Origin: Malacoraja senta
Taxonomy: Eukaryota
NCBI GenBank assembly: GCA_038087875.1
Contig: CM075988.1
Location: 23,438,001 to 23,502,000, forward strand
DNA length: 64,000 nt
Reading direction: 5' to 3'
Part shown: positions 1 to 64,000 of the stretch, one piece after another
How positions within the stretch are numbered: position 1 is the stretch's first letter
Layout of the letters: each line of letters opens with the position of its first letter
The notes under the pieces: generated by a model
What the model was told of the DNA's origin: nothing
What the model saw: the letters and a program-made list of their open reading frames with translations, nothing else
Databases searched by the model: none
Made by a program: the position numbers and the translations under genes

Positions 1-914
1 CAAATTATATTATACTTTTGCACTGTAGTTGGCATTGCAACGTACGAAACAATCTGGCCAAGAAATGCTAGGGTCAAGTGTTGAAAGGGCACCAAGGAGA
101 ATTCATGTGTACTGGACTGTAAAGTAACAGAGTTTCTATGAGCAACTAAAAGGATAAATCAGCAAGCAGAAGAAAATTCACATTTGAATAAGAAATATTC
201 CAGTCTTTTAAGGAAATAATTTTACTCTACTATTGTACAGCTAAAACGTTTAACTATGACTTGATAGCTGCATAATTTCCACATCGAGATCTCAGAAAAT
301 GTACCACAGAACTTTTAAAAGGCAGTGCAAAGCAATAAACATGAAACATTAAATATTAAAATTGTGCTCTCCAGAGAATATAATTAAAAAAGCACGCAGT
401 CATAATATTCATAGTCCGAACTAAAAAAACAAATTGAACTAATATATCAGCACCACAAAGGAACACGTATAAAGAACTGATTTATACAGCCACTGTCTCC
501 TGGAGTAACTCAGCGGGACAAGGTCTCTTAGTTCATTTTCTTCAATGTACTACTCAGGCAGTGGCTCTGGATCAAGGGTGTCCTTGCTTCGTCTCCAATT
601 CTGCAGATCCTGAGATAACTAATGAGTACAACTAATGTAAGGGCTATAGATCAGGGAAGTGGTACCCAACATGATGGATGGGTGGGTAGTTTATGATGTG
701 GATCACTCTTTTTGTCACTTATGTTGGGCTTGGTGCTCCCAATTCACAGATTGGAGATTCTCAGTGCCAAATACTCCTCCTCTGAGAAATTATGGGCCAG
801 AGTTTTCCAAAAAGCTAGAGAGCACATTTTAGAAACATTGAAAATAGGTGCAGGAGTAGGCCATTCGGCCCTTAGAGCCTGCACCGCCATTCAATATGAT
901 CATGGCTGATCATC

Positions 915-3690
915 CAACTCAGCATCCTGTACCTGCTTTCTCTCCATACCCCCTGATCCCTTTAGCCACAAGGGCCACATCTAACTCACTCTTAAATATA
1001 GCCAATGAACTGGCCTCAACTACCTTCTGTGGCAGAGAATTCCAGAGATTCACCACTCTCTGTGTGAAAAATGTTTTCCTCATCTCGGTCCTAAAAGAAT
1101 TCCCCCTTATCCTTTCCCCAACATCGGGAACAATCTTCCTGCATCTAGCCTGTCTAACCCCTTAAGAATTTTGTACGTTTCTATAAGATCCCCCCTCAAT
1201 CTTCTAAATTCTAGCGAGTACAAACCGAGTCTATCCAGTCTTTCTTCATATGAAAGTCCTGACATCCCAGGAATCAGTCTGGTGAACCTTCTCTGTACTC
1301 CCTCTATGGCAAGAATGTCTTTCCTCAGATTAGGAGACCAAAACTGTACGCAATACTCCAGGTGTGGTCTCACCAAGACCCTGTACAACTGCAGTAGAAC
1401 CTCCCTGCTCCTATACTCAAATCCTTTTGCTATGAATGCTAACATACCATTCGCCTTCTTCACTGCTTGCTGCACCTGCATGCCTACTTTTAATGACTGG
1501 TGTACCATGACACCCAGGTCCCCCCTTTTCCTAATCGGCCACCATTCAGATAATAGTCTACTTTCCTGTTTTTGCCACCAAAGTGGATAACCTCACATTT
1601 ATCCACATTATACTGCATCTCCCATGCATTTGCCCACTCACCCAGCCTATCCAAGTCACCTTGCAGCCTCCGAGCATCCTCCTCACAGCTAACACTGCCC
1701 TCCAGCTTCGTGTCATCCGCAAACTTGGAGATGTTGCATTCAATTCCCTCGTCCAAATCATAAATATATATCGTAAATAGCTGGGGTCCCAGCACTGAGC
1801 CTAGCGGTACCCCACTAGTCACTGCCTGCCATTGTGAAAAGGACCCATTTACTCCTACTCTTTGCTTCCTGTCTGCCAGCCAGTTCTCTATCCACATCAA
1901 TACTGAACCCCCAATACCGTGTGCTTTAAGTTTGTATACTAATCTCTTATGTGAGACCTTGTCGAAAACCTTCTGAAAGTCCAGATATAACACAACCACT
2001 GGTTCTCCCTTATCCACTCTACTGGTTACATCATCGAAAAATTCTATAAAATTCGTCAGACATGATTTACCTTTCATAAATCCATGCTGACTTTGTCCAA
2101 TAATTTCACCACTTTCCAAATGTGCTGCTATCCCATCTTTAATAACTGATTCTAGCAGTTTCCCCACTACCGACGTTAGACTAACTGGTCTGTAATTCCC
2201 TGTTTTCTCTCTCCCTCCCTTTTTAAAAAGTGGGGTTACATTAGCTACCCTCCAATCCTCAGGAACTACTCCAGAATCTAAAGAGTTTTGAAAAATTATC
2301 ACTAATGCATCCACTATTTCTGGGGCTACTTCCTTAAGTACTCTGGGATGCAGCCTATCTGGCCCTGGGGATTTATCGGCCTTTAATCCATTCAATTTAC
2401 CTAACACCACTTCCCGGCTAACCTGGATTTCACTCAGTTCCTCCATCTCATTTGACCCCCGGTCCCCTGCTATTTCCGGCAGATTATTTGTCTTCCTTAG
2501 TGAAGACAGAACCAAAGTAGTTATTCAATTGGTCTGCCATGTCCTTGTTCCCCATGATCAATTCACCTGTTTCTGACTGCAAGGGACCTACATTTGTTTT
2601 AACTAATCTTTTTCTCTTCACATATCTATAAAAGCTTTTGCAGTCAGTTTTTATGTTCCCTGCCAGTTTTCTTTCATAATCTATTTTCTCTTTCCTAATT
2701 AAGCCCTTTGTCCTCCTCTGCTGGACTCTGAATTTCTCCCAGTCCTCTGGTAGGCTGCTTTTTCTGGCTAATTTGTACGCGTCATCTTTTGTTTTGATAC
2801 TATGCCTGATTTCCCTTGTTATCCATGGATGCACTACCTTCCCTGATTTATTTTTTTGCCAAACTGGGATGAACAATTGTTGTAGTTCATCCATGCAGTC
2901 TTTAAATGCCTTCCATTGCATATCTACCGTCAACCCATTAAGAATCAATTGCCAGTCTATCTTGGCCAATTCACTTCTCATACCCTCAAAGTTACCTTTC
3001 TTTAAGTTCAGGACCCTTGTTTCTGAATTAACAATGTCACTCTCCATCCTAATGAAGAACTCAACCATATTATGGTCACTCTTGCCCAAGGGGCCACGCA
3101 CAACAAGACTGCTAACTAACCCTTCCTCATTACTCAATACCCAATCTAGAATAGCCTGCTCTCTCGTTGGTTCCTCTACATGTTGGTTTAGAAAACTATC
3201 CCGCATACATTCCAAGAAATCCTCTTCCTCAGCACCCTTGCCAATTTGATTCACCCAATCTATATGTAGATTGAAGTCACCCATTATAACTGTTTTACCT
3301 TTGTTGCACGCATTTCTAATTTCCTGTTTGATGCCATCCCCAACTCCACTACTACTGTTAGGTGGCCTGTACACAACTCCCACTAGCGTTTTCTGCCCCT
3401 TAGTGTTTCGCAGCTCTACCCATATCGATTCCACATCCTCCAAGCTAATGTCCTTCCTTTCTATTGCGTTAATCTGCTCTCTAACCAGCAACGCTACCCC
3501 ACCTCCTTTCCCTTTCTGTCTATCCCTCCTGAATATTGAATATCCCTGGATGTTCAGCTCCCAGCCTTGGTTACCCTGGAGCCATGTCTCCGTGATCCCA
3601 ACTATATCCTAGTCATTAATAGCTATCTGCACATTCAACTCATCCACCCTATTACAAATGCTCCTTGCATTGAGACAAAGCCTTTAGGCT
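915..3690 (-). pseudogene. CR1 ORF2 (endonuclease plus reverse transcriptase), disrupted
   Basis: ORF pieces 2484-3491, 1490-2515 and 1107-1508. Relative to the copy at 27-29 kb there is a 2-bp loss near 2490, about 10 bp lost near 1520 and about 25 bp lost near 1113. Confidence 0.9.
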
Positions 3691-3911
3691 TGTTTTTACA
3701 ACACTCTTACCCCTTATACAATTATGTTGAAAAGTGGCCCTTTTTGATTTTTGCCCTGGATTTGTCTGCCTGCCACTTTTACTTTTCACCTTGCTACCTA
3801 TTGCTTCTACCCTCATTTTACACCCCTCCGTCTCTACACTCACACATTTAAGAAACCCTTTCCCTTTAACTCCATCCTCAACTATCCCATTCGACACCCC
3901 ACCCCCCTTAT

Positions 3912-4937
3912 TCAGTTTAAAACCACCCGTGTAGCAGTGGCAAATCTGCCTGCCAGAATGCTGGTCCCCCACCTGTTAAGATGCAATCCGTCCCTTTTGT
4001 ACAGTTCCCTTTTACTCCAAAACAGATCCCAGTGATCTAAGAACCTAAATCCCTGCCCCGTGCACCAGTTCCTCAGCCACACATTCAGGTCCCGTATCTC
4101 CCTGTTCCTGCTCTTGCCAGCACGAGGAACTGGAAGCAAACCGGAGATAACAAGCCTGGAGGTCCTGCTTTTCAGCATTTTTCCGAGCTCTCTAAAGTCA
4201 CGCTGCAGAATATTCATCCCCTTCTTTCCGACATCGTTTGTGCCGACATGCACTACCACTTCCGGCTGTTCACCTTCGCCCTTGAGGATTTTCTGCACTC
4301 TGTCCGTGACATCCTGGATCCTGGCACCAGGAAGGCAGCACACCATCCTCGAATCCCGTCTGTTGCCGCAGAAACCCCTGTCCGTACCTCTCACAATGGA
4401 GTCTCCCACTACAATGGCGTTGCCTGACTTTGGCCTTTTTGGTTTTGGCTCAACAGCCCTATTCGCATCGCAAGCCAGTCTGCCGCTCAGTGTTAAAACG
4501 TCTTCTGTCCCGACAGCTTCTAAGTGGGTGAACCGGTTCACAAGAGGTACAACACCCGGGGACGTTTGCATTCCATGCTTCCCTCTCTTTCTCACTGTCT
4601 TCCACCTTCTCTCTTCCAGTACCTTAGGTGTAACAATCTTACTGTAGGACTTGTCGAGGAACGACTCAGTTTCTCGGACAAACCCGAGGTCATCCACTTG
4701 CTTCTCCAGTTCCCCAACACGGTCCTTCAGGAGCTGTACCTGGATGCACTTGTCACATTTGTAGCAGCCAGAGGCACCAGCAGTGTCCTTGACCTCCCAC
4801 ATACTGCAAGCATTACACTGAATCAGCTTGCCTGACATCTCCTTCTTTCGTCTCTCCCACTGCAGTGTTTTGCATAGCCTCCTCTCCTCAGCCTCCTCGC
4901 CGAAGACTCTCGAGCCAAGGACTCGCACTTTTCTCAC
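3912..4937 (-). CDS. CR1 ORF1p: Cys-rich zinc finger, leucine-zipper-like coil and SGNH esterase domain
   Basis: CNAC...CYKCDKC; heptad LLKDRVGELEKQVDDL; SGNH blocks VVGDSIVRG, HVGTND, DGLHLN. The frame is open; the true start may be the internal Met of MSGKLIQC. Confidence 0.9.
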   Translation of the reverse strand: MRKVRVLGSRVFGEEAEERRLCKTLQWERRKKEMSGKLIQCNACSMWEVKDTAGASGCYKCDKCIQVQLLKDRVGELEKQVDDLGFVRETESFLDKSYSKIVTPKVLEERRWKTVRKRGKHGMQTSPGVVPLVNRFTHLEAVGTEDVLTLSGRLACDANRAVEPKPKRPKSGNAIVVGDSIVRGTDRGFCGNRRDSRMVCCLPGARIQDVTDRVQKILKGEGEQPEVVVHVGTNDVGKKGMNILQRDFRELGKMLKSRTSRLVISGLLPVPRAGKSRNREIRDLNVWLRNWCTGQGFRFLDHWDLFWSKRELYKRDGLHLNRWGTSILAGRFATATRVVLN

Positions 4938-5036
4938 AGGGCACTTCCCTCACAAGGCCGCTCCCTAAGAGCAGTCTTGCTTATATTGACTAATAAATTG
5001 CATAATTTACCCATTTTTGCAACCCAAATTCCTCAG

Positions 5037-5324
5037 TTTTCAACTGTTTTCCCCCCTTTGACTCACTTCTCTCCTCCCTCTTGGGCTAGAGCCAATCAGT
5101 GTTTTCTCTTGCTAATCTTCTCCTGCTGTTGCTTCCAAATCTACAGCAGCTCTGAGTAAAGTCTGCCTGTGCTTTGCCTCTCCTTTTCAACTGTTTTCCC
5201 CCCTCTGACTCACTTCTCTCCTCCCTCTTGGGCTAGAGCCAATCAGTGTTTTTTCTTGCTAATCTTCTCCTGCTGTTGCTTCCAAATCTACAGCAGCTCT
5301 GAGTAAAGTCTGCCTGTGCTTTGC
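5037..5324. repeat. Two tandem near-identical 141-bp units (period 147 bp) at the CR1 5' end
   Basis: ttttcaactgttttccccc...aaagtctgcctgtgctttgc occurs at 5037-5177 and 5184-5324. Each unit contains agagCCAATcag. Confidence 0.93.
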
Positions 5325-6270
5325 AATAACAGCGTTGAATCTTCACCTCTGTCCAATTGGTTATCATATCCTGTTACAGAGCTCTGTTTCAGCACTCTGC
5401 TATTGGGCATGAGAACAATGTAAGCTACACAATGTAGCTGAATAAATGCAATGAAGGCATTAATGCTGGGGTCATTGCTTAAATTAGATCAATTTATCTG
5501 GTAATAGGTAATCTGGAAGCAGTTTACAACTAAATCTTTTATACTTAATGTTGATAAAATGATGTTTAATTTTCTCAGATTACCAAAGATCAATACTGTT
5601 GGGTTTTATGTTTTCCTGCAGGGCCTTGCACATTTTTCTTAACCACATTGTTGTGTTCAACAGCAGACAAATAGAAAAGTTATACTTTCCAATTTGAATG
5701 AACACTGGAGATAATTAATGAAGTCTCTACTTCAGAATAAATATGATGCAAGCAGCAATATTGAAAAATTCAGAAATGAAATAATTTTTTTATGGAATGT
5801 GGTAAATATAATTATGTTTGAAGCACAATTATTCCTCAATTTGTATAACTTTCAATTTGGATCATTCATTGGCATTACAGTAACATTTAAAATTAACAAT
5901 GAAAAGATTTTCCTCAATATTCCTGGCACAATTCAGAAGACGCAAACAGAAAACGGCATTTCCTAAGTGTGGATTTGTCAATGTCAACTTTACTAATTTA
6001 CTACACTTCTTCTCACCTTGCAGTTTCCATATTCCTGTTGCCGTTGGTAGTAAGGTTTCATAACATAATCAGTAACATAAAATTGCACTTCAATTTGGAA
6101 GACTATTTAAGCATAACTAATTGAAAATCATAGCCAGTATATGGACCATACTCCTGAAGTTGGAATCAGTAATTTATGTGCAAATTGGTGCTCAGTCAAT
6201 AATCTTCAACCTGTTATAGGCTTTGGAATTTTTTAAAAAATAATGATCACACACTGAAGTCTGTAGTTAC

Positions 6271-6471
6271 CTTTGCATTTGCCAGCTTGTTCATCATAAA
6301 CAATTCATCACTGCGGTCATCATCTTCATCGTCAAAATTTGGAGATAACATTGCTTCCATTCCCAGTCGGATTGGACATGGCCCATCTTTCGGGTCAAAG
6401 GGATCCACAACAATTGGTTCAGTGCCTTTTATTTCACAACGACAAAATGGACATCCTTGACCTTCTGATTC
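6271..6471 (-). CDS. CBL: CBL coding exon (exon 9 equivalent; RING C-terminus and acidic stretch)
   Basis: [67 protein letters not shown]. Acceptor tttAG, donor GTaact, 201 bp. Confidence 0.96.
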
Positions 6472-7424
6472 CTAAATAGAGCATAGGGAATTGAATCAAC
6501 TATGGTTACCTATAAAGGGACAATCAGTGCAAAGATACTGAATGATGGTGCTTTACCCCATGTATACTTCATCTTTATAATTCCTAATACAGAAATAATT
6601 GCCATGCCTATGCAACAGAACTTGAACATTTTTGTAGCAGTGTTGCCAAGATGGTGTTAATCATATCAAAAATCTGGAATTCAGCTCACGATGTCCCATG
6701 AACAGGATGTCCCAGGAACATATTCAGCATTCATACATTCTGGAGCTTCTACTAGACTATCAACACCAAAATAAGCATTCAAGAGAAGGTATGAAAAAGG
6801 CAGAAAGGCTTTCTCAGAACTAATATGAAGGCTCACAATATTGATGGTGATACATGCGAGGGCTCCAAACCTATCTGATCCACAGCTGTAAGATTGCAGT
6901 TCATGTTTTCAAGCACTAACAGGTGGTTGACAAGATCTACATTGTCAACAGTAACATCACCAGTATTCATGGATGACAGATGTGTATATTTTTTTTAATC
7001 ACAGATTTTTAAAAATGCCAGCCTTTCACTTAATAGCCGAGTAGAGCATTAAACAAACAGATTTTGTTTAAGATTTCCTTTTCTGGGTAGATTATACCTG
7101 GGCAATTTCCCCACATGATCAGATTTGTAGTCATCCTGATTATCACGGCTATAGACTCATAGTCCTGGAGAAAGGTGCACAGTGGCTAGGAGTTTTTCCA
7201 AGTTCCTAACCAGTTACTATATCCAAGGGCCTCAGCTCTTGAAGACTGGAATTGGTAGTGGTGGACATCTCAAGAGGTGAAGATGGATCATCCACTTAGC
7301 ATTTCTGGTGAGGTGATTACAAATGCTACAATGTTTACTTTGACACTCACCACTAAAAAAAACCCCTCCCCCTTCAAGCTTAATTGCAAAACTACCATAT
7401 GCAACCGAGTATGACATCACCACA

Positions 7425-7628
7425 GATAGACACAAAAAGCTGCAGTAACTCAGGACAGGCAGCATCTCTGGAGAGATGGGATGGGTGACGTTTCCGGTCT
7501 GAAGAAGGGTCTCAACCAGAAACGTCACCCATTCATTCTCTGCAGAGATGCTGCCTGTCCCGTTGAGTTACTCCAGCTTTTTGTGTCTATCTTCGGTTTA
7601 AACCAGCATCTGCAGTTCCTTCTTACAC
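7425..7628. mobile_element. Short palindromic Penelope-derived element with a hammerhead-like core
   Basis: Inverted arms at about 7425-7494 and 7519-7592. CTGAAGA-a-GGGTCTCAACCA-GAAACGTC at 7499-7526. Flanked by 14-bp direct repeats atgaYatcaccaca (7411-7424, 7629-7642). Confidence 0.85.
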
Positions 7629-8362
7629 ATGATATCACCACAATCTGATCCACGAGTTGGTGAGATCAGATAATATTTACTACAAGCTGCTTTTGCTGTG
7701 AAAAAACTCATGAAGCCCTTCATTGTAATTTCACCACGTTGATCCTTCATTTATAGGTAATAATTTACTGGACCTAGATTAGCATTGCTTAATGTACAAC
7801 AAATAACCTGCTAAAATATGAGTAAAGTTTTCATCAATCATTTCTTCAATTGATAATTTCTTATATTTCCTCAACATAGATTTGACAAAAGATGCATTTA
7901 AACAAATGTGGGGTAGAAATTTATTTTGGAGAGTGGTATAATACAGTTCAAAACAAGATTTGGCCATTCTACATGAACAAAAATTGAATGAAATTAAATA
8001 CTGAGCCCTACATATAACTGACAGCTGATCCAATGCTGCTCATTTTTCACCGTCTACAATAAATTTCAATGATGTTGGTGCATGTCCCAGATGGTGCACA
8101 TTGCAGCTACCTTCTGCCAACTGTGGAGGTCCTGAATCTTTAGGATGAAAGATTATAACCAAAATACACTCTTAATTCTTTTGAAGTGATTTTCCAACTA
8201 TTTATGAGTCACTATTTGTTGATGACCTATTTTCACCGAGTTCTATAGAACACACCCTTACATACAAGAAGCCTGCACAGTTGGAAGAAAGTGGCTGTGA
8301 CAACAGAACATGCTCAAAGAGAACATTGCTCTAACCAATGAATAAATAACTTTTGAATTTTA

Positions 8363-8533
<171 letters not shown>

Positions 8534-9559
8534 TTATGGTGCTGTTGAAATTCAATACTGCAATTTTTTTCCATTATTTACTTTTCAGCTTTCTCTCAAG
8601 ACACCCACCCACCTTTTTGAAGTTTTATGAATGACAGCCACTCTCTAATATCTTTAACACAAGTGGCTATTCTTCACATGCAGCCTGCATTCTGAGGTTA
8701 GGCATAAATTGAGGAAGTCTTATCCATGGGCACTGATCACAAATATTTCTCAGAGGGCGAAATGAACATAGATTAGACATGCCAATTCTGCCATTTTATC
8801 CTTTTCCCATTTGGGAATTAGGCTAATAATAAAAATACTCAGGTTGAATTTGGATCTAAACTTTATTTTCTTTACCAACCAGACAATTGAGCCAACTCAG
8901 TTTTGCAGGATTATCTATTCCCAAAAATATTCTTCTACAAGCTTGATGGTGTTGTGAATATTTTGCTATCAGTGATTATTTTAATTTCCTCTTTTTATTG
9001 CCAGCATGAAACACCTGAAAATTATGCACAAATATAAACAGGGAGTGTACAACTGGAACTGCATTTAATCCAGGAAATGCAGCTTTCATTAAAGAGCGTG
9101 TGCTTTTGCTGTTTTAGATACGAATGTTCGACTACTTCTAAAACCATAAGCTTACCTTAAAAATTGGATATGTGGGTGTAATTGCAAATTATTACAAGAT
9201 AGCAATCTAATTAATGTCACCTAATTCAAAGCAATGAAGTTCAATTAATTTATAATCATCTATCCTCAAAAATTAGGCAGCATTTTACATTCAATGTTAA
9301 ATCATTTGAACGCATTATCATATTTCAGAGCAACACTCCATCACAGCATTTTAGAGTGGGTGATAGTGGGTAGCGATGTACAATGGGTTTGGTTCAGTAC
9401 TGACATGAATTGTACTCACCATGTACATCAATGCTTTGGAAAATTGAACTGGAATTTGAAATTTACAGATGTGAAGCATATTTAACAGTTTAGAATGTAG
9501 AAAATGTTACCATTTGCACATTATAGTGTTGCAAAGAATATGGTAATCTGTATGTTCAG

Positions 9560-10165
9560 TTATATTAATTGAGAAGTACAGAGATATCTGTGCTATCCAG
9601 ACAACCGTCATATACACGAGTACAATCAAGCTCATGTAGTTATACAAGTATAACAGACAGCGCAAAAAAACAGAATATGTATGGTGTTATGACATTACTC
9701 TTCCAGAGAAAGTGCAGATAAAAAAAGACAATGTTGATGTAGGTTGGGAAATCGTGACTACACCCTTATTAGTCAAATAATAGTTGAGAAGAAGTTGTTT
9801 CTGAATCAGGTGGTAATGCTTCTGATTGACAGAAGAGGGGAGAAGAGTATGATCAGGGCATAAATGGTCCTTCATTATGTTGGCTGCTGTCACGAGGCAG
9901 CGTGATGTGTAGATGGAATCGATTGAGGGGTGGTGGGAGGGGTGTGTAGGGAGCCTGTGTTCTGTTATGGACTTGGCTGTATCCGCAACTCTCTACAATT
10001 TTGTGATGTCTTGGGTTGAGCAGTTGCCAAACCAAGCTGTTGTTGAATGCTTACTACAGTGTATCTATAGAAATTGCTGAGAGTCTGATGCTGAAGTTCC
10101 TTAGTCTACTGAGGAAGTAGAAGTGCTGGTGGTGCTTTCTTGGCCATATCATCAATGTAGTTGGA
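9560..10165 (-). mobile_element. Degenerate Rex1/Babar-like LINE 3' fragment
   Basis: The minus strand reads like HFYFLSRLRNF...LSNFYRYTVVSI, resembling the Rex1-type C-terminal motif. Boundaries are approximate. Confidence 0.55.
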
Positions 10166-11365
10166 AATTCTGATGCATATATTTATTAGAAAAGCGATAC
10201 AAAATAGAGGGCTGCCAAGGATGTTAAAGTCACTGGCAGAAACAAAATATAGCATTAAATTTGATTTAAAATTTCCATCATTGACGTTTGTGAAATATCA
10301 TCTCATCCAGCATTTGATGCTGCACAAGTAATCAACAGATTATCAACTGCACCGGGGTCTGGGGTGGCTGTGGAGAAGCAATAAAATAGTGTGCCATTTA
10401 GTATGCAATTCAAGCCTAATGACAGGTCTTTGGATGATGTTGTTGAAATATGGTATAAAAATGATTAATGGAACGATGCACAATATTGCCATGGACATAC
10501 AAGCAATGTATTAGATCACAAAATATTTTCAAAAATTGCAGCAGCCGTGTAAGGACACACAAATTAATCTCAAACTCAGGACATTTAATCTTATCACATC
10601 CTTTTTTGACATTATTGCAGGGTACAGAGAAAGTATAGTAGCTTCTAGAAAAATGGCAAAAAAATACATGAAGGAGATTAAAGTTAATCTAAATAGCACT
10701 AACATTCATTTTCAGTAAATTAAGTTCTAAATTGGACACAATTTGCTCTGGGTTTTCAAGTTCATCTTCTCTAATACACACTAAAACAATAATCTGCTTT
10801 TCTAACCTTCAACAATCAGATCACATTTTTCAGATTCTCACACCCCGTTCAGCTCACACACTTCAGGTTCTTGCACCCCTATAAAACTCACTGGGGCCCA
10901 CTCCTCAAACCATTTGAGCTTGAAATTAATGAGCGAGCACAAACTAAATATGAATATTTCCTATGATCAACAAGAAATGGCATGAACACCATGCTCTCTT
11001 CAAATAGAGAGCAAATGGGAATCAACCTGAAGTAGTAAATGACATGCTCCTAAACCACGATTTAAGCACAGAATTGGTAGGCTCTGAAAACAAGTAGCAT
11101 AGAAGGCCAAGAAGACTCGAGCAAAGCACTACATGAGACATCTTGAAACACATTATCTGAAATTAGTCACAGCAACCAGTCAAAACAAATAGAAAGTGCA
11201 GAGTTTGGGCTGAATATATCTCAAGCACCATGGAAAACAAAATTATAAAAGCTTTTCAACTCATTTTGATTCAGTATGAACTAAAGATCGCGAAAGTTAA
11301 TGAAACTTTGTCAAAAGCAGCACTGAATTTCCCAAGCCAAGCATTAAACATCTCCCTTACTATAC

Positions 11366-11453
11366 CTGTGTCACTTTGATATGATCATGTGGCATTGGTT
11401 CACACAAACCAGTCAGATCTGGATTCTGACTGCGTCCATCAGGAAATAGGTAA
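11366..11453 (-). CDS. CBL: CBL coding exon (exon 7 equivalent)
   Basis: [29 protein letters not shown]. Acceptor cttAG, donor GTatag, 88 bp. Confidence 0.96.
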
Positions 11454-12029
11454 CTAAGAGCAGGTGAAAATCAAAACAAACAGGTCAAACATTTTCTCTG
11501 AATACTGTACAAACAATATAATTAATATGAATTTTTGAATTATTATGGTACTCCCATAATCTTCACTTCTCCATTCTGTTTTAATTGTTTTTTAAGGAAA
11601 CATATCAAACTGGAAGACTGAATCAGAAATAAGATTTAAATGTCATTGGAGTGTAAGCCTTTATTTTAATTACAACGTAAATATGAACTGGAAGACAAGG
11701 GACTATGTTTTGTAGATCTTATTTCTAACAGTATTTTGAAACATGAGACACGGTTCAGAGAAGGGAGTGACAAGGTTTGCTGTTAATTCATAGAAGCAGC
11801 ACAAGCAATAATTAGTATATCTGCAGAAGATATGAGTGAGGGATAACATGATTTGTATAAAGAGATGTAGAAAATTCACACATTTTGACTGAGGTTAGAA
11901 ATTGGGGAAACACTTCCAACCTGGTTGAAAAGCAAAGAATAAAATTAATGAGGGAATTAATTGGCATCTTTAAAAAACAAACTGGATTTAGAATAGACAA
12001 GAGATTGGAACTCATTTAAAAGACTGTTC

Positions 12030-12900
12030 CTTCACCCAGCACTCCCAAGTCCCTTTGCACCTCCGATTTCTGGATTCTTACCCCATTTAGAAAATTGTCT
12101 ACGCCTTTATTCCTACTACCATAATGCATGACTCCACGTTTCTCTGCCCACTCTCCCAACCTGTCCAAGTCCTTCTGCAGAGTCCCTGCTTTCTCTGCAC
12201 TACCTGCCCCTCCACCTATTTTCAAATCATCCACAAACTTTGCTACAAAACTTTCAATCCCCCCGTCCAAATCATTCATATACAACTCTAAGAGTAGCGG
12301 CCCCAGCACCATCCCTTGCGGAACTCCACTAGTCACTGTCAGCCAACCAGAAAAAGCCCCCTTTATTGCCACACTTTGTCTTTTGCCATCCAGCCAACCT
12401 GCTATCTGTCCTGGAAAGAACTGCAGATGCTGGTTTAAATCGAAGGCAGACACAAAATACTGGAGTAACGCAGTGGGACAGGCAGCATCTCTGGAGAGAA
12501 GGAATGGGTGACGTTTCAGGTCAAGACCCTTCTTCAGACTGAAAAAGGTGCCCGACCTGAAATGTCACCCATTCCTTCTCTCCAGAGATGCTACCTGAGT
12601 TACTCCAGCATTTTGTGTTGCTATCTGTGCTAGTATCTGCCCTTTGATACTGTGGGCTCTCATCTTCCTAGGCAGCCTAACATGTGGCTCCTCATCAAAG
12701 GCTTTCTGAAAATCTAAGTGAGCAACATCTACCGACTCTCCTTTGTCTGTCCTGCTATTTAGTTCTTCAAAGAATTCCAGCAAATTTGTAACACATGACC
12801 TCCCCTTCACAAAGCCATGCTGACTTCGGCATATTTTATCGTGAACTTCTCAATACTTCGTAACCTCAGCCTTTATAATAGACTATAAAATCTTACCAAC
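12030..12900 (-). mobile_element. Older CR1 RT fragment interrupted by a palindromic element
   Basis: KGRSCVTNLLEFFEE, LDFQKAFD, SGVPQGMVLGP and KFVDD motifs in ORFs 12565-12810 and 12016-12453. Confidence 0.9.
12410..12618. mobile_element. Short palindromic Penelope-derived element with hammerhead-like cores on both strands
   Basis: Perfect 10-bp target-site duplication tgctatctgt (12400-12409, 12619-12628), which duplicates the host CR1 codons QIA. The minus-strand core at 12537-12510 is intact; the plus-strand core from 12539 is degenerate. Confidence 0.9.
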
Positions 12901-13144
12901 TGTCATATCCATTCAACGCGATTGAGATATTCATATTTTATTAACTATTGAACTGTCATACAAAGAGTGTAATATCCTTAGCACAAACTACGAATACTAG
13001 CCAAAGATGAAAACATACAAGTTGAAAGCTGCTTTAAAGTGTTTTAATTTTTTTTAAATAAACGTTAAAGCACAATCTAAAGTAAAGCAGATGACCATAT
13101 ACAAGATTATACAATAATGGCATTAAGAATGATTTGTGAACTTA

Positions 13145-13327
<183 letters not shown>

Positions 13328-14267
13328 CTATCATTACTCAAGCAATAATAATAGATATGGGTGCTGGAAACGAATAAAAATAAGAGAATGCTGCAAATAC
13401 TCGGGTCAAATCGTCAATGTGGAGAGAGGAATTGTTAATGTTTCAAGACACCTTACATGAGAATTGAAAAACATTGCAGATAAACTGGCTTTAAGTTATA
13501 GAGAAAAGTGGGAAGCAGTCCCTGCCAATATTAGACGTTATAATTACCTACTGTGACAACCATATTATTCCTGCACCTATCTATGATTTCCCAATATGAA
13601 TGCCCCACTAATTCTGAACATTTGAGGGTCCATAGTACAATCTAAAGTGATCACCATTCACTTATTTCTAAGCTCAACCTACATGGCCTCACAGGGCATT
13701 CCCTCTTATATCACCTCTTAAGTACTGCCACGATATTGTCCCTACTCAATAGTGCAACTCCCCATTCCTCTCATACTTCAACCTGTTAATTTGGAAACAT
13801 TGGTACCATAATATTCAGCTGCCCGTCCAACACATTGCTCAATTTTCGTAATAGCTAGCATAACAATCCCGTATGTCGCTCCATGCTCTGAATTCATCTG
13901 CCTCCCGAAAACTTCTATCTATAATATTTTCTGTCTCTGTACAGTCTGCAATTAGTCTAATTACCGGTCCCACCCATCAATGCCACCTGGGAGGAGCTAC
14001 AGTTAAATGCAAGTGTAGTTGATGGCACATGTGGCTTCTTCCCTGATCTTCCTCATTTTGCAGGAGCTCTGACGCCCCTATCTACCTCTGCAGTTAGCAC
14101 TAGGTTAAAAGAATACACCTCTCAGCCTCCTTGCCAAAGCCTCTCTCATCAAAAATCTCTAACTCAGACCTCAAAAAAGCCTTTTACATAGTTTTGCTCT
14201 TGCATTTACAATGCAGCACTTGCTGGTGCAATTGATTTTACTATTCATGAATTTATGCCACAACTGC

Positions 14268-14391
14268 AACGACCAGGTTCAGGAATAGCTACTTCCCCAC
14301 AGCCATCAGGCTATTAAACTTGGCTCGGACAAAACTCTGAACATTAATAGCCCATTATCTGTTTATTTGCACTTTATCAGTTTATTTATTC

Positions 14392-14426
<35 letters not shown>

Positions 14427-14548
14427 ATGGTATATGGACACACTGATCTGTTCTGTAGTCCATGCCTACTATGTTCTGTTGTGCTGAAAGCAAAGCAAGA
14501 ATTTCATTGTCCTATCAGGGACACATGACAATAAACTCTCTTGAATCA
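14268..14548 (+). mobile_element. Rex1/Babar-like LINE 3' end with internal (TA)n microsatellite
   Basis: TTRFRNSYFPTAIRLLN-type C-terminus and tail aatttcattgtcc...catgacaataaa. The (TA)n run lies at about 14399-14426. Confidence 0.65.
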
Positions 14549-15001
14549 ACTTAACAGTGGTATATAATTTGTCCAGTCTGAAGAGAAATGCCAACCTGAA
14601 TCGCCATCTGTCCATTTCCCTTCTCAGATGTTGTCTGCCCTGCTGAGTTCCTCCAGCAATGTTTTGGTATAAGGTGTAGTAATCGTTACACAACAGTTGA
14701 AGTACTATAGCAGTTTTCATTTAGTGTACAAACATGGGGTTCCTGTGGCATTTGAGCAATTTCAACCAACTGTGCACAATAAATTCACCATTCAAAATAG
14801 CATCTAGTTCCCATCATAATATATCTGATGATACTATCTGTCAAGTGCCAGTAAAAAATCTGAGATGTTTAATGTGGTACAATGGGGATAAATTATCCAG
14901 AACTGCATACACAATTAAATTACCAGATATATTTGCCTCATGCAACCGAGGGGCCATTCTTTTTTATGTTCCACCCAAAAACTTAACTCTTAATTTCCTT
15001 A

Positions 15002-15124
<123 letters not shown>

Positions 15125-15467
15125 CTATGGAACAGAAACACATGATATAATAAACGCAGCGGCTTTGCTGTTGTTGAAAGATCAAAGAAAGTCAGATGCT
15201 GGCTATCTGAAGTAAAAACAAAGTGCTGGGAGAATTCATCCCAGGCAGCATCTAGGGAAGGAGAAATAGAATTTAATATTTCAATACTTTTAAGAGGATC
15301 TGGAAAAGAGAAAACAATTTGCTTAACCCTGCAACTCAGGCCTCACCCTAGCAGAAATAGTCCTGTCTGAGCCATCTCCCCAACCTTAACCCACCCTTTT
15401 TGCAATGTCAGTTTTGACAATGGGTTTTGAGCTGAAATTGTAACTGTTTGTTACAAATAACAACTTG

Positions 15468-15730
15468 GTTTAGTTTATTGTCACATGTACCAAGGTACAG
15501 TGAAAAGCTTTTGTTGCGTGCTCACCAGTCAGTGGAAAGACAATACATGATTACAATCGAGCCATTCACAGTGTACAGATATATGATATGGGAACAACAT
15601 TTAGTGCAAGATAAAACCACTAAAGTCCAATCAAAGATAGTCCAAGAGTCTCCAAATGAGGTGGATAGTAGTTCATGACTGCTCTCCATTTGTGGTAGGA
15701 TGGTTCTGTTGTCCGAAAACAGCTGGTAAG
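15468..15730 (-). mobile_element. Rex1-like LINE 3' end remnant
   Basis: The minus strand ends ttttcactgtaccttggtacatgtgacaataaactaaac, a stem-loop plus AATAAA tail. Confidence 0.55.
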
Positions 15731-16914
15731 TTATTATAATCATTAATATTTTAATAAACATTATTAAAAGGATGAAAGAGAGCCCTCTCATGTACTGTAA
15801 GCTGCAAATAATATTTACATATTAAGGAATAAAGAGGAATGGTTTCAAATTCTGTTCAGAATGGCGAATGTTAGATTTACACAACTTAATTACTAGACAG
15901 CCTGTAATAAGATACCATTGTGATACTGATAGCTTGATGCTACTCCAAGTCTCAATCAAAACATTCTACTGTCTGAGCAAATTATGTTGTTAAAAAAGTG
16001 ATTGTTTAATGCTTCTAAATAGTTAATTTACAAGCTCCACAAATCCATTTAACTGCTGAAATATCTGAGTGAGACATGTATAATTAATAGGGTCCACTTC
16101 ACACAACTGTCCATAAAAGGTCAGGGTGGAACTAGTTTTACTAAAACAAATATCAAGTGATTTGTTTGTGGTCAATCTTCAAACTCCAGGATATAAATTC
16201 CCATATTTACCAGACCTTGAACTGGTAAATATGTCAATGTTTCCTCTTCCTTTTAACCCTCTTTCTTTTTATTTTGACCAGCACCACACCAGTACATTTA
16301 CCACATGGGAACATAAAAAAGAAAAAAAGATTCTTACAACTATTAATAGGTGGTTGAAATTACTCTTGTAAATAGGTGATTGAAATTACTCTTGTAAATG
16401 AGTACATAACAAAGTAACCCCCCTGTGCCATAACTTTTTGGATCAGTTTCAGGTGCTTTAGTGACCTCGGCTGACTTATACCAGTCTTGTTGTTCTGACT
16501 CATTCAAGGCAAGCCTGTCTGCGATAAGCACTGCATCACAACAGAGTGCTATAGATTTAACGGTACACTGTATCCACACTACTCAAATTCTTCTGGTATG
16601 TGATACCTCCTGCATGGATTGGATGATGCAAGAACCAGCTACAACCAAATAAAAATCGAAAACTAATGTTGGCTCAGCAAATACATCCGGCTCTAGATCT
16701 GGAGCCTCCTGTAACTGACTAATAGTTTATTTCCAGGGAATTGACAAACCATAACAACACAAGATGAAGAGAAAAAGAAGCAATAGGAATTAAATTACTA
16801 ACATAATAATTTGAATGACATGTTACATGGACACAACTGTCAAATGTCTCAGGGCTGATTGAACAGGACCAAAATTCAGAAATTAGGAAATGTCACCTCA
16901 TTTTGGTTATTTAA

Positions 16915-18156
16915 CTAGACTAAGTGGGACCTGTTGGGTCCCCGTCACACAGGAGGCTTGGTCCCCCATCATAATATCCCACCACTCACCCATAGACCCC
17001 AACTGCACAGACTCAGCTCATTTCCCCTCATCTCTAGCACTCTCTCTCCCTCCTCATCACCCTCTTCTTTCCCCTCTCCTCCAATCCCTCCCTCTCCTTT
17101 CCCCTACCCTCAGTCGCTCCCTCCCTCCATCACTCCTCTCCCCTCCTTACCCCCCTCCTATCCCTCTATCCCCCACTCCTCACCTCCCCCTATCCACCAC
17201 ACTATCCCTCCTCACCTCCCCCTCTGCCCTCCTCTCCCTCTATTCCCCAATCTCTACCTCCCCCACTCTCCCTCCCGCCTCTCCCTCTATTCCCCCTCCT
17301 CCCCCACTCTCCCTCCTCACTTCCTCCCTCTTCTTTTCCCTCTCCTACCCTCCCCCAATCCCTCCCTCACCTCTCCTTTCCCCTTACCTCAGTCACTCCC
17401 TCCTTCCCTCCATAACTCCTCTCCCCACTACCCCACCCCAGGATCTTGAGGTTGCCGCTCCTCTACCTTTTTGCATGCCCCGGAGGAGCATCAGCCGTCG
17501 GCGCTGATCCTCGGCTCGGCCGGAAGCACCAGCAGCTGCGTGGGGGGGGGGGCTCAGAGAAAAGACGGGGGAAGAGCCATGGGCGAAAGGGGGTATCACG
17601 GAGGGAGGGGGGCAGGAGCCACCGAGGGGGTTCAGAGGGGAAGGGGCTGGAGCTGCAGGGCGTTGTGATGGCGGTGCGTTTGCGACTCACAGCGGGCGAT
17701 GGATGCTCTCCTCCGCCGGGATCAGATTCTCAGCTTTCCGTTTGGCGACATCTCCCAGGTCGGGAAGAGCAGGGCAGCGCCGCTTCCGGTCCCTCTGAGA
17801 ATTGTGTGCGGTTGGAGACTTCCGCCGACCACCCACAGCGTCCCTCAGCTCCAGTAAAGACGCGATGGAAAGGGCGGACCGTCCCGCGGAGTGACAGGAA
17901 AAAATACCTATCCGCGCGGTGCTGACTTGCAGGAGTGGAGATCGATCTGCGCACACGCGGGTTTTTAAGATTTTTTAAACCTCGCTAACTTTTACAATAT
18001 ACCACCGATCGGAACGAAACTTGTTGCACTCGCAGCACAGGAGAACGGTGAGTAAGCTGGCGAAGATTCGTAGCACTATTGCGTACCGTATTTGCGCAAA
18101 TAGAAAAACCTCGCAAACCGGAAGAGCACAAGATCAGAGTTTTAGTTATGTAGAGA
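16915..18156 (-). mobile_element. Non-autonomous Helitron (about 1.24 kb)
   Basis: The minus strand starts A|TCtctacataactaaaa at 18156 and ends GGGACC-caaca-GGTCCC (hairpin, 16926-16942), acttagt, CTAG|T at 16915. It sits between A and T with no target-site duplication and has no Rep/helicase ORF. Confidence 0.8.
17020..17440. repeat. Polypyrimidine (C/T-rich) low-complexity tract inside the Helitron
   Basis: Almost no G on the + strand for about 420 bp, with an internal near-repeat (about 17101 vs about 17381). Confidence 0.85.
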
Positions 18157-18467
18157 TGACATTTTAGTGTTTTCTAAAAGAGAATTTAATTGCAGCTACT
18201 GTTACCAAAAGGTTTACAGACAAAAACTAATTTAAAAAAAAAGCAATTTACTTTGCTTACTGGATTATAAAAATCATTAGTTGTCCAAACCTAATTAAGG
18301 TGCAGCCCATGACTCCTTGAAGCAAATCATACATTTTTAATGGCATAAGAAACTTAATTACACTTAGGCAGCCATTTTTCTGCATGACTGAAAATTTAAA
18401 CTAGTTCTAATTAAGAACAGATAAAACATCTTTTTGACGTCACAAGGCAGACTAAAAAAAATGCTGG

Positions 18468-18602
18468 GGTGTAGGAAAGAACTGCAGATGCTGGTTTAAA
18501 TCGGAGGTAGACACAAAATGATGGAGTAAATCAGCGGGATAGGCAGCATCTCTGGCGAGAAGGAATGGGTGACATTTTGGGTCGAGACCCTTCTTCAGCC
18601 TG
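18468..18602 (-). mobile_element. Penelope-derived short element, single arm, degenerate hammerhead-like core
   Basis: Same sequence family as 7425 and 12410; the minus strand reads ctgaagaagggtctcgacccaaaatgtcaccc. Confidence 0.8.
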
Positions 18603-20084
18603 ATTTATTTATATTACACAAGCAGTAAATGCATTTACTCGATCTCACCTCTACATTGTATGATATTCAGGTACATGCAGACCCAACTAAAGTGAATGTT
18701 CACAGGAGCAATTCTTTTAATGTTATTTTTCAGTTATTTTTGTAGTTTTCATCATGATTGCTTCCAAATGAACGCAACTCATTGACGAAACTGCACCAAA
18801 CAGTGAAATACTGCCTTAAACACTGGATTAAAATGCATGTTTTTAACTATAACACATCTTTCATTGCTGCTTTTCTCAGATATAGTATACGTTTATATGC
18901 AGTAAAAAATCCTGTTATATTTGGCTTTTCAGTTTTAACGTTTATGTTTCACACTATCTTTTCCTGTTCCTTCTGAGCTGTATTAATTTATCAAAGACCA
19001 AGGGTTGAACTAAGACGTAGTGTAGTTGAGTTACTCATGTTCCACTATTTCCATTTCTCAAGCAGAATTTCCAATTTTTTGAGTTGTGACACTCTTATCA
19101 GTAATTGCAAGACATAAGATTTTGGAAATTCACACTTATTCCCTTGCACGCTGCACCATATCTCAGCATGTTTACGCTGTGAACAACTAAGCTACACACA
19201 TTGAACACGTGCTCTCCATGTCTAATCAATAGTGCATTCAAGCAATTGTTACACTAAATAAACCTGCTCACTGCCAGATTTTTGGACATTGCTAGAATGT
19301 CTTGGCTACAGCTGTGCAGCATTGTTGCAAGTCCGAATATCAGAACTGAATGGCAAAGCAGAGAAACAGCACAACTGCATGGCAGCATTTATCCAGCACC
19401 AAGGAGACTTAGTAAGTTGTCAATAAGATCAAATGAGAGGCACAACCTGATATTAAGAAAGAAAAAGAATAAATTGTCAAAAGAATACTTAACTCCCCAA
19501 GGATGGTGGTTTTGGTTATTGGAGCCAAATGTCCCAGGGAAAAGTAATTGATACAGAAATCTGAAGTTGTTTCATTACGTTCGCAACTTTTGCACTAATC
19601 AGGAATTCTTCAAATGGCAGATACCTGAAATTACGATCTGCTTATAAGGAACATAAATACCAATATGGATTGGTTGATCTGTCCGTTCTTTCTTTTGTAA
19701 TTTCTCTTGTCCCTTCTGCTGCGCTTGCTGACTTATGAGACTTCACCATAGGCCAGTGATAAATCCTTGGGACGTTGAGTTGCTCAGATGAGTACACTTA
19801 TAAAGTATGAGAGGACTGATAATCACCAAATTATAAATAATGTTTTCAAGTTTGCTCAGTTTTGATGTGAGATAATTGAAGACTTGGATGACAAGTGTAT
19901 TCAAACTCTTGTTCAAGGAAGAAGCAAAGGACCTTTAAGCCTCACTGGTGGTGATGGAAGTGTAGAGGGATTGGATCTGTATAATGAAGGTGATCCTATT
20001 ACTGATGGTGGGTACCGATGTGTTGAAATGTAGGTGGAAAGGGTAGAACTGGACAAGGGGAGAAAAAAAATAGTTCAGATAAGC

Positions 20085-20435
20085 AGAAATCATAGGAAAG
20101 ACATTCAGAACCTTTTTCCAAGGGGGAAAATGTCAAAGACTAAAGGGAATAGCTTTAAATTGAGAGAGGCAAAGTTGAAAGGGGATGTACTGGGCTTTAA
20201 AAATATATATATATACGCTAGAGGGTGATGGGCACCTGGAACAAGCTGCCCAGGTGGTGGCAGAGGCACATACGATAGTGGCATTTAAGGGTCTATTAAA
20301 TAATCACATGGATATGCTGGGAATAGAGGTTTATGAATCACATTCTGGCAGGTGAGATTAGTTTATTTTGGCATTATGTTCGGCACAGACATTATGGGCT
20401 GAAAGGACTGTTCTTGTGCCGTACTATTCTGTTCT
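20085..20435 (+). mobile_element. Old CR1 3' fragment
   Basis: QNLFPRGKMSKTKGNSFKL, homologous to the CR1 ORF2 C-terminus, followed by a gggctgaaaggactgttc-type 3' UTR. Confidence 0.7.
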
Positions 20436-20935
20436 TCAGGTAATGTTCCACTCGGGTACCTAAATTTCAAAAATAATATTTAAAGTTTAATTTTTACACT
20501 GGAATCCAAACCTCTAGCACAACACTCTTCAATGATCGGGCCCCAAATGGTAGTCATTGCAATAATTTACACCACCAGGTGGCATTACCATGCTCATACA
20601 CAAAACCTGTCCTATGGGTGAAGTGCAATTAATTATGGTTTTATACTTCTCACACCCACAAAAATTACAGGTCTTTCCACTGGCAGGCATAATTCCTACA
20701 GTAGGGGAAATCGGGAACCAAGGGATATAGGTTTAAGGTGAGGGGTGATGATTTAATGGGAATTGAGGGGTAACTTTTTAAAACGCAAAGTGTGGTGGGC
20801 GTATGGAGAGTTGCCAGAGGAGGTAGTTGAGGCAGATACTATCACAAAATTTAACATTTAGACAGGTACATGGATAGGATGGGTATAGAGGGATATGGGC
20901 CAAACACACTCAGGTGGAACTAGTGTAGATGGGAC

Positions 20936-22214
20936 ATGTCTGACGAATCTTATAGAATTTTTCGAAGATGTAACTAGTAGAGTGGATAAGGGAGAACCAG
21001 TGGATGTGTTATATCTGGACTTTCAGATGGCTTTCGACAAGGTCCCACATAAGAGATTAGTATACAAACTTAAAGCACACGGTATTGGGGGTTCGGTATT
21101 GATGTGGATAGAGAACTGGCTGGCAAACAGGAAGCAAAGAGTAGGAGTAAACGGGTCCTTTTCAGAATGGCAGGCAGTGACTAGTGGGGTACCGCAAGGC
21201 TCAGTGCTGGGACCCCAGCTATTTACAATATATATTAATGATTTGGACGAGGGAATTGAATGCAACATCTCCAAGTTTGCGGATGACACGAAGCTGGGGG
21301 GCAGTGTTAGCTGTGAGGAGGATGCTAGGAGGCTGCAAGGTGACTTGGATAGGCTGGGTGAGTGGGCAAATGCATGGCAGATGCAGTATAATGTGGATAA
21401 ATGTGAGGTTATCCACTTTGGTGGCAAAAACAGGAAAGTAGATTATTATCTAAATGGTGGTCGATTAGGAAAAGGGGAGATGCAACGAGACCTGGGTATC
21501 ATGGTACACCAGTCATTGAAAGTAGGCATGCAGGTGCAGCAGGCAGTGAAGAAAGCGAATGGTATGTTAGCATTCATAGCAAAAGGATTTGAGTATAGGA
21601 GCAGGGAGGTTCTACTGCAGTTGTACAGGGTCTTGGTGAGACCACACCTGGAGTATTGCGTACAGTTTTGGTCTCCAAATCTGAGGAAAGACATTCTTGC
21701 CATAGAGGGAGTACAGAGAAGGTTCACCAGATTGATTCCAGGGATGTCAGGACTTTCATATGAAGAAAGACTGGATAGACTCGGCTTGTACTCGCTAGAA
21801 TTTAGAAGATTGAGGGGGGATCTTATAGAAACTTACAAAATTCTTAAGGGGTTGGACAGGCTAGATGCAGGAAGATTGTTCCCGATGTTGGGGAAGTCCA
21901 GGACAAGGGGTCACAGTTTAAGGATTAAGGGGAAATCCTTTAGGACCGAGATGAGAAAAACATTTTTCACACAGAGAGTGGTGAATCTCTGGAACTCTCT
22001 GCCACAGAAGGTAGTTGAGGCCAGTTCATTGGCTATATTTAAGAGGGAGTTAGATGTGGCCCTTGTGGCTAAAGGGATCAGGGGGTATGGAGAGAAGGCA
22101 GGTACAGGATACTGAGTTGGATGATCAGTCATGATCATATTGAATGGCGGTGCAGGCTCGAAGGGCCGAATGGCCTATTCGTGCACCTATTTTCTATGTT
22201 TCTATGTTTCTATG
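20936..22214 (+). mobile_element. Young 5'-truncated CR1 (RT C-terminal half, open frame) nested in an older CR1 3' remnant
   Basis: ORF 20895-22115 with FADD and a (TTTCTATG)n 3' tail at about 22190-22214. The flanks at about 20690-20935 and 22215-22268 form one older CR1 3' end. Confidence 0.93.
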
Positions 22215-23029
22215 TCGTTTGGTGTGGCCAAGTAGGGCCAAAGGGCCTGTTTTCACACTGTATGACTCAATAACAGATATGTTTCATTCCAGACAACATC
22301 CTGACAAATCTTTGCTGCACCCTAGCGAAGGCAATATTATTCTTCCTATTGTATGGTGACCAGAATGGGATGCAATACTCCACCTGTCGCCCAACCGACA
22401 AATTTATTAAATTGTACCATATCTTTATCTTATTTTCTATGCCATTGCCAATAAAGACGTAGTCTATTTGTCTTTTTCAGTAATTTATTTCCGTGTGCTA
22501 TCTATTTCAGGAATTTTATGACTCAGGCACTCTCATAACATTTTAGCATCTGGACTTGAATACCCAAGACAAAGGTTTTAGGACTGTCTGATTGATAGGT
22601 ATTAATGTGACTGCTTCCGTGTTGAATGACTCAATGAAGTGCCTGTCTTCATTAACACATTGGTTCTCAGTTTGTTAAATAATGAGACAAAAAATCCACT
22701 TAAAAAAAGTTTAAACAAATAGTAAATAAAGAGGGAAGAGGGAGCTTGACTGGCTTGAGGTTGGTGAAACTGAGAAAGTGATTAGAGGAGGTGGGGTAGA
22801 ACAGCAGCAAAAAAGATGTAGGTGGTAACAGAATTGTAAAATCCTGAAACATTTGGCTGCAACAAGAACAGGCTAATAAAGTCCCTTTTGTTGGCCTACA
22901 CATCACACATTACAAAAATTCAAGATTACTGTAAACAAGTTGTTCTAATACATTTGACCAGTTACCAATATGCTGTCAGATTTTCTTCTTCATATTAAAC
23001 AAGGCAATACAAAAATATATTACATATCA

Positions 23030-23652
23030 CCTCGTAGGAAACAAAGAAATGCTGATGTCGGTTAATACACAAAAGGACACAAATGTTGGAGTAACTCAGC
23101 AGGTCAGGTGGAGAATGTGGTTAAATAATGTTTTGGGGGTCTTTTGGAAGAAAACTGGAAAAGGGGAGAAAGCATGGTGGGGGGGGGGGGGGGTGTGCTG
23201 ACAGGCAGATGCTTGGAATAAAGGTCAAAAATAAGAACAGTAGGCATGAGATAGGTTTGAAGAGTTGTGGATTGTGCATTCAGAGGGAGGAAAGTGGCGT
23301 AGACAGGTGATGAGGGAGTGAAGGGGAGAAATAGGTAAGCCAGGTGGAGCATGGAGTGTGGAAAGGAGTGTGGTGGTGAATGGGAGAGGGGGGGGATGTA
23401 AAATTGACAGGTTACCTAAAATTGGAGAATTCAACATTCATACGTTGCAGAATACGAAATGTTCCTCCAGTTTGTGTGTAGCCCTAAACTAGCAATGGAG
23501 GAGACCCAGGACAGAAAGGTCAGCTGGAGTGGGAAGGGGGTGTTAAAATGGTAAGCAACTGGGAGATCCAGAAGACCTTGGCGTCACTTATCCATGTTCT
23601 CCAGAGATGCTGCCTGACCTGCTGAGTTACTCCAGCACTTTGTGTGCTTTTA
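23030..23652 (-). mobile_element. Degenerate Penelope-like 3' fragment with an inverted terminal piece
   Basis: 23420-23560 is the reverse complement of the PLE C-terminus seen at 56600-56745 (LSVLGLLHC...KLEEH...MNVEFSNF). The terminal arms at 23035-23105 and 23590-23650 are in opposite orientation. Confidence 0.75.
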
Positions 23653-23989
23653 CGTACCACCTAATCTTTTACAACCTCGGCAAAATGTTTTATAGCCAAT
23701 AAAGTATTTTTAAAAAGTCATCCCTATTGCAATGCAAGAAATGTTGAAGCCAATTTGCACATAGCAAAGACTCATAAAAATGAATGATAACAACCAGGTC
23801 ATCTGTTTTAGTGCTGCAATTTGCTTTTCTTCAGAACAGTGCCATTTAATTGAGCAGATTGGAACTCAGTTACACGTCTCAGAATAGATTCAGGAATACT
23901 CAAAAGTTACCAGTATATTTTTTAATTGCATTTGAAATATTCCCTGCTTTCTCTAAGTACAGTGGAGAAATGTGCAGACTAAAAAGCGA

Positions 23990-26430
23990 CATCAATGCTC
24001 AAGCCTTGCTGAAGTCCCAAAGACAAGATCCTCGTCAATTCTGTTAAGCCTGTCCCACTTGGGAGACCTCCACCGCGACCTCTGGCGACCTTGCCCGCGA
24101 CCCATAGTCGCGGCAATGTCGCCACGAGGTCGTAGGAGGTCTTCATCACTCTCCTTCATGGTCGAGAATGGTCACCGCGAAGTCGAGGCTTCAGCTAGGT
24201 CGCGGCGTATTTTTCAAGATGTTAAAAATTGGCCGCAACTAAAAATAGGTCGCCGTGGGAAAAGTCGATCTTTTTTTAGTCGTAGTCGGTCATAGTAGGT
24301 CGTGATGCTAGTCGTAGGTAGTCGAAGGTAATAGCTCCGCAGTAGAAGAAAGGGGTAATTTAAACAGCAGAACATCACCTCTGTCACTCCAAGGCATGTT
24401 CATTCATAGCTGGAGAGTTTTTTGGAGAGGGGAATAGTGTTTTCGAGATGGCACCAAAAAGGCAGCAGTGCAGGGGGAGGGCACAACCCTCAAATAAACC
24501 TGCCATGCAGGTGTTGCCCACCCAGGGGGAGGAGTGGCAGGAGGTGATGCCACAGGAGGTGATAGTGCAGGAGGAGATAGCCCTGCATGAGAGACCCCTG
24601 GAGGAGGAGACCAGGGTGGCAGTATATGTCCCCACCACCACCCCATCCTTCACTACCTCATTTGAAGGCAGCAAAGCAGCCCTTTCTCCTGTGTCTGACA
24701 CAGCATCAGAGGCAGATGCCCCAGTGGTGGTGAGGGAGGGCTGGAGAAAGGTTATGCCCTACACCTTCACCAGGCAGCAGGAGGGGGACCTTGAGGAAAG
24801 GTTCCAGCAGAATGCCATCCTGTACGATAAGGAAAATGAGGGGTACAGGGACAAGAATGGCATGCTTGCTATCCACTGCCCCACATGTGTGATCAAAAAG
24901 TTCCATCTCTTCCAGTCATCTGGTGTAATGGGACAGTCCATCACATCATCTCCATTCACTCATTGAGACCTCTTCTTGTGCTTCCTCTTCACTCTTGCTC
25001 TTCCCCTTCTGCCTTTCTTAAAAGGCTGCTGAAGCAAAAGGGCGACTGCAAACAGCAGTAGTTGTATTTTTACTAACATCCTCCAAACTAGTTCCTTCCT
25101 TGCTTGCATGGTTCAGAATATTTTTTTTTTAAACCTGGGAGGCATTTTTTAGTGAGAAGAAAATGCAGACATGACATCATTTTATCAGGTGATCATTTGA
25201 GCTGTAGACACTCGTCACTGGTCTTTGTTGGTTTTCCGTGTGGTCCTCTGAGGTGGAAGGGGTTCGTGCTCATTCACGGACCAATTTGCCAGAGACCATC
25301 CTCGAGTAAAACGTACATGGTCGAAGCCAGTCTTCAACATAGTCGAAGGAGGTCGAAGGAGGTCTTCTTCATAGTCGAGGGAGGTCTTCAACATAGTCAT
25401 AGGAGGTCGTACACATAGTCGTGGAAGGTCGTAGGTCACCGCGACCTTGATTTTTTTAAAGTCGCTTAAGGTCGCGGTGGAGGTCTCCTAAGTGGGACAG
25501 GCCCTTTAGTCATTTCTTTAAAAAACTCAATAAAATGATTTATTGCGTTCAAAGCAAAGCTGACCATCACTAAACAATCCTTGTCTTTCCAAATGCAGAT
25601 AGATCCTAGGCTCAGAATATCTTCTGATAATTTCCCAACCACTGATGTTAGGTTTACCACCCTGTTGTTCCCTAGCATGTTCTTGCAGCCTTTCTTAAAG
25701 GCTCAATATTAGCCACCCTCCAATCTTCTGATAGCTCACCTGCAGCCGAGTAAGATACAAAACCCCCTGCCAAGTCCTCAGCAATTCCTACGTGGAATTA
25801 TCGACCTTTATCTATGTTAATAGTGTCAAAACCCCTTTTCATAATATCAATATGTTTCAGGACATCACTGTGCTTCGTCTCTGATTTCCCTAGTTTCTAT
25901 GATCTCCTCCACAGTAAATACAGATGATAAGTATTCATTTAAAATCCTGCCAATCTCCCAAGGTTCCACACCGAGATGACCACATTGATTCACATTCATC
26001 TATTCCCTCTTTAATTATTCTTTTGCTCTTTATATATACTTATAGAATCTCTGGATTCTCTTTCACCTTACCTGCCAAGATTCTCGTCATTTTTTTTTTT
26101 TTACCGTTATTCGTTCTGAAAATTATTCCTAAATCCTTTACACTAAACAGATTTGCTTGATCCCAGCTGCCAGACATAGTGTTTGCATAACTAATCACTC
26201 ATTATCCTTCATCGAGCATGGTCCCTTAATCCTTCAGCGTTGCCCAACACTCAAACATGAAAAAATGACCCTGAACTCTCCATCTCACTTTTAAATGCCT
26301 CCCAATTGCCAGATGCCCCTTTGCCTGCTCATAGCCTTTCCCAGACAACCTTTAAAAGCTCCTATTTAATGCCATAAAAATTAGCCATGCCCTAATTTAG
26401 GACTTTAATTTGTGAACCAGTCTATCTTGT
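23990..26430 (-). mobile_element. Old CR1 ORF2 remnant that hosts the Harbinger-like insertion
   Basis: NRVVNLTSVVGKL...FIEFFKEMT on the right continues as NRIDE...DFSKA on the left of the insertion. Boundaries are approximate. Confidence 0.7.
24047..25505 (+). mobile_element. Non-autonomous PIF/Harbinger-like DNA transposon with a MADF/Myb-like ORF remnant
   Basis: TIRs of about 35 bp (gcctgtcccacttgggagacctccaccgcgacct / aggtcgcggtggaggtctcctaagtgggacaggc). TTA duplicated at 24044-24046 and 25506-25508. Subterminal AGGTCG/TAGTCG arrays. ORF 24448-24966 contains EGDLEERFQQNAILYDKENEGYRDKN. Confidence 0.8.
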
Positions 26431-26431
26431 T

Positions 26432-26531
26432 CAGTCTGAAGAAGGGTCTCGACCCAAAACGTCACCTATTCCTTCTCTCCAGAGATGCTGCCTCACCCAC
26501 TGAGTTACTCCAGCATTTTGTTTCTATCTTG
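26432..26531 (+). mobile_element. Penelope-derived short element, single arm, hammerhead-like core
   Basis: CTGAAGA-a-GGGTC-tc-GACCC-aAAACGTC at 26436-26463; tctatcttg occurs on both sides. Confidence 0.8.
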
Positions 26532-26983
26532 GTCTACAACTATTTTAAAACTAACAAAGACCCTTCTCCAGAACTGAAAGCCAAAATGTCTTTGACTAAT
26601 TGAGTCAATTTTGAATAATTCATTTAAAAAATACTTTGGAAGATTGCAATTTACTTCCTAATGTAATTTTGTTTTAATGAAACACAATCATGGAATACAG
26701 CAGCAGCATAAGAGGCCAATTAACTGGTTATTCACGTGCTAGCTGTTTGGTGCAGCTCTCCAAAAATCTCTGTCCATGGAGAAATCTTTTTCCCGTGAAG
26801 ATTTTTCCATTTTATTTTGAGTTGTCTTGTGGGCAGAATTCCAGCTCAGAGCGATTGAATGCTCTTTTTAAAAGTCATCCTCACAGTTCCTGTGCTTCCA
26901 TCCTATTGTTATAAATTATCCTGATTTTTTTGGTGATCAGAAATTTACACAAAGCAATAGATTTGGTCGAACTCATGTTTTAT

Positions 26984-29052
26984 ACATAGAAACATAGAAA
27001 CATAGAAAATAGGTGCAGGAGTAGGCCATTCGGCCCTTCGAGCCTGCACCGCCATTCAATATGATCATGGCTGATCATCCAACTCAGTATCCCGTACCTG
27101 CCTTCTCTCCATACCCCCTGATCCCTTTAGCCACAAGGGCCACATCTAACTCCCTCTTAAATATAGCCAATGAACTGGCGTCAACTACCCTCTGTGGCAG
27201 AGAGTTCCAGAGATTCACCACTCTCTGTGTGAAAAAGTTTTTCCTCATCTCGGTCTTAAAGGATTTCCCCCTTATCCTTAAGCTGTGACCCCTTGTCCTG
27301 GACTTCCCCAACATCGGGAACAATCTTCCTGCATCTAGCCTGTCCAACCCCATAAGAATTTTGTACGTTTCTATAAGATCCTCTCTCAATCTCCTAAATT
27401 CTAGTGAGTATAAGCCAAGTCTATCCAGTCTTTCTTCATATGAAAGTCCTGACATCCCAGGAATCAGTCTGGTGAACCTTCTCTGCACTCCCTCTATGGC
27501 TATAATGTCCTTCCTCAGATTTGGAGACCAAAACTGTACGCAATACTCCAGGTGTGGTCTCACCAAGACCCTGTACAACTGCAGTAGAACCTCCCTGCTC
27601 CTATACTCAAATCCTCTTGCTATGAAGGCCAACATACCATTCGCTTTCTTCACTGCCTGCTGCACCTGCATGCCTACTTTCAATGACTGGTGTACCATGA
27701 CACCCAGGTCTCGCTGCACCTCCCCATTTCCTAATCGGCCACCATTTAGATAATAGTCTGCCTTCCCGTTTTTGCCACCAAAGTGGATAACCTCACATTT
27801 ATCCATATTATACTGCATCTGCCAAACATTTGCCCACTCACCCAGCCTATCCAAGTCACCTTGCAGTCTCCTAGCATCCTCCTCACAGCTAACACTGCCC
27901 CCCAGCTTAGTGTCATCCGCAAACTTGGAGATGTTGCTTTCAATTCCCTCGTCCAGATCATTAATATAAATTGTAAATAGCTGGGGTCCCAGCACTGAGC
28001 CTTGCGGTACCCCACTAGTCACTGCCTGCCATTGTGAAAAGGACCCGTTTACTCCTACTCTTTGCTTCCTGTTTGCCAGCCAGTTCTCTATCCACATCAA
28101 TACTGAAACCCCAATACCGTGTGATTTAAGTTTGTATCCTAATCTCTTATGTGGTACCTTGTCGAAAGCCTTCTGAAAGTCCAGATACAACACATCCACT
28201 GGTTCTCCCCTATCCACTCTACTAGTTACATCCTCGAAAAATTCTATAAGATTCGTCAGACACGATTTACCTTTCGTAAATCCATGCTGACTTTGTCCAA
28301 TGATTTCACCACTTTCCAAATGTGCTGCTATCCCATCTTTAATAACTGACTCTAGCAGTTTCCCCACTACCGATGTTAGACTAACTGGTCTGTAATTCCC
28401 CGTTTTCTCTCTCCCTCCCTTCTTAAAAAGTGGGGTTACGTTTGCTACCCTCCAATCCTCAGGAACTACTCCAGAATCTAAAGAATTCTGAAAAATTATC
28501 ACTAATGCATCCACTATTTCTGGAGCTACTTCCTTAAGTACTCTGGGATGCAGCCTATCTGGCCCTGGTGATTTATCGGCCTTTAATCCATTCAATTTAC
28601 CCAACACCACTTCCCGACTGACCTGGATTTCACTCAGTTCCTCCATCTCCTTTGACCCGCGGCCCCCTGCTATTTCCGGCAGATTATTTATGTCTTCCTT
28701 AGTGAAGACGGAACCAAAGTAGTTATTCAATTGGTCCGCCATATCCTTGTTCCCCATGATCAATTCACCTGTTTCTGACTGCAAGGGACCTACATTTGTT
28801 TTAACTAATCTCTTTCTCTTCACATATCTATAAAAACTTTTGCAGTCAGTTTTTATGTTCCCTGCCAGTTTCCTTTCATAATCTATTTTCCCTTTCCTAA
28901 TTAAGCCCTTTGTCCTCCTCTGCTGGTCTCTGAATTTCTCCCAGTCCTCTGGTATGCTGCTTTTTCTGGCTAATTTGTACGCAACATCTTTTGCTTTGAT
29001 ACTATCCCTGATTTCCCTTGTTATCCACGGATGCACTACCTTCCCTGATTTA
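26984..29052 (-). mobile_element. Young 5'-truncated CR1 with an uninterrupted RT frame
   Basis: ORF 27084-29135 (683 aa) with a complete RT domain and no endonuclease; (CATAGAAA)n tail at about 26984-27008. Confidence 0.95.
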
Positions 29053-29204
29053 TACCGTTTTAGAAAGATCTCCCTGCACTCGTATTCAATGACTCTACCA
29101 ATAAAGTCACATTTCTTGTGTCCCTCCTTTACCATCTTTGCAACCTGTGGTGAGAAAGTTATTGGAGGGCATTTTGAAGGACAGGATTAGACCTATTAGG
29201 GATA

Positions 29205-29330
29205 GTCAGAAGGGTCCCGACCCAAAAGATCTCCCATCCATGATCTTCAAAGTTGCTGCCTGATCCGCACAATTACTCCAGCACTGCGTCCTTTTGTAAA
29301 CCAGCACCTACAGTTCCTCATTTCTACTTT
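29205..29330 (+). mobile_element. Degenerate Penelope-derived short element
   Basis: gaagggtcccgacccaaaa...ttactccagcact...aaaccagcacctacagttcct matches the family. Confidence 0.65.
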
Positions 29331-29544
29331 AAATCAGGTTATGTATAGCAAATGGCAGGGTGCAGGGTCCAGAGAAACACAGGGAACAGATATATTTCAC
29401 TGGACGGTAGGGAAAAGGGCATTGGTTTCATCAGTACAATAATGGGTACAATAATTCGGACTCTACAAGTCATTGGTGATACCAGATTTGGAGCACTGCG
29501 TGCAGTTCTGGTAACCCAGCTATCGCAAGGATGTTTATGCATCC

Positions 29545-29905
29545 AACACACCATTCTCTGATATTTCCACCATCTTCAATGTGATCCCATTATCAGTCCC
29601 ATCTTCCTGCACCATCTCTTTCCGGTGAGACCACTTTTTCCATAACTCATTAGTTTGCTCATTTCTCACCACACAACCCAGCCCCTCCCCAAGCCTTTTC
29701 CTTTGCAACCACAGGATGTGTAACATATCCCCTACACCCTCTCTCTCATTTCCATCCAGGGACTAGAGGAGCTCTTCCAGGCAAGGGGAGGTTCACATAT
29801 AATGTTTCCAACCTTGTTTGTTGCATTCGGTGCTCCCGGTGTGGCCTCCTTTACAAATGTGAGACCAAGTGTAGGCTAACGCCGTTTTTCAGAACACGTG
29901 TACTA
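29545..29905 (+). mobile_element. Degenerate Penelope-like GIY-YIG fragment
   Basis: Colinear with 56170-56550 (gatatttccaccatcttcaatgtgatccc; tccaaccttgtttgttgcattcggtgctccc; gagaccaagtgtaggct). Confidence 0.7.
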
Positions 29906-30059
29906 ACTTACAACCCAATGGTATGAACAGCAAATTCTCTCATTTGAAGTAATACCCCTATACCCCACCTCTTTCTCCTGCCCCTCCAACCCCGTACACA
30001 CACACATTCCTACTGTCACTGGGACTGGAGGTCTTGAGTTATAAGCCTTGAGTGATGAG

Positions 30060-30430
30060 CTAGGACAGTTTTCCCTGTAATATAGAAGGCTGAGGGATGA
30101 ACATACAGAATCACTAGGGGCATAGATGGGATAAATAGACACAGTATTTTCCCAGGATAGAAAAGTCAAAAACTACAGTACATAGATTTAAGTTGAGAGG
30201 GAAAGTTTTTTTTTTTAAGCGGCTAGAGAGGCAACTTTTTCCACTCAGAGGGTGGTGTATGTGGAACAAGCTGCCAAGGGAAACTTTCGAGGCAGGTTTG
30301 AAAGATACAATGTTTGAAAGATATTTGGACATGGACAGGAAAAGCCTAGAGATATGGGCCAAACACAGGCAAATGTGATTAACTCAAATAGACATCTTGT
30401 CGGCACTAACAAATTAGGCCAAAGGGCTGA
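30060..30430 (+). mobile_element. Old CR1 3' fragment
   Basis: FPLRGWCMWNKLPRET...MFERYLDM resembles the CR1 ORF2 C-terminus. Confidence 0.65.
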
Positions 30431-30786
30431 AATTTGGAAAGCTTTACTCCCTCTTTCAGATGTTGACTAAACTTGATTATGTACTTCCACAGTTCTGCAT
30501 TAATGTCCATCAATACTTGTGCAGGATAAAGTGACCTCATGATAAATGACTCTACATAATGCTTGCAGTGCTTCTCCCTGATGATGCAGACATCAAGAAC
30601 TTCAAAACATTACCATTAGTCTTCATACATTTGATCCCAAGTCAATTTACATTACAGTGCAAACAAAGATGTGTCCAGTATTCAGGTCACACTGGCAAAC
30701 AAGAGGAGAAATGCATTTATAACATTAATAGCATCAGTGATGAAGAACACTAGTACAGAGTTCCCTAAATAAATATGGTGCAATAA

Positions 30787-31085
30787 GTAATAATAATAAT
30801 AATAATCATTTTATTTACTGGCGCCTTTCTAAAACCCAAGGACACCTTACAATGCATAGAATCACAACAAAACAAAAAAAAAAACACATAATCGGAATAA
30901 ATTAAATTAAAAAAAAACACCACAGTACACAAATCAAGGACAGAATTCAATTTCAAAAGCACCAAAAGAAAATAAGAAACACAATTTGAGGAGAGAGCAG
31001 CGGCGACCAATTCGCGCCAGCGTCCACTCTCCCCTCCGACCGCCATCTTGTACACGGACTGACAGGCACAGGCACAGGCACAGTA
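30787..31085 (-). mobile_element. Short non-autonomous element with an L2-like 3' tail
   Basis: The minus strand has a GC-rich head with caagatggcgg and ends tgtaaggtgtccttggg...gaaaggcgcc...aaataaaatg(ATT)n. Confidence 0.6.
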
Positions 31086-31729
31086 CAACATCAATTAAAT
31101 ATAATACCTGAAGGCTGAGGGACTTGATTGATTTTGAGAGGCAGTGAAATTAACAGTTAATTGTACATAGTGGGTCATTTTACTTGATTAGGTTTTGAAT
31201 GAACATTGAATATCAGAATGCCAGTTGGAAGTGTAACCCAAAACATCATTTTTTGAAAATGGTTAAAATGAAGGAATAAATAACCCAGATCCATACAATT
31301 TAACTTCTAAAGATTAACAAATATCATGTATATTTAATTAAATTCTGCTGAAAATGTTTAGTCACGCATCATAAACTGAAGCCTAGTCTAATAGTCATTT
31401 CTTTATAAAATTGTAACATGGTTGCTTTATAACTGAAACTGTTGGGAACCCCTTCTGAGTAAGACTATTGGCATGCTAGACGAGGAACTTGAAAAACAAA
31501 AAAGGCAAAATGAATGCTAGCAAGGATATTTTGGCAATTGGTAATTTAAATCTGTAGAAACGTTCTTTAACAAAGTCACAGATTTTAAAGAAGTTAGAAC
31601 TAACATGAGTATTAAGCTCAACAATTTAAAAAACAGCCCAACATGTCAACACGTGTATTTCATCGAAATATTTTTTGCTTTAAACATTTCCCTCCAACTT
31701 GCCCCCTCCCCAGGATTATCATACAAGCA

Positions 31730-32054
31730 CAGTGCCCTCCATAATGTTTGGGACAAAGATCCATCATTTATTTACTTGCCTCTGTATTCCACAATTTGAG
31801 ATTTGTAATAGAAAAAAAAAAGAAACATGTGGTTAAAGTGCACGTTGTCAGATTTGGGGGGGGGGGGGGCTAAGTATAAACACGCTGTAATTTCTATATG
31901 GTGACACCAAAATGTATAAAAATGGCTTTAATAAAATCTGACAATGTGCACTTTAACCACATGTGATTTTTTCTATTTCAAATCTCAAATTGTGGAGTAC
32001 AGAGGCAAATAAATAAATGACAGGTCTTTGTCCCAAACATTATGGAGGGCACTG
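31730..32054. mobile_element. Tc1-derived MITE made almost entirely of the two TIRs
   Basis: cagtgccctccataatgtttgggacaaag... / ...ctttgtcccaaacattatggagggcactg|TA. The TIR is the same as in the copies at 52.6-53.9 kb and 58.5-60.7 kb. Confidence 0.9.
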
Positions 32055-33167
32055 TACATAGAGGTTCACAAAGAGTTTGAAACTTTTGGATTTCCTCATA
32101 AATTTCATTGGAAGGGCCTGACTCAATGAAGTCAAATCTAATTAAAGGAAATTGCTGATCAGTCACATACGTCAGCAACTGTCCGCCACAATTGTTTGAC
32201 TTTGCAGCTTGCCAAACAGATCAGATAACTAGAGTGCAGGGATGAAAGCTGAGAGAATGCAACAGTACTAAAAATATGATATTTATCAATGACCAGAACT
32301 AAGGTACAATGCACGGGGAGCAATTCCTTAAAATGTCCAATGAAGCAGAGTGGTCTCCCGTGTTCTATAAGACAGTGCACCAACAAGGCAACTTCTGTAA
32401 TGCACAATGTTTGCATAGATCCAAACCCAATAAAATGTAGGAAATTCCTAGGTGCCTGAACTGATGCAAAAAGGAAAAAGGGAGCAAGAGGGAATACATG
32501 GAGCAAGGGAGTTAGGAGGAGCGCAACAAGATAATCGGGTGCAGTGTTCTTTTGGGGGGGGGGGGGAAGAGATAAATTAAGCTAGAGCAAACAGTGGTGA
32601 GAACAAGTAAGAGAAGACACTGGTTGCAGGAAGCAAGAAGAGCAAGCTAGGGCATGCGAGGGGAAGGGGGGTAAAACTTGGGGTAAAGGGGAGGGGAAGA
32701 GCAAACAAGCTTAAAGTGGGGAACAGTGGACAAGTTTGGAGTGGGTTGTAGTGGGTTTTGTTGATGTTTACAGCTGGTCTGGCACACCCATCAGCCTACG
32801 CTTTTAAAGAAACCACATACAGGTTGAGAGTCGACCTTAACGCCGATGTAAAGTGTGAATGAAACTGTGCTCGTAGTTCTTGCCAGCTTCACACGAGCGC
32901 ACGGCCGCGGGTTGCGATCTCTGCAGATTCTCACATTTTGTAAACCATCAGAGTAAAGGCTGTCTCACTGCTGCATAACTCTGTCTGCTTGCCTGTTAGC
33001 CACAGGTGCTCGGTAAAGACAGGGGCTGAGAATCTCTCACAGAGACAGCAACATGCAGAAACGGGTGGTCGATAGTGCCTGTCACGGTCAAACTTTAAAC
33101 AAGGTCACATCACGAGGGCGACGTGACTGTAAAGTTGGCTTTGCTAAAAGTGTAGGAAGGAACTTTC

Positions 33168-33395
33168 AACCAGAGTTGTGAATCTGTGGAATTCTCTGCC
33201 ACAGAAGGCAGTGGAGGCCAATTCACTGGATGTTTTCAAGAGAGAGTTAGATTTAGCTCTTAGGGCCAATGGAATCATGGGATATGTGGAGAAAGCAGGA
33301 ACAGGGTACTGATTTTGGATGATCAGCCATGATCATATTGAATGGCAGTGCTGGCTTGAAGGGTCGAATGGCCTGCTCCTACATTCTATGTTTCT
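33168..33395 (+). mobile_element. CR1 3' end fragment
   Basis: cagagttgtgaatctgtggaattctctgccacag...gaatggcctgctcct...ttctatgtttcta. Confidence 0.85.
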
Positions 33396-34504
33396 AGGTA
33401 GAGATTTGGGCAAGTGGATCAAGCCATGGAAGGGGTTGGGGGTGGAATTGCCTGAATCAAAGTGAACTCAGAGTCAGGGCAGACAGGCAATTGAAAACAA
33501 GTATAGTAAGTAGGGGAGAGCAAACAATGAGCAACAAAGGAGGAGCAAGTATGTGAAGAGAAATTAGTTTGGGCCAGGTACTGCAATAGAAAAGGGGCAA
33601 AACTGAGGTGTATCAATAGATGGAAAAGAGGAAGAAAGGGAATATGGAGATCTAGGATGGGGCGTAATGCGAAAAAACAAATTGCAATTTCAATTAATCA
33701 CTTGCCAATTTCAAAGTTTTGTCAAAATTGATCTGTGTAGCTCTTCAAAATGCTGGCATGTTTCTGTTCCTATGTGCTTGACTTTGCTTACTTTAAAATA
33801 TTCATTTGATACACCATTTCATAATTCATCTTACACGCAAACAATTACATGTGGAAACGGGCTGATGTTTTGCCAACAAACACAAAAACATACTATAAAT
33901 ACGTTACCAAACAGTGCAGTACTTCATAGTTCATTTGTAAACCCAGCTTACCCATTTGGAGAGACACAATGATTTCATGAACAAATTGTTTTTTACCCCC
34001 TAAATTATAATGGTAATTTCTTTAAAATTGAAAAAGTTGGCTCTAAATTTACAGAAAACATTAGTTAAGGATCAAAATTGGTTTTGAAAGGTATCCTAAA
34101 AGTAAGCCATGTGGGAAATGCTTACTGAAGTGCTAGAAAATGCATGGATTCTTATTATTTTGCAGTTCAAACAGATTTATTTTGGTGAACACCAGTGGGA
34201 ACAATTTTTGTAAAAGGATATACTTAACCTCCAATGGACACTTAATTAAGATATTTGATTATTACACTGTAATTGTGCACGTCTTTTTAGTGCTTAAAGT
34301 TTTGAGGTACATAAATATGCAGGAAATGAAAAAATGTGGACGGTTAATTGAAAGAAGGGAGTAGTTTAGTTTGGCATCATGGCGGAGACATCTGGGCTGA
34401 AAAGCCTACTTCTACTGTGTACTGTTCTATGTTCTCTCGAGTAAAATTTGAATTCAATCTTCCAACTCAGTCGTGATAAAGGTATCAGGGTACATTTACA
34501 CAGT

Positions 34505-34632
34505 GGTCAGGCAGGTTAAAACTTGCCCCCAGTGTGTAGGACATAGAACCAGTGAATGGGTGATCAATGGTCGGCGTGGACTCGGGGAGCTGAAGGGCCC
34601 GTTTCCACACTATCGCTAAATCCAACTAAACC
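34505..34632 (+). mobile_element. SINE 3' portion with a CR1-type tail (HE1-like)
   Basis: ttgccccagtgtgtagga...tggtcggcgtggactcgg...gaagggcccgtttccac...aactaaac. Confidence 0.55.
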
Positions 34633-35171
34633 ATTTTATAACAGTTTAAATTCATTCTTTTCTCTTTTACCTTTCTAGATCGCATTCAAAAGTATTTTTG
34701 TTATTTGCCTCAAGTATTTTGGATAAGAAATTTCAGTTGAATTCCCCATTGGATTTATAGTTATGTTTTTTTTAATTATGAAACATCTGTGTGTACTGAG
34801 TACATTCAAAGTTTACTAGTTTTCCTGTTTCTTGAATAAAAGTCCCAGCTCATTCTCTACGAGTTATGATTTTTGTAAATCTCTGCATATGAACAATATT
34901 GCATCAAAAGTTAGTGAATTGCTATTTCTGTTGTTTTTCTCAATATTAAAAAATTAGAACAGGATCTATTTTTGAGCTGTGAACTGGTATGAATTATATA
35001 AATGCTGTTAATTAATGATGATTGTAGCATTGCAGGACTCATAATTTGTATGTTTAATGCAGCATTTTATCTAATAAATAGTTTACAAATCACTTGCAAA
35101 AACCAATACTGCCTTAAATGTATCAAACCAATAATCATTAGAATCACACAACCTGCTAGAAAAGCAATCTC

Positions 35172-35395
35172 ATGTGCAGGAAGGAACTGACAGATGTTGG
35201 TTTAAACCGAACATAGACACAAAATGCTGGAGTAACTCAGCAGGTCAGGCAGCATCTCTGGAGAGAAGGAATGGGTGACTTTTCAGGTCGAGGGTCAAAT
35301 TCGAAGAACGGTCTCGACCCGAACGTCACCCATTCCTTCTCTCCAGAGATGCTGCCTGACCTGCTGAGTTATACCAGCATTTTGTGTCCATATTC
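35172..35395. mobile_element. Short palindromic Penelope-derived element
   Basis: Inverted arms acacaaaatgctggagtaactcagcaggtcaggcagcatctctggagagaaggaatgggtgac and its reverse complement surround a degenerate hammerhead-like centre (ggtctcgacccgaacgtca). Confidence 0.85.
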
Positions 35396-35484
35396 GGAAC
35401 AGCAATCTCCTTCCAAATGTACAGTCACACAGAAAAAATCTTTCAGAAAAGGGTTTCACATTTTATAAACTAGAACGAAGAAAT

Positions 35485-35720
35485 GGGCAACACAATGGCA
35501 TTGCTGGTTGTCACGATACCTACACAGCTCCAGCAATCAGGATTTAATTCTGAACTGCAGAGGAGTCTATTTGGAGTTTTATATTCTCCCTCTTACTGAG
35601 AGTTTCTCCCAGATACTCTGACTTCCACATCCCAAAGGGCTGATTATTAGGTTAATTAGCTACTGTAAATTACTGCTAATGTAGTGGTGGAATGCACATG
35701 GTAATAATGGACGTGAAAAA
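35485..35720 (+). mobile_element. Degenerate tRNA-derived V-SINE/HE1-like SINE
   Basis: Colinear with the cleaner copy at 62340-62523 (gggcaacacaatggc...ttctccc...ccacatcccaaag...ggttaattagctactgtaaatt). Confidence 0.6.
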
Positions 35721-36251
35721 TAATAGGTTGCAGAGAATGGGAAGGGGAATGGATTTGCTCTGTTTGAATTTTATGCGATGTATGGCCTCTTCCACAAGGA
35801 AACATGGAAATATTATCAAAGAAAATAAATAATTTCTAGGATTTTTCTTCTCACTCAGCTATCTCATTTGAAAATTGGTGACATCTTTAGATTTCTCAGT
35901 TAAGAGTTACAAGCCCTTGTATTTGCAGATCCCACTTATAAAATCATTAAATTTCAGCTTAGTTAAAATTCTACGGGTGCTTTACCTTTACATCCAAGCA
36001 AATACACCATAAGCATATCACAAATCTGACCCTATCATTGGAAGCGTACACATTGTCCAGGTAATATTCAGTAGCAATTTCACTTGTTGATTTTTATCAC
36101 TATTTACTAACCCAAGTACGTAGAGTTTAAATGCCTCGTTCAAATTAATAATTAAAAATGGAAAATTTGGGGCAGAATTGTCCTCAAAAGTGCATTTACA
36201 ATTGGATTATCAAATGTGTAGTCTTTTCATACTGTCAGAAAATGTACTTGC

Positions 36252-36409
36252 CTGAAAAAGTCGGGGTGAAAATGTCAAATTCGAAAACTGAGATGAAGTC
36301 ATTACAGGTCAGATCAATAGTAGATTTTAAGGCCATGGCCTCAAGACCCGAGGTGATTGGATGGACATCATGCAAGGCCTGTCGAAAAACCTTCCAGTGA
36401 ATGATGGTC
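36252..36409 (-). CDS. CBL: CBL coding exon (exon 4 equivalent; EF-hand), with an apparent +1 C insertion and a GC donor
   Basis: [48 protein letters not shown][+C]RLFQ. Acceptor ttctAG, donor CAG|GCaagt. Length is 158 bp; 157 is needed to keep frame with the flanking exons. Confidence 0.93.
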
Positions 36410-39342
36410 CTAGAATAGGGAGAAGACAGTCAGCATACAAATTGTTAAATACAACAGCATATAACATAGTAGCTTTTAGACCATTTTAGACAAGCATGAC
36501 TTCATTCTTATGTTTACCATTGTAAAATTCGATAATTCTAACAGTCCTCTTTAGAGGCATTATCAATCTACTTTATGGTTAGCTTGGCAAACGATATTAA
36601 AAGTGCTTTATATTATTCATAAAGGTGCAGGTGATATTGTAATTATAGTTCTTAAATCTTCCAGGGATTACTCAGATTATAAAGCCATTAAATTATAAAT
36701 CGAAAATGCACTTGCTAATAACATCTTCAGTAGAGACCAAGAAAACAAAATCCCTAAAAAGGGAATTTGAGGGCAGTAAAATGTATCATATTAACTTGTC
36801 TCAAATTATATTCCACCCTCTGCAAGCAGGTCATACATTTTTTAGCATTCATGTGTACTACTTGCTGATCTCCTTTTTCTCCCTAAAAGTAAAACCCTGA
36901 CAAACATTGTACATTTTTTTACTGAGTTTTACTGAAAAATCTGAATTTGTTGCACAAGAAAATTATTGATCAAAATAGACCTAAATTCCAGCCTGCAATA
37001 GAATTTGCCATAACATCTAAAATACAAATGAATACAGATTAGGGAGAAGTACAAAGTTTCACTTTCAAATAACAGTCCTATGTTAAATTAATCGCTACAG
37101 GGTAATAACGGAAAAATTACAAACTGAACTTGGCACTTCCAGATTAAGAATAGAAAATTGTCATCGATTTACAGTTCCGACTGACTCACATCTAATGATG
37201 TCTGCTGGAAAAGCACATAGATCTCCAGCTGGATCAACTCAGATAGTCTCCATAGGCAGCTGACAGTCATTGACACATAAATTACACCCGAGAAAAATAG
37301 TAGGATATAACCAAAAGACAAAAACATTTGCTTTAACGATGGGAAAAAAGGCAGTAATACTTCAAGTGAAGCCTGACCTAAACTAGAAATGAAATCAAAT
37401 AAGATGACATGTACGCCAATTAATTTGCTGAAGTTGACACTGTACATTATGGATTATCGCTGATACGCACAAGAGGTGAGAGGTATGAAACTGGTGCACG
37501 GTGCAACTTGGCTGCTGAGATGAAACCAGATAGCACAAAATTGTTCAAATCAACAGATCTGGCAAAAATTTAAATTGTTAATGCTTCAAACATGCCTAGC
37601 ACTACAAGTAATATCAAGTACATCTGCTGTACACAAATTAACAAAGACTTTTATAAATAAACATAGCAATGACAGGTGTGCTTTCTGAATTTTTACTTTC
37701 CTTCCCTATTCTACCCAAAAACTTCACATCTGTGCAACATTTCTCACTGCGTGTTGTTGATCTTATCATGAAACATTTGAACTTATCAGTCTGCATAGCA
37801 AGCAACATTACCACTGGTATGCTGATAAATGAACATTCTGTAGCCTTGCAAATTCATGACCATTTTATCTGGAATTCAAGCATTCAGTCAATAATCATAG
37901 TACAGCCGGGTGACACATGGCTTGTCAAGTACACACAGCTTCATGACTACTACAATATCAAAAACAGTTAAAGTAATGATATTCTATATAAATGAGATAA
38001 TAGTATAACTAGTCTTCTCTGCAGCTTTTCTCATGGTCAACAAAAGCACCCATCTTCAACATCTCTTCAGTCTGCTAGGCGAGTGATACCACACAAGTAT
38101 GGTTCCAGTCTTGTCCTTGCAGTAATTGCCAGAAACTCTTTGGAATGGAATGCTTTGGCCTTGCAAGAATATAGATCCAAAATCAATATTGAATATGTCA
38201 CCTAAGATACAGTCTTTAAAACAAGACAAAGAAAACAGCAACTATCTGGCCTCTATATTCTTTACTTTGATGTGAAGGCTTCCAAGTTAGGTCAACAGGC
38301 TGCTCTTTCAGATCTGGTCCAACTGGTTGCACTTCTCCCAGGGCCTGTTGTCAAGTTATGGTGTTTTCACTCTGCAGTGATCTCCTTCATAAATTCCACT
38401 CTCTAGCCACCAACTCCGGCTAATTCGCTGGTAACCATCTGAACATGTTTGAAACTTGAACGTCTCTTTGATGCTGATGATATCCAGATGTGTCCAACCT
38501 CCGGTTTCTCAACATCTGCTTCAATTACATGTTACTTTGGGGATCTTCCCAAGATGTCATATCCTCTTCTATTTGGACCTTCTATAATCAGGGATGTGCT
38601 GAATTTTGAGTCATCGCCATCTTCTGCTGTCAGTCCAATATGGCCTCAAACTTTATTGTCTCTCCTCAACAGTGACAAGTTATATTTGGCACATCTGTTC
38701 TGGTGCATTGTTGGTCATCTTTTGGTTGCATTTCAATAGCCTTCCTACACTTAAAAAAAAAAGTCTGGTTCTAGCAGCCTTCTTGTTACTCATTTACTTA
38801 TGTATTCATTGGAATGGAGATGTTTAATATTCTAGTATGATCAAATGCAGATCTGACTGATAATTTAACAAATTGAACAGTTGCATAGCCACTTTCATAC
38901 CATTAACTGGTGCAAAATAAGGTATTGTTGCTTGACAAATCTTACAAAATTACCCATTATGAATTGTGGCCCGTTATCTGTGATCACCACATCTGTCAAA
39001 CTGTCCTTTAAACCTGCAAATGAGCTTTTGTGAATCTACACTGAAAAATAATCCAATCATCAGATGCATTGTCCCATTCAGAATAAATCAGACGGACCCG
39101 ACTATTGCGCAGAAGTGAAGCATTTCATTTGATTGGTTCCTTTTCTGCATACGGTCCCTAATCTCCTCACTCAGCCTGGTAGCACACATCTTTTCTCTCA
39201 TTCTGTGGAGGAAGGCATTCACTCCTTGATACGAGTTACCAATTTTGCCGTCATTCCTTCATAGATTTGAAATAATTATCCTTTCAACTCCCAAGACAAG
39301 TCACTTTGAGTGTCCAGTTCATCGCACGTGAAAGTAAATAAA

Positions 39343-39492
39343 TTGGATAGTTATATGGACGGGAAAGGAATGGAGGGTTATGGTCTGAGCGCAGGTATAT
39401 GGGACTAGGGGAGAATACGTGTTCGGCACGGACTAGAAGGGTCGAGATGGCCTGTTTCCGTGCTGTAATTGTTATATGGTTATATGGTTATA
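39343..39492 (+). mobile_element. Very short CR1-type 3' end with a (TTATATGG)n tail
   Basis: gaagggtcgagatggcctgtttccgtgctgtaattg followed by ttatatgg repeats. Confidence 0.65.
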
Positions 39493-39650
39493 AGTATGGT
39501 GCAGGATTGGCTCCAATATCACTGTGTCTTATTCCACCATGTAAATCACCTGCTTTAGCCTTTGCGTCATGTCATTTGTTCTGTGGCCTCCTTAATCTCC
39601 TCCATCAATGGCTAAAAGATTGGTTTGCCTTTCACCACATTGATCTACCT

Positions 39651-40483
39651 GGGGCGCCGTTGAGTATGGCTGCCCTGCCAGCAGCTGTTAGTCTTTTCAC
39701 CCTTTTTTATTTTTAGTTAGTTAAAAGTGTTTGTTTTGGAGGTCTTTTAGTCTTTTTATGTGGGGGGTGGGGAAGGGGGGAAGGGGGGAAGGGGGAAACT
39801 ATTTTCTCAGTACCTACCTGGTCGGAGTTGCGGCTTTTCTCCGAGCCGTATCTTCGCCCCTTCCTCGCGGCCTACGGGCAGACTGGAGCGGCGTTTTCCT
39901 GCCGGGACCAGCCAGGACTTCAGCTTCGGCGGCGGCACAGCGCTGAAGCACCATCGCGGAGCGGGCGATGCCTTACCCGGGTCGCCGTGCAGTAAGCTCC
40001 GGAGTGCTGTGACCGCCGGCTCCAACATCGCGGAGCTGCGGTCTGTGGAGCTTCCAGCCGCGGGCGGCGCTGAACCCTAAACACCGCAGAGCCTGGGATC
40101 TCACGACGAGGTCGCCAGGGTCGGAGCTCCGACCAGCGCGGCTCGTGGACTTCGGGGGCCGTGGTCCCCTGGGAGGTAGCGGCCGCTCCAGACACTCCGG
40201 GCCGCCGAGAGTGTTCACCCGACGCCAGAATTTCATCATCCGGCGAGAAGGCCTGAAGCATCGGGCTGCCGTATCGGCGGCTGCAGAGGCCTCAATAGGC
40301 CCCGACTATGGGTGAACTGGGGATGGGACTGGACTTTGCTGCCTTCCCCCACAGTGGGAAGATGTTTTTATGTTTATTGTTAAATTCTTTAATGTTATCT
40401 TTATTTGTGTGCTGCATGGCAAGTCAAATTTCACTACACCAATTGGTGTACGTGACAATAAATGTCCTTTGTCCTTGTCCTTT
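39651..40483 (+). mobile_element. GC/CpG-rich non-autonomous retroelement with a Rex1/L2-like tail
   Basis: Abrupt GC-rich start ggggcgccgttgagtatggctgcc. Ends tttcactacaccaattggtgtacgtgacaataaa plus tgtcct(t) repeats. No recognisable ORF. Confidence 0.6.
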
Positions 40484-42759
40484 GGTGGTTATATTTTCCA
40501 TATTCTGCCATCTATATCAACTTCATACAAAGCTTTTTTTTCCATATTACCCAGTCTGTATTTCTCACTTGGCTTTAGATATCTCTATACGTATACAACC
40601 TTTCTAAAGTAACACCCTCTCATGTGGTAGCTGCTCCTTCAGGTTAGATGCTGGATTCCACAAATAATCTAATTTCTCATGGAAATACTTTCTGCCATCA
40701 AAATTGCAATTATTTGCTCCACTGCTGAACTATTTACACAAAGGAACTTGAAATGCTCTACCATCTCCACTTCAGCACCATTGATGATGAATGAGGAATG
40801 TACTCTACACCTCGTTTTCTAAAGTCACTGACTAGCTCCTTCATTTTGCTGACTTTTTGCTGAGGTTGTTTTTGTCTATGTTGCTAAACTCTCTACTCAG
40901 TCTCATCATTGTTCGAGATCTGGTCCACTACATGGTATCATCTTGCAACTTAAATGGAGTTGGAGTTGGAGCTGAATTCGGCCACACACTCATGAGCATA
41001 CTGGGGGTATAGCAACTGGCTAAGAACACATCCTTTCAGGGCACCAGTGTTAAGAATTATTGCGGAGCATTGTTTTTCCTTTTCCTCACCAACCATAGTT
41101 TATGGGTCAGAATGTTAAAGACCTAGTGCTGACTCCTAGGTCCAAATGTCAGTACCCTGATTAAACATCAAAGAAAATAAGTTTCAGCAAATGCAGTTTA
41201 TTATAGAAAAAAATATTATTCTCCAGAGTGTCAAACTGTTTGGCATCTTCTCACTATTAGAACTTCATAAACAAACAATGCCATTGTCTGTCACTGTAAA
41301 GTTCTACTTCATAAATAAAGGACTCAAAATGAAGCCTCAAGCTGCTGGAGTGATATATTGTGTAAGGGTAGCGAGTGGGAGCATGGATAGTCTGATGGAT
41401 AAATGAATGCTTTGTGCTCTTAAATCCAGGAAGCAGCTTGTGCAATCTATTTAACAATTACTTCCAAACACTTCTAAAAAGGTACAGTAATTACATTTTC
41501 TGTTTTTTAGGATGGTGACAGATTTCAATAGTAATAACTTTTACCAATTGGTGTAATTACTATCTACAAGCTCTTCACCATTTACATCAGAGGATATGGG
41601 CTGCACAGTGACATTGCTAATATTCCAGCAACCCAACTTTTTTCTTGAACATGGTCTTGTGAAAGTCTTTCATCCCAATCATTGTTTATCATTGCCTTGA
41701 ACACAGCATTTAAATATAATGAGGTTAAGATTGCAGTAAACATGCGGAAGGATAATACTGTGAAGGTAGTCCAGTAGTCTTCCAGAGCTAGATACACCCA
41801 TGACTTTTAAGATGGCATCCATCTTTCTAATGCCTTGAATGTACCTGGATAGCAGAAAGATACAATATTGGGCTTGGATAAACTCGAGCAAGGAAAACAT
41901 TGAATGGCAGTGTGGAGCGATTCTGATTTTGGTGCAACTGAAAAACGATGGTTAGCCTAGTTGTATAATGGCTGCTGAAGCCTGATAGCAGTGAAGTGTG
42001 TACTCAAAACAAGCTAGGTAAAATGTGATATGGATGCTTGCATGAAAAGAGGGGGATCGACATGAGCACATAGTTTGCAACGGGAGAAGAGTGTAGAAAG
42101 ATATAAAGTGTTTTACGAGGAGACTGAAAAAGTGAAAGGGCTAAGACAGAAAAGGCAGAATGTATTGGCATTGGGGGCATTGGCACAAACTAAAACATGA
42201 CAAAGAGCAGAAGTGTATAAAGTATATTTAGAGATTGAGAGAAAAGAGGATGATGTTGAAATATGAAATTTGGTTGTTTGAATAATACCCCAGTTTAATT
42301 GGAGAATGGACTACTACAGGAATCTCTAAAATTAAGCATGCCCAGGCCATCTCAGAATCTCTAGAGCCGAAAAAACAGGGAGCAAGGCCAAAGTACAGAT
42401 GGTTATCATTGGGTTGCAACAGAGAGAGCAAGAATGAAATCTTTGGGGAAATAACTAGGATAAAAGTAGAGCAAAAACAAAGGGAAATCAACCTAAAATT
42501 ATACAAGGAAATCAAAAAATAGAGTCACCAGTGTTCAAATAAATATTGGCAGTTACAGCACCGTGCAACAGCAACCTGTCTGCTTAGACTATTCCTTTTA
42601 TATAATTTATATGACACTGTATTCATCACGTAAATAATAAGCAATAATGATGAATTGATTACAGCAAAACAGGGGGGGGGGGGAGGGGTGAAAAAGTCCC
42701 CCCCAAAAAACACCACACCGAAAATCATGCCAAAATTAGGAGCAAATTAAGTGACTTAC

Positions 42760-42906
42760 TTTTCTCCATAAGCTTTCCTCCAGAAATCTGCCGCATCTGC
42801 TTTTGTGATCCTGAAAGTATCTCCCATGAATACGCCATTTTGGAATATAGCTTTTAGCTCTGCCAACATGTGACTGAATATCAATGACAGCTTGGTCAAA
42901 TGTCGT
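42760..42906 (-). CDS. CBL: CBL coding exon (human exon 3 equivalent; TKB four-helix bundle/EF-hand region)
   Basis: Manual translation gives (R)[49 protein letters not shown]. Acceptor ttgcAG, donor GTaagt, 147 bp, phase 2/2. Confidence 0.96.
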
Positions 42907-43946
42907 CTGCAAAGAGAATAAATATCTCTAGATAATGATGTTCATAACAATTTTTTCTCATTAGGAATTCAAAACAGATAATATGACAAACTGTTGTTCA
43001 TATATAAACAAGTTAACATTAGATCTTCCTTTTCACAATTTTCCTTCAGACAACAGTATAAATTTCTTATAAACTTATTAAGCAATTACATTTGATTATT
43101 CATTTCACACCGTGTCTCCAAACTTGTTGTCATCGTATATGCAGGAATCACAAACAGTTGGCAAAATCATATCTTAGTCAATTTTAACCTTCCTAAAATT
43201 GGGTGCTGAAGCTATTTTTAGCATCCCTGTAAACAACCCCACAGTTCAATCCCCACCTCCCCCAAGTTAGCAAACTCATCACATGCTGAATGTGTGTGTA
43301 GGATAGAACTGCAAATGCTGGTTTAAACCTGTCTACAAGCTGAACGTGTATTGTGCTAGGGAACTTCCTTCACTATTCTGGGCCAACTCTAGTTTGAGGC
43401 TGGTCGTTAACAGGAAAGAGGTAATGACAGGCTTTAAGAAACAAAGAGAAGAGAGGAAGTAAAGCATTGTCTGCCCACAAAGCAGTTGTACGTGCAGTTA
43501 ATGAATGCAACCACTGTGGCTAATGAGAGGCAGGTACTAAGTTTCACGTTATTAATTTTGAATGGTGACAAATAATTTAAGTGACCATTTGAATGTGTTT
43601 CGATTTTCAACACATTTAGTACTTTTTTGATTTGCAAATCTCTTCCTCTTTTCTCAACATGCCCCAATAACACTGAAAGTAACACATTCAGTTGTTTGGT
43701 GTTAGATCACCGATTCTCAAGAATTTAACACACATTCTCAAGAATTTAACACCCCTAAGACCGGCCCTCCAACGCTGATGAGTTTTCTGTTCAATTATTC
43801 AAAAAAGTCTATAGTCTTCAGTTTCTCTTTTTTTTTTAAATATAAAGAAACATGGTTCCTCTATATATTTGTCCGAATCATTTGTAAATTTTATAAGTTT
43901 TGTACATTGCAGAATTGATGAAAAGCAAAAGACAGTGGATACACTA

Positions 43947-44930
43947 AAACCCCTGTCCCACGGTACGAGTTCATTCCAAGAGTTCTCCCGAGTTTGCCCT
44001 GATTCGAACTCGGAGATGTATGGTAATGGCCACTCGTCGGTACTCGGGGCTCTCGTGGACATTTTTCATCATGTTGAAAAATCTTCACGAGTCTTCCATT
44101 GAAACATAGAAAATAGGTGCAGGAGTAGGCCATTCGGCCCTTCGAGCCTGCACCGCCATTCGATATGATCATGGCTGATCAACCAACTCAGTATCCCATC
44201 CCTGCCTTCTCTCCATACTCCATGATCCCTTTAGCCACAAGGGCCACATCTAACTCCTTCTTAAATATAGCCAATGAACTGGCCTCAACTACTTTCTGTG
44301 GCAGAGAATTCCACAGATTCACCACTCTGTGTAAAAAATGATTTTCTCATCTCGGTCCTAAAAGACTTCCCTCTTATCCTTAAACTGTGACCCCTAGTTC
44401 TGGACTTCCCCAACATCGGGAATAATCTTCCTGCATCTAGCCTGTCCAACCCCTTAAGAATTTTTGTAAGTTTCTATAAGATCCCCCCTCAATCTTCTAA
44501 ATTCTAGCGTGTACAAGCCGAGTCTATCCAGTCTTTCTTCATACGAAAGTCCTGCCATCCCAGGAATCAGTCTGGTGAACCTTCTCTGTACTCCCTCTAT
44601 GGCAAGAATGTCTTTCCTCAGATTAGGAGACGAAAACTGTACGCAATACTCCAGGTGTGGTCTCACCAAGACCCTGTACAACTGCAGTAGAACCTCCCTG
44701 CTCTTATACTCAAATCCTTTTGCTATGAATGCTAACATACCATTTGCTTTCTTCACTGCCTGCTGCACCTGCCATTAGCGAGTCTTCCCGAGTACTTGCC
44801 GTTAGCGCTAAGAGACGTCCCCGAGCTCCGACATACCCGCTACATTCATTCTCCGTGCTTACCACGAGTTCAATTTTTTTTTAACTCGGGAGAGCTCTTG
44901 GAATGAACTCGCACCGTGGGACAGGAGATT
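43947..44930. mobile_element. Harbinger-like MITE (about 310 bp) split by a CR1 insertion
   Basis: TIRs of about 43 bp (cctgtcccacggtRcgagttcattccaagagYtctcccgagtt) at about 43952-43994 and 44883-44925, with internal CGAG repeats. The CCTGTCCCAC terminus is shared with the 24-25.5 kb element. Confidence 0.8.
44101..44771 (-). mobile_element. 5'-truncated CR1 inserted in the MITE
   Basis: ORF 44454-44768 (QQAVKKANGMLAFIAKG...) and a CR1 3' UTR with a gaaacatagaaa tail. Confidence 0.93.
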
Positions 44931-47900
44931 GGATACTTGGAGAGACCTTTAGTGCATCAGGTCAACATGAAGTTAACATTTTCTCTATAAAATGTCTTAT
45001 TTGTTGAGGATTTCTGGCAAATTCCTTTTCTTCAATGCAGACTTAGTGTTTTGATTTTGAGCTTTATCCATGTACCATAAATCACATTAAATTCATAGTT
45101 ATAGCAATAGTTCAATACAATGAGATCTTCACTACAATTCTTAATTTAAGAAACTGAATTTTTAACAAAATAAACATAATATACCAAGTTTGTATGACAT
45201 ATTGGGAAGTTGCATTTTGGAACAGAAAATAAACATTTCAAGCTCACTGAACAATCACAATCTATTCTCAATTTGCATAATGCAAATAAATTTCAGTTTG
45301 ACACTGACATGCAGCATTGTTATAAAATGAGCCCTCAAAGAACCAACAGTGCATATTCAAGAAACTGACAAAAGCCAAACAATCCACAGTCCTGTCACAT
45401 ATCACTGGGAATGACTTGCAATGCTTTCTTCATATGATCATAGCACAAATAGAAGAGTCAGAAGCAAGGCTTTAGATCACAGGATACTGAACAGAATGCT
45501 ATTTGGGTTTTTTTAAACATGCTGCTCAGTAGCATTTCTAACTTCTGTAAGTATACTGGTTATCTCCTTACAAGTCATTTCACCTCTTACAAGATTAATC
45601 AGGAGACTTCCATTTTGAGGCAACAGGATGATATTGTGCTATTATATTCTTTTGTTTGCACATAAGCTATTTCCGGCTATATACAAAAACAATGGTATTC
45701 TCAGAAGAATGGTTAAGAACGGGTAATTTCAATGTCAATCAGGCCTAGTGACTGCACTGCTATGAATGAATGTTTGCTTTTATTCATATATCAATTACGT
45801 TTAAGAAAGCCCAAAGAGCAGTTGAGTGACAGCTTGTATTAACTGTCCATCCACCAATGTGTGCACTTCAACAGCTAGGACCGGTATTTTTTTGGAAGGA
45901 CTTTGCTCAGTTTTGATTTAAAAATATGGGTTTCCTCAAGAGATGACATTTAACTCAGCTGTAAATAAAAAGCAAAAATCTACAGATACTGGAAATCTAT
46001 TGAAGGATCATCAACCTGAAACATTTATTGTTTCTCTTTTTAATTATGCTTTAATTCAGAGTTTTCACTTTCAACATCCACTAAACTGTGGTAATGAAGC
46101 CATCAATCCAACATTATTTTTAAATATTGTCTTAATAAAAACTTGAACTACGGGGACATTTATGCTGTAACAATTTAGAAGTGTTTCATGTAGATTTTTA
46201 AAAAACCCTCAAAAATGCACTCTTGAATGGTCTCTTCAATGACCATCACTAGGATTAGCTCTGTAGCTCTATCACAGAGATCTGGTCATGCAGTTAAATA
46301 AATACAAATTATACATGGCTAATCTTTTAATACCATATTGGGCCTGCTGCATTTTGACCACACACCAACATCGTATAAATGTAATTGAATTCATCGTCAC
46401 CAAATACTATTTCCCAAGAGGCTATGGAACTGACACAATGACATGTATTCCCACAAGCTTTAAGTTATTGCTAGATTCAGTTTCCAACCACTGTCCAGAT
46501 TATTTGAACTATTCTATCAAAAAGAGAAGAAACTTGCCTCCAATCTCTATCATATGCATCATACAATTTCTAATAGCATACTCATAAAAGAATCCCTCCA
46601 TTCATTTGTCCGTGATCCAGCATTGAAAAATTCTCCTTAGTCCTTCCAAAAAAAGAAAACTTTATGTTGGTATTGACCTAGTGATCAACCTACTTACTGA
46701 ATATTGTATTATCTGTAATAAGCAATCTAATTTCAATAAGTAAAACAACATTCATTACTCTCAGTCAGCACAATGCAGAGTGTTTGCTGAAAATCTGAGT
46801 CCACATTGCTCTTAATCTGCAGACATATCCATATAAAATAAAAGTTGTTACAGATCAGTTCCACGTTCAGGTCTAGATCTGTGCTATATGATTTGATCTC
46901 AACTGTGATAGCAGCAAAGAACAACAATTGGCTTTTGTGCTCCTTAATTCTCTGTGACACCTACACATAGCATGACTTTGTTTTTACTTGTTTAAACATA
47001 GCTGAAGGCATTTAGGGTTGTGTGCCAAAACAGTTAGTGTATAGTATGATCAGAAATACACTTTTTTAGCTGAACTACCTTTAGTGATTTATTTCATAAG
47101 GGAACAGCACTACATATTGGGAATTTTACCACATAACATATAACGTTCTAGAAAAACCATCTCAGTTTTAGAAAGAGAGCAGTATTATTCAAAGTACAAA
47201 AAGCTGTATTTTTTTTTAATCCAGCTCATTTAACCCATTCTCAGTCTTTTTTCATTAGCCCCAATGCTCAATAGAGCTCAGCACACATTGAATAATCTGG
47301 AAATCTGCAGGATAATAAAATCACATTTAATTTTCAAATACAGAAAACAAACTTGTCATGCACAAGCTAACTACACTAACCATACAAGCTAACCAGAGTG
47401 TAAAAAAGATGCAGAAAGTAGAATAGAAAAATATGCCTGGTTCAACGAGTGAGGAGCACTATTTCTAAATAGCAGATGCATCCCTAAATCCCCAAGAGAG
47501 CTTCAGAAGTATTACAAAATAAAGCACAAAAGTGATGTTTACAGCTGTTTTACGATTAAAAACATGTGCACAGCAAGAGCTGGAGAGAACTCAGTACCCA
47601 AAGTCCATAAGTTTGTCACATCTTAATGTTAAAATGCACAATATGTATACCACATGCTTTTTATTCCATTTGTTATGTTCCAAGGGAATTGTAAATCAGG
47701 AATCTGAAGCCAAAAGACAACATTAAACCAATCACAATGATGTCTTTTCATTACATGGAACTAAAGTAACTGACGTTGACAGAAAACAGCTTCCCCCTGC
47801 AATATTTACATATTCGCTCTCCTTCACAATTTCCTTCCTTGTCAAAACTAGAACTCCAGCTAGATATTTTTTTTCAATTATTCTCCAGACACAGACGTAG

Positions 47901-49274
47901 CTGCCAATGTTAGTTCTTCATGTTCATCTCCAGTTGACTTGTTAGATAACGTACATTAGTTTGGAATTAGTTACATATATGCCAAACCAAAAGGATCTTA
48001 GTGAAACAGTTAGGAGGTCTCTAGACATTGTACTACAAGTTAGGATTACTAGTCCTGTAACATAACCACAAATCATCCAGCACCATCAGCATACCCTATC
48101 TTCACTACCCCAGCCATACACACCATTCTGATTTGCCCTCCCATGCTCAAGTCTTTGGCCATCACTTACTGTTTACACAACTTCTGCTATAATACTATCA
48201 ATAATAACGCTGCTGCCGAAAAGCCAGTTTGACAGAATCAATTTTCCCCTGAAAATTATGCAGCGTCCATCCAAAGTGTTTTCGATCTCCCACATGTAAT
48301 GTAGAAATTTTGGTTTCCCTTTTTCTTTGAGGGATGTGTTTAATCTGAGCTCAATTTAAAGGGGCCTCACTGGACCATTATAATCAAATTTGATCTCATT
48401 TTCACTAAATTATCAGTAATACATGTGCAGAAGAGCAGCAATTTAAGGAAATGAAGATTTTCCTCTTTTTAAAATATTTGTAAATGTATACATCACCTTC
48501 AGTAAACCATTTTTATTATTTCCTTAAATATAACACCAAATTATTTGTCTAAATTGTGATCAAAATATAATTCACCCGAGCATTTTCACCTAAAATAGAG
48601 GTTTCAGCACTCAGCACCTCATCAGAAAGGCAAAAATAAATTTGCTTTCTGCAGCATTCTTTGGTAAACATTATTTCGAAAGGATTCCCACTACATCTTT
48701 GCATCATTTAAGGTTAGAAACACTTCAATATTAGTTTATGTCACTAGAACCTGCTCACTAGAGTCGTAAACTTAAATTATTAAAATTATGGCTGATTTAT
48801 TGTCTTCAACTAAAAATTGTTCCAAAAGAATAACACAGTTGTGCATAATCGTTCACAATCTGAGAAATTCCAAATTAATTACTTTTGGACTGTAACCATA
48901 ATTTCAATATAGAAAAAATCAACAGCCAATTAAAAAAAAAAAGCCATATAAACCAGAGGTAAATGATCAAAGATGATATATTAATATCGGCTGCAGGTTT
49001 TCATGAAAATTTACTTGATTCCCTTTTAATATAATGGACAAGAATTTGATTACAATACATCTCACAATGGAGTCATCTTTTGACCATCAAACTAGATCAG
49101 GTATTTGAAACCGGAATGAGATGGTACTTAACTCTCAGACTGCTGCGATTGGTGCCATCATATATTTGGAAAATGCCGCAGTTTTTGCAGGGGAAAAAAA
49201 ATCCACAAAATCTCTTTTACTGATCATCTATCTCCAATATTACAAACATATGGTTCTGGAATTCAAGTAACTGG

Positions 49275-49762
49275 AAGAAATGTTATCAAACGTTATGCCA
49301 GGTTTCAAGTGCCTGAGCTATTGGGAGAAGTTCAGCAGGCTAGGACTCTATTACTTGAGCACGGGGATGAGGGGTGATCTTATAGAGGTGTACAAAATCA
49401 TGGGAGAAACAGATTGGGTAAATGCACAGAATCTCTTGCCCAGAGTGGGGGAATTGAGAACCAGAGGACAAAGGTTTATGGTGGGGGGGGGGGGGGGGGG
49501 GAAGAGGGGAAAAGGAAGATGTAATAGAAATCTGAGGGGTAACTTTCTTCGCACAACGGGTGGTGGGTGTATGGAACAAGCTGCCGAGGAGTAGTTGAAG
49601 CAGGTACTATTGCAAGGTTTAAGAAACATTTAGACAGGTACATGGATAAGATATGTTTAGAGGGATGTAGGCCAAACGCGGTCAGGTGGGACGTGTAGAT
49701 GGGACTTGTTGGTCGGTTTGGGCAAGTTGGGCCAAAGGGTCTGTTTGCACTGTATGACTATA
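49275..49762 (+). mobile_element. Old CR1 3' fragment
   Basis: MPGFKCLSYWEKFSRLGLY...MRGDLIEVYKIM followed by a CR1-like 3' UTR. Confidence 0.8.
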
Positions 49763-50044
49763 TTCAAAATTAAAACAATTGAGAACTCACTTATTATTCC
49801 CACTATTAAAACTGCAATTTAAATACAATTTTGAAACACAAAATAACTGATTTTGAAAATGCAACAGATATCTAACGTAGGCTAAAAGGCTAAAAAAAAT
49901 AGATACTCAATCCATACAGTATTTCACATATTTTAAAGTTAACACCACTGATTTTTTTTCCAATCAACACATCATATTATCCTCTGTAGTCTTACATAGG
50001 GTAAAAATCTTTATCAATACTATCTTACATTGTTAGCCAAGAAA

Positions 50045-50118
50045 GATAGCCTTGGCTATCCCTCAGTACAGCAACGTCAAGAACGATGTCGCTGTACTGA
50101 GGGATAGCCAAGTCTATC
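50045..50118. repeat. 34-bp inverted repeat with a 6-nt loop
   Basis: gatagccttggctatccctcagtacagcaacgtc-aagaac-gatgtcgctgtactgagggatagccaagtctatc; 3 mismatches between arms. Confidence 0.9.
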
Positions 50119-50743
50119 CCTCATTGCTGGCAGCTGATGGGAAGCGGCTGTAAAGTGGGAAGTGGCTGTAAAAGGACAGCACCGCTGGGTGGGGGGGTGG
50201 AAAGAGTTCCTTTCACAGCGTGGGGAGTCTAGCCCGGGTCAGCACGGGCAGGAGCGTTGAGAAGGAGGGGGTCGGGGATCATGCCAGCAAATCACTCACC
50301 GCTGCCGCGGCACTCCGGAGGCGAAGCCACCGCATGTGGCCGGGGAGGGAAGTAGCTCGAGTGGCTGCGAGCGGCCGCCAGGACCGGACAGCGGAACCGG
50401 CCGCCACCACAGCACCTCCTGCCAGCCCGGGGATGCTGTCCGGTCCCAGCGGCCGCTCCCGTTTTGGCACTACTGATCCTTACGTTTCAATTTCCTATTT
50501 CCTTAGCACTCCCGTTTTTCCCCACCATCTATCCACCTGCCGTCACCCTCCACCCCCACCCATTCAGTCATTCAGAATGGAGGAGATCTGGAAGCCTTGG
50601 GCAAATTGAATTGTCACTTTTTTTATTTTTATAATTTACTTTTTTTTTTTAGCTTGAGAAATTCTATGTCCCGCCAGCCTTGTTTCAAAATTTAGCAACT
50701 CAAAATGGTGATGCGTCTTCATTGCCGGGAAATAGGGTACTTA

Positions 50744-50854
50744 TCTTCAGACGCAAGTCTGAAGAAGGGTCTCGACCCGAAACATCACCCATTCCTTCTC
50801 TCCAGAGATGCTGCCTGTCCCGCTGAGCTACTCCAGCATTTTGTGTCTACCTTC
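50744..50854 (+). mobile_element. Penelope-derived short element with a hammerhead-like core
   Basis: CTGAAGA-a-GGGTC-tc-GACCC-GAAAC-ATC at 50759-50786. The 5' end forms the hairpin tcttcagac-gcaa-gtctgaaga. Confidence 0.85.
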
Positions 50855-50985
50855 CAATGGTTACAAAACAAATTTTTAATTATAAAACTGCAAGGATTTA
50901 TTTTTAAATCACAAGGGCCCACTAGAAGGAGCATTTCAAATATTTCCTCAACCCTTTTCTCTTGAATGTTTAACAGACTCTAGTG

Positions 50986-52578
50986 CAAGGGTTCCCCAGT
51001 CTGGGGTAAATTTTGCCCACCCAGGGGGTAAATTTGTTGATTCTGGATACGTACATATTTTTTAAACATTATTTACTTTAGAGGTAGAAATGTTGTTTCC
51101 ACATCGAGCTAACCTTCATTGTTACATTTCTCCGTGACAATGTATTTCACCTCCGTGTCCAGTGCCTGAGCAGTTACCATAGTTACGGCATCTCTGTGAT
51201 TGCATTTCACTCCTTTTCTCCTGTCTGACTCTCGAAAGCTGAATGTTATCGTTCTTGTGAAAAACTTTATAACTCACATTACTTTTTTTCCTGCAGATTA
51301 TCGTGCAATCCCTCATGTAGAACAGGAAGAGAACTTATCTCGAGTCATACATGGACTTTGGCTTTGATTTAATCATTGCAGATGGTGTTCAGAAACCACA
51401 ATGTATTTTGTGTTCCAAAGTGCTGGGTAATCGGTCTCTGAAGCCTTCTATTCTGAAAGCTCACTTTACTTCTAGCCATCCAACACACGCAGACGACGAC
51501 CGGAAATCTTTGCTAGCCAAATGTGCTCGATTTCGTGCAGCTGGAACATTGCCCAGTCTAGGATTCGCGCCCGAAAATAAACCTGTTTTGGAAGCATCTT
51601 ATTGCGTCGCTCTGAGGATAGCAAAAGAAAAGAAACCTCATACAATTGGGGAAAAACTTGTGAAACCGTGTGCCATGGATATGGTTGAACTCGATTGTGG
51701 AAAAGCGAGGATGAAAGTTCAGAAAATTTAATTAGTGAACAATACGGTACAATCTCGTATTGGTGAGATGTCACGGGACATTCTAAGTCAGATCATGGAC
51801 GAAATTCAGGCTAGTCTGGCAAGAATCAGTCTCCTGTTGGATGAGTCAACTGACATGTCGAACTGTGCACAATTGCTGGTCTTTTGTCAATACGTGCATG
51901 CTGGTCAGTTGAAGGAATGTGCGAAGATTTGGAGGAGACAAAAGCGGTGGACATTCTGGACAAAATGGATAATTTCCTTGAACAGAATAATCTTTCATGG
52001 AATGTGGACAGATGGGGCTCCTGCCATGATCAGTGCCAGGTCTGGGTTTACAACACTTGTGAAAGAAAGAGCACCACACATTGTATCTTCCCTCTGTTCC
52101 TTCATCATCAATCACTGGCAAGCAAACCCCTTCTGGATTACTTGAAATTTGTTTTGATGTCACTGAATCTGTGAATTTTATCAGAGCACGAGCTCTCAAT
52201 CATCGCCTTTTTAAAGTGTTCTGAGAGCAGGTGGGATCAAAACACACCGCCCTCATCTACCACACTGACGAGCGATGGCTCTCGAGAGGCCTTGTTTTGT
52301 CTCTGGTTTTCGAATTGCGGACTGAAATGGAGATTTTTCTTCGAGAACAGAAATCCCCTTTGAGCGAACACTTTTGAGATAAGAAATTTATTGGTGCATT
52401 AGCTTACTTGACAGATATTTTTTCTCATTTAAATCAGCTCAATGTTCAAATGCAAGGATGGAGTGTTACTGTTATTCATGCACGGGATAAAGTGCGGGGC
52501 TTTCAGGCGAAATTGGATCTGTGGAGCCGGAGGGTTCAGAGCAGCAATAGAGCAAATTTTCCCAATTTCGTTTCCCCA
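50986..52578 (+). mobile_element. hAT (Buster/Charlie, ZBED5/SCAND3-like) transposon remnant, 3' end missing
   Basis: Left TIR caagggttccccagtctgggg follows the 8-mer ctcTAgtg. Transposase fragments KPQCILCSKVL, KKPHTIGEKLVKPC, LDESTD, TDGAPAM, RWLSRG and LAYLTDIFSHLN contain stops and frameshifts. Confidence 0.88.
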
Positions 52579-52579
52579 A

Positions 52580-53885
52580 AGGTGCCAGGCCTGTATTGCA
52601 GCCATCTTGAGCTAAAGCTTGTTTTGGGGGCGTCCCCTTCAGTCTTCTCTTCAGTATATAAAAGACATGCTCAATTGGATTCAGATCGGATGATTGACTT
52701 GGCCACTCAATAATTTACCATTTTTTAGCTTTGAAAAACTCCTTTGTTGTTTTAGCAGTATGTTTGGGATCATTGTCTTGCTGTAGAATGAACCGGCAGC
52801 CAATGGGTTTTGAGGCATTTGTTTGAACTTGAGCAGATAGGATGTGTCTATACACTTCAGAATTCCTTATGCTACTACCATCAGCAGTTGTATCATCAAT
52901 GAAGATAAGTGAACCAGTACCTAGAGCAGCCATTCATGCCCAGGCCATAACACCCCCACCACCATGTTTCACAGATGAGGTGGTATGCTTTGGATCTTGA
53001 GCAGTTCCTTCTCTCCTCCATACTTTGCTCTTGCCATCACTCTGATATAAGTTAATCTTTGTCTCATCTGTCCACAAGACCCATTTACAGAATAGTGGTT
53101 GCTCTTTTAAGTACTTCTTGGCAAACTGTAACCTGGCCATTCTATTTTTGTGGCTAACCAGTGGTTTGCATCTTGCTGTGTAGCCTCTATTTCTGTTCAT
53201 GAAGTCTTCTGCGGACAGTGGTCATTGAAAAATCCACACATGACTCCTGAAGAGTGTTTCTGATCTGTCAGACAGGTGTTTGGGGATTTTTCTTTATTAT
53301 AGAGAGAATTTTGTCTGTCATCAGCTGTGCAGATCTTCGTTGGCCTGACAGTCTGTTTGCGATTAGTAAGCTCACCAGTGCTCTCTTTCTTCTTAATGAT
53401 GTTCCAAACAGTTGATTTTGGTAAGCCTAAGGTTTGGCTGATGTCTCCAACAGATTTATTCTTGACTCTCAGTCTCATAATGGCTTCTTTGACTTTCATT
53501 GGCACAACTTTGGTCCTCGTGTTAATAAACAGCAATAAGAGGTGATGGAAAGACTGGAGGAAAGACTAGATGTTGAGAGTTCTCTTATACCTGTATTAAG
53601 GAGGCATTTAAACACCCTGAGCAATTACATACACCTGTGAATCCATGTGCCCTAAACATTATGGTACCCTGAAATTGGGGGGGGGGGGGGGGGGGGGCTA
53701 TGTATAAAAGCAGCTATAATTTCTACATGATAAAACCAAAATATATAAAAATGGCCTTTAATAAAATCTGATAATGTGCACTTTAACCACGTGTGATTTT
53801 TTTCTATTACAAACATCAAATTGTGGAGTACAAAAGCAAATAAATAAATGATGAGTCTTTGTCCCTAACATTATGGAAGGCACTG
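52580..53885 (-). mobile_element. Tc1-like transposon, one TIR only, fragmented transposase
   Basis: HTH-like ISQTLGLPKSTVWNIIKK; catalytic motifs WTDE, QQDNDPKH and DLNPIEH. The TIR ends ggcactg|TA at 53885. Confidence 0.92.
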
Positions 53886-56144
53886 TATCCACTCTCTCTG
53901 GTCCAGAAACATTTTTTCTTTACTCATGCAACAGATTCATGAATTCCTTTCTGCTGAAACTGTGCTATTTTCAGTGGCCAGCTCTCAATTACATTATTTT
54001 CCCTCATTGAGTTCTCTGCCCTCCTGTAACCTCCAATACAGAAGCAGATGTGCAAAAGCTACTTTGCTCACTAATTTCTGGGCCCGATCTAACTGATCAA
54101 ATCAGTTCAGAGTTCAAAAGCCCTATTCATATTCTTTTGGTTTAGCAAAGTTGAAAATATTTATATTATCCTGAGCATATTAAAGGCTCATTAATCTCAC
54201 GTGAAAATCAAATCTCAAGAGTAATTTAGGACACTATTAAGGAAATGGAGGAAGATTCAATAGAAAGTAAATCACATTCTCTTTGGCAATTAAAGAACAA
54301 ATATACAGTGCAATTTCACATGGCCAATTCTCCATAGAGGCAATGTTGCATTCAATGAGTCTTGAAAATTGTGTATAACAGAGAACATGTGCTTCCATTC
54401 AGGAAGCTAAAAAGTAGCCAGCAAGAAAAATCCTGGACACTTGTGCACTTCATTCTAATAACTGAGCCTACATTTTCATAGCTGTAGCAGGAGCCTTCAA
54501 GACCTTGTTAGTTGGCATAGATGATATATGCTGGGAGTCAACAGAGTTATCTCAGGTCAGTATACGATTAGCCTTATCTACCACCCCATCTATTTACTAA
54601 CCATCACACAATTTTCACAGGCCAAGGTTAAAATTATAGCACAAAAATCATAAACCTATAAAAACTGTTATTTACTGAGCAATCCAGGACATCTAGTAAA
54701 ACATAGGCAGTAAAATCAATTTGGTTAATTTCAAATTGAATCACGCTTCAACAGTATTTAAACGTCTAATTGGTCATGAACAAACTATAATTTAGTTGCT
54801 AATCATCATCCTAAAAATACTCCTAAATCTGTATGGATCCTTCTAGTGCTCCTTCCACTACTTCTGCATTTGCAACATGTGCTTAGCTGGGAGGTCAATG
54901 GAGTTTAGCTAATCTTCAAATTGTTTCTCAATGCAAGCCATGAATTTAATTATCTGTTCAGTCAGTTGTAATAACCCTCAGCAGCTAGAATTTTCATGTA
55001 GAAGTTTTTAACCCCAGGACAAAGAATGTATGATTTTAAAAGACCAGCAGTTTGTTGCAATGTTATTCCCGTTATAATTCTAATGTCCAAACTTCAAAGA
55101 AACTAACACCGCAATCAGAATGGATGGCACTGCCATCTAAGTATACATTAAATGCTGAACACAAACTTAACTCTTAACACTACAACATCTCATTTTAATT
55201 CTACACAGAGGTGAATACCATAATTATTGACCTCCCTTCTCATCAAATAAATATTTCTAAAACTCTTGTATCTGATTTTGCTCCAACCCAAATAGAAATG
55301 ATACTCCATTTGATGGAATAAAATGTGTACCTAAGTGAAGTGTATTCTCAAGCACAACTGAATTTACTACAAAAAATAACTTCTCTTCATTTGAACAGGG
55401 AATTTAATATTTGCTGTTCATTTAAACGAGGGGTATAAGGATAACATAATTAAAACGCTTTGCAGTGTTACTGACAAAAGATGAAAATGTCAAAGCTGAA
55501 AACCATCAGATTTCAGTCATGCAATAAGTTAGAAATGACACAAAAAGCTGGAGTAACTCAGCGGGACGGGCAGCTTTAAACCAGCGTCTGCAGTTCCTTC
55601 TGACACAAGTTAGTGAGGAAGTGAACAGATCCAATTTTTTTTTTTTTTTTTAATTTATAGGCCTGGTGAAATTCAGATAAATGAAGATCATCAACAATTC
55701 TAATCTCATTCTCTTACCTAACCATAGAGTGGTGTAGAGCACAGTCTGTCTCCATCAACCTCAATCTGCTATTTTAGTAGACCCCAAGATTAGGATCTTC
55801 AAACATACATTTCCTAACATATGCAAATTGTGACCTGAAGAAATAGCCTTCAGATCAGTACACAATTATTACAGTAGGTTTGTTAAATCAACATGCATCT
55901 TTCATGTAAAATTCTAAAACTGCAAAGAGATACTTCCCCAAATACTACAAAAATATGCCACATATTTTTAATGCCAAAAATATACTAAACGTTTCAGAAA
56001 AAAGTCAGAATCAGTTTACCACAATAAATTGCATATTAATGAAAATACTTCAGTTGAAATAGTTTAGGCTCCACATGTGAATATAAAATCATTCCCAACT
56101 ATTGTCCTTGAGAGCTAGGGAGAACACAATAGAAAGAGCAACCA

Positions 56145-56990
56145 GTGGGATCACCAGCCATCACATACAACAAGTAATCCTCCGTCAGTTTCGCCACCTC
56201 CAACGTGACCCCACCACTCGCCACATCTTCCCATCTCCCCCCATGTCTGCCTTCCGCAAAGACCGCTCCCTCCGTAACTCCCTTGTCAATTCTTCCCTTC
56301 CCTCCCGTACCACCCGCACCCCGAGCACTTTCCCTTGCAACCGCAAGAGATGCAACACTTGTCCCTTCACCCTCCCCCCCCCCCCCCCCGACTCCATTCA
56401 AGGACCCAAGCAGTCGTTCCAGGTGCGACAGAGGTTCACCTGCATCTCCTCCAACCTCATCTATTGCATCCGCTGCTCTAGATGTCAGCTGATCTACATC
56501 GGGGAGACCAAGCGGAGGCTTGCCGATCGTTTCGCCGAACACCTCCGTTCGGTCCGCAATAACCAACCTGACCTCCTGGTGGCTCAGCACTTCAACTCCC
56601 CCTCCCATTCCATATCCGACCTCTCTGTCCTGGGTCTCCTCCATGGCCAGAGCGAGCAACACCGGAAATTGGAGGAAATGCACCTCATATTCCGCTTGGG
56701 TAGTTTGCATCCTGGGGGCATGAACATTGAATTCTCCCAATTTTGCTAGCCCTTGCTGTCTCCTCCCCTTCCTCAGCCCTCGGGCTGTCTCCTCCCATCC
56801 CTCAGCCCTCGGGCTCCTCCTCTGCCTTTTTCCTTTCTTCTCCCCACCCCCCATCAGTCTGAAGAAGGGTTTCGGCCAGAAATGTTGCCTATTTCCTTCG
56901 CTCCATAGATGCTGCTGCACCCGCTGAGTTTCTCCAGCATTTTTGTGTACCTTCGATTTTCCAGCATCTGCAGTTCCTTCTTAAACACGT
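56145..56990 (+). mobile_element. Penelope-like element 3' part: GIY-YIG endonuclease plus 3' UTR with a hammerhead-like core
   Basis: ORF 56102-56749 contains CNRKRCNTC and NLIYCIRCSRCQLIYIGETKRRLADRFAEH. The UTR has CTGAAGA-a-GGGT-TTCG-GCCA-GAAAtGTT at 56859-56886, followed by sequence related to the short-element family. Confidence 0.92.
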
Positions 56991-58485
56991 GATACAGTAT
57001 TTATTGCTTTCCAAAAAAAGTAACAAATTCCTCAGAAAATCATGCATATATTTCACCTCTGATTTCACTATTCAAAGCAAAACTGTAGTCAATTCCTAAA
57101 TTGAATGACTCAGTATAAAAAGCTCCCTTTTCCATCACTGCTCCAGCTTTCCTTGATTAAAAGGGTACAGCTAGATTAGATGTTCATTTCCACCTGTGCT
57201 GAATTGGTCTACACTCTAAACAAAACATGATACATTTATTTTTAAGGCTGCAGGAGCACATCCCTGGCAACATTTATTACCCATTTCTAATTATCTGCAA
57301 GGTAGTAACCCACCTAATTGAAACACTGAAGCGCTTGTGAACATATTTCCACAATATATGCTATTATGTGAAGATTTAAATCCATCAACGAGGAAGGCAT
57401 GCAATATATAGTTATACTTTAATAAATGGTGAACATTGCAGCTGTGATGTAATGGCTATGATTGGAATGAATATTTAGGGAGTTGTTTGGGGTACCAATC
57501 AAGCAGGCTGGCAGGCGGCATGGTGTTAAGTTTCCCTAATGTTATTGGTCCAGTACTCATGCAAGTGGACAATATTTCATCATGTTCTTGACGTAGATAA
57601 TGGAAAGGCTCAGAAGAGTTGCTTGCTGCAGGATTTTGACTCAGACAGTACTTTAGACACACAGGCAACTGCATGGCATTTAAGGAAATCGCAATTCCAA
57701 AATCATCATTCTGCAGGGAAAGCACCACCACATGTTCAAACTATGTGCATAAAGCAGAACCATTGAATTTGGTCAATAATCTAATTTTGTCTTTGAGGAA
57801 TTAAATACAAGATGTGAATGCTACATAACTAAAAGGGAACTCCACATTCACCAGAGCTTGCTATATAATCTTCTCAGCTCTATGGTTCAGACTTTATACA
57901 ACTTCGGTTGCTTTCATTTAAAAACAATTAAAAGGCCTTGGTCCAGAGTGGCTACATTTGAAGTAAATTGTAATGACATCTGAAAGAACTCAAAGCTGTG
58001 CTTTGTCCACTGCACTGTTCAAAAATGCTGTTGCAAGAAACTCATTGAGCATGAGAACTAGAAATTTACTCAAGGCGAATCCAAACACAGCCAGATTGAA
58101 CCCAATAAACATGAGTACTTAATTTTTTTCTCCATACTCATCACTGCATTTATAATATCAATTGAGCTGTCCAATTACAAGATATCAAATAAATGTACAT
58201 AAAACACAAATTTCTTGTTTGGCTTTCGTACTAATGAAATCATCCTCTTCGGAATAGGCATTGAACTTGGCTGGCACAGTATGGCCAAACTCAAAGCCAA
58301 AATGTTTTATCACAATATATGGTTGACCCTAACAGACAGATAACTCTCATTAGGCATAGGTTAGGTAGCAGGCTATAATATCAAAGAAAATACTAGAAAT
58401 ACTCGGGTGAGGCAGTATCAATGACAAGATTAATAGATCTAATGTTTCAGTCTGAAGACGCATTAAAACTTTTCTGGTTCTCATA

Positions 58486-60714
58486 CAGTGCCCTCCAGGA
58501 CGAAGACCCATCATTTATTTATTTGCCTCTGTATTCCACAATTTGAGATTTGTAATAGAAAAAAATCACATTTGTTAAAGTACACATTGTCAGATTTTAA
58601 TAAAGGTCATTTTTATAAATTTGGGTTTACACCATGTAGAAATTACAGTTTATACATAGTCCCCCCATTTCAGGGCACCATAATGTTTGGGACACAACAG
58701 TGTCATGCAAATGAAAGTAGTCATGTTTAGCATTTTGTTGCATATCCTTTGCATGCAATGACTGCTTGAAGTCTGCGATTCATGGACATCACCAGTTGCT
58801 GGGTGAATTATCTGGTGATGCTCTGCCAGGCCTGTATTGCAGCCAACTTTAGCTTATGCTTGTTTTGGGAGGCTAGTCCCCTTCAGTTTTCTCTTCAGCA
58901 TATAAAAGGCATGCTCAATTGGGTTCAGATCGGGTGATTGACTTAGCCACTCAAGAATTGGCCGTTTTTTAAGCAGCATATTTTGGATCATTGTCTTGGA
59001 GTAGAATGAACCGCCGGCCAATGAGTTTCGAGGCATTTGTTTGAACTTGAGCAGATAGGATGTGTCTATACACTTGAGAATTTATTATGCTACTACCATC
59101 AGCAGTTGTATCGTCAATGAAGATAAATGAGCCAGTACCTTCAGCAGCCATACATGCCCAGGCCATAACACCCCCACCACCATGTTTCACAGATGAGGTG
59201 GTATGCTTTGGATCTTGGGCAGTTCCTTCTCTCCTCTGTACCTTGCTCTTGCCATCATTCTGATACAAGTTAATCTTCGTCTCATCTGTCCACAAGACCT
59301 TTTCCAGAACTGTGGCTGCTCTTTTAAGTACTTCTTGGCAAACTGTAGCCCTGGCCATCCTATTTTTGCAGCTAACCAGTTGTGCATCGTGCAGTGTAGT
59401 CTCTGTATTTCTGTTCATTAAGTCTTCTGCAGATGGTGGTCATTGACAAATCCACATCCGACTCCTGAAGAGTGCTTTTGATCTGTTAGACAGGTGTTTG
59501 GGGATTTTTCTTTATTATAGAGAGAATTCTTCTGTCATCAGCTGTGGAGGTCTTCCTTGGACTGCCAGTCCTTTTGCGATTAGTAAGCTCACCAGTGCTC
59601 TCTTTCTTCTCAATGATGTTCCAAACAGTTGATTTTGGTACGCCTATGGTTTGGCTGATGTCTCTTAACAGTTTTATTCTTGTTTCTCAGTCTCATAATG
59701 GCTTCTTTGACTTTCATTGGCACAACTTTGGTCCTCATGTTGATAAACAGCAATAAATGTTTCCAAAGGTGATTGGTAATAATTAAAAATAATAATAATA
59801 ATAATAATAAACTATTTCGGACTCAAGGTCCAGACAAGGGACATTACATAAAAATACATTGCATATAGAAACATCATAAAATACATATAAAATCTTAGTA
59901 TATCACTTATAAAAGCATCATAAATTATATATTAAGAAAAAATACCAATACATGATTTAAAAACCAGAATAAAAAAGAAAAATCAGTGTCCTACAATGAG
60001 ACAGCGATACCAGTGTCTCCACAACTGGGATTCGTAGCGTGTAGTGCTAAACCTTATGTTTGACAAGGCCACAATAATTTCATTTTTAGAGTCATTTATC
60101 CCGCAGATGAATTTATACATATGATTTCTTAGAATAGCTTCTAAAGTACTGACCCCTGCAGCCACAAAAAAGGTTACTAGCCCTAAACCATCTAGGTTTC
60201 CTTAGCAGTGTTCTCATGTCATCATTATAGGCCACCTTTAGTCTCTGCAAACTTGTCTTTCCGTAGTTCGACCACAGGTGCGCAGTATAGAGTGGTGTGC
60301 AATATGCTCAAAACAGGGACATCTTCACCACACGCACCAAACTTACGCAAGAGAATATTTGCCTGTACATACAGCATACGTCGTTGCCGGATAGACTGCA
60401 GGAAAGACTAGGTGATGAGAGCTCTCTTTTACCTGCATTAAGGAGGCAATTAAACACACCTCAGCAATTCCAAACACATGTGAAGCCATGTGTCCTAAAC
60501 ATTATGGTGCCCTGAAATGGGGGGGGACTATGTATAAACATAGCTGTAATTTCTACATGACGAAACCAAAATGTATAAAAAATACCCTTTAATAAAATCT
60601 GACAATGTGCACTTTAACCACATGTGATTTTTTTCTATAACAAATCTCAAATTGTGGAGTACAGAGGCAAATAAATAAATGATGGGTCTGTCTCAAACAT
60701 TATGGAGGGCATTG
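58486..60714 (-). mobile_element. Complete-length Tc1-like (IR/DR type) transposon, decayed, carrying a LINE insert
   Basis: TA|cagtgccctcc ... ggagggcattg|TA. TIRs of about 210 bp include an inner repeat ccataatgtttgggaca. Transposase fragments at 58854-59418 contain WTDE, QDNDPK and QSPDLNPIEH. Confidence 0.93.
59778..60390 (-). mobile_element. 5'-truncated LINE (RTE-X-like) inserted in the Tc1
   Basis: Homologous to about 62680-63340; (TTA)n tail at 59778-59810; AAGVSTLEAILRNHMYKF. Confidence 0.85.
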
Positions 60715-61287
60715 TATTTCAACACAAAATATTAACTCTTGTTTCTCCTTTCACTTATGCTGTCTGACTTGCTGGACTAGACTGGTTGGGTGGCAATACA
60801 AGTGGCAAATGTTAATTAACACATTTGTGGAAGGGAAACAAAAAAAGGCAAAGCAATACACAAGGTGGTCGTGATGGTGAAAAATACATTGGAGATGCTC
60901 GCTGTTTTGAACAAGGAACAAAAGATAAGGACAGAGGAGTCAAGCTGGAACTGAGTAAAATACTAGTTCAACTAGAACTAGAGTCCTGTGCATGATTCTG
61001 GCCACCATGAATGTGAAAGGATCAGAGATCAAGACTGGATTTAAGAATAGAAGGAAAGTTGAAATATGTTCATAAAAAGAATGTGGGGTGTGGAATGTGG
61101 TGCCTGAAACGATGAAGATTCAAAAAATAAATACATCTTTACACATTAGAGTTAACAGATGAGATACAGAAAGAGATTACCAAGATCAAAGAATTTTAAA
61201 TGTGGAGTGCGAACAGACAGCCTTTTTTTTTTGGTCAAGGATGCTCATAGAAGATTTAATTCAGATGTTTTAATTTAAGATACAGGT

Positions 61288-62093
61288 ACATAGATACATA
61301 GAAAATAGGTGCAGGAGTAGGCCATTCGGCCCTTCGACCCTGCACCGCCATTCAATATGATCATGGCTGATCATCCAACACAGTTTCCCGTACCTGCCTT
61401 CTCTCCATACCCCCTGATCCCTTTAGCCACATGGGCCACATCTAACTCCCTCTTAAATATAGCCAATGAACTGGCCTCAACTACCCTCTGTGGCAGAGAG
61501 TTCCAGAGATTCGCCACTCTCTGTGTGAAAAATGTTTTTCTCATCTTGGTCTTAAAGGATTTCCCCCTTATCCTTAAGCTGTGACCCCTTGTCCTGGACT
61601 TCCCCAACATCGGGAACAATCTTCCTGCATCTAGCCTGTCCAACCCCATAAGAATTTTGTAAGTTTCTATAAGATCCCCTCTCAATCTCCTAAATTCTAG
61701 CGAGTATAAGCCGAGTCTATCCAGTCTTTCTTCATATGAAAGTCCTGACATCCCAGGAATCAGTCTGGTGAACCTTCTCTGCACTCCCTCTATGGCAATA
61801 ATGTCCTTCCTGAGATTTGGAGACCAAAACTGTACGCAATACTCCAGGTGTGGTCTCACCAAGACCCTGTACAACTGCAGTAGAACCTCCCTGCTCCTAT
61901 ACTCAAATCCTTTTGCTATGAATGCTAACATACCATTCGCTTTCTTCACTGCCTGCTGCACCTGCATGCCTACTTTCAATGACTGGTGTACCATGACACC
62001 CAGGTCTCGCTGCATCTCCCCTTTTCCTAATCGGCCACCATTTAGATAATAGTCTGCTTTCCTGTTTTTGTCACCAAAGTGGATAACCTCACA
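61288..62093 (-). mobile_element. Young 5'-truncated CR1
   Basis: ORF 61371-62015 is near-identical to the C-terminus of the other CR1 copies, with a catagatacatagaaa tail. Confidence 0.94.
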
Positions 62094-62339
62094 GGTGAAC
62101 TGAAAGATTCATTTACAGGCAGCAGAGAACAAAACTGGATTTAAGAATGATGGAATCTAGAAGGTACCATCTGAAAGGACAAAGATGACAGAAAATTAAA
62201 AAATGTTTACATATATTAAAATATATTGTCATATACAAGTCCTAAAAGACTAAAGTCAGGATTGTTCACACATCCATCAGTTCCTCTTTTCTAAACATTA
62301 TCAGTTCAAATAAATTAGTTGTTGACAGTTAACCACGAG

Positions 62340-62523
62340 TCCAACTTTCTCATCCACTCTCTGTCTGTGGGATGTGGGTGGAAACCGGTGCACATAGAGA
62401 AAACCCACACAGTCACACGGAGAACGTACAAACACTGCACAGACAGCATCTGAGGTCCGGATCAAACCCGGGTCTCTGGCACTGTGAGGCAACAGTTCTA
62501 CCAGCTGTGCCACTGTGCTGCCC
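62340..62523 (-). mobile_element. tRNA-derived V-SINE (HE1-like), 5' portion
   Basis: Minus strand gggcagcacagTGGCACAGCTGG (A box)...gacccgGGTTTGATCC (B box), then tttgtacgttctcc...gtgtgggttttctc...ggtttcc...ccacatcc, a V-domain-like segment. Confidence 0.75.
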
Positions 62524-62737
62524 ACTTTTTAAAAAACAGCTTTTATTTTTTTTAAATTAATTTTTGAAATGAAGACAGAAGATTAAACCAACACAATAAT
62601 TACTGTAACTAACTCCCTTCAGATCATAATGTGACCTTAGGATGCAAGTCATTTCTCAAGAAATTTACTCCCTCAGTAATCCATCATCAAAATCTGCCAA
62701 TGGAACTCAATGCAACCTCCAAAAATGTCTTAACTTT

Positions 62738-64000
62738 ATAATAATAATAATAAACTTTATTTTGGACTCAAGGTCCAGACAAGGGACAACATTACATAAA
62801 AATACATTGCATATTAAAAACATCATAAAGTACATATAAAATCTTAGTATATCACTTATAAAAGCATCATAAATTATATATTTAAAAAAAACAATACGTG
62901 AATTAAAATCCAGAATAAAAATAATGATCAATGTCCTACAACGAGACAACAATACCAGTGCCTCTACAACTGGGATTCATAGCGAGTAGTGCTAAACCTT
63001 ATGTTTGATAAGGCCACAATAATTAAATTTTTAGTCATTTATCCTGCAGATGAATTTATACATATGATTTCTTAGGATAGCTTCTAAAGTACTGACTCCT
63101 GCAGCCACAAACATGTTACTAGCACTACACCATCTAGGTTTCCTTAGCAGTGTTCTCATGGCATCATTATATGACACCTTTAGACTCTGCAAACTTGTCT
63201 TTCCATAGTTCGACCACAGGTGCGCAGTATAGAGTGGTGTGCAATATGCTCTAAACAGCGACAACTTCACCACATCTGTACACGCACCAAACTTACGCAA
63301 GAAAATATTCGCCTGTACATACAGCATGCGTCGTTGCCTATAAATATCCTCATCTGTCATTTGTTCTGTAATAAAATGCCCTAGATATTTTACCTTATTA
63401 CAGACACTAAGATTATTGTCAGACAATTTAAAATCAGGAAATTTTAGACATTTATCCTCTTTGGTTCTACAGATCATAATAGCACTCTTTTACGAGCATT
63501 ATATTTAATATCATGTTCCACACCATACACAGAACATATAGTAAGGAGCTGCTGTAGACCAGCGCTAGATGGACTAAAGACCACAAGATCATCTGCATAC
63601 ATAATATGGTTCACTAAAATATTACCAATCAAGCACCCAGTATTACAGGCTTTCAATTGTTTGCACAGATCATCAATATAAAGATTAAAAAGGACTGGGG
63701 ACAAAATCCCCCCTTGTCTAACACCATTGCTAACCCCAAATGGGGCCGAGACCCTATTGCCCCATTTTATTTGCATACTGTGGTGGGCATACCAGTAAGC
63801 CAGAATTCTCACAATATATTTAGGCACCCCTCTTTGACTCATTTTAACAAACAGCTTTCTGTGATTTCTAAGACTTTTGACAATATGCGGGCTAAAGCTA
63901 TGGGCCTGTAATTATTTAGGCTGCCTACTTTACCAGCTTTGTCCTTAATGACCGGCACTAACAGAACAGACAACATTGAGTCTGGTAACAAGCCATGAAT
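62738..64000 (-). mobile_element. RTE-X-like non-LTR retrotransposon, RT and C-terminal region, running off the window
   Basis: GVRQGGILSPVLFNLYIDDL, MYADD, KYLG and QRRMLYVQANIFLRKF...LFRAYCTPLY, with a (TTA)n tail at about 62738-62752. Frameshifted. The clade call is from memory of motifs. Confidence 0.8.

Follow-up and report, generated by a model that had tools for sequence, protein, structure and literature searches.

The palindromic unit at positions 7411-7642 of the 64,000-nucleotide stretch of Malacoraja senta DNA analysed here (the window) is probably, at a likelihood we place at roughly four in five, an old ORF-less insertion of an abundant pLTR-only repeat of the Neptune type of Penelope-like element (PLE), whose palindrome was built at insertion. 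The layout of the unit is already known for PLEs and is here reduced to the pLTR alone: the unit measures 205 bp, contains no ORF of 120 aa, and so lacks the internal RT and GIY-YIG ORF of an autonomous element. That the palindrome is a real structure is confirmed. Its inverted arms comprise an inner pair (7453-7498 with 7515-7560, 46 nt, 89%) and an outer pair (7419-7452 with 7564-7597, 34 nt, 91%), and the whole hairpin has a folding energy of -129.1 kcal/mol (z -16.6), with 0 of 200 shuffled sequences equally stable. The 14-bp direct repeats that an earlier reading of the sequence had placed around the unit are borne out, since 7411-7424 and 7629-7642 match at 13 of 14 positions (p 0.001 against 3000 random flank pairs). 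The parts of the unit are as follows.

7411-7424, + strand: left copy of the target-site duplication (TSD), edge +/- 1-2 bp; 13/14, p 0.001
7424-7498, - strand: inverted pLTR copy, tail-less and 5'-truncated; in its own sense without a CUGAAGA box
7497-7592, + strand: direct pLTR copy, beginning at the sharp 5' boundary of the family
7499-7526, + strand: minimal type I hammerhead core inside the direct copy; putative cleavage after 7526
7593-7628, + strand: PLE "tail" of 36 bp, at one end of the unit only
7629-7642, + strand: right copy of the TSD

Since A7424 and A7629 are possibly element-derived, the edges of the duplication carry an uncertainty of 1-2 bp, and at the centre of the unit the inverted arm and the direct copy overlap by 3 nt, GTC (7497-7499). 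The order of TSD, tail-less inverted copy, direct copy, 36-bp tail and TSD therefore makes the unit asymmetric. The sequence-only reading had described a palindrome of ~200 bp in which two ~70-bp arms enclose the hammerhead core; the inverted arms stand, but the symmetry does not, as 7593-7628 has no partner, and neither does the enclosure, as GAAACGTC sits in the right arm. The unit differs from the family majority by 6-8%, the same as other copies.

A BLAST comparison of the unit with the window found 14 places representing 13 insertions. All ten relatives previously claimed were recovered, together with 500-520, 43295-43329 and the copy at 56857-56994; ORF-less palindromes make up only four of the 13 insertions, those at 7411, 12414, 35167 and 55537, and the others are monomers, fragments and ORF stubs. 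The basic unit is a monomer of ~97 or ~133 bp. The flanks of the insertions have an AT-richness of 0.52-0.72, against 0.60 for the window overall. The relatives are listed here, the two ORF-bearing insertions last.

500-520, - strand: 21-bp piece of the pLTR body
12412-12620, - strand: palindrome (insertion 12414) centred at the CAG preceding the core; sits in a CR1 RT gene
14573-14657, + strand: monomer, old and 36% diverged from the window majority
18469-18602, - strand: monomer with tail; TSD not significant
26432-26529, + strand: tail-less monomer; 11/12 direct repeat overlapping the 3' end, p 0.003
29205-29325, + strand: diverged monomer with tail, of another subfamily, 31% from the majority
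35172-35397, - strand: palindrome (insertion 35167) with a different centre and filler; direct arm without CUGAAGA; 12/13 direct repeat
43295-43329, - strand: tail-only fragment
50745-50854, + strand: tail-less monomer (monomer 50757) with a 9-bp inverted stub and a 4-nt loop in front; TSD not significant
55537-55607, + strand: short inverted arm fused straight to the tail; 7-8-bp flanking repeat overlapping the element ends, p 0.034
23033-23645, - strand: older ORF-bearing PLE stub; decayed GIY-YIG C-terminus, UTR, and decayed pLTR and tail at the 3' end
56142-56988, + strand: 5'-truncated PLE, probably of Neptune type, 5' edge approximate; linker, GIY-YIG, UTR, pLTR, tail

The kinship of the unit to a Penelope GIY-YIG element, as proposed earlier, holds. 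The unit is 79% identical to 56857-56994 over 141 nt, and this copy lies within the element at 56142-56988, in which a CX4CxxC linker is followed by a GIY-YIG domain with CCHH (Pfam E 1.1e-4), a pyrimidine-rich UTR, a pLTR with its core at 56859, and the tail. Shark and ray proteins, at 58-65% identity, are the nearest relatives of the GIY-YIG frame, and longer relatives carry RT and GIY-YIG. A CX2-5CxxC linker and the CCHH motif are given as defining Neptune/Nematis in the available text of PMC8557442; both are found in the frame 56087-56749, and by its linker and CCHH motif the partner element appears to be of Neptune type. The older stub at 23033-23645 bears a tail-less inverted arm (23582-23645) at its 5' end, and its edges carry an 11/13 repeat (p 0.11) that is suggestive only. 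Since this stub has the same tail-less inverted arm and tail, one layout is common to ORF-bearing and ORF-less insertions in the window. A PLE RT core, or an RT gene of the unit's subfamily, was not found in the window, which counts against our reading. A third decayed PLE ORF fragment, with the linker and the start of GIY-YIG, lies at 29415-29893 on the + strand; it follows the diverged pLTR at 29205-29325 at a distance of ~90-290 bp, and the two possibly form a partial tandem.

The ends of the family at large were read from contigs of four runs (four organisms in four studies; four of the 24 listed) aligned to 7150-7900. Between 211,227 and 234,637 contigs per run match, nearly all of them on the element, a measure of great abundance and not of copy number, to which sums of contig depth do not correspond. 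Among the 24 of 1575 loose-end entries listed, loose ends pile up before 7497 in all four runs (1465-1949 contigs) and also behind 7629/7630 in all four, and the flanks beyond the piled-up ends are not common to the contigs (agreement 0.33-0.35). Tail-less 3' ends fall at 7586-7594, again in all four runs, so that there are two classes of 3' end, and with ends at 7497, 7586-7594 and 7629/7630 the basic units come to ~97 and ~133 bp. Copies begin 2-6 nt ahead of CUGAAGA, and the upstream letters they have in common amount to only about ATCA, the same in the ORF stub. Because this boundary, at 7497, precedes the predicted cleavage site after 7526 by ~30 nt, ribozyme cleavage does not set the 5' end; no pile-up of loose ends was found at 7527 among the 24 of 1575 entries listed.

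The same contigs bear on the age of the insertion at 7411. Contigs from its flanks extend into the element by 22-29 letters, in four of four runs on the left side and in two of four on the right, short of the 31 letters set by the bridging rule; because they enter the element as an assembly graph does at a repeat that is present, the insertion is probably old and shared. An empty site at 7411 was not found among the 15 of 935 joint classes listed, a point against our reading. Tail-to-tail joints at 7586-7594 and 7629-7630, which like head-to-tail joints form small classes, account for 10 of these 15 listed classes, in all four runs; here a tail-less end stands beside an opposite-strand tail end, as would chains of inverted units or insertions into older copies. 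A 26-nt pattern matched no locus in the metagenome contigs or prokaryote genomes searched.

Spliced RNA might be proposed as the source of the 5' boundary: in the ORF stub the core is preceded by a pyrimidine tract and CAG, and the end of the Drosophila Penelope intron falls at helix I (PMC4209133, in the text available). The tract at 56825-56858 lies directly before that core, is splice-acceptor-like as in Drosophila Penelope, and overlaps the initiator-like TCAGTCT. We disfavour such an origin: the contigs show no common upstream exon (agreement 0.34-0.35). The motif TCAGTCT at the 5' boundary fits the initiator consensus.

Direct repeats were tested at 11 insertions and are significant at 7411 (13/14), 12414 (12/13), 35167 (12/13) and 26432 (11/12). 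The repeat at 55537 (8 bp) is borderline, and those at the other six (14572, 18469, 29208, 50757, 56142 and 23033) fall short of significance. Three of the four palindromes reach p 0.001, in favour of our reading; a point against it is that significance is found in only one of five monomers and neither of two ORF stubs. The duplication at 12414 is 10 bp exact and 12/13 overall: when the flanks are translated separately, Gln-Ile-Ala appears on both sides at the same three positions of an intact CR1 frame from the window, and because the CR1 codons recur in register on either flank the repeat is duplicated host DNA. The repeat statistics and these duplicated codons support the earlier claim of a retro-type insertion with a long TSD. 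The TSD sequences of different insertions are unrelated and up to 14 bp long; the three clear ones measure 13-14 bp with edges of +/- 1-2 bp, which would allow for a near-fixed length and counts against our reading.

The proposal that the inversion point varies between copies, and that the palindrome is rebuilt at each insertion, fared well: all four ORF-less palindromes have different centres. That of 12414 is a 4-nt overlap at the CAG preceding the core, that of 35167 contains filler and has lost CUGAAGA, and at 55537 the arm is directly joined to the tail. With only four centres the sample is small, and a hairpin may also lose its centre after insertion, which weighs against our reading. 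Further centres with short fillers occur among the contig joints, of which 15 of 935 classes are listed, and serve as examples, not counts; that assembly may break contigs at palindrome centres is another point against. Arm identity within units (60/66, 56/61 and 65/68) is slightly above that between units (54/61 to 58/61), a difference so slight that it too goes against our reading; subfamily letters are common to both arms of one unit at 7411 and 35167.

The layout, the TSDs and the homology to the GIY-YIG stub agree with the earlier idea of mobilisation by a PLE, and the following sequence of events would account for the copies. A PLE RT/GIY-YIG protein would make a staggered cut at the target, and reverse transcription would start from one of two internal pLTR sites, located ~94 and ~130 nt past C3 of the hammerhead and separated by the 36 nt of the tail. 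Extension of the cDNA would end at a set position 2-6 nt before CUGAAGA, probably where the RNA itself begins, and a fixed stop with two starts would yield monomers of ~97 and ~133 bp. Some events would add a second cDNA, inverted and tail-less, joined head-to-head via 3-4 nt of microhomology or filler, and because this joining would take place in individual events the palindrome would be built at each insertion. The hammerhead would be a passenger inherited from the pLTR.

How the inverted arm arises can be answered in more than one way. Priming on each target strand, using the two start sites, is placed slightly ahead, at a little under even odds; it is favoured because the tail-less monomers 26432 and 50757 end where inverted arms end, as they should if the tail-less site is an RT start. 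Fold-back self-priming of the cDNA end, which has been proposed for PLE inverted repeats (PMC3846280, as far as its text is available), is given two chances in five, and is favoured over two-strand priming by the 9-bp inverted stub at 50745; the 7411 junction is compatible with both. Later deletion at a fixed centre takes the small remainder. In vitro work published in 2024 demonstrated, for an anole PLE, that reverse transcription starts internally and at two sites; there the tail is flanked by two internal RT starts, the protein nicks and extends both target strands, and a ribozyme-dead RNA still inserts (PMC11167929, in its available parts); these data concern a Poseidon element and not a Neptune one, which tells against our reading.

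The hammerhead core consists of CTGAAGA at 7499-7505, an A, stem II at 7507-7518, and GAAACGTC at 7519-7526, and a 28-nt core pattern has five matches in the window against none in 100 shuffles. CUGANGA, the extra base before stem II, GAAA, the palindromic ACGU (15.2-16.2) and GUC are all present in the 7411 copy and agree with the hallmarks described in the accessible text of PMC4209133, so that the minimal type I anatomy claimed earlier is supported; a type III hammerhead was ruled out by eye, the stem I loop having no room. All core letters are intact in two of the ten cores scored (7499 and 12537). The G10.1-C11.1 pair that closes stem II is replaced by G-A in the 7411 copy and kept as G-C in four of eight aligned copies; position 7518 is A in the 7411 copy and C in most of the contig depth, the family majority. 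Helix I has 2 bp in most copies and 3 bp in the 7411 copy, short of 4-5 bp. In stem II of eight aligned close copies, a sample too alike to decide, two-sided changes occur in none of four pairs and the covariation score is not above that of shuffles (122-186 of 500). Hammerhead models, which had been suggested as a check, gave no support: Rfam searches returned no hammerhead match in the whole window (E up to 5) or in 7400-7660 (E up to 10), where the weak hairpin matches were far below the gathering score.

When two whole palindromes were folded, the pairing probability of stem II was 0.000 and GAAA was paired with the inverted arm; under the same folding model monomers also stay mostly away from the active shape (at most 0.10). 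In the 7411 palindrome the hammerhead is thus, on the predicted folding, most likely sequestered, unable to fold and inert as a ribozyme. Read in its own sense, the inverted arm is without CUGAAGA, so the unit has no same-strand partner with which to form a dimer.

These properties bear on the rival origins that can be proposed for the unit. Under a non-LTR retrozyme model, tandem dimers would self-cleave, circularise and re-insert, with monomers and palindromes as their offspring. The two intact cores are in keeping with such a model, as are head-to-tail joints from 7629 to 7497 in 40-45 contigs per run (a small class, whose intervening letters are not given) and the report of retrozymes in one chondrichthyan genome in a 2026 preprint (bioRxiv 10.64898/2026.07.22.740005, in the text available). 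Yet same-strand tandems are absent from the 13 insertions in the window, the cleavage site is ~30 nt downstream of the 5' end with no pile-up at 7527 among the loose ends listed, helix I has 2-3 bp and covariation stays within the range of shuffles. By definition, moreover, retrozymes are tandems whose hammerheads are canonical, and the minimal PLE type is kept apart (PMC7229834, in its available text). We consider this origin improbable, and the sequence-only description of the units as retrozyme-like is, in the defined sense, not upheld, given the missing tandems, the displaced 5' end and the core sequestered in the hairpin. An ordinary MITE, a non-autonomous DNA transposon with captured pLTR sequence, would explain the ~200-bp size, strong hairpin, direct repeats and high copy number; against it stand the asymmetric ends with their 36-bp one-sided overhang, the prevalence of monomers, the four different centres and TSDs that are unrelated in sequence and up to 14 bp long, where symmetric terminal inverted repeats and a fixed duplication would be expected. 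A true Tc1-type MITE at 31729-32056, with flush symmetric ends and TA, provides the contrast. This possibility is very slight and already largely refuted, and the earlier view that the unit is not a MITE is sustained. Equally slight is the chance that the 7411 locus is an exapted functional host ribozyme or hairpin RNA. The unit is seemingly present at the locus in all four organisms, but shared presence fits an old fixed insertion; the locus has lost the G10.1-C11.1 pair that the family majority keeps, its core is predicted to be fully sequestered, and its divergence is like that of other copies.

A different proposal refines our reading rather than replacing it: the copies may form a self-propagating, non-autonomous, SINE-like pLTR-only family, in which solo pLTRs are transcribed from an internal promoter at the core and re-inserted in trans, the alternative source being run-off cDNA from the 5' pLTR of the mRNA of an autonomous element. 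The 5' end is sharp, with no common upstream sequence beyond about ATCA, the number of matching contigs in every run is very large, and 16 of 93 positions separate the short copies from the ORF stub in the window, against 3-11 that separate them from their own majority. An ATG frame is open through the tail of the ORF stub and interrupted by a stop in all four short copies translated; as an ORF start, this frame gave a best E of only 0.73 against a profile of 17 N-termini. Precedents are pLTR-derived repeats in Xenopus (bioRxiv 10.64898/2026.07.22.740005) and Adineta pLTRs that act in trans (PMC3846280), both as given in the available texts. On the other side, an autonomous member of the subfamily may exist outside the window, and the anole protein required RNA to +172 of the ORF, past its RT starts at +111-118, a segment that may be absent from solo pLTRs (PMC11167929, in part). 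We hold the proposal tentatively, at not quite one chance in two. The template would be either the mRNA of an autonomous element (its 5' pLTR) or a solo pLTR or separate non-autonomous master, and the differences among the short copies lean towards a separate family.

A more far-reaching version, which we regard as rather doubtful, takes the short copies as "strong-stop" PLE products that start internally and run off at an initiator-like RNA 5' end. Because initiation would be internal and the promoter would travel with the copy, the 133-bp pLTR would be self-renewing, a tRNA-free SINE-like element of very high copy in cartilaginous fishes, and the palindrome would be a record of two-strand priming. 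The Drosophila Penelope promoter lies within the pLTR according to the available text of PMC2377424. If true, this version would let a single model cover three features of all EN+ PLEs, namely tail, inverted pLTR and TSD.

The rest of the window holds CR1, Tc1-like and other repeats. CR1-type LINE copies lie at 830-4949, 20747-22215, 26984-29186 and 61287-62108, one with an ORF1 that carries a GDSL esterase-like domain (Pfam E 1.4e-11) and another with an RT frame open over 700 aa; pieces of a further LINE RT lie at 62738-63911. The Tc1-like family (31729-32056, 53547-53888 and 58483-60717) comprises a ~330-bp hairpin MITE with TA ends, whose hairpin is what the Rfam match to MIR1435 at 31772 represents, and a copy of ~2.2 kb that has transposase-like frames and whose inverted ends are long. 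Two elements with 45-48-bp inverted ends and a similar terminal motif, 43947-44930 (with a CR1 fragment inside) and 24048-25502, are probably non-autonomous DNA transposons. A decayed DNA-transposase-like frame at 51321-52145, the first part of which has no Pfam match, is one we take to be hAT-like. A separate ~94-bp palindrome at 50035-50128 (44-nt arms, 84%, 6-nt loop) is unrelated to the pLTR family, and two adjoining ~141-bp direct copies at 5037-5324 form a local tandem duplication.

The value of these observations lies in the family as a dataset for PLE integration and not in the 7411 locus itself, which shows no sign of function and, on the predicted folding, should not be counted as an active ribozyme. 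A pLTR-only family with sharp ends and very many copies bears on the origin of PLE inverted repeats and tails by supplying centres, tails and TSDs on which two-strand priming can be set against fold-back. For annotation, pLTR-only copies resemble MITEs or pre-miRNA hairpins and belong with PLEs. A literature search that lacked most subscription papers found nothing on the unit's family in cartilaginous fishes or on PLE twin priming; the chondrichthyan families of the 2026 preprint may include it.

The novelty first attributed to the unit was overstated. According to the available texts, an inverted pLTR, a 31-bp tail on one copy, 8-10-bp TSDs and palindromes at head-to-head junctions have been described (PMC3846280), inverted pLTR, tail and TSD are typical of EN+ PLEs (PMC3846280; PMC8557442; PMC8969392), and pLTR-derived non-autonomous hammerhead repeats were previously known (PMC4209133; bioRxiv 10.64898/2026.07.22.740005). 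The minimal type I hammerheads of metazoan PLEs are reported as mostly dispersed single motifs, ascribed to truncated PLEs, with opposite-strand pairs 100-700 bp apart (Cervera and de la Pena 2014, PMC4209133, in part). The present family resembles them in CUGANGA, the extra base, G10.1-C11.1 in its majority and the palindromic 15.2-16.2, and differs from the Schistosoma families there (stem II of 7-8 bp, helix I of 4-5) in a stem II of 4 bp and a helix I of 2 bp. For PLE hammerheads, cleavage as dimers has been reviewed (PMC6765202), and the preprint, in its available text, argues for pLTR-derived non-autonomous retrozymes, with one of nine dimers cleaved. With non-LTR retrozymes as described (Cervera and de la Pena 2020, PMC7229834; Li et al. 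2026, bioRxiv 10.64898/2026.07.22.740005) the copies share a non-coding, pLTR-related, hammerhead-bearing nature, dispersed monomers and dependence on a PLE protein; they differ in that the window copies are not tandem, the hammerhead is minimal, the 5' end is off the cleavage site and the duplication is inverted. Like Anolis PAc, a Poseidon element (Frangieh et al. 2024, PMC11167929, in part), the family has two 3' ends that are separated by the length of the tail and lie roughly 95-130 nt beyond the hammerhead, and element ends that are not set by ribozyme cleavage; unlike PAc, its linker is of the Neptune type, another clade. The closest match is with EN+ PLEs as described in the accessible parts of PMC3846280 (Arkhipova et al. 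2013), PMC8557442 (Craig et al. 2021) and PMC2377424 (Schostak et al. 2008): the 7411 unit has pLTR/3'-end sequence, a shorter, 5'-truncated inverted pLTR head-to-head at the 5' end, a 30-40-bp tail at one end, a TSD around the whole and a palindrome or microhomology at the junction, and solo pLTRs occur in both. It departs from them in being an insert of ~205 bp without an ORF between the repeats, in a 5' end that is sharp and not scattered, and in very high abundance.
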